A stretch of DNA of 32,000 nt, taken from Cereibacter sphaeroides 2.4.1 (GTDB lineage Bacteria > Pseudomonadota > Alphaproteobacteria > Rhodobacterales > Rhodobacteraceae). Position numbers and translations under genes: made by a program. Location of the stretch: the NCBI RefSeq assembly GCF_000012905.2, contig NC_007494.2, positions 750,001 through 782,000 on the forward strand, given 5' to 3'. Positions 1 through 32,000 of this stretch are shown one piece after another; position 1 is the stretch's first letter; every line of letters starts with the position of its first letter. The notes under the pieces were generated by a model. The model saw only the letters and a list, made by a program, of their open reading frames with translations. It did not search any database and had not been told where the DNA came from.

Positions 1-1
1 G

Positions 2-226
2 CGCTGCAGTTTAGTATTTGCTGTCCCGCTGAACCGCGATCCAGGAACGCTTGTTGAAATTGGCCTTGCCATTGCGGCTGGCACGCCGGTCGTTACCTAC
101 GATCCGCGGCAAGAGAACAATAATACGATGGTGATCTGCGGCAGCGACGCCTACTCAGATGACTTGGACCAGTGCTTGAACTCGACGTTCGAACTTCTCG
201 CCAAACTGCGGGAGCAAGCGAAATGA
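2..226 (+). CDS. Nucleoside 2-deoxyribosyltransferase-like (NDT/DNPH1 fold) protein; only the C-terminal 74 codons are in the window
   Basis: Frame 2 is open from the window edge to TGA 224-226, and it is missing from the ORF track because it runs off the edge. The translation ...VFAVPLNRDPGTLVEIGLAIAAGTPVVTYDPRQENNNTMVICG... carries the D-x-G-T-x-x-E-x-G-x-A motif with the conserved Glu typical of this fold. Its stop overlaps the next start (ATGA at 223-226). Confidence 0.55.
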   Translation, partial: RCSLVFAVPLNRDPGTLVEIGLAIAAGTPVVTYDPRQENNNTMVICGSDAYSDDLDQCLNSTFELLAKLREQAK

Positions 227-846
227 GCTTCGCGCTATTAATGGCATCTGGCGGGTTGGACTCGACAACAGTTGCATACTGGCTCACCGAAAGGGGGGTA
301 CAATTTATTCCGGTCTTCTTCGACTACGGGCAGCACTGCGTGGAGACCGAGTGGGAAACACTTAAGGAGGTACTGCCAGCATCGGCTGCACATCCAGAAA
401 GAAATGATATCTCCGACCTTTTTAGGGGATCGAAGTCAAGGTTGATAACAGAGGCTGACCTTTGGAATGAAGAGGTGAAGGATGAAGATCTTTACGTGCC
501 TTACCGAACTCTTCTATTCTATTCTGCAGCTGCGGCACGTGCCCAGACACTGGGAGCGTTTGAGGTTTACACCGGCTTTATCAACAGCAACCGCGCTAAG
601 GAGATCGACTGTACGGCCGAGTTCATGAACAAGCTCGACGCGCTTACTGACTCGGTTGGTCCAGTCCGGTTCTTGTCACCGTTTCGCTTCTGGTCCAAGT
701 CAGAAGTCGCAAAGGAATCTATTCGACTGGGAGTTCCAATTGGGCGCACCTTCTCCTGCCAAGCTGCGAGCCTGATGCCTTGTGGCGCTTGCCCTAACTG
801 CGTCGAACGTCTAGCAGCGCTTCGAGAAACAGGGTTACTGGCATGA
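223..846 (+). CDS. QueC-like PP-loop ATPase (7-cyano-7-deazaguanine synthase family)
   Basis: I place the start at ATG 223 (MSFALLMASGGLDSTT...) with GGGAG 9 nt upstream, not at the GTG 172 used by the track. The protein has the SGGLDST PP-loop, FDYGQ and YVPYRTLLF (QueC VPxRN region). A C-terminal Cys cluster SCQAASLMPCGACPNCVER (C-x7-C-x2-C-x2-C) matches the QueC zinc site pattern. Confidence 0.85.
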   Translation: MSFALLMASGGLDSTTVAYWLTERGVQFIPVFFDYGQHCVETEWETLKEVLPASAAHPERNDISDLFRGSKSRLITEADLWNEEVKDEDLYVPYRTLLFYSAAAARAQTLGAFEVYTGFINSNRAKEIDCTAEFMNKLDALTDSVGPVRFLSPFRFWSKSEVAKESIRLGVPIGRTFSCQAASLMPCGACPNCVERLAALRETGLLA

Positions 847-1508
847 GCTCGATGGCTATAGACAACGACGCGGTGGAAATTCTCATTGCTGCACGGCGGG
901 TTGCAAACTTTGCGTGTCTCCAGGGCGTCCCTGCCGATTCGCGCCACCCTCGCGCGTGTTATCAGCACATGGGTGCGATCCTCGTCGACACAACGTTACA
1001 GGCTGGGCTGAATTACGCAAATGTGGTGCGGCCCAGAGTTACGCGTGCACTTGCGCTGTTTCCAGAAGCGACGACGATTGGCGCCCTCATAGAGATTGTT
1101 GAATCTGGCAAGAGCGCAGCGATTTTAAACTGGCAGCATCCGTTAAAGATATCAAGATTCGAGAGGATTGTAAATTTCTTACATCGCAACGATGTTCGAG
1201 ACTCGAAGGAACTTCGAAGAAGGCTTTCGAATAAAGATTTTTGTGCTTTACTTCAAGATATCCACGGAGTGGGGCCAAAAACGGTGGACTACATGGCGTG
1301 CTTGGTTGGCGTTGAGTCTATTGCGGTAGATCGACACATAAGAAGCTTTGCCCAAGAAGTTGGCATACTGGATAAAGACTATTCCTTCCTGAAACATGTG
1401 TTTTGTGCAGCCGCGGATCTACTCGCTATATCGAGACGAGAATTCGATGCATGGGTTTGGCGTCACGAAGTTGAGCGCAAGTCACCACAAATGGCCTTTT
1501 CGTTCTAG
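843..1508 (+). CDS. HhH-GPD superfamily DNA glycosylase-like protein (EndoIII/OGG-like, no Fe-S cluster motif)
   Basis: ATG 843 overlaps the QueC-like stop (ATGA). The helix-hairpin-helix LLQDIHGVGPKTVDYMACLVGVESIAVDRHIRSFA has a Lys in GVGPKT and an Asp 17 residues later. This mirrors the EndoIII-type GVGRKTA...VDTH catalytic pair. There is no C-terminal 4-Cys cluster. Confidence 0.65.
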   Translation: MSSMAIDNDAVEILIAARRVANFACLQGVPADSRHPRACYQHMGAILVDTTLQAGLNYANVVRPRVTRALALFPEATTIGALIEIVESGKSAAILNWQHPLKISRFERIVNFLHRNDVRDSKELRRRLSNKDFCALLQDIHGVGPKTVDYMACLVGVESIAVDRHIRSFAQEVGILDKDYSFLKHVFCAAADLLAISRREFDAWVWRHEVERKSPQMAFSF

Positions 1509-1725
1509 AGCTGGAGCTGACCTGTTTCATTCCGATCTGCTGTTGTTTTTCCTTATCTAGATCAGACGCACGTGAATGTTCGCGGAAGGCAGCGACTAGC
1601 ACCCGATACGAGCTTAAGAATTGGCCGTTTTGCCGACATCCTGACCAAGCTCAGCATTTTGCTCGAAGGTTCGCCCCGATACGTCTTCAAGGAAGGTTCA
1701 GCTTTCGCCCAATAGCGATGGTAGA

Positions 1726-1742
1726 GGAGCGAGCTTCGCTCC
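1726..1742. terminator. Short GC stem-loop in the convergent spacer, a possible terminator for the minus-strand operon
   Basis: GGAGCGA-GCT-TCGCTCC forms a 7-bp stem with a 3-nt loop, 26 nt past the dGTPase-like stop. No U-tract follows. Confidence 0.25.
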
Positions 1743-1767
1743 CCCGCAGATCTTACTTCTTGATCTG

Positions 1768-3189
1768 CTAGATGGGCTTAAACATGCTTTCCGCGACATC
1801 TGACTTGAGCCGAGCCCAGAACTCTACGGCATACCTATCCGTCATTCCTGCGACAAAGTCGCAAATGTGACGCGCCTGCAAATCCTTATCCCCACCGGCC
1901 TCCTGAACCCGCTTGCGCACGTCGTCGGGCATAAGCAGATGTCCGCTCTTCTTTTCCAGCGCCTCGAATATTTCCCCCACCAACTCGGTACCACGGTACT
2001 CGCCGAGCTTAACCCGGTTCGAGTAGATAGTTGACAGGAAAGTATATTGCTTCAGGATTTCCACTTTAATGCGCGTCTTCTTATCTAGCGCAGCTCGTGA
2101 GAGAGCAGGAAACTCTTCGTTTATTTCTAGTTCAACAGCGTTCATGAATTCGTGAACCAGTTCGGACGATAGCTTCATCCTCCTCCCTGCGTCCATGTTC
2201 ACCGCACGAGACGCCTTCATCGCGTTGATAAAACTTGAAAGATCCTTATTCCGTCGTTCGAACGGAAAGTCTTGCTCTCTGCTTTCGTCCACAGCAAAGA
2301 TGTCCCCGAAAAGAGCAACCAAGGTCGCCAAGACTTCTTGTGCGGTGATCTTCTCGCTGCAATCTTCCGCCAGCTGCTCAGTTGCCTTTTCCGCAACCCT
2401 CTTCAGCAAATCATCATCTGTAGCCAGAATTGAGGCAGGCGTTAGGAAACCTGCTTTAAGACTGTCTTCAAGATCGTAAACAGAATAAGCGATGTCGTCT
2501 GCAATATCCATTATTGCACATTCAACGGTCTTAAACTTGACGCCAGCCGGAAGGGCTTTCCCTCCCAAAACTCTTCTTTTTATCTCTGCGACAATCTTAG
2601 CTTCGGAGGCGTAGTACCCTTTTTGCGGACCATCACTACCGAAGCGTTCTTTATCTATCTCGTTGTCGTATTTCAGCACGGCAGCGAGTGTCCGAAAACA
2701 CAAGTTCATCCCGGCGCGCTCGTCGCCATCTACAGGCGCTTTGTACTTCGCCTTCTTTTCCAAGCGGCTTAAGATACGCAGCGTCTGAGCGTTCCCCTCG
2801 AATCCGCCGCGCATCTCCATCTTAGTGTTGAGTGCGCGCTCACCATTGTGGCCGAATGGGGGATGTCCGATGTCGTGGACAAGACCTGCCGCTGCGCAGA
2901 GTCGGCTGTCGATCCGCCGACCTCCCAGTTTTTCCGCATATACATAGTTCAAACGGTCTGCGATGCCTTCGGCGATTTGTGAGACCTCAAGTGAATGCGT
3001 CAGACGGTTTCTAAAGAAGTCGGACTCGTGTCCCGGAAATACCTGCGTTTTACCTTGCAGCCTTCTGAAGCTAGCGCTGTGGATGATCCTACCGAAATCC
3101 CTGACAACGGGCGGTCTCCAAGGGTCAGATGCCGAGTCCTCGCCGTTCTGGCGTAGCCAATCGTCAGATGTGTACATGTTCAACATCAT
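1768..3189 (-). CDS. dGTP triphosphohydrolase-like HD-domain phosphohydrolase (Dgt/SAMHD1-type dNTPase)
   Basis: The ORF has 473 codons. It contains RDFGRIIHSASFRRLQGKTQVF, the HD motifs RNRLTHSLEVSQIA and GLVHDIGHPPFGH, and the C-terminal ICDFVAGMTDRYA, all hallmarks of the dGTPase family. Confidence 0.9.
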   Translation of the reverse strand: MMLNMYTSDDWLRQNGEDSASDPWRPPVVRDFGRIIHSASFRRLQGKTQVFPGHESDFFRNRLTHSLEVSQIAEGIADRLNYVYAEKLGGRRIDSRLCAAAGLVHDIGHPPFGHNGERALNTKMEMRGGFEGNAQTLRILSRLEKKAKYKAPVDGDERAGMNLCFRTLAAVLKYDNEIDKERFGSDGPQKGYYASEAKIVAEIKRRVLGGKALPAGVKFKTVECAIMDIADDIAYSVYDLEDSLKAGFLTPASILATDDDLLKRVAEKATEQLAEDCSEKITAQEVLATLVALFGDIFAVDESREQDFPFERRNKDLSSFINAMKASRAVNMDAGRRMKLSSELVHEFMNAVELEINEEFPALSRAALDKKTRIKVEILKQYTFLSTIYSNRVKLGEYRGTELVGEIFEALEKKSGHLLMPDDVRKRVQEAGGDKDLQARHICDFVAGMTDRYAVEFWARLKSDVAESMFKPI

Positions 3190-3207
3190 TACTGCTACCG
3201 CAAATGC

Positions 3208-3369
3208 TCACGCTCGGGCCGAGCTGTTCAGCGCGCGCTCTTGCTGAAGTGCCGCTTTTCTTTCTTCTTGCTCACGCTTCATTTGCAGGCCCAGCCGTAC
3301 GGCTTCACGAAGGCTTTCCTGCCTCGCTTCTGCAGCTTCGCGAGCTTCTACTATCGCTTGATATGCCAT
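3208..3369 (-). CDS. 53-aa highly charged, predicted all-helical peptide of unknown function
   Basis: I place the start at ATG 3369 (MAYQAIVEAREAAEARQESLREAVRLGLQMKREQEERKAALQQ...), preceded by GAGGAGGA at good spacing. It sits 83 nt after the upstream gene and 18 nt before the dGTPase-like ATG. I recognise no family. Confidence 0.45.
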   Translation of the reverse strand: MAYQAIVEAREAAEARQESLREAVRLGLQMKREQEERKAALQQERALNSSARA

Positions 3370-3452
3370 GCTTGTCCTCCTCTGGCCATATTTCATGATA
3401 AGGAGCGATCCATCGTCCTACTCCCTGCTTTAGAATGCCCCGGCGTCAACTG

Positions 3453-4856
3453 CTAACGAGGACGCACGCGCGCAGGCACCCCAGCCTTTCGCAAAACATC
3501 GGCTAAATGGCTGGTTAGGCCCACCTTGCGATCCAGCATGATACCGGTTTGCGGCTTCAAGTCGCGGGCCAAAGACCTAAGCACCTCCAGCCCTTGAGAG
3601 ACATCGAAATCAAGCCACTCGTCTGCATCACCTGGCACAATGATGTCACCGTCGGACGTACTAGATCCGCGATGAAGTTGGACGATCCATAGCTCTGAGC
3701 CATCAAAGACCCATTCGAACCGACAAGCACCAAGCGCACAAGCGAGCCGGCCGTGTAGATCATTTACCTTTGCTAAGATCTCATCGGGAATTGGCTCGGG
3801 ATCCGCAAGCCCAACCATGAGGCGCTCTCCGGTTCCTTGGATCCCTTCTACAACGAGGCTCCCGCTCGACGTCTCTATAGCCGCGCCCGACCACTGCGCC
3901 GCAACACCCTGCTGCGATAGCACCGAGGAGATTGCGGTACCGTCAGGATCCTCGCGTTGGAGCAAGGCAAAAGGATCTCGCCACCCGCGCGCGGTGGTGA
4001 ACTTCCCGGGCACTTGCTCTCGCGGGCTTGTTCTTATCCACACTTCTGCAAGATCCGTAGATCGGCCAAAGGAGAAGGGCGCGATGCGTCGACCTATCAC
4101 CGTTGTCCTAGGAACTGGAAAGCCTTTAATCTCCGCAACCAGAAGTCCGTACACCTTGTCGCCGATCATTCGGCTAAAATCATTGGGCCACTCGATCTTC
4201 ACCAAGTCCCTTGGTAACGAATCCTCAGATAGTTCCCAGAAGATTACGTTGTCCATCTTCCAGCCTCGTGGTCTCGGATGTAGACTGAATTCAAGACGCC
4301 CATTCTGCCCATGTGAGAAGTCGGCCTCCACTCCATAGACGATTTTGAAAAGCTGTATAGCCATTGAGGTTGGGAGCCGGGCGAACCCTGGCTGCTCCAC
4401 ACCGCGCGGCGTCATGTCAGGGCGAAACTCCACTATGTCGCCGATCACCACGCCAGAAACGCCACCATCCGAAACATCAATCGTTTCGTTCACAATCGTG
4501 AACGCGCCCTCCTTGGCCATGCGCTCAACAGCAGCGACCGCTGCAGCCGCGTTGTCAATGCCGTAGATAAAGTCGCGGCTTTGGCTTTGGTGAGCATTAA
4601 AGCTACGAATGTTCACCGTCCTTTCGGAGCTTCGCTCGAAAAGAGCCTGTATGGCATCAGCAACAGATTCGAAGCGATGATTAGGTTCAATGCCAGAAAT
4701 TCGGCAAAACTGCAGCAAAGGACCTTCGACTGCCGGCGCGAAGCTCACAAACTGCGCCACATTGCAGGTTGCGGCCAAGCGATCCAACGTCTCATCTTTT
4801 CTGAAGACTGCCCCTTCAGGTTGATCAGAACTAGTTTGCCCAGCACCCAACTTCAT
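3453..4856 (-). CDS. PEP-utilising-enzyme-type phosphotransferase-like protein (PPDK_N-type ATP-grasp plus a C-terminal phosphohistidine swivel motif)
   Basis: ATG 4856 follows AAGGA. Residues ~230-400 follow the PPDK_N / PEP synthase / rifampicin phosphotransferase ATP-grasp pattern: GDKVYGLLVAEIKGFPVP, WIRTSPREQVPGKFTT, VLSQQGVAAQWSGAAI, EGIQGTGERLMVGLADPE, RFEWVFDGSELWIVQLH. Residues ~437-465, GIMLDRKVGLTSHLADVLRKAGVPARV, match the swivel-domain GG-x-TSH-x-A-x-x-x-R-x-x-G-x-P motif, with the His at codon 450 (nt 3507-3509). Confidence 0.7.
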   Translation of the reverse strand: MKLGAGQTSSDQPEGAVFRKDETLDRLAATCNVAQFVSFAPAVEGPLLQFCRISGIEPNHRFESVADAIQALFERSSERTVNIRSFNAHQSQSRDFIYGIDNAAAAVAAVERMAKEGAFTIVNETIDVSDGGVSGVVIGDIVEFRPDMTPRGVEQPGFARLPTSMAIQLFKIVYGVEADFSHGQNGRLEFSLHPRPRGWKMDNVIFWELSEDSLPRDLVKIEWPNDFSRMIGDKVYGLLVAEIKGFPVPRTTVIGRRIAPFSFGRSTDLAEVWIRTSPREQVPGKFTTARGWRDPFALLQREDPDGTAISSVLSQQGVAAQWSGAAIETSSGSLVVEGIQGTGERLMVGLADPEPIPDEILAKVNDLHGRLACALGACRFEWVFDGSELWIVQLHRGSSTSDGDIIVPGDADEWLDFDVSQGLEVLRSLARDLKPQTGIMLDRKVGLTSHLADVLRKAGVPARVRPR

Positions 4857-4907
4857 TTTCCTTCGGCTCTACAGCGCTCCGACGCACCATACGTGAGCGA
4901 GGTGTGC

Positions 4908-4922
4908 ATCCTCTCCGAGGAT
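4908..4922. promoter_or_regulatory. Inverted repeat upstream of the phosphotransferase-like gene, a possible operator
   Basis: ATCCTC-TCC-GAGGAT has perfect 6-bp arms and lies 52-66 nt upstream of ATG 4856 in the AT-richer leader. Confidence 0.2.
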
Positions 4923-5279
4923 TTCGCAACTTCCAAATGACCTTAACTCGAACCGGCGTAGTCAGGCCAACATAGACCTTTGAGCAGCCTGCACTTGGGG
5001 GCATCCAGCAGCTTCGCCAGGCACGGCGATCGCTTCCTTGAACATCCACGCGCGCGGCCCGTGAAAAAATTCCCGTGTTTTCTCTTATGGTTGCGGATCT
5101 TTCTCCGGTAGGCGGCATGAGGGACGGACTCGCGCAGCTGCTCATGTTCGCTGCTCAACTACACTAAGAGGAGACGCGCTCGTCACAGTGGCTCTGGCAT
5201 CCGTCCCGTCGTTGTATATGGGTCGTTCATCAGTGCAGGCCGGCTGTGGCCCTCGGTCCCGCAAGACAGGCATAGCAGC

Positions 5280-5858
5280 TTATAGCGGGCTCGGACCCTC
5301 AACGCCTCGGCGCGAGGGCCGTTCTGAACAGAACGACTGCATGTCTGAGCTGCCCGGACGTGCAGCCAAGAACATCCTGACCTCCCTCGCGCTCCGAAGC
5401 CGAATGATGGCCTTATCGCTGGGCGCACCAGCCACCAGCCGCTCGATCTGAGCCCGGCTGGTGATCCTCGTGTTCCAGATCCAGCGGTAGAAGGACCAGT
5501 CGAATTGCTCGAGGCAGCCGTCCGGTAGATCGGGACGCGTGCGCCCTCGATACTGAAGCGAGCGCAGGAACACGCGCCAGAGCCGGACATGGATCGGCAC
5601 ATCCAGCCAGATCAGCGTGTCGCAGCGTGCCAGCCGCTCCGGCCATGTCGCGGAGTGTCCGCCCTCGAAGATCCACTCCTTGCGCGCGTGAACTTCCTGG
5701 CACAGGCGGGTCTTCTCCTCGCGCGACCGCTCGACCCATCCGGTCGACCAGTGGATATGGTCGATGTGAACCACCGGCAGCCCAGTGCGCCTGCCGATCT
5801 CCCGGGCCAAGGTGGATTTGCCCGAGCCGGGCTGTCCGACGATCATGACTCGTTTCAT
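5280..5858 (-). CDS. P-loop kinase-fold protein, FlaR / DNA topology modulation protein-like (adenylate-kinase-related)
   Basis: I place the start at ATG 5858 (MKRVMIVGQPGSGKSTLAREIG...) with AGGAGG upstream. The Walker A motif and the collinear pattern ...WIFEGGHS...LIWLDVP...RTRPDLPDGC...FYRWIWN... resemble FlaR-type proteins as I recall them. The last ~28 codons look like a non-native tail. Confidence 0.75.
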   Translation of the reverse strand: MKRVMIVGQPGSGKSTLAREIGRRTGLPVVHIDHIHWSTGWVERSREEKTRLCQEVHARKEWIFEGGHSATWPERLARCDTLIWLDVPIHVRLWRVFLRSLQYRGRTRPDLPDGCLEQFDWSFYRWIWNTRITSRAQIERLVAGAPSDKAIIRLRSAREVRMFLAARPGSSDMQSFCSERPSRRGVEGPSPL

Positions 5859-6217
5859 GAGGGCCTCCTGCCAGTTCGCGAAAGCCCACCAGCGTAGCAT
5901 CGGAAGCTCCGTGCCTCAACCGCCTGTGCCTTGGCGGCGGCGGTGACCGGAGGAAGTCCCCTGCCCTGCCCACTCAGCATGGTCACTGCGGGGCCGCCTC
6001 GGCGAACTCGGGCAGACCAGGGCATCGTCTCGGCCGAGGGTGCCGGCCGGCGCAACGATTCCCGCTCCATGCGAAATCCATCGCCACGCCGGGCGGAAGG
6101 CCGCGTGCCCCCGCCGAGAGGCGCGGGACGGGACTCGAGCGGCCCGATTAGGGTCGGGATCGGTGATGGTCTACGCCTGCCGGGATCGCGCATGGCGTAG
6201 CTCCGAGCCTTGCAGCT

Positions 6218-6451
6218 TTAGAACCAGACTTGCCAGAATTTCCGGCGAGTCCGAAACGGAGGGCGCCCGCCCTGCAGCGCAAGGAACTCGCGCCAGCCCA
6301 GCCCTGAGCGCCACTTCCGGGTGGCGAGCGAGAGGGGCACATGGCGCACCGGCAGGCTGTTGATATTGTCCACGACTGTCGGCCCGGGAAAGCCAAAGAC
6401 GAGGCCTCGGCGCTGAAGAGGCGATGGGCTGGGTGGCCGGCGGTTGCTCAT
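6218..6451 (-). CDS. Hypothetical 77-aa protein
   Basis: The ATG follows GGAAGGA at 7-nt spacing and third positions are GC-rich. I recognise no family, and it lies in a region crowded with overlapping shadow ORFs. Confidence 0.3.
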   Translation of the reverse strand: MSNRRPPSPSPLQRRGLVFGFPGPTVVDNINSLPVRHVPLSLATRKWRSGLGWREFLALQGGRPPFRTRRKFWQVWF

Positions 6452-6669
6452 GGTCGTGTCCTTCCTGCCAGTTGATGATCATGAAGGCCCGACTTCCAGA
6501 GGCATCCAGATCGCCGCATCAGGGAGTCAGAGAGAACGCCCGGAAAGAGGATATCCGGGGTCAGGAGCATCATGTAGCGCGGCGGGACAGGATTGCGAGG
6601 TGCATCTTCCGATGGCAGGACGCCCCCTTGAGGGGCCGGACGGCAAGGCCTCCGGGCACCTCGGACGGG

Positions 6670-7044
6670 TCAACGCTCATAGAGGCGGCGCAGCTCCGCC
6701 TCGGTGACTCCGTCAGACTCCATGACCATCCGGATCATGGGATCGTCCAGCATCGCCTGCAGGAAGAACTGATCGAGCGATTGGCCCGACGCTTCGTCGC
6801 GCGCGATCGCCGAGTCGATGTCGGCCAGCCGCACGGTCAGGGACCGGGCGAGGTTGGGCATCTCTGGCGTGGGATGGAGGTGGATCACCACCGACGCCCG
6901 CCATGCCGCCGGGTCCGGCATGCCCGCTGGAGGCCGGATCTCGGTATCGAGCTGGTATCGGCCGGCCGGAAGTTCCGCGTCAAAGCCGGGCAGACGGAAC
7001 GGTCGCAGGAACACCGCGGTGGATCGGACGATGCGGTCGGCCAT
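6670..7044 (-). CDS. Hypothetical 124-aa protein, of a small conserved alphaproteobacterial type
   Basis: I place the start at ATG 7044 (MADRIVRSTAVF...) with AGGAGG upstream; the track's 276-aa extension looks like a high-GC artefact. The C-terminus ...FFLQAMLDDPMIRMVMESDGVTEAELRRLYER resembles small hypothetical proteins I recall from alphaproteobacteria. Confidence 0.55.
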   Translation of the reverse strand: MADRIVRSTAVFLRPFRLPGFDAELPAGRYQLDTEIRPPAGMPDPAAWRASVVIHLHPTPEMPNLARSLTVRLADIDSAIARDEASGQSLDQFFLQAMLDDPMIRMVMESDGVTEAELRRLYER

Positions 7045-7788
7045 GGTGGTCCTCCTGTCCTGGGTTCGTTTGCGGGTCCGAGCCATACCCGACGATGGTT
7101 CGGAGCCGTCGCCCGTGCGCGACCGGGCCTCACCCATCCGGCACGACAGTCGCATGGGCCGTCGCGACCACAGCGCGATCCCGCCGCAGGGCGTCATCGA
7201 CGGTGCGCAGACCAGTACGACGACGCTTGCGCCCGGTCCAGTGCTCGACCGTAATGTAGAACTGGTCCGCGGCCAGCAAACTTCCCTCGGCGGCGGGGCG
7301 CCATTGACCTCGGCGCAAATCTCGCATGTCCCCGACGGGAGGTTGTCGCCGAGGTGGAACGTACTCCGGAAGAAAAGTCCCAGGGGATGGCGCGCGCTTT
7401 CCTGGGATCTCTCCTCATGACTTGCCACGCGGCGCTGTCTGACGAAGAACCGAAGGAGGCGCGAGATCCTGATGCGGCGAATAGTGCTCCGCCTTGGCAC
7501 CTCGTCCTGACGGCCGGCTCTCGATCAGTTCTTGTTCGGGGGGCGCCTCGTTCCCATATGAAAATATCACCGAGGCATCAGAGCCGTCGCCTGCCGTCCG
7601 GGCCACGATCCGTCGGCCGGCGCTGTCCGGGCGACATTCGGCCCTTCCCGTCGTCCGGTTCCGGCACCGCAAAGAAGCCCTGAACCGGGTGCCGCGCAAA
7701 CGGCGACCAAGCGCACGTTCGTATGACGTCCCGAGCGGCCGGAATAGGCGCGAGATGACCGATCCCGCCAGCAGAACAAGGAACAGGA

Positions 7789-7998
7789 ATGCGCTCTCCC
7801 AAGTCTGACCCACCGCGGTCCAGTCACGGCCAGGCCGCACAGCGCGCCGACGCCGCAGCGAAGGCGATCATCGCCGCCGAAACCGACGCGCGGAGGGCGC
7901 AGGTCGCGCGGCTGAAGGCGGCACGGCTCGAACGCGATGCGGCGCTCGCGGACCTGCCCCCGGCGCCAAAGCCGGTCCGCAAATCCGGCCGGAAATGA
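7789..7998 (+). CDS. Hypothetical 69-aa Ala/Arg-rich helical protein
   Basis: The ATG is preceded by AAGGAACAGGA and third positions are GC-rich. The segment ...AETDARRAQVARLKAARLERDAAL... resembles small conserved alphaproteobacterial proteins. A short stem-loop CCGCA-GGTT-TGCGG directly follows the stop. Confidence 0.4.
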   Translation: MRSPKSDPPRSSHGQAAQRADAAAKAIIAAETDARRAQVARLKAARLERDAALADLPPAPKPVRKSGRK

Positions 7999-8277
7999 CC
8001 GCAGGTTTGCGGGAGGGCTTCCGGTTCTGCCCCGGAAAATGAGGACCGGTCCCTCCTCTCGCAGGAGCCGGTCCACCGTCAGGATAACAGGCACCCGCCT
8101 CCGAACCCGTCGATCCTGCTAGAGGCGGCCTTGCAGCGGCATAGGGCACCGCACACCAGATGTTGCAGGGCTTGAGGCAACTCTTGGGCACCCCCCAGCC
8201 CTACGAAGAATCGGCGATGGCGTCTGTGCCGGCGTTTTACAAACGGACCGCAAGCTGTTGATTTTCTTAGGTCGGGC

Positions 8278-9140
8278 TCAGCTGCGCTTTACAGGGTGCA
8301 GCCTGCGTTTGCAGGCACTTGGCCCCGACTCATAATCGTGGGGTCGGGGGTTCAAGTCCCCTCTCGCCACCATCGCCCCCCCCACAATCTGTTGGTCGAT
8401 GCCGAGCAGCCGCTCCATGTTGCCGCGGACCTCGACCAGGACGTCGCCGGTCTCAACCTTGGGATGGACAGTGATCTCGGTGATGATCCGGCGCAGGGCC
8501 TCGACCGAGGTCGCGTCGAACGTGCCGTCGCCCCGCTGCAGCGCGGCCGAAAGATCGGCGATGGCGCGCGTATAGGCAGCCGTCGCCTGCGGATGCAGCT
8601 CCACCACATTGTCCTCGCTCGAGGCGATCTCGAGCTCGCTCCGCGCCATCTCTGCGGCCTGCTTGGCCTGCAGCACCCGGGCGTCGGCTTCCTCGCCCTC
8701 AATCAGGCCACGCGCCATCATGTCCACCAGCCGCATGTAGCGGGCTCGGCTGTCCGCCGCGGCCCGTTCCAGCCGTGCCCGGTCGCGGCGCGCCGTCTCC
8801 GTCAGGCGCCGGCGCTCCTCGGCATAGACCCGGACGAACTCCTTCAGATAGTCCGGGCGGTCGAGTTGCGCCCGAAGGCGAAGGAAGATCGCCTCCTCGA
8901 TCTTCTCGAGCCGATAGCGCGCCTTGTTCTCGCAGCTTCCGCTCTCGTTCGCCGTGCTGCACCGGATCCGGATCGCCTCGCCGCAACGGTCGTGGATGCT
9001 CATACCGCCCCCGCAGCAGGCGCACCGGATCAGGCCTGAGAAAGGACGGGGCGGCGCCTTGGTGATATTGCCCATCCGCACCGCCTCCGCCTGCTGCGCG
9101 TGGCGCCGGACGGCGGCCGCGAAGAGCGGCCGGGGCACGG
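8278..9140 (-). pseudogene. Large serine recombinase, C-terminal part only (zinc ribbon plus coiled coil); the catalytic resolvase domain is missing
   Basis: The segment ...PPRPFSGLIRCACCGGGMSIHDRCGEAIRIRCSTANESGSCENKARYRLEKIEEAIF... is a recombinase zinc beta-ribbon, followed by a long coiled coil. The N-terminal 230 codons of the track ORF (8278-9789) are antisense to the portal gene. The last ~35 codons (...MVARGDLNPRPHDYES...) are the antisense translation of the tRNA-like fragment. Confidence 0.6.
8324..8372 (+). tRNA. tRNA-Met(CAT)-like 3' fragment (anticodon arm to CCA), probably an attachment-site remnant rather than a functional gene
   Basis: The anticodon arm is CCCGA-CTCATAA-TCGTG with one C-T mismatch. 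It is followed by GGGTC, the T arm GGGGG-TTCAAGT-CCCCT, and CTCGCCACCA. No complementary 5' acceptor strand or D arm lies upstream, and the acceptor/discriminator is one nt short of canonical. Confidence 0.45.
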
Positions 9141-9149
9141 GGCGGGCGA

Positions 9150-9972
9150 GCTCGAGCTGATCGACCTCGTGCGCCAGTCCGGCTGCAGCGTGCTCCGCGC
9201 CGGCCGGGACCGGTTCTACGACTTCGAGGACGGCGCGGGCCTCCGCCGCCGCGCGCCTGCCCGCGCCATGATCCATCTGCGCTACATGGCCGAGGACGGC
9301 TGGACGGGGCGCAGCCCGCTCGAGGTCGCGGCCGAGAGCGTGGGCCTCGCGCTCGCAGGCCAGGAGTCGGCGGCCCGCGCGGCCTCGGGCGTCACCGCCC
9401 GTGCCGTGATCCGGCTCCGCGACGATTACGAGGATGACGAGGCGCGCGTCCGCAGCGCCCGCCGGGTGGCGGCCGCGCTCCGCGCGCCGGAGGTCGAGGG
9501 CTTCCCGATCCTCGGCGAGGGCGAGGATGTGAAGACGCTCGACATGAAGGCGGCCGATCAGGAACTCCTCGGCAGCCGCAAGTTCGACCGCGAGCAGATC
9601 GCGGCGATCTACCGGGTGCCGCCGGCGAAGCTCCAGATGATGGAATACGGGGTGAAGGCCAACGGCGAGCAGCAGGCCATCGACTATCTCACCGACTGTC
9701 TCCTGCATTGGGCGAAGCAGGTCGAGGACCAGCTGGCGCTCGGCGTGCTGACCGAGGCCGAGCGCCGGGCGGGCCTCTTCTTCCGCCACGACTTCGGCGC
9801 CCTGCTCCGGCCCACGACGCGCGAGCGGTACGAAGCCCTCGCCAAGGCGGTGGGCGGCCCGATCCTGACCCCGAACGAGGCCCGGCGGATCGACGGCTAC
9901 GATCCCATCGAGGGCGGCGACCGGCTGAACCCGGCGCCGAACATGACCCGCAGCGAGGAGACAGATCCATGA
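9150..9972 (+). pseudogene. Phage portal protein, HK97 family, N-terminally truncated
   Basis: The segment ...IHLRYMAEDGWTGRSPLEVAAESVGLALAGQE...LGSRKFDREQIAAIYRVPPAKLQMM... follows the HK97-type portal pattern. About 130 N-terminal residues and any credible start are missing. The stop overlaps the protease ATG (ATGA at 9969-9972). Confidence 0.6.
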
Positions 9973-10886
9973 CCCGCACGCTCGCCAGCCTCTTCGGCCC
10001 TCTGCAGCCCATGGCGCTGGCCGAGGATCTCGCGGCGCCCCTCCTCGCGATGCCGATCCCAGAGGGGGCGGCGGATCCCGCCGCTGCGGCCCGTGCTCCG
10101 GCGGCCGGCCCGACCGTTCCCGACCGCTTCACCGTCGCGCGCGGCCTCGCGGTGGTGCCGGTGCGCGGGATCCTCACGCCGAACATGGCGCAGTACGAGC
10201 GCTGGTTCGGCTGGGCGACCTATCATGGCCTCGCCGAGACGATGGCGCACCTCGCGGCCAGCGAGGATGCCGCCGCCATCGTGCTCGAGATCGACAGCCC
10301 CGGCGGCCTCGTCTGCGGGATCGAGGCGGCGGCCGAGGCCATCGCGGCGGCCGCCGCCGTGAAGCCGGTCCATGCCCTCGTCTCGCCGCTCGCGGCTTCC
10401 GCCGCCTATTGGCTCGCCTCGCAGGCCTCCGAGATCGTGATGACGCCCGGCGCCGTCGCGGGCTCCATCGGCGTGGCGCTGACCGCCGCAGCCCACGTCC
10501 AGCCCGGCGCGAACGGCGCGCAGATCTTCGAGATGAGCTCCCGCCACGCCCGCGCCAAGCGCCCCGACGCCTCGACCGAGGCCGGCCGCGCCGAGCTCCA
10601 GCGCAGCCTCGACGAGGCCGAGGCCGCCTTCCACGCCGCCGTCTCCGCCGGCCGCGCCATCCCCGCAGCCGAGCTCGCCGCCCGCCTCAGCGTCACCGAC
10701 GATCCGCAGGACGGCGGCGCGACCTTCCGCGCCCCCGAGGCCATCCGCCGCGGCCTCGCCGACCGCATCGAGACCCGCGCCGCCTTCTATGCCCGCCTCG
10801 CCGCCCGCACCGCGCCGAAGCCCCGCAGCCCCAGTCGCGCCTTCGCCGCCCGCGCCGCCGCGGCGGCAGCGCTGGCCCGGAGCTGA
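9969..10886 (+). CDS. Phage head maturation protease, S49 (SppA/ClpP-like) family
   Basis: I place the start at ATG 9969 (MTRTLASLFG...). The segment IVLEIDSPGGLVCGIEAAAEAI...KPVHALVSPLAASAAYWLASQASEIVMTPGAVAGSIGV is the S49 peptidase core. Confidence 0.8.
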   Translation: MTRTLASLFGPLQPMALAEDLAAPLLAMPIPEGAADPAAAARAPAAGPTVPDRFTVARGLAVVPVRGILTPNMAQYERWFGWATYHGLAETMAHLAASEDAAAIVLEIDSPGGLVCGIEAAAEAIAAAAAVKPVHALVSPLAASAAYWLASQASEIVMTPGAVAGSIGVALTAAAHVQPGANGAQIFEMSSRHARAKRPDASTEAGRAELQRSLDEAEAAFHAAVSAGRAIPAAELAARLSVTDDPQDGGATFRAPEAIRRGLADRIETRAAFYARLAARTAPKPRSPSRAFAARAAAAAALARS

Positions 10887-10913
10887 TCGGCACGCGAGCT
10901 GCCGCGTCAGGGT

Positions 10914-11321
10914 TCAGGACAGCTCGACCCCGAAGAGGCTTCTCGTCCATTCGACAAACAGGCCGAAAGGCCGCGCCAGCAGGATCATGAGAATAATGGC
11001 CGACCCGATGGCCGTTCCGGCTTCAGCGAAGCTCGCTCCCGCGATGAGAAGCGTGGCGCCATAGACCGGCGCCTGGAACGACAGGAATGCCAGAATGTCG
11101 GTCAGAAAGGCGCTCCAGCGGTTCCGGGGGGCCGTTCGCCTCACCAGCCAATCGCGCCATCGCGTGTAGGGTCTGCCCGTCAAAACCATGACTGGCACCA
11201 TGAGAAGACGTGTGGCCAGAACCTCGGACGGTGCCATTCCTGCGATGAGCAACTCCGAGAAGGTCGCTACCGCGGTGAAGAAGATGACCGTGGCAACGGT
11301 GTCGATGATGAAGAGGCGCAT
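10914..11321 (-). CDS. alaE: AlaE-like L-alanine exporter (small 4-TM efflux protein) inserted in the head module
   Basis: 135 codons run from ATG 11321 (MRLFIIDTVATVIFF...). The collinear motifs DT..., GM, TRLLMVPV, PY..WRD and LTDILAFLSFQAPVYGATLLIAG match E. coli AlaE/YgaW as I recall it. GC is lower than in the flanking phage genes. The track's 554-aa ORF is an artefactual upstream extension. Confidence 0.7.
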   Translation of the reverse strand: MRLFIIDTVATVIFFTAVATFSELLIAGMAPSEVLATRLLMVPVMVLTGRPYTRWRDWLVRRTAPRNRWSAFLTDILAFLSFQAPVYGATLLIAGASFAEAGTAIGSAIILMILLARPFGLFVEWTRSLFGVELS

Positions 11322-11477
11322 GGGCGGTGCATTATCATGATGCGTCCGCCGGCGCACCTCTGAGCCGAAGACCCCGGCACCTTCGGGCTCCAGCCAATCC
11401 CCTTCACCCCTTCCCATCCCCCGCCTGTGGCGGGGCCGTTCGGCTGCGCGGATGCAGCCCTGCCAAGAGAGGATCCC

Positions 11478-12558
11478 ATGGCACGACAGAACCTCGACGA
11501 CCTGCGCCGCGCCCGGAAGGCCGCGGCCGACACGATGGCCGCGGTGGCCGCCCGCATCGGCGCGCTCGAGGCGGCCGAGGCGCCGGACGCCGCCGCTCTC
11601 GAGACCGAGACTGCGGCCTTTGCCGCTGCCGAAGCCGCCTTTGCCAAAGCCGATGCCGCCGTGACGCGCGCGGCGGCCGTGGAAGCCGCACAGGCCGCCG
11701 CGGCGCAGGGCGATGGCGCGGGCGCCGGGGGCGGAGCGGGTGCTGCCGGCGCCGATGCCGTGCCGGCCGTGGCGTCCGATCCGGCGCATCGCGGGGTGGC
11801 GGCGGGCTTCATGGTCCAGGCGCTCGCGCGGACCAAGGGCGACCGCGACAAGGCGGCCCGCCTCCTCGAGGCCGAGGGCCATGGCGCGATCTCGGCCGCG
11901 CTCTCGGGGGCCAGCGAAGGCGCGGGCGGCGTCACCATCCCGCGCCCCCAGGCGGCCGAGCTGATCGAGATGCTGCGCGCCCGCGTCGTCGTGCGCGCCT
12001 CGGGCGCCCGCACGCTGCCGATGCCCGCGGGCGAGATGCGGCACGCGAAGCAGGTGGGCTCGGCCGTCGCCGCCTATGCCGCCGAGAATGCCGCCATCGC
12101 GCCGAGCCAGCCCAGCTTCGACAAGATCGACCAGAGCTTCAAGAAACTCTTGGGCATGGTGCCCATCGGTAACTCGCTCCTGCGCCACTCGGGCGTGGCG
12201 ATGGCGCAGCTCGTGCGCGACGATCTCCTGAAGGTCATGGCGCTCCGCGAGGATCTCGCGTTCCTGCGCGGCGATGGCAGCGCCGACACGCCGAAGGGGC
12301 TGCGGCACTGGATGCTGCCGGCGAACTGGTCCGCCGCTCCGGTGGCCGCCACGCCGGCGGCGGCTGAGGCGGCGATCCGGCGCACGGTGTCGCTCGTCGA
12401 GGATGCCGATGTGGGCATGGTCTCGCCCGGCTGGATCATGCGGGCCTCGACGAAGAACTGGCTCGCGAGCCTGAAGGACCCGAACGGCAACCCGCTCTTC
12501 CCCTCCATCGGGGCGTCCGCGCAGCTCATGGGCTTCCCGATCCGGACGAGCTCGCAGA
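11478..12558 (+). pseudogene. HK97-family major capsid protein, C-terminally truncated
   Basis: ATG 11478 (MARQNLDDLRR...) opens an Ala-rich coiled delta-domain. The capsid core then runs ...IPRPQAAELIEMLRARVVV...FKKLLGMVPIGNSLL...LREDLAFLRGDGSADTPKGL...QLMGFPIRTSSQ. Family similarity stops at ~12557, and the frame then reads through the holin RBS and start to a stop at 12659. Confidence 0.65.
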
Positions 12559-12595
12559 GACCCGCGCGACGAGCGCACACAACAGGAGCGGCGCG

Positions 12596-12961
12596 ATGCC
12601 GAAAGAGGGACTCATCGACACCATCGCCGCGCTCAGGGGCGGGTCCATCGCCACGCTGATCGCGGCGGCCATGGGACGGCTCCTGTATCACACCAACGAG
12701 GTCCGCGCCCGCCGCCGCGCCTTCTTCGGCCGCGAGTTCCTCTGGGAGATCCCCGCCCTCGTCCTCATGACCTTCGTCGGCGAGGCACTGAGCTCCTCGC
12801 TCAACCTCGACCGCCGGGCGGCGATGGGGCTCGTGGCGATGCTCGCCTACCTCGGCCCGCGGGGCACCAAGGCGATGGCCGAGCGGCTCTGGCGGGGACT
12901 CTGCTGCACAAGTCGACTGATGATCGGCACGCCCCTTTCCCCGGACATACCTATCCTGTGA
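12596..12961 (+). CDS. LydA-like phage holin (holin superfamily III), with its 3' end probably replaced by IS sequence
   Basis: ATG 12596 follows AGGAG at 7-nt spacing. The segment ...GGSIATLIAAAMGRLLY...FLWEIPALVLMTFVGEALSSSLNLDRRAAMGLVAMLAYLGPRGTKAMAERL parallels phage P1 LydA as I recall it. The tail WRGLCCTSRLMIGTPLSPDIPIL looks non-native. Confidence 0.5.
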   Translation: MPKEGLIDTIAALRGGSIATLIAAAMGRLLYHTNEVRARRRAFFGREFLWEIPALVLMTFVGEALSSSLNLDRRAAMGLVAMLAYLGPRGTKAMAERLWRGLCCTSRLMIGTPLSPDIPIL

Positions 12962-13690
12962 CTTCCGTGATGGGTGTCCCGAGCGCGGTGAAGCCGTTCA
13001 GGACGGCGACACGAACCTGGAACTCGGCGACCTGACGGTCGAAGTCCCTGGCGGACAGTCGGTGGCCCGGCAGCTTGAGGCAATGCATCTTCGTCGCTGT
13101 CCGGTTTCGGCGGGGGTAGCCGCTCCATCGTCGCCAGATGGTCCGGCCGACGCGCTTCGATGTGCGCAGGATTTCGTTGCGTGCGATTGCACCGGTGGTG
13201 TCAGGTTTACAGACTTTGGCGTTCTTCCGCGGCGGGATGACGGCGGCCGCGCCGCGGGAGGCGATGGCGTTATGGCACTTGCGGGTGTCGAAGGCGCCGT
13301 CGGCGGGGACGGTGGCGATGTCCTGGTCGGGCGGGATCTGGTCCAGCAGCTCGGGCAGCATCGGCGCGTCGCCGACATCGCTGATGGTGAGCTGGGCGGC
13401 CCGAATTTCCAGTGATTTCTCATCGATTCCGATGTGGATCCTGCGCCAGACCCGCCGCTTCGGGCCGCCATGCTTGCGGGCATTCCACTCGCCTTCCCCC
13501 CTCCACCTTGATACCTGTGCTGTCGACCAGCAGGTGCAACGGACCGTCCGAACCGCGGTAGGGGATGTTGACCTTCAGGGGCTTCTGGCGCCGTGACAGC
13601 GTGCTGAAGTCAGGCGCGGGCCCAAGCCAGGCCGCTCACCTGCAACAGGCTCTCCACGAACCCGGTCGCCTGGCGGGCCTCGCAGAGTCG
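12951..13690 (-). mobile_element. IS5-family (IS903-group-like) transposase remnant: 5'-truncated, frameshifted, catalytic Glu apparently lost
   Basis: The minus-strand translation reads ...QATGFVESLLQVSGLAWARAPDFSTLSRRQKPLKVNIPYRGSDGPLHLLVDSTGIKVEG, then a frameshift, then EGEWNARKHGGPKRRVWRRIHIGIDEKSLEIRAAQ...ADGAFDTRKCH...IPPRKNA...WSGYPRRNRTATKMHCLK...RDFDRQVAEFQVRVAVLNGFTALGTPITEVTG. The frameshift sits in the C-run at 13496-13501. About 100 N-terminal codons are absent. The position of the conserved ...ET.M Glu reads Ala. Confidence 0.75.
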
Positions 13691-13732
13691 GGACCCACAT
13701 CCCCGCCGCCGCCCGTGATCGTCACCCGGCCC

Positions 13733-13760
13733 GGTGAGCCCCGCGGACGCGGGACCCACC
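13733..13760 (-). terminator. GC-rich stem-loop 8 nt downstream of the kdgD stop, a possible operon terminator
   Basis: GGTGAGCCCCGCG-GA-CGCGGGACCCACC pairs 11 of 13 positions. No U-tract follows. Confidence 0.3.
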
Positions 13761-13767
13761 CCGGATT

Positions 13768-16318
<2,551 letters not shown>

Positions 16319-16359
16319 GAAAGGCTCCCGTGTCTGAGATGTCGTCCGACCGCGGGCGG

Positions 16360-17016
16360 TCAGGTCTGGGTGTCGTAGCCGTTGAGCACGGCCAGGCTTT
16401 CGCCGGCGGCGAGACGCCGGCGCCAGTCGACCTCGCGCGCCTCGTCCGCCTCGGCGCACGCGACCAGCGCCGCAAGATCCGGGCGTTCCGGGTCGAGACA
16501 GAGCAGGCCGTTCTCGTCTCCGAAGATCAGGTCGCCGTCCCGCACCGGAACGCCGCCGGGACAGACGGTGCCGAAAAGCTCGGCCCCCGGCGCCCGCAGC
16601 GGACGCGTGGTGACGACACTCGTGCCGCGCGCGAAGAGCGGAAGGCCCAGGGCCGCGATCTCGGCGATGTCGGTCACCATGCCGTCCACCACGATCCCCG
16701 CCGCGCCCGCGGTCCGCGCGGCCAGCGCCACCATCTCGCCCACGCAGGCGATCCGGTCGTCGCCGCACCGGTCGATGACCAGCACGTCCCCCGGCCGGAT
16801 CGCATCGAGCACGCGGTGCACTGGCTCCGCATCGGGCAGCGGCTGGCGCACGGTGATCGCGCGGCCGAGCATGCGCCCCGGCACCAGCGCGCGGATCCGG
16901 GGCGAAAGGAACCCCGCCGTCAGATGGTGCCCGAGCGAGGCGGGCTGCAGGGCGCGCAACCGCTCGATCAGGTCAGGGTCCAGCGCGGCCGTGGGGCGTC
17001 GGGGGTGCCGGATCAT
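16360..17016 (-). CDS. RraA-family protein (RraA / HMG-CHA aldolase / oxaloacetate decarboxylase-like)
   Basis: The ORF has 218 codons. The segment ...PGDVLVIDRCGDDRIACVGEMVALAARTAGAAGIVVDGMVTDIAEI...LPLFARG... follows the RraA-family pattern. The start overlaps the upstream stop (17013-17016). Confidence 0.75.
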   Translation of the reverse strand: MIRHPRRPTAALDPDLIERLRALQPASLGHHLTAGFLSPRIRALVPGRMLGRAITVRQPLPDAEPVHRVLDAIRPGDVLVIDRCGDDRIACVGEMVALAARTAGAAGIVVDGMVTDIAEIAALGLPLFARGTSVVTTRPLRAPGAELFGTVCPGGVPVRDGDLIFGDENGLLCLDPERPDLAALVACAEADEAREVDWRRRLAAGESLAVLNGYDTQT

Positions 17017-17813
17017 GCCCGGGTCTCCCGCAGCGCCGTGGCGATCCCTGCCGCCGTGCGGCAGCCCTGATTCAGGAAGCCGATGTCATTGCCGACCAGC
17101 AGCATGTCGCCGCCCTCGGCAAGAAGGTCCGCGGCCTGTTCGTCCGTGGCGGGCGCGCAGGGCAGCATCACATGAATGCCCTTCTCGCGGCATTTCGCGA
17201 TAAGCAGGCGCATGGCCTCGCGGACCGTCGGCTCGCGCATGGAATAATCCACCTCGAGGCCGCTCGAGAGGGCAAAGTCCGCCGGGCCGAAATGCACGGC
17301 ATCGATGCCGGGCACGTCGAGGATCTCGTCGATGTTCTCGAAGAACTCCGGGCTTTCGGCCATCGGGACGATGAACGTGTCGCGGTTGCTGCGCCGGGCA
17401 TAGTCCGCCCAGTCGAACCCCGGTCCCGCCCATCCGGCCGAACGGACGGAGCTGTCCCCGCCGCGCCGACCCAGGGGCGGGAACTTCGTGGCCGCGATGA
17501 TCGCGCGCATCTGGTCCGCATCGTGGACCTGCGGCACGATCACCCCCGCCGCGCCGAGTTCGAGCGCCTTGCGCAACCCGGTGGGCGCGCTGTCGGGTAC
17601 CCGGACGAGCGGCGCCACCCCGGCCAGCCGCGCGGCGAGGATCATGCGCTCCATCGGCAGATCGAGGCCCAGCACGCTGTGCTCGGCGTCGATGAACACG
17701 AAGTCGAGCCCCCAGGCGCCCGCGATCTCGACCGCGGAGGGGCTGCCCGAATAGACGTTCATGCCGAAGACCGGCCCGCCCGCGGCGAGCCTGTCGCGCC
17801 ACTCGGGGCTCAT
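17013..17813 (-). CDS. HpcH/HpaI-family aldolase (GarL / 2-keto-3-deoxy-sugar-acid aldolase-like)
   Basis: The ORF has 266 codons. The segment ...GLDFVFIDAEHSVLGLD...LVRVPDSAPTGLRKALELGAAGVIVPQVHDADQM...KFPPLGRRG is typical of the family. It has 4-nt overlaps with both neighbours. Confidence 0.8.
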   Translation of the reverse strand: MSPEWRDRLAAGGPVFGMNVYSGSPSAVEIAGAWGLDFVFIDAEHSVLGLDLPMERMILAARLAGVAPLVRVPDSAPTGLRKALELGAAGVIVPQVHDADQMRAIIAATKFPPLGRRGGDSSVRSAGWAGPGFDWADYARRSNRDTFIVPMAESPEFFENIDEILDVPGIDAVHFGPADFALSSGLEVDYSMREPTVREAMRLLIAKCREKGIHVMLPCAPATDEQAADLLAEGGDMLLVGNDIGFLNQGCRTAAGIATALRETRA

Positions 17814-18652
17814 GCCTCGAGCCAGAGTGCTGCGGGGGCGGCGCAGATGCGGTAATCCTGCGGGCGGCGGTCGCGGAAGGGATGCACCTCGTAGACGCCG
17901 GGATCGCGGATGATCGACTTGGTGCGCGCGCGCGCAAGGTCGATATCGACGGTGAAGATGCCTTCCTGCATGCCGGCATTGAAGATCTCGTTGCCGTCCG
18001 GGCCGATGACGTGGCTGCTGCCCATGAAGGCCATGCCGTCATCGACGTCGATGCGGTTCGAGGACAGGAAATAGACGAAGTTCTCGGCGGCGCGCACGCG
18101 GCTGAAGAGGTCGGGCAGGATGCGGGCGGCCTCGGGCCAGGCGGCGGGCAGCACCACGAGTTCGGCGCCTTCCAGCGCCAGCGTGCGGATCACCTCGGGG
18201 AAGCGGATCTCGTAACAGATCGCGAGGCCGATGCGGCCGATCGCCGTGTCGAAGACCGACGGGCCCTCGATCTGGGGGATGTCGGCGAAGCGGTCGCCGA
18301 TCATGAACGGCAGGTGCATCTTGTGATGCAGGCCGATGATGCCCTCGGGCCCGATCAGGGCCGCGGTGTTCAGGGCCTGCGGGCCGGACTTCTGATAGAA
18401 GCCCACGACGACATGGATGTCCGCCTCGCGGGCCGCCAGAAGAATGGGTGCGAGATCGCCCCGCTCGATGTCGACGGCCGCCTGCAGCAGCGCGGCGCGG
18501 TCGTCGAACGAGCCGCCGGTGAGGAAGCACTCGGGAAAGACGATGAGCCGTGCCCCGTCGGCCGCCGCGGCGCGGGCGGCCTCCGCGACGAGCGCGACGG
18601 TGGCAGGGGTGTCGCCGTGCACGGGCGACAGCTGGGCGAATGCGATTTTCAT
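17810..18652 (-). CDS. Carbon-nitrogen hydrolase family protein (nitrilase/amidase superfamily)
   Basis: I place the start at ATG 18652 (MKIAFAQLSP...) with GGAG 6 nt upstream; the track uses GTG 18658. The motifs RLIVFPECFLTGG, ...HHKMHLP... and GLAICYEIRFPE supply the Glu-Lys-Cys triad context. Confidence 0.8.
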   Translation of the reverse strand: MKIAFAQLSPVHGDTPATVALVAEAARAAAADGARLIVFPECFLTGGSFDDRAALLQAAVDIERGDLAPILLAAREADIHVVVGFYQKSGPQALNTAALIGPEGIIGLHHKMHLPFMIGDRFADIPQIEGPSVFDTAIGRIGLAICYEIRFPEVIRTLALEGAELVVLPAAWPEAARILPDLFSRVRAAENFVYFLSSNRIDVDDGMAFMGSSHVIGPDGNEIFNAGMQEGIFTVDIDLARARTKSIIRDPGVYEVHPFRDRRPQDYRICAAPAALWLEA

Positions 18653-18673
18653 GTCCACTCCATTCTGCGGGAG

Positions 18674-18696
18674 CGGGACCCGCGGCGCGGGTCCCG
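18674..18696 (-). terminator. GC-rich palindrome 8 nt after the dctP stop (stem-loop, possible attenuator)
   Basis: CGGGACCCGCG-G-CGCGGGTCCCG has 11-nt complementary arms. No U-tract follows. Confidence 0.3.
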
Positions 18697-18703
18697 GCCG
18701 GGC

Positions 18704-19699
18704 TCAATCCAGCGAGAAGCCGACCGCATCGAAGACGGTGCGCACGAGCTCGGGATCGAAGGTCTGTGCATAGGTGCGGATGACCGGGGCGACGGCCTCC
18801 TGCATGCGGGCGAGCTCTTCGGGGGTGATCTCGGTCACGACATTGCCGGCCGCCCGGATCTCCTCCAGCGCGCTGTCCTGCGCCGCGCGCGAAATGCGGC
18901 GCTGTTCGACCGCAGTCTCCTGCGCGACCTTCTGGATCAGGGCCTTTTCATCGTCGGTGAGCTTGTCCCAGAAGGGTTTGCCGATCAGCACGATCTGCGG
19001 ATTGTAGTTGTGGCGGGTGACCGAGAGATATTTCTGCACCTCGGTATATTTCGCGGTGAGAGCGAAGGGCGCGGTGCATTCCTGCCCGTCCACGGCGCCG
19101 GTCTCGAGCGCGGTGTAGAGTTCGGTCACCGCCATCGGCGTGGGATTGGCACCGAGCGCCCGCCACATGTCGACGAGAAGCGGGTTCTGCTGCACGCGGA
19201 CCTTGAGGCCCGCGATATCCTCGAGCCTGTGCACCTCGCGGGTGTCGTTGGTCAGCTGGCGGAAGCCCTGTTCCCAGAAGGACAGGCCGATCACGCCATG
19301 TTCGGGCAGCTGATCGGTGAGCTTCCTGCCGACCTCGCCGTCGAGCAGCGCATCCATCACCTCTTCGTCCTGATAGATGAAGGGCAGATCGAGGATGCCG
19401 AAATCCTGCGCCTGGGTCATCATGTTGCCGGCGTTCCAGACCATCATCTCGACCACGCCGCCCTGAAGCGACGACAGCACCTGCACATCGCCGCCGAGCA
19501 CGCCATTGGCGAAGACGCGCGTCTTCAGCTTGCCGCCGCTCTGCTCCTCGAGCTTCTGCGCGAAGATATGCATGCCCTGCACCGGAGGCGTGCCTTCCTG
19601 ACCGGTGGCGGCGAACTTGATGGTGCGGCTGCTGTAGTCCTGCGCCTGTGCGCCGGTCGCAAGAAGGGCGGCGGCCAGAAGGCCGTGGATCAGTTTCAT
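18704..19699 (-). CDS. dctP: TRAP transporter substrate-binding protein (DctP family)
   Basis: The ORF has 331 codons. The signal peptide is MKLIHGLLAAALLATGAQAQD, followed by the DctP-type pattern ...KTRVFANGVLGGDVQVLSSLQGGVVEMM... Confidence 0.85.
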   Translation of the reverse strand: MKLIHGLLAAALLATGAQAQDYSSRTIKFAATGQEGTPPVQGMHIFAQKLEEQSGGKLKTRVFANGVLGGDVQVLSSLQGGVVEMMVWNAGNMMTQAQDFGILDLPFIYQDEEVMDALLDGEVGRKLTDQLPEHGVIGLSFWEQGFRQLTNDTREVHRLEDIAGLKVRVQQNPLLVDMWRALGANPTPMAVTELYTALETGAVDGQECTAPFALTAKYTEVQKYLSVTRHNYNPQIVLIGKPFWDKLTDDEKALIQKVAQETAVEQRRISRAAQDSALEEIRAAGNVVTEITPEELARMQEAVAPVIRTYAQTFDPELVRTVFDAVGFSLD

Positions 19700-19766
19700 G
19701 GGTCTGTCCTTGTTGGAGTTTCGGTCGGTCGGGATATTCCGGAGCTTCTGGGGCTCCTGTGGAATG

Positions 19767-21047
19767 TCAGTGCAGCAACCACTGCAGCGGCTGGGTCACG
19801 AGGGCGGGGAAGAGGATCAGGAGGAACAGCACGGCCACCTGCGCGAGGAGGAAGGGCAGCGTCCCGCGCACCAGTGCCTCGTAATCGAGACGGCCCACGG
19901 CGCAGACCACGTTCAGCACCGTGCCGACCGGCGGCGTGATGAGGCCGATCGAGCAGTTGATCATGAAGAGCACCCCGAAATAGATCGGATCGATGCCTGC
20001 CTCGATCACCACCGGCACCAGAATGGGGCCGAGCAGGAGGATCGTCGGGGTGAGATCCATCGCCGTCCCCACCATCAGGATCAGCAGCATCAGCACCACG
20101 ATCAGCAGCGTCTGGTTGCCCATCAGCGGCTCGATCAGGTCGACGAGCTGGCCCGGAATGTCGGCCACCGAGATCATCCAGGCCGGAATCGCGGCCGCGG
20201 CCACGAGGAACATCACGCCCGCCGCGGTCTTGCCTGCGTCGAGCACGAGGTCCGGCAGGTCGCGCCAGCTCAGCTCGCGGTAGACGACCAGCGCCACGAA
20301 GAGCGCATAGACGGCGGCGACGGCGGCGGCCTCGGTCGGGGTCACGATGCCGAAGCGCAGCCCGACGATGATGATCACCGGCAGCATCAGCGCCCAGAGG
20401 CTGCGGCCGAAGGCCCGCAGCCGCTCGCGCGCACCGACCTTGGGTGCGGTCGCCACATCGTCGCGGCGCGAGACGAAGAACCACGCGATGCAGAGCGCGA
20501 GCCCGATCATCAGGCCCGGCGCGATGCCCGCCATGAAGAGCTTGCTGATCGAGAGGTTCGTGGCCACGCCGAAGACGATGAAGCCGATGCTCGGCGGGAT
20601 GATCGGGCCGATGATCGCCGAGGCCGCGATGAGACCGCCCGAGCGTTCGCGCGCATGGCCCGCGGCCACCATCATCGGCAGCAGCAGCGCCGAGAGCGAG
20701 GCCGCATCCGCAAGGGCCGAGCCCGAGAGGCTCGAAAGCAGGACGCCCGCGAAGATGGTCACATAGCCGAGGCCGCCGCGGTGGTGGCCGACGAGCGCCC
20801 GCGCCAGATCGACGATGCGGCGCGACAGGCCGCCTGCGTTCATCACCTCTCCGGCGAGGATGAAGAGCGGGATCGCCACCATCGGGAAACTGTCGACCGC
20901 GTTCAGCAGGTTCTGCGCGATGATCTGCCCGTCGAAGAGCCCCATCTGCCACATCAGCGCCGCGCCGGTCACGATCAGCGCATAGGCGATGGGGGCGCCG
21001 ATGCCGATCATCGCGATCAGGGTTCCGAGAAAGAGGCCGATGGTCAT
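19767..21047 (-). CDS. dctM: TRAP transporter large permease (DctM family)
   Basis: I place the start at ATG 21047 (MTIGLFLGTLIAMIGIGAPIAYAL...), giving 426 codons. The protein is polytopic and shows the DctM pattern ...FPMVAIPLFILAGEVMNAGGLSRRIV... The track's 624-aa version is an upstream artefact. Confidence 0.9.
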   Translation of the reverse strand: MTIGLFLGTLIAMIGIGAPIAYALIVTGAALMWQMGLFDGQIIAQNLLNAVDSFPMVAIPLFILAGEVMNAGGLSRRIVDLARALVGHHRGGLGYVTIFAGVLLSSLSGSALADAASLSALLLPMMVAAGHARERSGGLIAASAIIGPIIPPSIGFIVFGVATNLSISKLFMAGIAPGLMIGLALCIAWFFVSRRDDVATAPKVGARERLRAFGRSLWALMLPVIIIVGLRFGIVTPTEAAAVAAVYALFVALVVYRELSWRDLPDLVLDAGKTAAGVMFLVAAAAIPAWMISVADIPGQLVDLIEPLMGNQTLLIVVLMLLILMVGTAMDLTPTILLLGPILVPVVIEAGIDPIYFGVLFMINCSIGLITPPVGTVLNVVCAVGRLDYEALVRGTLPFLLAQVAVLFLLILFPALVTQPLQWLLH

Positions 21048-21598
21048 TTGCGGCCCTCCGGCGCGAGCGCGCCCACATGGCGCTCGACATCGCTTTCCTC
21101 TTCGGAGGTGCCGGGGCGCAGCGCGCTCTGCGGCAGACGCCCGGTCAGAAGGAGAAACATCTGATGCAAAAGGAAAAGGCCGCTCATCGCCGCGAAGAAG
21201 ACCCCGGCCGCATAGAGCAGGGCCACCGGCAGTCGGGTCCCCGGCGCGATCACCTTGAGATTGATCACCATCTGCTGCCAGCTGCCGAGCAGCATCTGCC
21301 AGCTGACATAGAGCATCACCGCATGCGCCAGAAGGAACAGCCCCCGCTGCGCCGCGACCGGCACGCGCCGCACCAGCGCATCGACCCCGATGTGACCGCC
21401 GTCGTAGAGCACGAGCAGCGCGCCCGCGAAGGTCATCCAGACGAAGAGCAGGCCGGACAGGCCCTCGGTCAGGAAGATGCCGCTGTTGAAGAGGTAGCGC
21501 AGCACGACATTGAGAAAGACCATGGCCAGGATGCCGCCGAGGCACAGGACCACTGCCCCGCGCAGACTGCGCAGGTAGACTTCCCTTAGGTAAGACAT
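21044..21598 (-). CDS. dctQ: TRAP transporter small permease (DctQ family)
   Basis: I place the start at ATG 21598 (MSYLREVYLRSLRG...) with AGGGGG upstream, giving 184 codons and 4 predicted TM segments. The stop overlaps the dctM start. Confidence 0.8.
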   Translation of the reverse strand: MSYLREVYLRSLRGAVVLCLGGILAMVFLNVVLRYLFNSGIFLTEGLSGLLFVWMTFAGALLVLYDGGHIGVDALVRRVPVAAQRGLFLLAHAVMLYVSWQMLLGSWQQMVINLKVIAPGTRLPVALLYAAGVFFAAMSGLFLLHQMFLLLTGRLPQSALRPGTSEEESDVERHVGALAPEGRK

Positions 21599-21766
21599 AA
21601 AGCCCCCTGTTGAGTGTGACCGCGGTCGGTGCCCGGCCCACCGTTCTCGTTGCAAAGAGGCCTGGTGCCCGGAAGACGCCCGGGCAGTGCTCTAGCCCGA
21701 CGTCTGTCCGGGATCTGCGCGCAGACTCGACGCGGCTACCTCCCTGAACCTTCGATAGCTAATTGT

Positions 21767-21791
21767 ATGATGTCTGTCAAATGATGACTGT
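21767..21791. promoter_or_regulatory. AT-rich promoter/operator candidate upstream of dctQ: an 11-nt direct repeat
   Basis: ATGATGTCTGT (21767-21777) and ATGATGACTGT (21781-21791) share 10 of 11 positions, 14 nt apart. They lie in the only AT-rich stretch (~21750-21810) between the regulator stop and dctQ. Confidence 0.3.
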
Positions 21792-21802
21792 TGAATTATG
21801 AG

Positions 21803-22504
21803 TTATGCGTCGGTCAGCCGGCGACGGTAGCGCTCCAGCGAGGTGGAGAGATGCATCCGCATCGCCTCCTGCGCCGCGGCCGCTTCGCCCGCGGCGATGG
21901 CCTCGACGATCTGCCGGTGCTCCTCGACCATCTGGCGCAGGTAGTCGCCGGTGATGCCCGATTGCGGGTCGTGCAGAAGCTGGCTGCGCGGAATGATGAC
22001 GGGGCCGATGAAATCCATGAACTTCGGCATCCAGCTGTTCCCGCTCGCCCGCGCGATCGCCAGATGGAAGGCATAGTCCAGCTCGCGCCGGTGCTCGGCG
22101 AAGGCCTCGAGATCGTCCGTCTTCTCGAGCACCTCCCGGATCTGGCGCAGGTCTTCCGCGGTGGCCCTCCGGGCCGCAAGGCCGGCGGCTTCCACCTCGA
22201 CCCCGAGCCGGAGCTCGAGCAGTTCGAGCACCTCCGAGAGCTCGCCCGCCGCCTCCCGGGTGATCGACAGCGCCGGATTGCCGCGCTCCTCGACGAACAC
22301 GCCGACGCCGTGGCGCGATGTCACCAGCCCCTCGGAGCGCAGCGTCGCGATGGCCTCGCGCACCACGGTCCGGCTCACGTTGTACATCTCGCACAGCTGC
22401 GCTTCGATGGGGATCTTGTCGCCCACGGCGTAGTCGCCACGCTCGATGCGCCCGGCCAGATCCCGGGCGACGACGGAAGCCAGGCTGTCACGGCGTTTTC
22501 TCAT
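21803..22504 (-). CDS. GntR-family transcriptional regulator, FadR subfamily
   Basis: I place the start at ATG 22504 (MRKRRDSLASVVARDLAGRIERGDYAVGDKIPIEAQLCEMYNVSRTVVREAIATLRSEGLV...), giving 233 codons. It has a winged-HTH N-terminus and an FCD-type helical C-terminal domain. Confidence 0.85.
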   Translation of the reverse strand: MRKRRDSLASVVARDLAGRIERGDYAVGDKIPIEAQLCEMYNVSRTVVREAIATLRSEGLVTSRHGVGVFVEERGNPALSITREAAGELSEVLELLELRLGVEVEAAGLAARRATAEDLRQIREVLEKTDDLEAFAEHRRELDYAFHLAIARASGNSWMPKFMDFIGPVIIPRSQLLHDPQSGITGDYLRQMVEEHRQIVEAIAAGEAAAAQEAMRMHLSTSLERYRRRLTDA

Positions 22505-22811
22505 GAAGGTCCCCTGTATTGCACGGTCATCAGACAACTGATGAGCTGGCATGTACAGGGCGGAACGACGGGCGGCAACTGCCTCCGCGGAGCGGTCGGC
22601 CCGAGCGACGGGCGCGTTGGGCCGCATGAGGAGCATGTCCTTCGTTGCCGGTCGCGGATCCCGCACTTCGGAACGCGGCGCGCCTCCGAGCCTGTCCGTT
22701 CACGAAGCGCGAAATCGACAGGCGGGCAGCCGGACGCGTGGCCCGAGCGCCCCGCCCCCTCGCCGCGCCTCCGCCGGACGGCAAGGCGGACGGGCAAGGC
22801 CGTCGGAACTA

Positions 22812-23222
22812 ATGCCTAAGGCCGGGTTTCGGGCAAAGGAGGAGCCCCATGGCCGGATCCTGACGATCACTGGCGTCTTCGACAGCAAGGAGGCGGCGGC
22901 GCGTGCCGTCGAGCGGCTCGTCGAGGCGGCCGTATCGCGCGCTTGTCTCCGGCTTGCGTCCGGGCGCCTCGACGCAGAGGGGCCGCGAGAGGAGAGCCAC
23001 AGCCCCGGCGATCCGGTGCTCGACCATGTGCTGCCCGAACCGGAGCAGGCGCACCGTTCCGAAGGGATCTCGCGCGGCGGCACGCTCGTCTGCAACCGCG
23101 ACGTTCCGCGCGAGCTGCACGAGACGGCTGTGGCGCTTCTCGCAGAGGAAGGGGCGTGGACATCGAGAAGCTTGCGCTGGAGTGGCAGCGGCGGGGAGAG
23201 GGGCCGGCGCCCCGGGAGCTGA
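22812..23222 (+). CDS. Small stress-type protein (general stress protein 17M-like / RRGG-motif family); the 3' end is possibly frameshifted
   Basis: The segments ...ILTITGVFDSKEAAARAVERLVEA... and ...PEPEQAHRSEGISRGGTLVCNRDV...AVALLAEEGA resemble a small alphaproteobacterial family as I recall it. The expected C-terminus (VDIEKLALEWQRRGEG...) lies in another frame that runs to 23323. The start codon is uncertain. Confidence 0.45.
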   Translation: MPKAGFRAKEEPHGRILTITGVFDSKEAAARAVERLVEAAVSRACLRLASGRLDAEGPREESHSPGDPVLDHVLPEPEQAHRSEGISRGGTLVCNRDVPRELHETAVALLAEEGAWTSRSLRWSGSGGERGRRPGS

Positions 23223-23443
23223 GGGGCGCGACGCGCGACGCGGCCGGGACTGACCCGCACCGGAACGATCGGAAGGCCCACGGCGCGGGCGCCCCGGTCG
23301 GACCGGAGGGCGGGGGGGCCTGAGCGAACGGGCGGCCCGGCCTCCGGCGGCGAGGGCCAGAGCCGCCGCGTCCGGTCCTGGTTCGGCACCGGAGCCTGTT
23401 CGTCGGGCGCAGACAGGGACATTGTTCCGGCCCCGGCCGTGCG

Positions 23444-24160
23444 TCAGCGACCTGTATAGATGCCGACCGCCTGTGTGCGAGATGTCACATCGAGTTTTTT
23501 CAGGATCTCGCTGACGTGATAGGTCACGTTGCGCCGCGACAACCCCAGGATGAGGGCGATTTCGCTGTTGCTCTTGCCATGCGCGATCCAGTCGAGGATC
23601 TCGATCTGCCGCGGGCTCAGTTTCGCGAGGCCGGCGAGAGCGGGCGACACCGCGGCGGCGGCGGGCAAGAGCGAGCCCGCGCGCACCAGAACGGCCAGCG
23701 CCACGATCCGCCCGGCCTCGGCGATCTCCTCCGGATAATCCTCCCGCTGGGCAGACAACATGGTGATGGCGCCGATCCGCCCCCGACGGTCCGGGAGAGG
23801 AACGATCAGCCCCGCCCGAGCCTCGAAACTGTGCGGACACGGGAAATACCTGTCTTTTCTCAATGACTTCCAGCTCCCTGACCGCCAGATCAGGGGCTTG
23901 ATGCCGGTCACGGCATAATCGAGCAGCGGATCCCGGATCCGGGCCGACGCCGGATCGGAGGCGCCGTCCTGCTCGCAGGGCCAGGTGGTGAGGTGAGGCG
24001 CCGTCACCGCCTCCAGTGCATGAGGTCTTTGGTAGGCGAGCGAATAAGTCTGGAACCCAAGGCCCACGACCGCGTCTTTCAAGGCCTGAGACAGTTCGTT
24101 CCGGCTCTCGGCGCGAGATATGGACCCCACCGCATTCGCGGTAACTGCAAGAAGACTCAT
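23444..24160 (-). CDS. LuxR-family regulator with an autoinducer-binding-like N-domain; no luxI gene in the window (LuxR solo)
   Basis: The ORF has 238 codons. The C-terminal HTH is LSPRQIEILDWIAHGKSNSEIALILGLSRRNVTYHVSEILKKLDVTSRTQAV. The N-domain has IRDPLLDYA (Asp-Pro) and PLIW (Trp), reminiscent of AHL-binding residues. Confidence 0.8.
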   Translation of the reverse strand: MSLLAVTANAVGSISRAESRNELSQALKDAVVGLGFQTYSLAYQRPHALEAVTAPHLTTWPCEQDGASDPASARIRDPLLDYAVTGIKPLIWRSGSWKSLRKDRYFPCPHSFEARAGLIVPLPDRRGRIGAITMLSAQREDYPEEIAEAGRIVALAVLVRAGSLLPAAAAVSPALAGLAKLSPRQIEILDWIAHGKSNSEIALILGLSRRNVTYHVSEILKKLDVTSRTQAVGIYTGR

Positions 24161-24219
24161 GGATCCATTCCAACGGGTAGCACGCTCTATCCGATGGCTT
24201 TGGCCTAGTCCGCATGGGT

Positions 24220-24241
24220 CAACTGGTCAATCGAACAGTTG
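24220..24241. promoter_or_regulatory. Lux-box-like palindrome in the divergent LuxR/adhesin intergenic region
   Basis: CAACTG-GTCAATCGAA-CAGTTG has perfect 6-bp arms. The inner 20-mer AACTGGTCAATCGAACAGTT shares 13 of 20 positions, including CTG-N10-CAG, with the Vibrio fischeri lux box ACCTGTAGGATCGTACAGGT as I recall it. It lies ~60-80 nt upstream of the LuxR ATG and ~180-200 nt upstream of the adhesin GTG. Confidence 0.4.
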
Positions 24242-24417
24242 AAGCAGTTCTCAATTTGTTGCGATGGGCAGCTTTACGCGCATCCGCAGGGCGAATTCTC
24301 TGAACCACCCCGTCCTGCCGATGCCTGGGAAGATGTTCCGCCCCGGCGACCCTCTCCTCCCGCACACGATGGCGCCCGCCGCCGTGGCCAGACGAACCGG
24401 GTGGCGGGGACAAAGCT

Positions 24418-27400
24418 GTGTGGATCAGACATTCGCGTAAGGCGGCCGCTGCCGCGGCCTTCGGTGCAACCCTCGTCCCGGCCCTCCTGTGGCTTCTGAC
24501 CGGCCTCGCTCAGGCGCAGGATGCGGTCGACTACGACTGGCGCGTCCAGCTCGACGGCTCGGCCGGCCTCGCCATCGCGGCAGGCGGCGTGGCGCTCTAC
24601 AAGGTGGATGTGCAGAACACGGGCACCGCGGGCGCCCCGCCGACGCGGATCGAGACCAACATCCCCGCCAACACGATCTTCCGCCCGGACCTGTCCTCGG
24701 CCAGCTGCGCCGTGGTGGGCAGCCTCGTCGACTGCGCCATTCCCGCCCTCGCCGAGGACGCATCCACCGTCGTGGACGTGGCGTTCGAGACGCTGGACGA
24801 AGGCACCTTCGTCCTCTTCGCCCGCGTCCCCGACACCGATGCGCTGGCCGGGAACAACTACGAGGAAGTCACCACGACCGTGGAGCGCGGCGCGGACATC
24901 TCGGTCTCGCTGACCGCCGATGCGACCGTGCCCTCGGGCGGCACGGTGCATTATGAAGTGCGGGTCGAGAACGAGGGGCCCCACACGTCCGAGGCGTTCG
25001 AGGTCGAATTCCCCGTTCCCACGGGCGTCGTCGACATGACGGGTCCCGCCGGCTGCACGCGGTCCGGCGGCACCTTCCTCTGCCGGGTGGCGGACCCTCT
25101 CGCCGTGGGCGACAGCCTCGCCTTCGACTTCGCCGGTCAGGTGACGGCCGCATCCAATTCGACCGTGGCCGCCTCGGTCGCGATCATGGGCCAGCAGCCG
25201 GCCGATGCCGATTCCACCAACAACCTCGCCACGGCCAGCACCTCCGTCACCGCGGGCAGCGACCTGCGCATCGTGAAGTCGCGCACGCCCTCGGGCACCA
25301 TTCTCGTGGGTGACGAACTGGTCTTCATCCTGTCGCCCAGCTATCGCGGCGACGCGCCCGGCGGGACCGTGACGGTGACGGATCCACTGCCCGCGGCCTA
25401 CAGCTTCGTCTCGGTTCAGGCGGACGCGGGCTGGACCTGCGGCGAGAGCGGCGGCACCGTGACCTGCGCCCGCCCTGCCCCCACCACCGGCGCGGGCGAG
25501 GACGTGTCCATAGGCGAGATCCGCATCACCGCCCGCGCGGTCGATCCGGGAACGCCCCTCAACATCGCGACGGTCTCCGCCGCCGACACCACCGATCCGT
25601 TCCCGGGCAACAACAGCTCGTCGGTGAGCGTGACTATCGAGGCGCCCTTCGTCGATCTCGCCCTGTCCAAATCGGCGCCCTCTCCGGCCCTCGCCGTGAG
25701 CGGCAGCCCCTTCGATTACAGGATCGGCGTGACGAACCGCGGCAATGCGGGCTTCGACGGCACCGTGCGGGTGACGGATGCGGTGCCCGTGGGCCTCACG
25801 ATCGAGTCTGTGACAGGCTCGGGCTGGAGCTGTGCGCCCCTGCCCGTCACGGGCCCCGCCGACCTCGTCTGCGACCGGCCCTATGACGGGGCGGCGCCGC
25901 TTGCGGCCGGGGGCCGCGTGCCGGATCTGGTGCTGACCGCGGTCGCCCTGCAGGACGGGCCGGTGCGCAACACGGCTGGCGTCGAGACCGTCGACGGCAC
26001 GCTCGAGGACACGACGCCGGGCAACAACTCGGGCGGCGCCGACGTGACGGTGAGCCAACCGCCGTTCGCCGCCGACATCGGCCTGACCAAGAGCACTGCC
26101 GCCACCGCGATTGCGGGCGAGCCGCAGACCTTCGAGGTCGAGATCACCAACTTCGGCCCCACCGAGGCCGCGAACGTGCGCTTCAGCGATCCGCTGACCG
26201 GTCTCGCGAACGGCGCGACCTCGGGCGCGGGCAACGGCCTCGTGAGCATCTCGGTCGAGCCCTTCGCGGCGACGGGGGCCAGCTGCGGCGGTGCAACGAC
26301 CGGCGCGACCTCGGTCACGGCGAGCTGCTCCTTCGACACGCTCCCCGTCTGCACCCCCGGCCTCGACTGCCCGCGGATCACCCTCGTGACCACCCCGGGC
26401 GGCAATGCGGGCGCGCGGACCAACACCGCGACCGTCGTCTCGCAGACGACGGCCGACCCGGCCTCGGCCAACAACAGCGCGAGCGCGAGCTTCACCGTCG
26501 AACCCCGGGCCGACGTCACGCTCGAGAAGCTGGCCAACCCCGATCCCGTCGCCGTGGGCCAGTCGCTGAACTATGTGCTGACGGCGAAGAACGTGGCGAA
26601 CGGCCTCAGCCAGGCCGAGAACGTGACGGTTTCCGACACGCTGCCCTCGGGGCTCGTGTTCCTGTCGGCCAGCCCCTCCACGGGCAGCTGCGCCACGCAG
26701 CCGGCGGCCGGCAGCGCCACCTCGGGCGGCAACAATCAGGTGGTGTGCAACCTCGGCACCATCAACAACGGCTCGCAGCAGACGGTGACGATCGTCGTGC
26801 GGCCGCTTCTGTCGCTGCTGGAATCGACCCTCGTCAACCGGGCCGAGGTCACCACCAGCACGACCGAGACCGATGAGACCAACAACGCGGCCGAGGCTTC
26901 GGTCGACGTGACCTTCCCCCGCTTCGACCTGCTGATCGCCAAGACCGACACGGTCGATCCGGTGACGGTGGGCGACGAGACGATCTATCGCATCCTCGTG
27001 ACGAACAACGGCCCCTCGGCGGCGGAGAATGTGATCGTCACCGACACGCTTCCCGCGACGCGGCTGAGCTTCGTGCAGGCCAGCGCCCCGGCGGACGGGT
27101 CCTGCGGCACCACGCCCGCGGCGGGCGCCATCGGCGGTCAGGTGATCTGCAGCGTGCCCTATCTCGCCTCGGGCGAGAGCCGCACCTTCGAGGTGACGAT
27201 GCGGGCCGAGGCCAAGGGCTCGGTCACCAACACGGCCTCGGTGACGGCCGACCGCGCCGGCGACTTCGAGAGCCGCACCGACAACAACACGGCGACGCAG
27301 AACACGACGCTGCGCACCCGGGTGGACGTGCAGGTGGCCAGCAAGACGCCCTCGGCGCCGTCGGTGCCGCTGCGGGAGGATTTCACCTTCGACGTGGTGA

Positions 27401-30400
27401 TCCGCAACGCCAGCGACCCGCGCTATTCCGAGGCCGACAATGTCGTCTTCACCGACAGCCTGCCCTCGGGAATGGTGCTGACGGGCGCGCCGAGCGTGAC
27501 GATGGCGTCCGGCACGGCCAGCGCGACGAGCTGCACCGGCACGGCCGGCGGCACGGCGGTCAGCTGCTCCTTCGGCACGCTCTCGCCCGGAGCCGAGGCG
27601 GTGGTCACCCTGCCCGTCCGAGTCACGGCGATCACGAGCACGCCGCAGAGCTTCACCAACAGCGCAAGCGTCACGACCGACTCCGACGACCGCGTGCCGT
27701 CGAACAACAGCAACAGCGGCTCGGTCGAGATCACCGGCTCGTCCGTCGCGGGCGCGGTCTGGCGCGACTTCAACGAGGACGGCACACGCGCCGGGACCGA
27801 CACCGGCCTTGGGGGCATCGCCATCCAGCTGAGCGGAACCGACCTCACCGGCGCCCCGGTTACCCGGACCACCACCACCGACGCGAGCGGCGGCTATAGC
27901 TTCGGCCTTCTGGCCGAAGGCACCTATACGATCACCCGCACCGGCAGCCTCCCCGCCCGCCACGAGGATCTGGCGGCGCTGGTCCCGGCAAGCGGCTCGG
28001 GCACCGCGTCGAGCGCCACTGTCATCGGCTCGGTGGCGATCGGCCCGGACGAGGATCTGACCGGCTACGACTTCACCGTGCGGCCGATCCCGACCGTGGG
28101 CATCGCCAAGCGCGTGTCCTCGCAGCCGGCGCTGCGGGCCGATGGCGCGTTCCGCGTGAGCTTCGCCTTCTCGGTGCGCAACTTCAGCGTCGAGCCGGTG
28201 CAGGGCCTGACCGTGACCGACATGCTTCAGGGCGGTCTGCCCGGCTTCGGCACCTACAACCCGGACCTGTCCGCCCTGCAACCGGGGGAATATGGCCTCG
28301 TCTCGGCGCCCGGCGGCAGCTGCGGTGGCCTGAACGCGGGCTACACCGGCGCGGGCGCGACCGAGCTCGTCTCGGGCGGCACCCTCGCCGCGGGGGCAGG
28401 CTGCTCCATCACCCTCACGCTGCAGGTGCGGCCCGAGATCCCCCTGCCCTATTCCGCGTCGCCGCGCTACCGGAACCAGGCGCGGCTGGATGCCGTGGGC
28501 CAGCTCTCGGGCGAGCCCGTGACCGATCTCTCCGACAATGGCTCGAACCCCGACCCGAACGGGAACGGCTATGCCAACGACCCGGGCGAGGACGATCCGA
28601 CGCCGGTCAATGTCACCTATGCCCCCGCCATCGCGGTGGTGAAGACGGCAGACACCTCGGGCTTCTCCGATCCGATCGCGCCCGGAGACCCGATCCTCTT
28701 CAGCTTCGCGGTGACCAACACCGGCAACGTGCCGCTGGCCGATGTGACGCTGGCCGATCCGATGCTGCCCGCCGCCTTCGACGGGCTGACCGTCCCGGTC
28801 CTGCTGCCGGGCGAGACGGACACGTCCACCTTCGCGGCCACCTACCTGCTCACCGCCGCCGACATCGACGCGGGCCGTGTCGAGAACCAGGCCACCGCCA
28901 CCGGCACCTGGACGCAAGGCTCGGGCGGCGCTCCGGTGACGGTCAGCGACCTCTCCGGCACGACCACCGCCAACAACACGCCGACGACGGTGCAGATCGG
29001 AGCGATCTCGCTCGTGAAGACCGCCGATGAGAGCGGCCTCTCCTCGCCGCCGCTGGCGGGCGAGACCATCCGCTACAGCTTCACCGTGACCAACGGCGGC
29101 GTGGCCCCCCTCACCGACGTGACGCTCACCGATGCGGTGCCGGGCGTGCAGGTGACGGGCGGGCCGATCTCGCTGGCAGGCGGGGCTTCGGACACGACGA
29201 GCTTCACCGCGACCTATGAGCTGACCCAGGCCGACGTCGATGCGGGCAGCTTCACCAACGACGCGAGCGTGACGGGCTTCGTTCAGGTTCAGGGCGGCGG
29301 CCGGGTGCCGGTCACGGCCGATGACAGCGTGACCACGCCACTCGCGCTTGCGCCCGCCATCACCCTGGTGAAGGAGGTCGACACGACCGGCCTCTCCTCT
29401 CCGGCGGCGGTGGGTGACGTGCTCGCCTACAGCTTCACCGTGACGAACGCGGGCAACGTGACGCTTACCGACGTGACCGTGACCGACGACAGCCTTCCGG
29501 GTCTCGTGCTGACGGGCGGGCCGATCGCGACCCTCGCGCCGGGCGACAGCGACAGCACCACCTTCACCGCCTCCTACAGCCTGAAGCAGGAGGATCTCGA
29601 CCGCGGCTTCGTCGAGAACACCGCACTGGCGACCGGCACCTATGCCGGGCCCGGCGGCACGCCCGCCGAAGTGACCGACAGGTCCGGGACGGACACCTCC
29701 AACGACACGCCCACCGTGGCGACCGTGCCCCCTGCCCCGGCCATCACGCTGGTCAAGGCGGTGGATGCGAGCGGCATCTCCAGCCCCGCGGCGGTCGGCG
29801 AGCAGCTCAGCTACAGCTTCACGGTGACGAACACCGGCAACGTGACGCTGACGGATGTGACGGTCACGGACACGAGCCTGCCGGGCCTCGTCCTGTCGGG
29901 CGGGCCGATCACCCTCGCGCCGGGAGCGAGCGACGCTGCCACCTTCACCGCCACCTATGCGCTGAAGCAGGCCGACATCGACCGCGGGTTTGTCGAAAAC
30001 ACGGCGCTCGTCACCGGGACCCATGTCGACGGGAACGGCGACAAGACCGAGGTCGAGGACGTCTCCGGCACCGACGCCGCGAACGACCTTCCGACCCGCA
30101 GCGACGTCGAGGCCGCGCCCGCCATCGCGCTGGTGAAGACCGTCGACCTCTCGGCCCTCTCGAGCCCGGTCGCGGCGGGCGACGTGCTAAGCTACGGCTT
30201 CGCCGTGACCAACACGGGCAACGTCACGCTCACGAATGTGACCGTGACCGACGACAGCCTCGCGGATCTCGTGCTGACGGGCGGCCCCATCGCCTCGCTC
30301 GCGCCGAACGCCACCGACAGCACGAGCTACAGCGCGAGCTACACGCTGACCCAGGCCGACATCGACCGCGGCTTCGTCGAGAACACGGCGCTTTCCACCG

Positions 30401-32000
30401 GCACCTACACCGACGGCGCAGGGGTCGAGACGGAGGTCGAGGACGCGTCGGGCACCGACACGAGCAACGACCTGCCCACGCGCGCCGATCTCGACGCCCT
30501 GCCCTCCATCGCACTGGTCAAGACGGTCGACGCCTCGGCGGTCTCCTCTCCGGCGGCGGTGGGCGATCTGCTCAGCTACAGCTTCACGGTGACGAACACC
30601 GGCAACGTGACGCTGACCGACGTGACGGTGACGGACGACAGCCTTGCCGACCTCGTGCTCGCGGGGGATCCGATCCCGACGCTCGCGCCGGGTGCGGCGG
30701 ACGCCACCACCTACACCGCGACCTATGCGCTGAAACAGGCCGACATCGACCGCGGCTACGTCGAGAACACGGCACTTGTCACCGGCACCCACACCGATGG
30801 CGCGGGCGTCGAGACGGAGGTCGAGGATATCTCCGGCACCGAGGCCACCAACGATACGGCGACGCGCGCCGATCTGGGGACCACTCCCTCGATCGCGCTG
30901 GTGAAGGCCGTCGATCTTTCGGCCGTCTCCTCTCCGGCGGCGGTGGGCGACCTGCTCACCTACAGCTTCACGGTGACGAACACCGGCAACGTGACGCTGA
31001 CCGACGTGACGGTGAGCGACGACAGCCTCGCCGATCTGATCCTCGCCGGCGACCCGATCCCGTCGCTCGCGCCGGGTGCGACCGATGCCACCGCCTACAG
31101 CGCCACCTATGCGCTGAAGCAGGCCGACATCGACCGCGGCTTCGTCGAGAACACCGCGCTCGTCACCGGCATCCACACCGATGGCGCAGGCGTCGAGACC
31201 GAGGTCGAGGACATCTCCGGCACCGAGGCCACCAACGACACGCTGACACGCGCCGATCTCGAGACCGCGCCCGCCCTCGCGCTGGTGAAGACTGTCGATG
31301 CTTCGGCCGTCTCCTCGCCGGCGGCGGTGGGTGAGCTGCTGACCTACAGCTTTGCCGTGACCAACACCGGCAACGTGACCCTGACCGGCGTCACCGTGAC
31401 GGACGACAGCCTCGCGGGTCTCGTGCTCGCGGGAAGCCCTGTCCCGACGCTCGCGCCGGGTGCGACCGATGCCACCGCCTACACCGCGACCTATGCGCTG
31501 ACGCAGGCGGACATCGACCGCGGCTTCGTCGAGAACACCGCGCTCGCCACCGGCACCTACACCGATGGCGCGGGGATCGAGACCGAGGTCGAGGACATCT
31601 CCGGCACCGAGGCCACCAACGACACGCCGACCCGCGCCGATCTGGACACCACGCCCTCCATCGCGCTGGTGAAGACGGTCGATGCTTCGGCGGTCTCCTC
31701 TCCGGCGGCGGTGGGCGATCTGCTCAGCTACAGCTTCACGGTGACGAACACCGGCAACGTGACCCTGACCGACGTGACCCTGAACGACGACAGCCTCGCG
31801 GATCTCGTGCTCACCGGCGGCCCGATCCCGTCGCTGGCACCGGGCGCGGCGGACGCCACGACCTACACGGCGAGCTATGCGCTGAAACAGGCGGACATCG
31901 ACCGCGGCTATGTCGAGAACACGGCGCTCGTTACCGGCACCCATACCGACGGCGCAGGGGTCGAGACCGAGGTCGAGGACATCTCCGGCACCGAGGCCAC
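24418..32000 (+). CDS. Giant secreted repeat adhesin-like protein (DUF11/TIGR01451-type repeats, one SdrD-B/Cna-B-like domain, then DUF7507-type repeats); 3' end outside the window
   Basis: GTG 24418 follows GGGGA at 7-nt spacing, and an in-frame TGA lies at 24301. I read frame 1 codon by codon over most of 24421-29400 and 30001-30240 and spot-checked the remaining repeat units to 32000, with no stop seen (more than 2527 codons). The signal peptide is (M)WIRHSRKAAAAAAFGATLVPALLWLLTGLAQA/QD. About seven ~130-145-aa modules have paired Cys and a terminal NN(S/T) motif. The SdrD-B-like segment is GAVWRDFNEDGTRAGTDTGLGGIAIQLSG...TTTDASGGYSFGLLAEGTYTI (~27750-27950). Repeats of the form LVKTVD...YSFTVTNTGNVTLTDVTV follow. 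The ORF is not in the track because it runs off the window. Confidence 0.85.
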   Translation, partial: MWIRHSRKAAAAAAFGATLVPALLWLLTGLAQAQDAVDYDWRVQLDGSAGLAIAAGGVALYKVDVQNTGTAGAPPTRIETNIPANTIFRPDLSSASCAVVGSLVDCAIPALAEDASTVVDVAFETLDEGTFVLFARVPDTDALAGNNYEEVTTTVERGADISVSLTADATVPSGGTVHYEVRVENEGPHTSEAFEVEFPVPTGVVDMTGPAGCTRSGGTFLCRVADPLAVGDSLAFDFAGQVTAASNSTVAASVAIMGQQPADADSTNNLATASTSVTAGSDLRIVKSRTPSGTILVGDELVFILSPSYRGDAPGGTVTVTDPLPAAYSFVSVQADAGWTCGESGGTVTCARPAPTTGAGEDVSIGEIRITARAVDPGTPLNIATVSAADTTDPFPGNNSSSVSVTIEAPFVDLALSKSAPSPALAVSGSPFDYRIGVTNRGNAGFDGTVRVTDAVPVGLTIESVTGSGWSCAPLPVTGPADLVCDRPYDGAAPLAAGGRVPDLVLTAVALQDGPVRNTAGVETVDGTLEDTTPGNNSGGADVTVSQPPFAADIGLTKSTAATAIAGEPQTFEVEITNFGPTEAANVRFSDPLTGLANGATSGAGNGLVSISVEPFAATGASCGGATTGATSVTASCSFDTLPVCTPGLDCPRITLVTTPGGNAGARTNTATVVSQTTADPASANNSASASFTVEPRADVTLEKLANPDPVAVGQSLNYVLTAKNVANGLSQAENVTVSDTLPSGLVFLSASPSTGSCATQPAAGSATSGGNNQVVCNLGTINNGSQQTVTIVVRPLLSLLESTLVNRAEVTTSTTETDETNNAAEASVDVTFPRFDLLIAKTDTVDPVTVGDETIYRILVTNNGPSAAENVIVTDTLPATRLSFVQASAPADGSCGTTPAAGAIGGQVICSVPYLASGESRTFEVTMRAEAKGSVTNTASVTADRAGDFESRTDNNTATQNTTLRTRVDVQVASKTPSAPSVPLREDFTFDVVIRNASDPRYSEADNVVFTDSLPSGMVLTGAPSVTMASGTASATSCTGTAGGTAVSCSFGTLSPGAEAVVTLPVRVTAITSTPQSFTNSASVTTDSDDRVPSNNSNSGSVEITGSSVAGAVWRDFNEDGTRAGTDTGLGGIAIQLSGTDLTGAPVTRTTTTDASGGYSFGLLAEGTYTITRTGSLPARHEDLAALVPASGSGTASSATVIGSVAIGPDEDLTGYDFTVRPIPTVGIAKRVSSQPALRADGAFRVSFAFSVRNFSVEPVQGLTVTDMLQGGLPGFGTYNPDLSALQPGEYGLVSAPGGSCGGLNAGYTGAGATELVSGGTLAAGAGCSITLTLQVRPEIPLPYSASPRYRNQARLDAVGQLSGEPVTDLSDNGSNPDPNGNGYANDPGEDDPTPVNVTYAPAIAVVKTADTSGFSDPIAPGDPILFSFAVTNTGNVPLADVTLADPMLPAAFDGLTVPVLLPGETDTSTFAATYLLTAADIDAGRVENQATATGTWTQGSGGAPVTVSDLSGTTTANNTPTTVQIGAISLVKTADESGLSSPPLAGETIRYSFTVTNGGVAPLTDVTLTDAVPGVQVTGGPISLAGGASDTTSFTATYELTQADVDAGSFTNDASVTGFVQVQGGGRVPVTADDSVTTPLALAPAITLVKEVDTTGLSSPAAVGDVLAYSFTVTNAGNVTLTDVTVTDDSLPGLVLTGGPIATLAPGDSDSTTFTASYSLKQEDLDRGFVENTALATGTYAGPGGTPAEVTDRSGTDTSNDTPTVATVPPAPAITLVKAVDASGISSPAAVGEQLSYSFTVTNTGNVTLTDVTVTDTSLPGLVLSGGPITLAPGASDAATFTATYALKQADIDRGFVENTALVTGTHVDGNGDKTEVEDVSGTDAANDLPTRSDVEAAPAIALVKTVDLSALSSPVAAGDVLSYGFAVTNTGNVTLTNVTVTDDSLADLVLTGGPIASLAPNATDSTSYSASYTLTQADIDRGFVENTALSTGTYTDGAGVETEVEDASGTDTSNDLPTRADLDALPSIALVKTVDASAVSSPAAVGDLLSYSFTVTNTGNVTLTDVTVTDDSLADLVLAGDPIPTLAPGAADATTYTATYALKQADIDRGYVENTALVTGTHTDGAGVETEVEDISGTEATNDTATRADLGTTPSIALVKAVDLSAVSSPAAVGDLLTYSFTVTNTGNVTLTDVTVSDDSLADLILAGDPIPSLAPGATDATAYSATYALKQADIDRGFVENTALVTGIHTDGAGVETEVEDISGTEATNDTLTRADLETAPALALVKTVDASAVSSPAAVGELLTYSFAVTNTGNVTLTGVTVTDDSLAGLVLAGSPVPTLAPGATDATAYTATYALTQADIDRGFVENTALATGTYTDGAGIETEVEDISGTEATNDTPTRADLDTTPSIALVKTVDASAVSSPAAVGDLLSYSFTVTNTGNVTLTDVTLNDDSLADLVLTGGPIPSLAPGAADATTYTASYALKQADIDRGYVENTALVTGTHTDGAGVETEVEDISGTEA
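28630..32000 (+). repeat. In-frame tandem coding repeats (~118-128 codons); the last five units have an exact 384-nt period
   Basis: The unit landmark (P-A/S-I-A-L-V-K) starts at 28630, 29005, 29359, 29743, 30124, 30508, 30892, 31276 and 31660, with spacings of 375, 354, 384, 381, 384, 384, 384 and 384 nt. Units from 30124 onward are highly similar at nucleotide level. One exact stretch of ~77 nt is shared by 30535-30612 and 31687-31764. Confidence 0.9.

Follow-up and report, generated by a model that had tools for sequence, protein, structure and literature searches.

The prophage island and its two operons

A prophage of Cereibacter sphaeroides carries, between its lysis genes and its serine recombinase, a low-GC island of about 8.1 kb that constitutes accessory cargo. 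In the window (i.e., the entire 32,000-nucleotide stretch of DNA analyzed here) the GC content is 0.47–0.58 across positions 1–5000 as compared to 0.61–0.79 in the remainder, bearing out the preliminary description of an island with a GC content far below that of its flanks. On the full contig (L003), the low-GC block extends from about 6800 to 14900 with high-GC flanks on both sides. As this block measures 8.1 kb, the window covers just its right-hand 5.1 kb, and about 3 kb of the island lie beyond the left window edge. The window genes form two operons, within each of which they overlap or stand close together. These operons are convergent, rather than co-transcribed, and, as had been noted earlier, meet at a spacer of about 260 nt (259 nt by the ORF coordinates, 1509..1767, no strand assigned), in which a scan for a consensus terminator recovered none, the only such feature there being a 10-nt palindrome. 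The region upstream of the minus-strand operon (4857..5160) includes the right GC transition of the island, from 0.54 to 0.61–0.67.

The plus-strand operon is a tight four-gene cassette (hereinafter module 1) truncated by the window edge. Its order, namely p125, a PfkB-kinase::nucleoside 2-deoxyribosyltransferase (NDT) fusion, a QueC-like protein and an OGG-like protein, is constant in every metagenomic and viral locus of sufficient length, with overlapping genes. The first gene, which lies to the left of the window and precedes the PfkB::NDT gene, codes for the 125-aa protein p125 with a conserved N-terminal tail, MGSSGSG (consensus MGS[ST]GSG); at least 54 of 57 homologs begin with MG[ST]xGSG and continue into a tail rich in Gly and Ser. 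Apart from the cassette lineage seen in the window (type A), we recovered a deeply diverged second lineage (type B; 24–29% identical), whose p125 homologs start with MSGGGG and which includes a gene with a restriction-endonuclease annotation. Only the 3′ end of the PfkB::NDT gene (2..226, plus strand; by translation, the last 74 codons of 442 aa) falls within the window, with the remainder to its left; the complete gene is at L003:8676-10004. The full protein is matched by the Pfam Nuc_deoxyrib_tr model at 55.7 bits (cut-off 28.8; 6.6e-15) and by PfkB at 0.0043, while its family profile recovers NDT (4e-13) and ribokinase (4.5e-7) structures from the PDB. The DPGTLVEIG motif, which contains the presumed catalytic Glu, is invariant.

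The QueC-family protein (223..846, plus strand; 207 aa), whose start overlaps the PfkB::NDT stop codon (ATGA), is a predicted Cap9-like ATP-dependent ligase. It is detected by the Pfam QueC (2.1e-32) and PADLOC CBASS-type QueC (9.3e-25) models, whereas its score against canonical QueC (TIGR00364), 91.4 bits, falls under the cut-off of 150.3. Its top PDB match is Cap9 (9nto_B, 1.8e-13), and it retains the SGGLDS ATP loop and the zinc cysteines (CQx6CxxCxxC). The base-binding Tyr of the YxDC motif of QueC and Cap9 is not conserved, with the window protein displaying EIDC; hence, the acid that it ligates may not be CDG. The last gene (843..1508, plus strand), overlapping the QueC-like stop by 4 nt, codes for a 221-aa OGG/Cap11-like HhH-GPD glycosylase. 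Its matches are weak, namely PADLOC OGG (2.2e-6) and, by profile against the PDB, MagIII (2.8e-4), EndoIII (4.5e-3) and Ogg2 (7e-3), with the Pfam Ogg-HhH score under threshold. Nevertheless, its GVGPKT...AVDRH motif is invariant, as are K146 and D163, corresponding to the Lys and Asp of bifunctional glycosylase/lyases, in sets of 14 and 57 homologs. The type-A cassette lacks a CD-NTase, a TGT and a recognizable effector, and no queD, queE, folE, DpdA/TGT or other queuosine gene is present near the window copy.

The minus-strand operon (hereinafter module 2) codes for P467, a 53-aa peptide and a dGTP triphosphohydrolase. The latter (1768..3189; 473 aa) belongs to the anti-phage dGTPase family, as indicated by NCBIfam NF041026 (405.8 bits vs a cut-off of 400), PADLOC dGTPase (2.4e-120) and the Pfam HD and HD_assoc domains. 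The helical, charged peptide encoded between P467 and the dGTPase (3208..3369) has an intact, conserved ORF in six genera (MAYxAxxEARxAAEAxQExVREAVRLGLQxKRE). P467 (3453..4856; 467 aa) is not matched by any Pfam, NCBIfam or PADLOC model, although it belongs to a large family of more than 1800 homolog clusters. Its AF2 model (pLDDT 83) points to an ATP-grasp domain and a PPDK-like swivelling phospho-histidine domain: the top Foldseek matches are 1kbl (PPDK), 5hv1 (rifampin phosphotransferase) and ATP-grasp ligases, at modest scores (E ~1e-4, TM 0.2–0.33). Sequence models fail to detect the phospho-His domain; the GLTSHxADVxRKAGVP motif, with T448-S449-H450, is invariant, and an acceptor domain is absent. 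In about 30 loci, a P467 relative is joined in one protein with, or lies next to, an NDT-like domain (DUF4406), an assignment based on marginal Pfam scores and with no significant profile similarity to the cassette NDT domain. This repeated association fits a His-swivel enzyme whose substrate is made by an NDT-fold enzyme.

All the enzyme folds originally guessed for the island genes are upheld by these profile, PDB and AF2/Foldseek matches. The NDT-kinase fusion and p125, both visible only to the left of the window, had been omitted from that account.

Distribution and coupling of the two modules

Beyond the window, the seven gene families stand next to one another in at least 20 loci spanning about ten genera. 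Four gene orders are represented: convergent (the window and L010–L015), divergent (L017, L019–L029 and L201) and co-directional in two different arrays (L023/L170 and L172), the latter with gaps of 55–210 nt. Among the 80 closest P467 loci, 20 have a dGTPase in the same orientation; counting a cassette if it lay within 6.5 kb, 17 of these 20 adjoin a QueC/PfkB-NDT cassette, as opposed to none of the other 60 (Fisher p ~1e-14, a value that ignores kinship between loci). Moreover, this P467–dGTPase subclade adjoins both of the deeply diverged cassette types, and members of a second dGTPase clade (32–35% identical) directly follow the cassette in three metagenomic loci.

Conversely, the cassette is mostly found alone. 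It is carried by plasmids and by 23 viral contigs of IMG/VR; P467 is absent from all 23 of these contigs, from all 44 metagenomic cassette loci with enough flank, and from 43 of 45 plasmids. P467–dGTPase pairs without the cassette are seen in L016 and L021, and most P467 relatives have other, unrelated partners. Such pairs, together with a cassette that mostly lacks module 2, indicate facultative coupling. Thus, the two modules are separable yet specifically coupled in this lineage, and do not constitute an obligate unit. Common descent inside a single P467 clade could account for part of this coupling. The proposals that the genes travel together and form one pathway are, accordingly, only partly sustained: the linkage and the folds are as envisaged, but the cassette usually occurs by itself and the two operons are not obligatorily joined.

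Predicted biochemistry and alternative explanations

QueC-family enzymes take as substrates the glycine-tailed proteins CdnD (MGGS) and QatB (MGTS), whose tails that of p125 resembles (10.1101/2025.04.06.647259; PMC13279940). By analogy, the glycine tail of p125 points to a protein–nucleobase conjugation comparable to that of type IV CBASS and Qat, rather than to free-base supply, with the QueC-like enzyme as the conjugating protein. We posit that the cassette probably attaches a modified guanine base to the small protein that it encodes. In this scheme, the QueC-like ligase would use ATP to couple p125, via the exposed amine of its Gly2, to a base of the 7-carboxy-7-deazaguanine type, as in the Cap9/CdnD and QatC/QatB pairs. 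The NDT domain, which would occupy the slot of the TGT-like Cap10 of type IV CBASS, might then bind the tethered base and move a deoxyribose onto its free N9, the fused PfkB domain could phosphorylate the transferred sugar, and the OGG/Cap11-like glycosylase might reverse or remove the resulting N-glycosidic linkage. Module 2 would deplete dGTP, potentially releasing deoxyguanosine, the natural donor for the NDT. P467, in turn, may phosphorylate a nucleoside-type substrate held by an NDT-fold partner or otherwise control the dGTPase. It had previously been cast as a mere rephosphorylating kinase, a role for which it is not needed, since the operon has its own PfkB kinase. On the whole, we consider it an even call that the island comprises two nucleotide-centered modules, both proposed to be anti-phage and predicted to confer phage resistance by this combination of protein–nucleobase conjugation and dGTP depletion.

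A less probable, though sizeable, alternative is that two independent defense systems lie side by side in a defense island, with the cassette functioning by itself and P467 acting as a CloB-like regulator of dGTP depletion. The solitary cassettes and the cassette-free P467–dGTPase loci enumerated above are consistent with this, as is the convergent, separately transcribed arrangement in the window; furthermore, single-gene dGTPases defend alone and Clover pairs a dGTPase with an accessory enzyme (PMC12265719). Against it, the adjacency survives four rearrangements, including the two closely spaced co-directional arrays, holds with two cassette lineages that are only about 25% identical, and is missing in every other P467 class, while an unrelated dGTPase clade has been separately recruited beside the cassette.

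We find improbable the free-metabolite chain of the preliminary description, wherein the dGTPase yields deoxyguanosine, the NDT swaps its guanine for a QueC-made 7-deazaguanine, kinases generate an antiviral dNTP analog or DNA mark, and the glycosylase polices the DNA. The needed activities are all plausibly encoded by linked genes, and the restriction-endonuclease-annotated gene of type B would fit discrimination of marked from unmarked DNA. Nevertheless, the QueC-like enzyme is an unlikely supplier of free 7-deazaguanine because it scores under the true QueC threshold (91 vs 150 bits), is nearer to Cap9, lacks neighboring queuosine genes and is accompanied by the glycine-tailed p125, whose universal conservation the chain leaves unexplained. 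The cassette also mostly occurs without either a dGTPase or P467. We deem it more remote still that these genes mediate housekeeping purine or nucleoside salvage, as Libby et al. 2026 read the PfkB-NDT neighbor of Cluster 4 QueC (PMC13329287). While every enzyme is predicted to act on nucleosides or nucleotides, this is countered by the prophage, plasmid and ICE-like locations with variable flanks, the patchy distribution, the GC content foreign to the host, the linkage both to an OGG/Cap11-like protein and to a dGTPase of the curated anti-phage family, and the presence of the conserved protein with the glycine tail.

Relationship to known systems

We found no publication describing this system. 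In type IV CBASS, the ancillary proteins are Cap9 (QueC-like), Cap10 (TGT-like) and Cap11 (OGG-like, accompanying about one-third of the systems), and NDG is joined to Gly2 of CdnD (10.1101/2025.04.06.647259). The cassette shares with it a QueC-family enzyme whose nearest solved structure is Cap9, an OGG-like companion, a protein bearing a flexible N-terminal glycine tail of the MG(S/G) type, and a presence on mobile elements. It differs in lacking the CD-NTase, Cap10 and a cyclic-nucleotide effector, in bearing the tail on p125, a 125-aa protein without an assigned fold, in the PfkB-kinase::NDT fusion taking the place of the base-exchange enzyme, and in the loss of the YxDC Tyr. QatABCD likewise pairs a QueC-family enzyme with QatB, a small protein without an assigned fold whose N-terminal glycine motif is unstructured and essential (PMC13279940, PMC13376578, PMC13639016). 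However, the QatC model gives the cassette QueC-like protein only 14.6 bits (cut-off 280), and the QatC extension domains, the QatA ATPase and the QatD TatD nuclease are all absent.

A PF00294-PF05014 fusion adjoins the QueC-like gene in about 89% of Cluster 4 QueC neighborhoods, for which purine salvage was proposed without mention of a p125-like protein, an OGG-like gene, a dGTPase or P467 (PMC13329287). Our type-B cassettes display the exact Cluster 4 motif (CHx5CxxCxGCxK), in contrast to the Cap9-like cysteine spacing of the type-A protein, which shares only about 25% identity with its type-B counterpart.

The window dGTPase passes the NCBI model for the anti-phage dGTPases, a defense based on HD-domain dGTP triphosphohydrolases (Tal et al., 10.1101/2021.04.26.441389). 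Clover (CloA/CloB) establishes that an accessory enzyme that handles nucleotides may accompany a defense dGTPase (PMC12265719), as is the case in module 2; here, however, the accessory components are the predicted ATP-grasp/His-swivel P467 and the 53-aa peptide instead of a nucleotidyltransferase, and, unlike in either system, the module is linked to a QueC cassette. P467 itself resembles PPDK (1kbl) and rifampin phosphotransferase (5hv1) in its predicted succession of an ATP-grasp domain and a small T-S-H domain, but differs from them in having no third, acceptor-binding domain or Pfam match and in the frequent fusion of its family to a DUF4406/NDT-like domain. Set beside these systems, the island looks like a variant of anti-phage immunity that pairs a QueC cassette with a dGTPase and P467.

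A low-GC prophage island with two convergent gene sets

The GC fraction of the window lies between 0.47 and 0.58 from base 1 to about base 5000 and between 0.61 and 0.79 after that. In L003, a C. sphaeroides contig that covers the whole island and from which we read the left part missing from the window, the low-GC block extends over 8.1 kb (about 6800–14900), flanked by prophage lysis genes (holin, M15 peptidase and Dam methylase) on one side and a large serine recombinase on the other, which is the usual site of prophage cargo. The plus-strand genes of the window are a fragment representing the 3′ end of a PfkB::NDT gene (2–226), a QueC-family gene (223–846) and an HhH-GPD gene (843–1508). 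In full, the truncated first gene codes for 442 aa, in which a PfkB-type kinase is fused to a nucleoside 2-deoxyribosyltransferase (NDT); it lies directly upstream of the QueC-like gene with an overlap of 4 nt and is itself preceded by a 125-aa gene (p125). As these four genes overlap or nearly abut, they constitute one operon (hereinafter the cassette). Facing it on the minus strand are an HD-domain dGTPase gene (1768–3189), a 53-codon ORF (3208–3369) and a 467-codon gene (3453–4856), whose product we term P467. A search of the 259-nt convergent spacer (1509–1767) revealed neither a consensus terminator nor a hairpin. Thus, the low-GC island with two converging gene sets noted in the preliminary description is borne out.

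Directly to the right of the island, a 206-aa P-loop (AAA_18) protein is encoded at 5280–5900 on the minus strand; it was rejected as a member and probably lies outside the system because of its host-like GC and its absence from homologous islands of other genera. Within the same low-GC island, about 2.1–2.9 kb to the left of base 1 of the window, a 250-aa gene (L003:6908–7660, minus strand) has a weak match to HEPN/AbiU2 (E 0.008) as its sole hit and could be a further defence gene. The large serine recombinase that marks the prophage end (8278–9789, minus strand; 503 aa, Zn_ribbon_recom) is shorter, at 241–307 aa as called, in the strains L001–L003. Between the recombinase and the DctP gene the window has about 9 kb of extra sequence relative to L003. 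Three long minus-strand ORFs of 1916 aa (24274–30024), 468 aa (22809–24215) and 585 aa (30187–31944) had no Pfam match at E≤1e-5 and may be either real genes or chance ORFs in DNA of 70% GC.

Domains of the cassette and dGTPase-module proteins

The NDT domain of the fusion is recovered by PF05014 with 55.7 bits (cut-off 28.8) and matches NDTs in the PDB at 4e-13, and the Glu of its catalytic motif DPGTLVEIG is invariant in both the lineage of the window's cassette (type A) and a second lineage (type B). The QueC-like protein is recognized by Pfam QueC (2e-32) and by the PADLOC model for CBASS QueC (9.3e-25), and retains the ATP-loop motif SGGLDS and the C-terminal zinc cysteines CQx6CxxCxxC across 61 homologues. 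An identity as canonical QueC (preQ0 synthase) was rejected, with scores of 91.4 bits against the 150.3 of TIGR00364 and 31.8 bits against the 378 of PRK11106; neither queD nor queE is found nearby in the loci examined. The YPDC/YxDC base-binding motif of QueC is absent from the window protein, which has EIDC at the aligned position, and as the Tyr of this base pocket is not conserved, the ligated acid may differ from CDG.

The HhH-GPD protein shows weak matches to the PADLOC OGG model (2e-6) and to profiles of MagIII, EndoIII and Ogg2, and stays below the Pfam threshold for Ogg-HhH (13.6 bits vs 27), while its type-B homologues reach 42.6 bits. Its motif GVGPKTVDY...AVDRH aligns with GVGRKTAN...AVDTH of EndoIII, covering the helix-hairpin-helix with its Gly/Pro loop, and K146 and D163, corresponding to the Lys and Asp of bifunctional glycosylase/lyases, are invariant. 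Hence, the family assignments made earlier for the QueC-like, NDT-fold and HhH-GPD proteins agree with Pfam QueC, with PF05014 and with the GVGPKT...AVDRH motif, respectively. Homologues of p125 begin with MG[ST]xGSG in at least 54 of 57 cases, then continue with F(S/T)DY and a tail rich in Gly and Ser; those of type B start with MSGGGG, and the two types have in common two invariant cysteines and a small β-rich domain. The p125 profile found no match in the PDB or Pfam.

On the minus strand, the dGTPase passes the threshold of the curated anti-phage dGTPase model NF041026 of NCBIfam (405.8 bits vs 400) and contains the Pfam HD (1.3e-13) and HD_assoc (1.2e-19) domains, in agreement with its initial annotation. 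The 53-aa ORF is intact in six genera with its N-terminal 35 residues conserved, and is annotated by gene callers and RefSeq alike. P467 belongs to a large, highly conserved family of more than 1800 clusters that lacks a matching family model: neither the single sequence nor a profile had a meaningful match in Pfam, NCBIfam, PADLOC or the PDB, and only the predicted structure (AlphaFold pLDDT 83) was informative. In Foldseek searches this model resembles pyruvate phosphate dikinase (PPDK) over its full length, as well as rifampin phosphotransferase and many ATP-grasp ligases; there were 46 PDB matches at E≤1e-3 and, among those listed, all are PPDK, rifampin phosphotransferase or ATP-grasp enzymes. 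GLTSHLADVLRKAGVP of P467 is invariant at T448, S449 and H450, yet there is no match to Pfam PEP-utilizers or to a PDB sequence. These residues belong to an invariant GLTSHxADVxRKAGVP motif that ends 17 residues before the C-terminus and that we take to resemble the phospho-histidine loop consensus of PPDK-type enzymes (G-x-T-S-H-x-A...R..G.P). Given the PPDK-like model and this motif, the proposal of a swivel-His phosphotransferase is a reasonable one, but P467 is devoid of the third, acceptor-binding domain (PEP/pyruvate or drug-binding), in place of which DUF4406 is found at the N-terminus of some relatives.

Joint and independent occurrence of the two modules

The preliminary description suggested that the whole island may be one pathway that makes or handles a modified deoxynucleotide, the alternative being independent defence genes clustered in one place. 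We surveyed P467 in one genome per species, screening 80 loci by tblastn and by clustering of neighboring ORFs. All seven genes recur in the convergent layout of the window in six loci from Phyllobacterium, Mesorhizobium and Cohaesibacter, at 50–81% protein identity. In eleven others (Ensifer, Devosia, Mesorhizobium, Ancylobacter, Rhizobium and Xanthobacter), P467, a small ORF and the dGTPase adjoin a type-B cassette, a layout also present in Brucella/Ochrobactrum. Type B is deeply diverged from type A (24–29% identity in QueC and PfkB::NDT), has an additional gene with a restriction-endonuclease annotation and is mostly in divergent orientation. Two rhizobial plasmids provide two more gene orders, with all genes co-directional and separated by short gaps: the cassette comes first in L170 (as also in L023) and the dGTPase module first in L172. 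In total, 17 of 20 loci in which the dGTPase is co-directional have a cassette within 6.5 kb, the relevant flank being missing in one of the three exceptions, as against none of the 60 other P467 loci (Fisher p about 1e-14, a value that ignores relatedness). The flanks of homologous islands at L172:15035–17332 and L201:11188–12830 hold further conflict genes: multiubiquitin with ThiF and DUF6527, a HipA toxin accompanied by HTH partners, and coupling proteins of a T4SS, as would fit defence islands carried by conjugative elements.

On the side of the cassette, in 80 metagenome loci recovered with a PfkB::NDT profile, the order p125–PfkB::NDT–QueC–OGG is invariant, flanks are unrelated between loci and no conserved extra family adjoins the cassette. 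P467 is absent from all 44 loci that extend 1.5 kb or more past the OGG gene, four of which contain a dGTPase homologue. In three of these four (L092, L100 and L133) a dGTPase-like gene of about 451 aa follows a type-A cassette directly on the same strand without P467; it belongs to a different clade, 32–35% identical to that of the window, and is an independent recruitment to the cassette. The cassette is also found alone on 23 IMG/VR viral contigs, and among plasmids 45 carry the cassette, 14 carry P467 and only two carry both. As the cassette mostly stands alone in metagenome, viral and plasmid loci, it is an autonomous unit; the P467–dGTPase subclade forms a module that can be separated from the cassette but recurrently and strongly favors its neighborhood. 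Thus, co-localization is clearly enriched, but the two operons also occur independently, and the single-pathway interpretation as a whole stands only in part. The haloarchaeal plasmids H29, H36 and H38 (Halorubrum, Haloarcula and Halorientalis) also carry type-B PfkB::NDT and presumably the complete cassette, which therefore crosses the boundary between bacteria and archaea.

P467 itself has other partners. About 21 loci place it in a four-gene set unrelated to that of the window, whose other members are a YfbR-like HD protein of about 192 aa, a DUF7002 protein of about 230 aa and an AAA_18 kinase::adenylosuccinate-synthetase-like fusion of about 535 aa, as in L043–L049, L052–L056, L058, L061, L066, L068, L075, L084 and L088. 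In about 20 loci a DUF4406::P467 fusion, or DUF4406 and P467 in succession, comes after a large AAA+ ATPase of about 790 aa whose ATPase domain is IetA/TRIP13-like (L030–L041, L046, L054, L063, L079, L083 and, on a Burkholderia gladioli plasmid, L171), constituting another uncharacterised candidate system. Yet other loci combine P467 with uncharacterised proteins of 845 and 249 aa. In both these and the AAA+ group, DUF4406 is either fused to the P467 N-terminus or encoded as a stand-alone homologue preceding it. DUF4406 is a member of the deoxyribosyltransferase-like clan, and its fusions tie the His-swivel enzyme to an NDT-fold partner, for which the PfkB::NDT protein of the facing operon is the sole candidate in the window. 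Single-sequence modeling of the N-terminal DUF4406-like domain of a fused P467 gave no reliable structure (pLDDT 37); an hhalign comparison of its family with the cassette NDT domain was not significant (E 0.046), the aligned stretch being the Glu-containing active-site motif, and the DUF4406 profile had no match in the PDB. PADLOC recognized no known system among the other proteins that partner P467, and our literature searches found no mention of DUF7002 and no account of these partner sets. With the dGTPase, DUF4406, YfbR-like HD and PurA-like partners all being nucleotide-degrading, the family hints at a broader class of immune systems that act on nucleotide pools.

A predicted conjugation mechanism and its relation to known systems

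Based on homology and gene context, we infer that the island's mechanism is best read as follows: the N-terminus of p125 would be conjugated to a nucleobase, the NDT and PfkB domains would deoxyribosylate and phosphorylate the tethered base, and the OGG-like enzyme would reverse the linkage. We hypothesize that the dGTPase might supply deoxyguanosine, a natural NDT donor, while lowering the competing dGTP, and that P467 might either add phosphates to the NDT product or regulate the dGTPase; the regulation of a dGTPase by CloB in the Clover system offers a possible parallel for the latter (PMC12265719). A more elaborate version, which we consider a long shot, would have all seven genes building a protein-tethered deoxynucleotide: the QueC-like ligase would couple p125, through its Gly2, to a 7-deazaguanine carboxylate, the NDT would move the tethered base onto deoxyribose from the deoxyguanosine released by the dGTPase, and the PfkB domain with P467 would add phosphates to the product until a polymerase could use it. 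Its incorporation would then place a protein adduct in replicating phage DNA, with the OGG-like glycosylase/lyase clearing host DNA. If true, this would answer the fate of the free N9 on deazaguanylated proteins. For the conjugation reading in its simpler form, a deoxyribosyltransferase and a sugar/nucleoside kinase are the very pair expected to take a tethered base to a nucleoside and then a nucleotide, making the idea directly testable. QueC-family protein–nucleobase conjugation (deazaguanylation) was first described in 2025–26; the cassette offers a simple four-gene test system and occurs widely, in bacteria, prophages and plasmids, among them even haloarchaeal ones.

Membership in type IV CBASS, QatABCD, Dpd and Clover was rejected, as their defining genes are absent or their models failed. 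QatC, which requires the MGTS tail of QatB (PMC13279940), has a model (NF041925) against which the QueC-like protein of the window scores 14.6 bits vs 280, and the loci lack genes for a KAP ATPase (QatA) or TatD (QatD). Nor do they contain what defines Dpd-type 7-deazaguanine DNA modification, namely the TGT-like DNA transglycosylase DpdA together with genes for preQ0 synthesis. The p3diT-making NTase CloB of Clover has no counterpart, the dGTPase of the window instead adjoining P467 and the 53-aa peptide.

The only published mention that our literature search recovered is by Libby et al. 2026 (PMC13329287) and concerns the Cluster 4 QueC proteins, 89% of which have a PfkB-NDT gene next to them; a role in purine salvage was suggested, and neither p125 with its tail nor the OGG gene, the connection to a dGTPase or P467 is described there. 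The window QueC-like protein likewise has an adjacent PF00294–PF05014 fusion; type-B QueC has precisely the Cluster 4 motif CHx5CxxCxGCxK, whereas type A of the window has CQx6CxxCxxCxE with a Cap9-like cysteine spacing. The analysis of the cassette corrects the purine-salvage guess for this gene pair.

The closest parallels lie with type IV CBASS, in which Cap9 ligates 7-carboxy-7-deazaguanine to Gly2 of a CD-NTase with the N-terminus MGGSGGS, and Cap11, an OGG homologue present in about a third of the operons, was proposed to reverse a later transfer; the authors of that work noted that a ribose might be added at the free N9 once the base is tethered, and could not identify a target (bioRxiv 10.1101/2025.04.06.647259). 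Cap9 itself (9nto_B, 1.8e-13) is the best PDB match of the QueC-like protein and hence has a counterpart in the cassette, and the glycine tail of p125 is similar to the MGGS-type substrate tail. However, p125 is not a CD-NTase, and no Pfam match to one (cGAS/DncV-like) lies within 10 kb on either side in L001–L009. The cassette and type IV CBASS thus have the ligase, the substrate-like tail and the OGG in common; no TGT-family gene occurs in the cassette loci, the TGT-like Cap10 being replaced by the deoxyribosyltransferase::sugar/nucleoside kinase fusion. Accordingly, the most fitting description of the island is a variant of QueC-family conjugation immunity to which a dGTPase module with an undescribed His-swivel partner is coupled.

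Follow-up and report, generated by a model that had tools for sequence, protein, structure and literature searches.

A horizontally mobile four-gene cassette around a QueC-like protein in Cereibacter sphaeroides, with a possible function in nucleobase-protein conjugation

The window, the whole stretch of 32,000 nucleotides analysed here, was taken from contig NC_007494.2 of Cereibacter sphaeroides 2.4.1 (positions 750,001 to 782,000 of the forward strand), and begins inside a plus-strand gene that is followed by two further genes on the same strand (Table 1). The frame of the first gene is open past the window start, its translation contains DPGTLVEIGLAIAAGTPVV, and the rest of this PfkB-NDT gene lies, with a preceding 125-aa gene, upstream of window position 1. 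A preliminary description of this DNA had read the three genes as an almost certainly co-translated series with conserved active-site motifs, and a check of the sequence demonstrated that the features it named are present. ATGA overlaps, in which each stop codon overlaps the next start, occur at 223-226 and 843-846; the QueC-like protein has its PP-loop and the four cysteines C179, C187, C190 and C193; the third protein has the HhH Lys/Asp pair (K146 and D163); and the NDT Glu of the first gene is encoded by nucleotides 56-58 of the window.

Table 1. Genes at the start of the window and their positions
Feature	Length	Position	Strand	Remarks
PfkB-kinase/NDT fusion, last 74 codons and stop	442 aa (complete protein)	2-226	+	C-terminal part of NDT domain
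QueC-like PP-loop ATP-pyrophosphatase	207 aa	223-846	+	Pfam QueC 1.6e-32; PADLOC QueC 1.4e-24
OGG-type HhH-GPD glycosylase	221 aa	843-1508	+	PADLOC OGG 2.2e-6
Anti-phage-type dGTP triphosphohydrolase		1768-3189	-	Convergent with cassette; NCBIfam anti-phage dGTPase
Open reading frame	61 aa	3208-3396	-	Upstream of dGTPase
Protein with family unassigned	467 aa	3453-4856	-	Upstream of dGTPase

The low GC content and the neighbouring dNTPase gene, on which the preliminary description had based its preference for a defence role, were both borne out. GC content is 50-56% over positions 1-5000 against 64-75% elsewhere in the window, and the dNTPase scored 405.8 bits with the NCBIfam anti-phage dGTPase model, for which the cut-off is 400. 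The low-GC island is set within a prophage region of about 70% GC, and a serine recombinase adjoins it. In a scan of positions 1-5300, promoter and terminator sites were no more numerous than in shuffled sequence, and the scan is therefore uninformative.

The window edge cuts the operon, and the complete operon was read from identical C. sphaeroides loci. Its order, consisting of the small protein, PfkB-NDT, the QueC-like protein and the OGG-like protein, is conserved in 80 genomes from Alpha-, Beta-, Gamma- and Deltaproteobacteria, Acidobacteria, Chlorobiota and Verrucomicrobia, as well as on IMG/VR viral contigs and plasmids. The trio of the preliminary description is thus kept together elsewhere, with a fourth gene upstream. 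All 80 genomes have the QueC-like and OGG-like genes, 79 have PfkB-NDT and 73 have the small gene, and the missing genes reflect contig ends, an IS insertion or a deletion. Most junctions of the cassette genes carry 4-bp overlaps, and when the distance matrices of the four products were compared, r was 0.74-0.94. These results show that the cassette genes co-evolve, and that the trio in the window is the last part of a self-contained, horizontally mobile four-gene cassette. On a Bacillus plasmid, PfkB-NDT and the QueC-like protein are fused into one protein of 658 aa, the OGG-like gene is missing, and a NUDIX gene adjoins.

The distribution of the cassette is sporadic, with 166 confirmed loci among 185,579 species genomes; the whole family is put at roughly 1,300-1,600 members. 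When a Kosakonia copy of the cassette was compared with E. coli genomes by blastn, no match was obtained. Upstream of the 125-aa gene the neighbours are heterogeneous across loci. A 250-aa minus-strand gene upstream in C. sphaeroides (weak HEPN_AbiU2 match, 0.008) was considered as a further component; it is conserved with the cassette in no other locus, and is therefore not a part of it. Neither a CD-NTase nor a TGT was present in the Pfam annotations of identical loci or in the commonest neighbour families of the 80 loci, and no que genes were seen in the flanks of identical loci or in those same families, which also included no conserved KAP ATPase or TatD. A search with Rfam revealed no preQ1 riboswitch upstream of the cassette. 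Among the PADLOC v2 models, none represents the small protein or PfkB-NDT. Literature searches, of incomplete coverage, on combinations of HIRAN, QueC, deoxyribosyltransferase, PfkB and glycosylase returned nothing beyond Libby et al. 2026, whose "Cluster 4" is the sole mention that we found.

The QueC-like protein, one of the cassette products for which the PGAP names are 7-cyano-7-deazaguanine synthase and nucleoside 2-deoxyribosyltransferase, carries the motifs SGGLDST (residues 9-15), Y35-G-Q-H, R95 and E127-I-D129-C. Its zinc cysteines are arranged as C179-x7-C187-xx-C190-xx-C193, with a first spacing of x7 and not x8. The best profile matches in the PDB were Cap9 (9nto_B, 1e-13) and QueC (2pg3, 1.3e-13); the protein is as close to Cap9 as to QueC. 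It scored 91.4 bits with the equivalog model TIGR00364 (cut-off 150.3), and 14.6 bits with the QatC model NF041925 (cut-off 280). Y35, R99, Y131 (in YPDC) and Y189 are essential in E. coli QueC (Libby et al. 2026). This catalytic signature is only partly kept here: Y35 and R95 are retained, as is D129, the latter two corresponding to the Arg and Asp that bind NDG in Cap9, whereas the base-stacking Tyr (Cap9 Y115, QueC Y131) is an invariant Glu127 and the position of QueC Y189 is an invariant Gln. Because of these two replacements, the ligand of the QueC-like protein may not be CDG.

In the PfkB-NDT fusion, the nucleophilic Glu lies within DPGTLVEIG and corresponds to Glu387 of the full-length protein. 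The NDT family membership that the preliminary description had proposed was supported by profile search; the fragment in the window matched PF05014 with 25.7 bits (E 1.3e-5), below the cut-off of 28.8, and the full-length protein exceeded it with 55.7 bits (6.6e-15). None of the NDT residues Y309, D363, D381 and E387 varies among 37 homologues, and all four align to those of solved NDTs. The AF2 model has a pLDDT of 91, and its N-terminal 300 aa adopt a ribokinase/PfkB fold (Foldseek 5.6e-13). Of the PfkB motifs, GG and GVGD238 are invariant in the family and NxxE is replaced by STSS; the Pfam PfkB model gave 16.9 bits on the full-length protein, under its cut-off of 25.8. The transfer of 2'-deoxyribose to purine N9 is the established chemistry of NDTs, and both NDT and PfkB enzymes usually act on free nucleosides.

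Inspection of the OGG-like protein revealed that GVGPK146T of the HhH motif and VD163RH are invariant in 37 homologues. The PADLOC OGG model matched 33 of the 37 family members, with a best E of 4.8e-10. With Pfam Ogg-HhH the protein remained under the cut-off (E 0.05), and against structures it gave weak but consistent matches to MagIII, EndoIII and archaeal OGG. We infer that the PADLOC OGG model is the one for Cap11 of type IV CBASS, and that the PADLOC QueC model is the one for Cap9. In type IV CBASS, neither defence nor the formation of NDG requires Cap11.

The 125-aa protein consists of a start of the form MGS[ST]GSGxF[ST]DY, a disordered Gly/Ser tail and a HIRAN-like domain. Among the small proteins, 72 of 73 begin with MG, the consensus being M-G-S-[ST]-G-S-G-x-[FLI]-[ST]-D-Y, and this N-terminal motif is kept in homologues at 31-40% identity. 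Among representatives of distant clusters, Gly2 was found in 106 of 122 and Glu2 in 10 (about 9%), so that the Gly2 alpha-amine cannot be a universal acceptor. In the AF2 model, residues 1-32 are disordered and residues 33-125 have a pLDDT of about 96. Foldseek matched this protein to the HIRAN domain of HLTF (6kcs, 4xzg, 4s0n and 5bnh) and to lp_0118 (3k2y), with E values of 4.5e-4 to 2.5e-3, a probability of 1.00 and an rmsd of 2.6-3.5 over about 96 columns. The Pfam HIRAN model had no match to it at E up to 1, and judged from the model the likeness to HIRAN is at the level of fold only. The NPYD loop of HLTF appears to be absent; together with the lack of a Pfam match, this makes DNA-end binding a guess.

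Among the known partners of QueC-family enzymes, Gly2 on a flexible tail serves as the acceptor in QatB (MGTS) and in CdnD (GGSGGSFGSGFDPR; M(G/S)G(G/S)GG), and the G2D change abolishes defence in both Qat and type IV CBASS. The start of the small protein resembles the acceptor motifs with which QatB and the CD-NTases of type IV CBASS begin. Its conserved N-terminal Gly tail makes a protein N-terminus a likelier substrate than a free base or DNA.

The surroundings of the cassette were examined across loci. Its GC content is under that of the flanks in 57 of 70 loci, and it was found on 23 IMG/VR viral contigs and in 8 plasmid-collection records, most loci being chromosomal islands and not phage replication modules. 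Among its closest neighbours are anti-phage dGTPase (12 of 132), Septu, RT-protease, HNH, integrases and toxin-antitoxin genes. In 12-14 of the 80 loci a dGTPase flanks the cassette, and these enzymes belong to at least four clades; about 85% of loci are without one, and the dGTPase is a recurrent neighbour of the cassette, not a core part. The 61-aa open reading frame, the 467-aa protein and the dGTPase stand together beside the cassette in five loci, at 65-81% identity. Neither the 61-aa nor the 467-aa product matched anything in Pfam, NCBIfam or the PDB, and the 467-aa protein had no match in PADLOC either. The context as a whole points to a possible role of the cassette in defence or conflict.

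How might such a cassette act? The accessory module of type IV CBASS comprises the QueC-like Cap9, the TGT-like Cap10 and the OGG-like Cap11 with the CD-NTase CdnD (Wassarman et al. 2025), and Cap10 has been proposed to move N9 of the tethered NDG onto a ribose via a covalent Asp intermediate. NDTs carry out a comparable reaction on 2'-deoxyribose. By analogy, the cassette could represent a third architecture of QueC-family N-terminal nucleobase-protein conjugation, in which NDT-PfkB replaces the TGT-like Cap10; we put the chances of this reading at about even. After removal of Met1, the disordered Gly/Ser tail of the partner, 25-35 residues long, would enter the QueC-like enzyme. The enzyme would use ATP to adenylate a carboxylate like that of 7-carboxy-7-deazaguanine, and would join it through an amide to the Gly2 alpha-amine of the 125-aa partner. 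This step, which is modelled on the known ligases, might in our judgement equally be right or wrong.

The following step of the conjugation scheme is tentative, and in our judgement less likely than not. In place of Cap10, the NDT would form a deoxyribosyl-enzyme intermediate at Glu387 and either pass 2'-deoxyribose onto N9 of the tethered base, which is free, or bring that base into a deoxynucleotide by exchange; phosphorylation of the sugar would then fall to the fused ribokinase-fold domain, giving a protein-tethered nucleotide of the 7-deaza-dG type. The HIRAN-like domain might perhaps take the conjugate to DNA ends, where invading DNA would be blocked or marked. If the OGG-like glycosylase acts as has been proposed for Cap11, it would cut such N-glycosidic bonds and thereby limit or reverse the reaction. 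It is rather doubtful that the NDT-kinase builds a complete 2'-deoxynucleotide on the tethered base, so that a nucleotide linked to protein results that DNA could be joined to or could take up, and that the cassette thus forms a TGT-less third class. The alternative raised in the preliminary description, an NDT-fold enzyme in the place of TGT, does fit the architecture of the cassette and the chemistry proposed for Cap10, as far as the analogy reaches.

These enzymes could instead form a small-molecule pathway. The QueC-like enzyme would make a free 7-deazaguanine base (amide or nitrile), the NDT would add 2'-deoxyribose and PfkB would phosphorylate it, and the resulting 7-deaza-dG nucleotide would poison phage polymerases or enter DNA pre-replicatively. 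The OGG-like protein would clean host DNA, a neighbouring dGTPase or NUDIX enzyme would lower competing dGTP, and the small protein would serve for regulation or sensing. For each of the three enzyme folds there are precedents acting on free nucleosides or free bases, the catalytic residues are intact, the cassette occurs on viral contigs, and dGTPases of several clades recur beside it, as does NUDIX in Bacillus. These neighbours recall the dATPase and pyrophosphatase partners in Z-genome phages. We nevertheless consider such a pathway unlikely. It leaves unexplained a co-evolving, translationally coupled small protein with a QatB/CdnD-type MGS[ST]GSG tail, and two Tyr that E. coli QueC needs to form preQ0 have given way to other residues. 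Neither folE, queD nor queE is nearby (flanks of identical loci and commonest neighbour families), the large share of loci has no dGTPase, and the majority are chromosomal islands rather than phage replication modules. A Dpd-like self/non-self modification of DNA, in which the QueC-like enzyme would supply a 7-deazaguanine, the glycosylase and NDT together would put it in the place of guanine in DNA, and the HIRAN-like protein would target DNA, would agree with the DNA glycosylase fold and its Lys/Asp pair, with the HIRAN-like fold, and with the 7-deazaguanines known from bacterial and phage DNA. It is quite improbable, however, as DpdA/TGT, DpdB and DpdC are lacking and the cassette is not conserved together with any restriction component, the Bacillus variant dispenses with the OGG-like gene, the closest relative of the OGG-like protein, Cap11, is itself dispensable for defence and NDG formation, and the N-terminal Gly tail would have no explanation.

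Housekeeping salvage of purine or queuosine, which Libby et al. 2026 suggest for Cluster 4 and with which the PGAP names agree, deserves very little credence. Against it stand the sporadic distribution, the low GC content, the location on prophages, plasmids and islands, the defence-type neighbours, and the absence of a role for Cap11-type OGG-like or MGS-tail proteins. An ordinary queuosine operon, which the preliminary description had already disfavoured, was rejected on the score under the QueC equivalog cut-off, the replaced Tyr residues, the absence of que genes from the flanks and neighbour families searched, and an upstream region without a riboswitch or other Rfam hit. The same description had also suggested that the genes might end a type IV CBASS-like operon, and the PADLOC QueC and OGG models do match genes 2 and 3. 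Upstream DNA, read in identical C. sphaeroides loci and in 80 related ones, refuted this reading, as the operon there begins with the gene for the 125-aa protein, followed by PfkB-NDT, CD-NTase, TGT, QatA and QatD were all absent from the annotations and neighbour families searched, and the QatC model scored far under its cut-off; the probability that an operon of the type IV CBASS or Qat kind has its 3' end here is practically nil.

Protein deazaguanylation was discovered only in 2025, and questions around it include the destination of the tethered base in type IV CBASS and the product of QatC. The cassette offers an independent natural experiment. Its ligase is the same, and so are the Gly-tail type of acceptor and the OGG-type partner, but the putative transfer enzyme is an NDT, with a well-understood chemistry and a fused sugar or nucleoside kinase. 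The conjugation scheme predicts that the mass of the small protein shifts by about +176 Da, as has been reported for CdnD with NDG, and then by about +292 and about +372 Da by our own estimate. If true, the base-tethered route would add a post-translational modification not known before, a 'deoxynucleotidylation through the base' that a Cap11-like glycosylase could reverse, and would show by analogy how Cap10 acts in type IV CBASS. The analysis also corrects the database annotation '7-cyano-7-deazaguanine synthase', which is repeated in many genomes, adds two unannotated families (the MGS-tail HIRAN-like protein and the Cap11-like glycosylase), and flags the recurrent partnership of the cassette with anti-phage dGTPases.

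With canonical QueC, the cassette protein shares the fold, the PP-loop, the zinc site, and the equivalents of Y35, R99 and D133. It differs in having Glu and Gln for Y131 and Y189, in its score under TIGR00364, and in being linked to neither queD/queE nor a riboswitch. Its family is almost certainly Cluster 4 of PF06508, in which the QueC-like proteins come mostly from proteobacteria, fall short of QueC by about 10 aa, and are marked by SGGxDS and YGQ, and which adjoins a PfkB-NDT (PF00294-PF05014) fusion in 89% of cases (Libby et al. 2026, Biochem J 483:1357). The published Cys motif, CH(x)5CxxCxGCxK, is not an exact match to SCQ(x)6CGACPNCVER here. The MGS-tail protein and the OGG-like gene are unreported in that paper, probably because neither clears the Pfam threshold, and it guesses at purine salvage, with no discussion of the mobile or defence context.

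QatABCD likewise pairs a QueC-family enzyme with a small partner without known function (Gao, Wassarman and Kranzusch 2026). The partner has a long disordered N-terminus with an MG[TS]S start, a feature that is essential in QatB, and the base pocket departs from that of canonical QueC in both QatC and the cassette protein. QatC, however, is about 400 aa long, with N- and C-terminal extension domains, whereas the cassette protein has 207 aa; QatB is helical, whereas the cassette partner is predicted to be a beta-rich HIRAN-like domain; and the cassette has neither the QatA ATPase nor the QatD TatD nuclease. Type IV CBASS differs from the cassette in having a CD-NTase, a cyclic-nucleotide effector and a TGT fold, and in the identity of the tagged protein, which is CdnD there and putatively the 125-aa HIRAN-like protein here. 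The TGT-like Cap10 is matched here by an NDT, with 2'-deoxyribose chemistry, fused to a PfkB kinase, and the base-stacking Tyr of Cap9 by a Glu. The two systems share a QueC-family ligase of minimal size, for which Cap9 is the top PDB match, an OGG-type glycosylase (Cap11 and the OGG-like protein), a partner with a flexible N-terminal tail that starts M-G-[GS]-S-G, and, beside the ligase, an enzyme with a covalent glycosyl-enzyme intermediate that accepts purine N9.

At the start of the window, three plus-strand reading frames run into one another, the stop of one overlapping the start of the next in an ATGA (223-226 and 843-846), and their PF05014, QueC and OGG matches confirmed the earlier proposal of a coupled NDT-like/QueC-like/HhH trio. 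The SGGLDST PP-loop and four Cys ascribed to the second product are both present. GC is low, as claimed, at 50-56% over the first 5 kb versus 64-75% elsewhere in the window, and the neighbouring dNTPase gene is an anti-phage-type dGTPase gene. PGAP and JGI label the QueC-like family '7-cyano-7-deazaguanine synthase', which is probably a propagated misannotation, since the protein scores well below the cut-off of the NCBIfam QueC equivalog (91 against 150 bits) and two Tyr residues of QueC that are essential in E. coli are absent.

Features of the cassette and its surroundings (window positions, except for the Bacillus locus L158)
Feature	Position	Strand	Remarks
NDT C-terminal fragment	2-226	+	ORF runs off window start; reads ...DPGTLVEIGLAIAAGTPVV; PF05014 E 1.3e-5 as fragment
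QueC-like protein, 207 aa	223-846	+	Pfam QueC 1.6e-32; PADLOC QueC 1.4e-24
HhH protein (OGG-like), 221 aa	843-1508	+	PADLOC OGG 2.2e-6; Pfam Ogg-HhH 0.05
Anti-phage-type dGTPase	1768-3189	-	convergent with cassette genes
Module: dGTPase, 61-aa ORF, 467-aa protein of unknown family	1768-4856	-	
P-loop protein inside island	5280-5900	-	near NCBIfam 'DNA topology modulation protein' (171 bits, cut-off 215)
End of low-GC island, near a serine-recombinase-like gene	8278-12659		of the recombinase, Zn-ribbon domain alone matches
Bacillus mycoides plasmid p509 cassette (L158)	5311-7633		Firmicute variant

The exact QueC-like and OGG-like proteins are present on many contigs, Cereibacter/Rhodobacter sphaeroides records among them, and gene 1 of these identical loci encodes 442 aa in full. 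Its C-terminus is the NDT domain (PF05014, 6.6e-15), and by sequence the first 300 residues give a weak PfkB match. Modelled in full by AF2 (pLDDT 91, pTM 0.91), the protein has an N-terminal domain whose predicted fold is settled as ribokinase/PfkB; its best Foldseek match is ketohexokinase (5.6e-13), and ribokinase, nucleoside kinase and pseudouridine kinase follow closely. The ORF directly before it starts with TTG and encodes 125 aa; Pfam and PADLOC gave no match for its product. The preliminary description had considered the trio a possible tail of a type IV CBASS-like operon and pointed upstream for CD-NTase, TGT or que genes. The upstream sequence holds the 125-aa ORF and the PfkB part of gene 1 instead, and neither a CD-NTase or TGT gene nor any Qat or que gene was found around the cassette in the identical loci, which refutes the CBASS-tail reading.

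The product of this small upstream gene begins with the consensus M-G-S-[ST]-G-S-G-x-[FLI]-[ST]-D-Y-[PS]-G in 72 of 73 loci; behind it come a stretch rich in Gly and Ser, whose length varies, then a D-x-C motif and a conserved domain. The MGS start is retained in homologues at 31-40% identity. Among 1.84 billion representatives, a profile search picked out 312 clusters, nearly all of stand-alone proteins of 110-140 aa; among the 122 with an intact N-terminus, residue 2 was Gly in 106 and Glu in 10, and M-E-S replaces M-G-S in about 9% of clusters (P0420, P0422, P0448 and others). The one full Glu2 cassette examined (L162, 5001-7998) has its QueC-like pocket motif changed from FINSNHAKEIDC to FIQSDLATGDAS, and this remodelled pocket suggests that tail and pocket co-vary. 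In the AF2 model, residues 1-32 are disordered and 33-125 have pLDDT of about 96. Foldseek groups the predicted domain with human HLTF HIRAN domains and lp_0118 (E 4.5e-4, probability 1.00, rmsd 2.6 A); the Pfam HIRAN profile did not match.

A genome-collection scan gave 166 relatives, and 80 loci fetched from these were compared, spanning Alpha-, Beta-, Gamma- and Deltaproteobacteria, Acidobacteria, Chlorobiota and Verrucomicrobia. The co-localisation on which the trio's reality as a unit had been staked held across genomes: tblastn found the QueC-like and OGG-like genes in 80/80 loci each, PfkB-NDT in 79/80 and the small gene in 73/80, always in identical order. Contig ends, IS insertion (L059) or deletion (L088) explain the missing genes. 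In the decayed copy L059 (6188-6665) an IS3-type transposase gene breaks the small gene; in L088 (7459-8004), also decayed, a deletion has left the first 130 residues of a dGTPase fused to the C-terminal 22 of the NDT domain. The majority of cassette gene junctions are 4-bp overlaps, and pairwise-distance matrices of the four proteins correlate over 69 loci (r = 0.74-0.94). In 57 of 70 loci the cassette has a lower GC than its flanks. Twenty-three IMG/VR contigs carry the cassette, and eight records of a plasmid collection hold a QueC-like relative, the cassette being confirmed in both of the two opened.

In the Bacillus variant L158, PfkB-NDT and QueC-like are a single 658-aa fusion, annotated '7-cyano-7-deazaguanine synthase'. 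The small protein has 118 aa and the N-terminus MGSTGTGRFGDY, and an OGG-like ORF is absent from this locus; the neighbours include a NUDIX gene 75 bp upstream and, close by, a Septu-like AAA/HNH pair. A single metagenomic protein (P0423, 526 aa) joins the HIRAN-like and PfkB domains in frame and lacks the MGS start; the fusion may be genuine or an artefact of gene calling or assembly.

What flanks the cassette varies widely: 92 Pfam families are represented among 132 nearest neighbours. The commonest is an anti-phage dGTPase (12/132); Septu, RT-protease, HNH, integrase, transposase and toxin-antitoxin genes also occur. Cassette-adjacent dGTPases (L018, L019, L022, L028, L035, L039, L040 and the window) belong to at least four clades, 25-45% identical to one another, and are found on both sides of the cassette and in both orientations. 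This repeated, independent association may have a functional basis in control of the dGTP pool, or may reflect co-location in islands. Immediately after the cassette, the whole dGTPase/61-aa/467-aa module is found again, with 65-81% identity, in Cohaesibacter, Phyllobacterium and three Mesorhizobium loci (L045, L056, L066, L076, L077), and the 467-aa protein had no match in Pfam, NCBIfam, PADLOC or PDB. Around the identical loci lie a serine-recombinase-like gene and, further up- and downstream, prophage genes (holin, endolysin, Dam methylase, truncated portal, S49 protease, capsid). The low-GC island abuts a portal gene matching Pfam model positions 84-320 only, with S49 protease and capsid genes next, so a prophage head module may be where it integrated; a different strain (L003) has the same island beside dctPM genes. 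Window 14615-31944 contains several very long ORFs (longest 1916 aa, 24274-30024, minus strand); Pfam matches none, and some may be spurious, given the 70% GC of this DNA.

In type IV CBASS, Cap9 joins 7-carboxy-7-deazaguanine through an amide bond to Gly2 of the CD-NTase (modified N-terminal peptide GGSGGSFGSGFDPR, motif M(G/S)G(G/S)GG); TGT-like Cap10 binds the tethered base and positions its catalytic Asp at N9, and the optional OGG-like Cap11 is a proposed reverser of the transfer (Wassarman et al. 2025). QatB has a disordered tail beginning MGTS, in which Gly2 is essential (Gao et al. 2026). On the best reading, the cassette would be a third QueC-family architecture for conjugating a nucleobase to a protein N-terminus. 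Gly2 of the HIRAN-like protein would be tagged by the QueC-like enzyme, the sugar phosphorylated by the fused kinase and the step reversed by the OGG-like enzyme. The NDT domain would take Cap10's place, because NDT carries out N9 glycosyl transfer through a covalent intermediate on 2'-deoxyribose much as TGT does on ribose. The earlier alternative of a new system with an NDT-fold enzyme in place of TGT is supported in outline, its chemistry being a proposal by analogy. In the PfkB-NDT family, Y309, D363, D381 and E387 of the NDT domain do not vary, nor do the GG and GVGD motifs of PfkB; the PfkB NxxE motif is not retained.

The main rival is a free-nucleotide pathway yielding a 7-deaza-dG analogue, which would also account for the dGTPase and NUDIX neighbours but does not explain the conserved Gly tail. 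Dpd-like DNA modification is less likely, and so is salvage; purine salvage was guessed for 'Cluster 4', where PfkB-NDT is a neighbour in 89% of cases and both the small protein and the glycosylase go unmentioned (Libby et al. 2026). Mobility and neighbours point to a putative role in conflict or defence, as had been suggested, and support it in outline.

Literature searches found no description of the cassette beyond Cluster 4 (Libby et al. 2026). It is essentially undescribed; the conjugation reading would place it with a recently discovered kind of system and gives clear, cheap experimental predictions. Of the OGG-like family, 33/37 members match PADLOC's OGG model. The QueC-like profile is equally close to Cap9 (9nto_B, 1e-13) and QueC (2pg3, 1.3e-13); the family keeps the base-binding Asp (D129) and Arg (R95) of Cap9, whereas the stacking Tyr of Cap9 and QueC is replaced by an invariant Glu and Y189 of QueC by Gln.

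Follow-up and report, generated by a model that had tools for sequence, protein, structure and literature searches.

Three genes lying side by side in the 32,000-nucleotide stretch of the Cereibacter sphaeroides 2.4.1 genome analyzed here (hereafter, the window), which encode a phosphotransferase-like protein (protein A), a 53-aa peptide and a dGTPase, most likely form a single conserved module that is inherited as a unit and travels as cargo on mobile elements, here in a prophage-like region, and the trio has the look of a regulated nucleotide-depletion immunity not described before. A previous reading made from the sequence only had described three minus-strand genes separated by gaps of 83 nt (3370-3452, between A and the peptide) and 18 nt (3190-3207, between the peptide and the dGTPase) inside a low-GC island, a layout borne out by the open reading frames and by the base composition, which is 0.50-0.57 GC at positions 1-5000 vs 0.64-0.75 past 5500, with approximately 70% GC in the surrounding DNA. 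The coordinates are given in Table 1.

Table 1. Features of the trio, of protein A and of the adjoining module in the window
Feature	Position	Strand	Size or residues	Remarks
PfkB-nucleoside 2-deoxyribosyltransferase (NDT) fusion, 3' end	2..226	+	74 codons	Cut by window edge
QueC-like ATP-pyrophosphatase, QueC family 'Cluster 4' type	223..846	+		Pfam QueC 2.1e-32, PADLOC QueC 9.3e-25
OGG-like helix-hairpin-helix glycosylase homologue	843..1508	+	221 aa	PADLOC OGG 2.2e-6; convergent to the trio
dGTPase gene	1768..3189	-	473 aa	HD + HD_assoc, anti-phage dGTPase type
Peptide gene	3208..3369	-	53 aa	Start is the second Met; mechanical ORF of 62 aa from 3396
Protein A gene	3453..4856	-	467 aa	From the ORF list
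A, N-terminal ATP-grasp-like module	4212..4811	-	residues ~16-215	Invariant K20, N32, R84, E124, R187, E189 (A3 alignment)
A, putative PPDK_N/PEP-synthase-type ATP-grasp module	3657..4199	-	residues ~220-400	K234, R275, E381, Q393
A, compact swivel (PEP-utilisers-like) domain, GLTSH	3456..3650	-	residues ~403-467	H450 codon 3507-3509

Conservation and mobile context of the trio

The sequence-only reading had staked its proposal on the family of protein A keeping company with dGTPase-like genes in other genomes, and since this synteny is conserved the proposal survives on that point. In all 25 species-level genomes carrying an A at least 55% identical, the genes follow one another on one strand in the order A, peptide and dGTPase, and the gap between A and the dGTPase ranges from 231 to 333 nt. 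These loci span several alphaproteobacterial families and reach the Betaproteobacteria; their A proteins form a single clade, and the pairwise identities of A and of the dGTPase are correlated (r = 0.91 in a mirror-tree comparison without correction for the species phylogeny). Protein A has also re-associated with the peptide-dGTPase pair independently, in other arrangements, as other lineages of A adjoin the pair in different orientations (loci L066, L071, L075 and L087). It is not obligatory, because the Roseomonas plasmid pTT14-5 carries the peptide and a 56%-identical dGTPase without A. Our literature search found no publication pairing an A-type phosphotransferase with a dGTPase and no description of the trio, in agreement with the earlier statement that no known system pairs the two enzymes.

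Prophage genes flank the island on both sides in the C. sphaeroides loci, the Mesorhizobium locus is an integrase/AlpA island, and related loci are found on plasmids too. AbiJ-like, RmrA-like and CARF-like genes are among the neighbours. Protein A was not found among isolate phage genomes.

The dGTPase and its peptide

Judged from its sequence, the 473-aa protein is a dGTPase of the kind directed against phages, intact and with predicted activity. It is recognized by the Pfam models HD (1.3e-13) and HD_assoc (1.2e-19), by the PADLOC dGTPase model (2.4e-120), by TIGR01353 (370.8 bits) and by the NCBIfam model antiphage_dGTPase, NF041026 (405.8 bits vs a cut-off of 400), and its metal-binding and catalytic residues are intact (H65, H105-D106, H109, H114, E117 and D231), so that the NF041026 and PADLOC matches and the residue check agree with the full-length enzyme with intact HD residues described before. 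The best solved relative is 9p8w (7e-54), which is probably SpdGTPase. The protein shares only some 30-33% identity with anti-phage dGTPases annotated on plasmids, and at the level of at least 55% identity it belongs to a clade of its own. Stand-alone dGTPases, e.g., SpdGTPase of Shewanella putrefaciens, defend bacteria alone according to Tal et al. (2022), as cited in PMC12265719, and the enzyme of the window has in common with them the HD + HD_assoc fold family, the antiphage_dGTPase and PADLOC models and the metal-binding and catalytic residues. However, its gene is always preceded by one for a conserved peptide of 50-58 aa and nearly always accompanied by A, which adjoins it in all sampled loci of the clade but one, and for this reason it does not count as a single-gene system.

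The peptide, which is charged and helical and whose sequence begins with MAYQAIVEAREAAEARQESLREAVRLG, is the product of a real conserved gene that tracks the dGTPase rather than A. Its reading frame is not a product of chance, since it is present in every locus in which A precedes the dGTPase (27 loci, 20 distinct sequences), shows 35% synonymous differences in frame vs 8% in the other two frames, and is annotated in public Rhodobacter/Cereibacter sphaeroides genomes as a 100% identical 53-aa protein (P0279). A Shine-Dalgarno-like GAGGAGGA lies ahead of the start, and the peptide accounts for forty clusters in a collection of 5.8 billion proteins. The earlier placement of the peptide in the operon was right as far as a real, conserved gene is concerned, but its partner is the dGTPase and not the phosphotransferase, as its gene lies directly upstream of the dGTPase even where A is on the opposite strand or absent. 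Alternatively, the peptide could be simply an unrelated small protein of the dGTPase.

Domains and partners of protein A

The predicted structure and the alignments suggest that protein A, which represents an uncharacterised family, is built from two ATP-grasp-like modules followed by a phospho-His swivel domain at the C-terminus, and that it probably passes phosphate via a histidine. The family comprises 630 representatives of 50%-identity clusters. Protein A has no match in Pfam, where none of the models reaches threshold, nor in NCBIfam, PADLOC or PHROG, and a HMMER comparison with the sequences of the PDB found nothing. With the AF2 model (pLDDT 89.8), the top Foldseek match was PPDK 1kbl (E 1.7e-5, TMq 0.35), with ATP-grasp ligases next; the full-length model gave 111 PDB matches at E <= 1e-3, and the best 50 of the 111 are PPDK, Ddl, VanA-type ligases and other ATP-grasp enzymes. 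The N-terminal module, modelled separately (pLDDT 86.7), matched RimK, Ddl, DcsG, PsnB and LysX at E ~3e-5 across ~210 columns, and its 38 matches at E <= 1e-3 were all ATP-grasp enzymes, with synapsin next at 1.3e-3. Both models thus place protein A in the ATP-grasp fold. At the sequence level, hhalign found no match between the N-terminal module and PpsA, and detected no internal duplication between the two ATP-grasp modules of A.

The C-terminal half aligned with residues 10-438 of Escherichia coli PpsA in hhalign (probability 80%, E 1.4e-5), with a confident core pairing A333-467 with PpsA 278-455 (probability 86%, E 4.6e-6). This alignment places H450 of A on the catalytic H421, GLTSH450 on GGRTCH421, as expected for a swivel phospho-His motif (G-x-T-S/C-H), and E381 and Q393 on the metal-binding DIEW...VQ motif. 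Both E381 and Q393 are invariant across 69 diverse A homologues (A3 alignment, mean column identity 33%), while H450 is shared by all 49 close homologues (A1 alignment) and is at least 90% conserved in the 69 diverse ones. The Pfam model PPDK_N was matched by 2/49 family members, at E 0.13 only, and the PEP-utilizers model left protein A unmatched; the link of A to the dikinases consists of one profile-sequence comparison and of Foldseek matches at E ~1e-5 with low TM-scores (0.35-0.49). The earlier assignment of ATP-grasp and swivel-His domains to the first gene is upheld, by structure and profile comparison only (PPDK 1kbl; PpsA 86%), and the GLTSH motif it reported is present, its histidine being H450. 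The architecture it gave was correct for the C-terminal ATP-grasp and swivel, but missed the N-terminal ATP-grasp-like module revealed by Foldseek.

Like PPDK, PEP synthase, rifampicin phosphotransferase and HpeHI (PMC4844700, PMC12167813), protein A has a swivel with a T-S-H motif, and the ATP-grasp that precedes it is probably of the PPDK_N type. In contrast to these enzymes, its ATP-grasp and swivel are more compact (about 250 vs about 450 aa), it falls below the Pfam thresholds, and its neighbours are enzymes of nucleotide and not of carbon metabolism. No acceptor domain of the PEP/pyruvate TIM-barrel or rifampicin-binding type was found in A, which is also unmatched by Pfam PEP-utilizers_C: the protein terminates 17 residues past H450, and the other 215 residues make up the additional N-terminal module.

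The pairing of the phosphotransferase with the dGTPase, as first described, is conserved, but the A family is not specific to dGTPases, and most of its members occur without any. It has two further nucleotide-centred partner sets, one composed of DUF7002, a kinase-PurZ-like ligase and a YfbR-like HD dNMP phosphatase, and the other of an NDT-like DUF4406 domain, either fused to A or encoded alongside it, and an AAA+ ATPase. All the partner sets are predicted to handle deoxynucleosides or deoxynucleotides.

Proposed function of the trio

We give an even chance to the reading in which the trio is a nucleotide-pool defence borne by mobile genetic elements, in which the dGTPase is the effector, the peptide assists it, and A uses ATP to transfer phosphate to a ligand that is a nucleoside or a nucleotide. 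Gene structure, folds and motifs, conservation, synteny, co-divergence and the mobile-element setting are observed; the activity and the acceptor of A, the role of the peptide and the defence itself are what we infer. The dGTPase would convert dGTP, and perhaps other dNTPs, to deoxynucleoside and triphosphate, and the peptide, translated just upstream, would be dedicated to this enzyme, as one of its subunits or as a brake on it. The C-terminal ATP-grasp of A would load a phosphate from ATP onto the swivel His450, and the N-terminal ATP-grasp-like, nucleotide-binding module would stand in for the acceptor domain of PEP/pyruvate or rifampicin type, the swivel histidine passing the phosphate to a nucleoside or nucleotide held there. 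This acceptor would be either the product of the dGTPase or an allosteric regulator, which would tie dGTPase activity both to the ATP status and to the nucleotide pool.

There are precedents, by analogy, for such a regulated trio. In Clover, the dNTPase CloA is accompanied by the nucleotidyltransferase CloB, and p3diT, the nucleotide made by the accessory enzyme, restrains the dGTPase, which is activated by dTTP (PMC12265719). Clover resembles the trio in combining a dGTPase-family effector with an accessory nucleotide-handling enzyme and offers a precedent for control by a small molecule. However, the accessory protein is here an ATP-grasp/His-swivel protein and not a nucleotidyltransferase (no CloB-type enzyme was found within the island by ORFs and Pfam), a peptide is added, and the dGTPase of the window resembles 9p8w (7e-54) more closely in sequence than it does 9p8s-v (4e-32), the CloA-like entries with 8 chains. 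The second precedent, for autophosphorylation on a histidine, is VadK (Rv1127c) of Mycobacterium tuberculosis, a truncated PPDK that, according to the paper, no longer serves central carbon metabolism, autophosphorylates on its catalytic histidine, acts via partner enzymes and regulates the methylcitrate cycle (bioRxiv 10.1101/2025.10.30.685616).

VadK also inspires the best-surviving alternative, which we nevertheless consider unlikely, namely that A is a protein-directed regulatory histidine kinase that autophosphorylates on His450 and binds or phosphorylates partner enzymes, here the dGTPase-peptide complex and elsewhere other effectors, whose activity would then be gated by the ATP level or by an infection cue. 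The likeness, compared by description only, lies in the character of a PPDK-derived histidine kinase. We know of no second ATP-grasp module in VadK. The want of a recognizable PPDK- or rifampicin phosphotransferase-type small-molecule acceptor domain agrees with a protein kinase, as does the constancy of A beside three alternative sets of nucleotide enzymes, which is the usual pattern of a sensor or regulator with swappable effectors. On the other hand, the ATP-grasp-like pocket of the N-terminal module is highly conserved, its K, N, R and E residues being invariant, which fits a ligand-binding or catalytic site better than a surface for protein docking, NDT-like nucleoside-binding domains are fused straight to A, and no phospho-acceptor residue was identified on the dGTPase or on the peptide.

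The adjoining module and larger schemes

The three-gene operon of the sequence-only reading was correct in its layout, but the trio is not self-contained, as 21 of the 25 loci add a PfkB-NDT/QueC-like/OGG-like module beside it. At the window edge, positions 2-226 are 66% identical to residues 368-435 of the Mesorhizobium orthologue of the PfkB-NDT fusion (tblastn), and the full gene is present in the C. sphaeroides loci L185-L187; the complete PfkB-NDT and QueC-like arrangement is found in L001-L010 and L185-L187. The likely start of the QueC-like gene, ATG 223, overlaps the PfkB-NDT stop (ATGA), and orthologues of the OGG-like protein, kept beside the QueC-like gene in related loci, match Pfam Ogg-HhH. 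QueC Cluster 4 is defined by the PfkB-NDT neighbour (PMC13329287), and in the window the QueC-like gene is indeed in an operon with a PfkB-Nuc_deoxyrib_tr fusion. For this cluster a role in purine salvage has been guessed, and no link has been made to dGTPases or to protein A (PMC13329287). The QueC-like modules of type IV CBASS (Cap9, with OGG) and of Qat (QatC) are close to positions 2-1508, which encode a QueC-like ATP-pyrophosphatase and an OGG-like glycosylase matched by PADLOC OGG, but no CD-NTase, TGT, QatA or QatD is present.

A wider version of the preferred reading, in which A acts on nucleosides or nucleotides, is offered tentatively, as unlikely. Protein A would found a new class of dikinase of ~460 aa, in which a swivelling phospho-His carries phosphate between two ATP-grasp nucleotide sites and the substrate is a deoxynucleoside or deoxynucleotide, and three or more immune systems centred on nucleotides and not yet described would have it as their shared core. 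In the system of the window, what A makes would control a peptide-regulated dGTPase or derive from the product of this dGTPase, and the whole would cooperate with the QueC-like/PfkB-NDT/OGG-like module. If this is true, the three systems would be those of A with the peptide and dGTPase, with DUF7002, the kinase-PurZ-like ligase and the HD dNMP phosphatase, and, as an NDT-like fusion, with the AAA+ ATPase.

Slightly less likely than a protein kinase is a scheme in which the trio is an arm of a larger pathway that, with the adjoining module, produces or keeps in check a deoxynucleoside or deoxynucleotide of non-canonical, 7-deazapurine type. Deoxyguanosine for base exchange would come from the dGTPase, or this enzyme would clear away an analogue triphosphate; the exchange itself would fall to the NDT, rephosphorylation to PfkB and A, and action on DNA to the glycosylase. 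Phage DNA would be poisoned or marked by the analogue. Besides the 21 of 25 loci, this scheme is favoured by independently sampled Roseateles and Ramlibacter loci with the same module, by the plasmid pCC1099_2, on which all eight genes are on the same strand, and by L075, which places A between both operons; furthermore, the context of A with a PurZ-like ligase and a small HD protein recalls phage Z-genome clusters, and some variants carry Mrr-type or nitroreductase-like genes. Yet QueC Cluster 4 occurs mostly without an HD enzyme, which is not among the neighbours found in at least 20% of genomes (PMC13329287), L011 and L016 have A, peptide and dGTPase with no module within 6-8 kb, and the island is without TGT/DpdA, QueD and QueE. 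For QueC-like enzymes of defence systems, the reported activity is modification of protein N-termini rather than synthesis of bases, and the accompanying proteins of ~120 aa start with MG.. or MSGGGG..; the failure to find A in isolate phage genomes also speaks against the scheme.

Least probable is that independent defence genes have gathered in one hot spot. The dGTPase and small ORF would then deplete nucleotides without further help, and A would be unrelated to them, either a system of one gene or an enzyme of metabolism. In favour of this, stand-alone dGTPases defend alone in the account of Tal et al. (2022) cited in PMC12265719, the peptide and dGTPase occur without A on pTT14-5, A mostly occurs without a dGTPase, and in locus L099 a classical dGTPase is lined up with a QueC module and a PDC-S19 candidate, like a defence island. 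Such independence is contradicted by the strict same-strand adjacency and conserved gap in 25/25 genomes, by the single clade and parallel divergence of A and dGTPase, and by the separate re-joining of A to the peptide-dGTPase pair.

Two further observations concern the adjoining module. The C-terminal Cys motif of Cluster 4 (PMC13329287) is an approximate fit in the QueC-like protein, as judged by eye, and the DUF4406-A fusion parallels the PfkB-kinase-NDT fusion.

Conservation of the operon

The sequence-only reading had placed three minus-strand genes, coding for a phosphotransferase (here protein A), a small peptide and a dGTPase, in one operon inside a low-GC island. Both features were borne out: counted with the 53-aa start of the peptide, the intergenic distances of 83 nt and 18 nt agree with that reading, and bases 1-5000 have 50-57% GC versus 64-75% in the remaining window. 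An Rfam scan of bases 1-6000 revealed no RNA elements. In a sample of one genome per GTDB species, from which the best 80 of 219 matches were kept, the order A, peptide, dGTPase on one strand was observed in 25/25 loci with an A at least 55% identical, so that the co-occurrence of the two enzymes, which had been left to be checked, does hold. A neighbour-joining tree groups the A proteins of these loci in a single clade. The peptide and the dGTPase also adjoin A proteins of other lineages, which branch among relatives with different partners, but in other orientations; this suggests more than one origin of the association. When loci were sampled by their peptide, the eight-gene layout was again found in two Betaproteobacteria, Roseateles and Ramlibacter, and in metagenomes. 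The one exception to the synteny is the Roseomonas mucosa plasmid pTT14-5, in which a diverged peptide and a dGTPase of 56% identity, with RmrA-like and AbiJ-like genes as neighbours, are present without A.

A P-loop kinase-like gene that precedes A on its strand was considered as a fourth member and rejected, because it has no counterpart in the loci of other taxa. Its GC content is intermediate (0.64), and it recurs beside A in C. sphaeroides loci only.

Features of the window and of related loci (L numbers are handles for loci compared with that of the window)
Feature	Position	Strand	Comment
PfkB-NDT gene, last 74 codons	2..226	+	cut by window edge
QueC-like gene	223..846	+	'Cluster 4' type
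OGG-like gene	843..1508	+	neighbouring module
dGTPase, 473 aa	1768..3189	-	ORF call
Small ORF	3208..3396	-	62 aa mechanically; 53 aa from second Met at 3369
Protein A, 467 aa	3453..4856	-	ORF call
P-loop NMP-kinase-like protein, 206 aa	5280-5900	-	'DNA topology modulation protein' model, 171 bits, below cut-off of 215
Serine recombinase, truncated	8278..9789	-	zinc-ribbon part only; next to island
ORF, 1916 aa	24274-30024	-	no Pfam match at E <= 1e-4
Genes for ~111-128-aa proteins heading the PfkB-NDT/QueC operon	L187:14475-14852; L005:8271-8633; L021:4421-4756		position just left of window base 1

The dGTPase and its peptide

The 473-aa protein has the Pfam domains HD and HD_assoc, matches the PADLOC dGTPase model at 2.4e-120 and scores 405.8 bits against NCBIfam NF041026, "anti-phage deoxyguanosine triphosphatase" (cut-off 400). 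The HD residues, claimed to be intact, are indeed present (H65, H105-D106, H109, H114, E117 and D231) and are invariant in 16 relatives. Its closest solved structure is 9p8w (7e-54), and the 8-chain "DNTP triphosphohydrolase" entries 9p8s-v match at 4e-32; judging from the Clover paper (PMC12265719), the former is probably SpdGTPase and the latter CloA. A dGTPase with an identity of 55% or more was present on only 3 of 72,556 plasmids, and the next-best plasmid dGTPases, about 33% identical, are the classical annotated anti-phage dGTPases; therefore, the dGTPase of the window belongs to a distinct clade. Peptide and A are both absent from the contigs of dGTPases 40-48% identical, several of which are short.

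A small ORF lies in the 231-333-nt gap between A and the dGTPase in all 27 loci with A upstream of the dGTPase, giving 20 distinct sequences with the consensus M-A-Y-x-A-V-x-E-A-R-x-x-A-E...R-E-A-x-R-L, followed by a Lys/Glu-rich tail. The differences among them cluster at third codon positions, with a synonymous fraction of 0.35 in frame versus 0.08 in the other frames, and a Shine-Dalgarno-like GAGGAGGA is found at the 53-aa start. When a profile of the peptide was searched against the six frames of all loci, matches were obtained next to dGTPase genes only. Codon positions, Shine-Dalgarno-like sequence and profile search support the view that the small ORF is a real gene. The peptide lies beside the dGTPase even where A is on the opposite strand (loci L066, L071, L075 and L087) or absent (one locus), and therefore belongs with the dGTPase. 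In a collection of 5.8 billion proteins it forms 40 clusters, one of which, 100% identical and annotated in Rhodobacter/Cereibacter sphaeroides, is present on 219 contigs.

Fold and family of protein A

Neither the single sequence of A nor two profiles had a usable match in Pfam, NCBIfam, PADLOC, PHROGs or PDB sequences. The family is represented by more than 1,800 clusters at 90% identity, every one named "hypothetical", and by 630 representatives at 50% identity (E <= 1e-3), again with no annotation beyond "hypothetical", in two architectures of about 455 aa and about 670 aa. An AlphaFold2 model built with 49 homologues (pLDDT 89.8) retrieved pyruvate phosphate dikinase 1kbl as the first PDB match in Foldseek (E 1.7e-5 over 468 columns); the next hundred or so matches were ATP-grasp ligases. 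In hhalign, a shallow alignment matched the E. coli PEP synthase PpsA over the 26-residue His motif only (probability 2.5%), and a deeper one (69 sequences, mean column identity 33%) was required to make residues 333-467 of A collinear with PpsA 278-455 (probability 86%, E 4.6e-6). This placed RFE381W..DG..WIVQ393 on DIEW..DG..FIVQ of PpsA and GLTSH450 on GGRTCH421, which holds the catalytic histidine, while the complete C-terminal half (219-467) aligned with PpsA 10-438 at a probability of 80%. Across the deeper alignment there is no variation at E381 or Q393, and conservation of H450 is at least 90%. The description of A as an ATP-grasp plus swivel-His enzyme is thus upheld as remote homology and fold, and fails as membership at Pfam thresholds.

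Modelled separately (pLDDT 86.7), residues 1-220 retrieved RimK, Ddl, DcsG, PsnB and LysX in Foldseek (E about 3e-5, about 210 columns), and in this model the N-terminal half of A, too, looks like an ATP-grasp core, a module new relative to the earlier reading. The invariant polar residues of this half are K20, N32, R84, E124, R187 and E189 in the deeper alignment, and the motif spacing R84...S134-G135...E189 is similar to R275...S323-G324...E381. No duplication signal was obtained when the two halves were compared by hhalign, and the putative tandem of ATP-grasp modules is drawn from Foldseek and the similar motif spacing only. The order within A is an ATP-grasp-like module, a minimal, probably PPDK_N-like ATP-grasp and a compact His swivel; no PEP/pyruvate or rifampicin-type acceptor domain was found in the protein.

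Other neighbourhoods of the A family

Among the best 80 of 219 matches, about 32 loci have A together with DUF7002, a P-loop-kinase/adenylosuccinate-synthetase-like fusion (phage PurZ-type PHROG at 2.3e-68) and a small YfbR-like HD protein (phage dNMP-phosphatase PHROG at 4.6e-63), and in at least 12 an NDT-like DUF4406 is fused to the N-terminus of A or lies just upstream, accompanied by an AAA+ ATPase of ~780 aa. The DUF4406-A fusion is a parallel to the PfkB-kinase-NDT fusion of the neighbouring module. All partner sets of A act on deoxynucleosides or deoxynucleotides. In the two further A neighbourhoods (loci L026-L084) PADLOC 2.0 matched no component, save for the AAA+-type IetA and TRIP13 matches to the ATPase. 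Large fusion proteins, such as the 1137-aa protein of locus L072, had no Pfam domains serving as a Rosetta stone.

Mobile context

In C. sphaeroides, the island is bordered at one end by phage genes for capsid, portal, protease (S49) and holin, and at the other by genes for endolysin, methyltransferase and holin, so that the window seems to be part of a prophage-like region. In Mesorhizobium the trio region is carried as cargo by an integrase/AlpA island located next to guaA, and rhizobial plasmids are further carriers. A role of A in a phage DNA-modification pathway was rejected because no homologue was found in 50,697 isolate phage genomes and few IMG/VR contigs have one (11, mostly of the AAA-context type). 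The 1916-aa ORF and its neighbours of 585, 468, 464 and 342 aa, which likewise lack a Pfam match at E <= 1e-4, could encode proteins of the phage tail or for host specificity.

Proposed role of the operon

The trio is best regarded as a mobile module aimed at the nucleotide pool, most probably with a role in anti-phage defence. The dGTPase would be the effector, given the established biochemistry of its family, and the peptide, strictly adjacent to it, would be its dedicated partner. Protein A would be an ATP-driven phospho-His enzyme, the putative acceptor being a nucleoside or nucleotide bound in the second ATP-grasp-like module, as suggested by the domain layout, by the fusions with NDT-like domains and by the partner sets. 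In Clover, a nucleotide from an accessory enzyme can restrain a dGTPase effector (PMC12265719), and truncated or split PPDK/RPH-type kinases exist, such as HpeHI and VadK (10.1101/2025.10.30.685616), a PPDK-derived histidine autokinase. It is unlikely that A would instead be a protein-directed regulatory kinase.

As the sequence-only reading had supposed, no paper was found that reports a dGTPase together with an enzyme of ATP-grasp or PEP-utilising type. The literature also yielded no description of the A family or of the peptide, and Clover as the sole multi-gene dGTPase system described. PADLOC 2.0 recognised only the dGTPase, QueC and OGG pieces at the locus. As a class, dGTPase-based nucleotide depletion is already known and the accessory components are new here; that A represents new enzymology is a realistic minority possibility.

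Depletion of the nucleotide pool is an antiviral strategy common to bacteria and animals (dGTPase, SAMHD1), and how toxic nucleotide-depleting effectors are restrained is a current question, to which the trio would offer a second solution, unlike that of Clover, with a dedicated small peptide and an ATP-grasp/phospho-His enzyme. If A does phosphorylate nucleosides or nucleotides via its swivel His, the PPDK/PEP-synthase mechanism would be extended to nucleotide chemistry, and three recurring gene neighbourhoods would gain a function.

The neighbouring QueC-like module

A second operon adjoins the trio in 21/25 of the loci with A at least 55% identical (best 80 of 219 matches). It codes for a ~120-aa protein, a PfkB-kinase/nucleoside-2-deoxyribosyltransferase (NDT) fusion, a QueC-like ATP-pyrophosphatase and an OGG-like HhH glycosylase, with a nitroreductase-like or Mrr-type gene as an optional extra. 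Plasmid pCC1099_2 carries all eight genes in the same direction; in the window the module is convergent with the trio, and it is complete in loci L185-L187, of C. sphaeroides, and L001-L010. A 2026 survey of QueC "Cluster 4" reported a PfkB-NDT neighbour in 89% of members, with purine salvage only guessed, and HD enzymes are not among the neighbours found in at least 20% of genomes (PMC13329287), so that the module usually occurs without the trio and the trio rarely without the module. A joint pathway of both for a non-canonical deoxynucleotide is given little credence. Mere co-location of the trio genes is the least probable explanation, pairwise identities of A and of the dGTPase being correlated (r = 0.91, 231 pairs, not corrected for phylogeny).

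Location on prophages, integrase islands and plasmids near defence genes suggests an immune role for the PfkB-NDT/QueC-like/OGG-like module, and the locus links this unexplained module to mobile defence islands, not to purine salvage. The ~111-128-aa proteins at the head of its operon start with MG.. or MSGGGG.., after which come a Gly-rich tail and a small domain rich in beta structure. Partner proteins with glycine N-termini are reportedly modified there by the QueC-like enzymes of the Qat and type IV CBASS systems, and these small proteins may therefore be deazaguanylation substrates. On the metagenomic contig L099, a QueC/PfkB-NDT/OGG module, a DUF3644/PADLOC PDC-S19 candidate gene (4597-5943) and a dGTPase follow on one strand. 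This contig was rejected as evidence that the module needs a dGTPase, and may be no more than a defence island, because the PDC-S19 candidate intervenes and the dGTPase is of the classical type.
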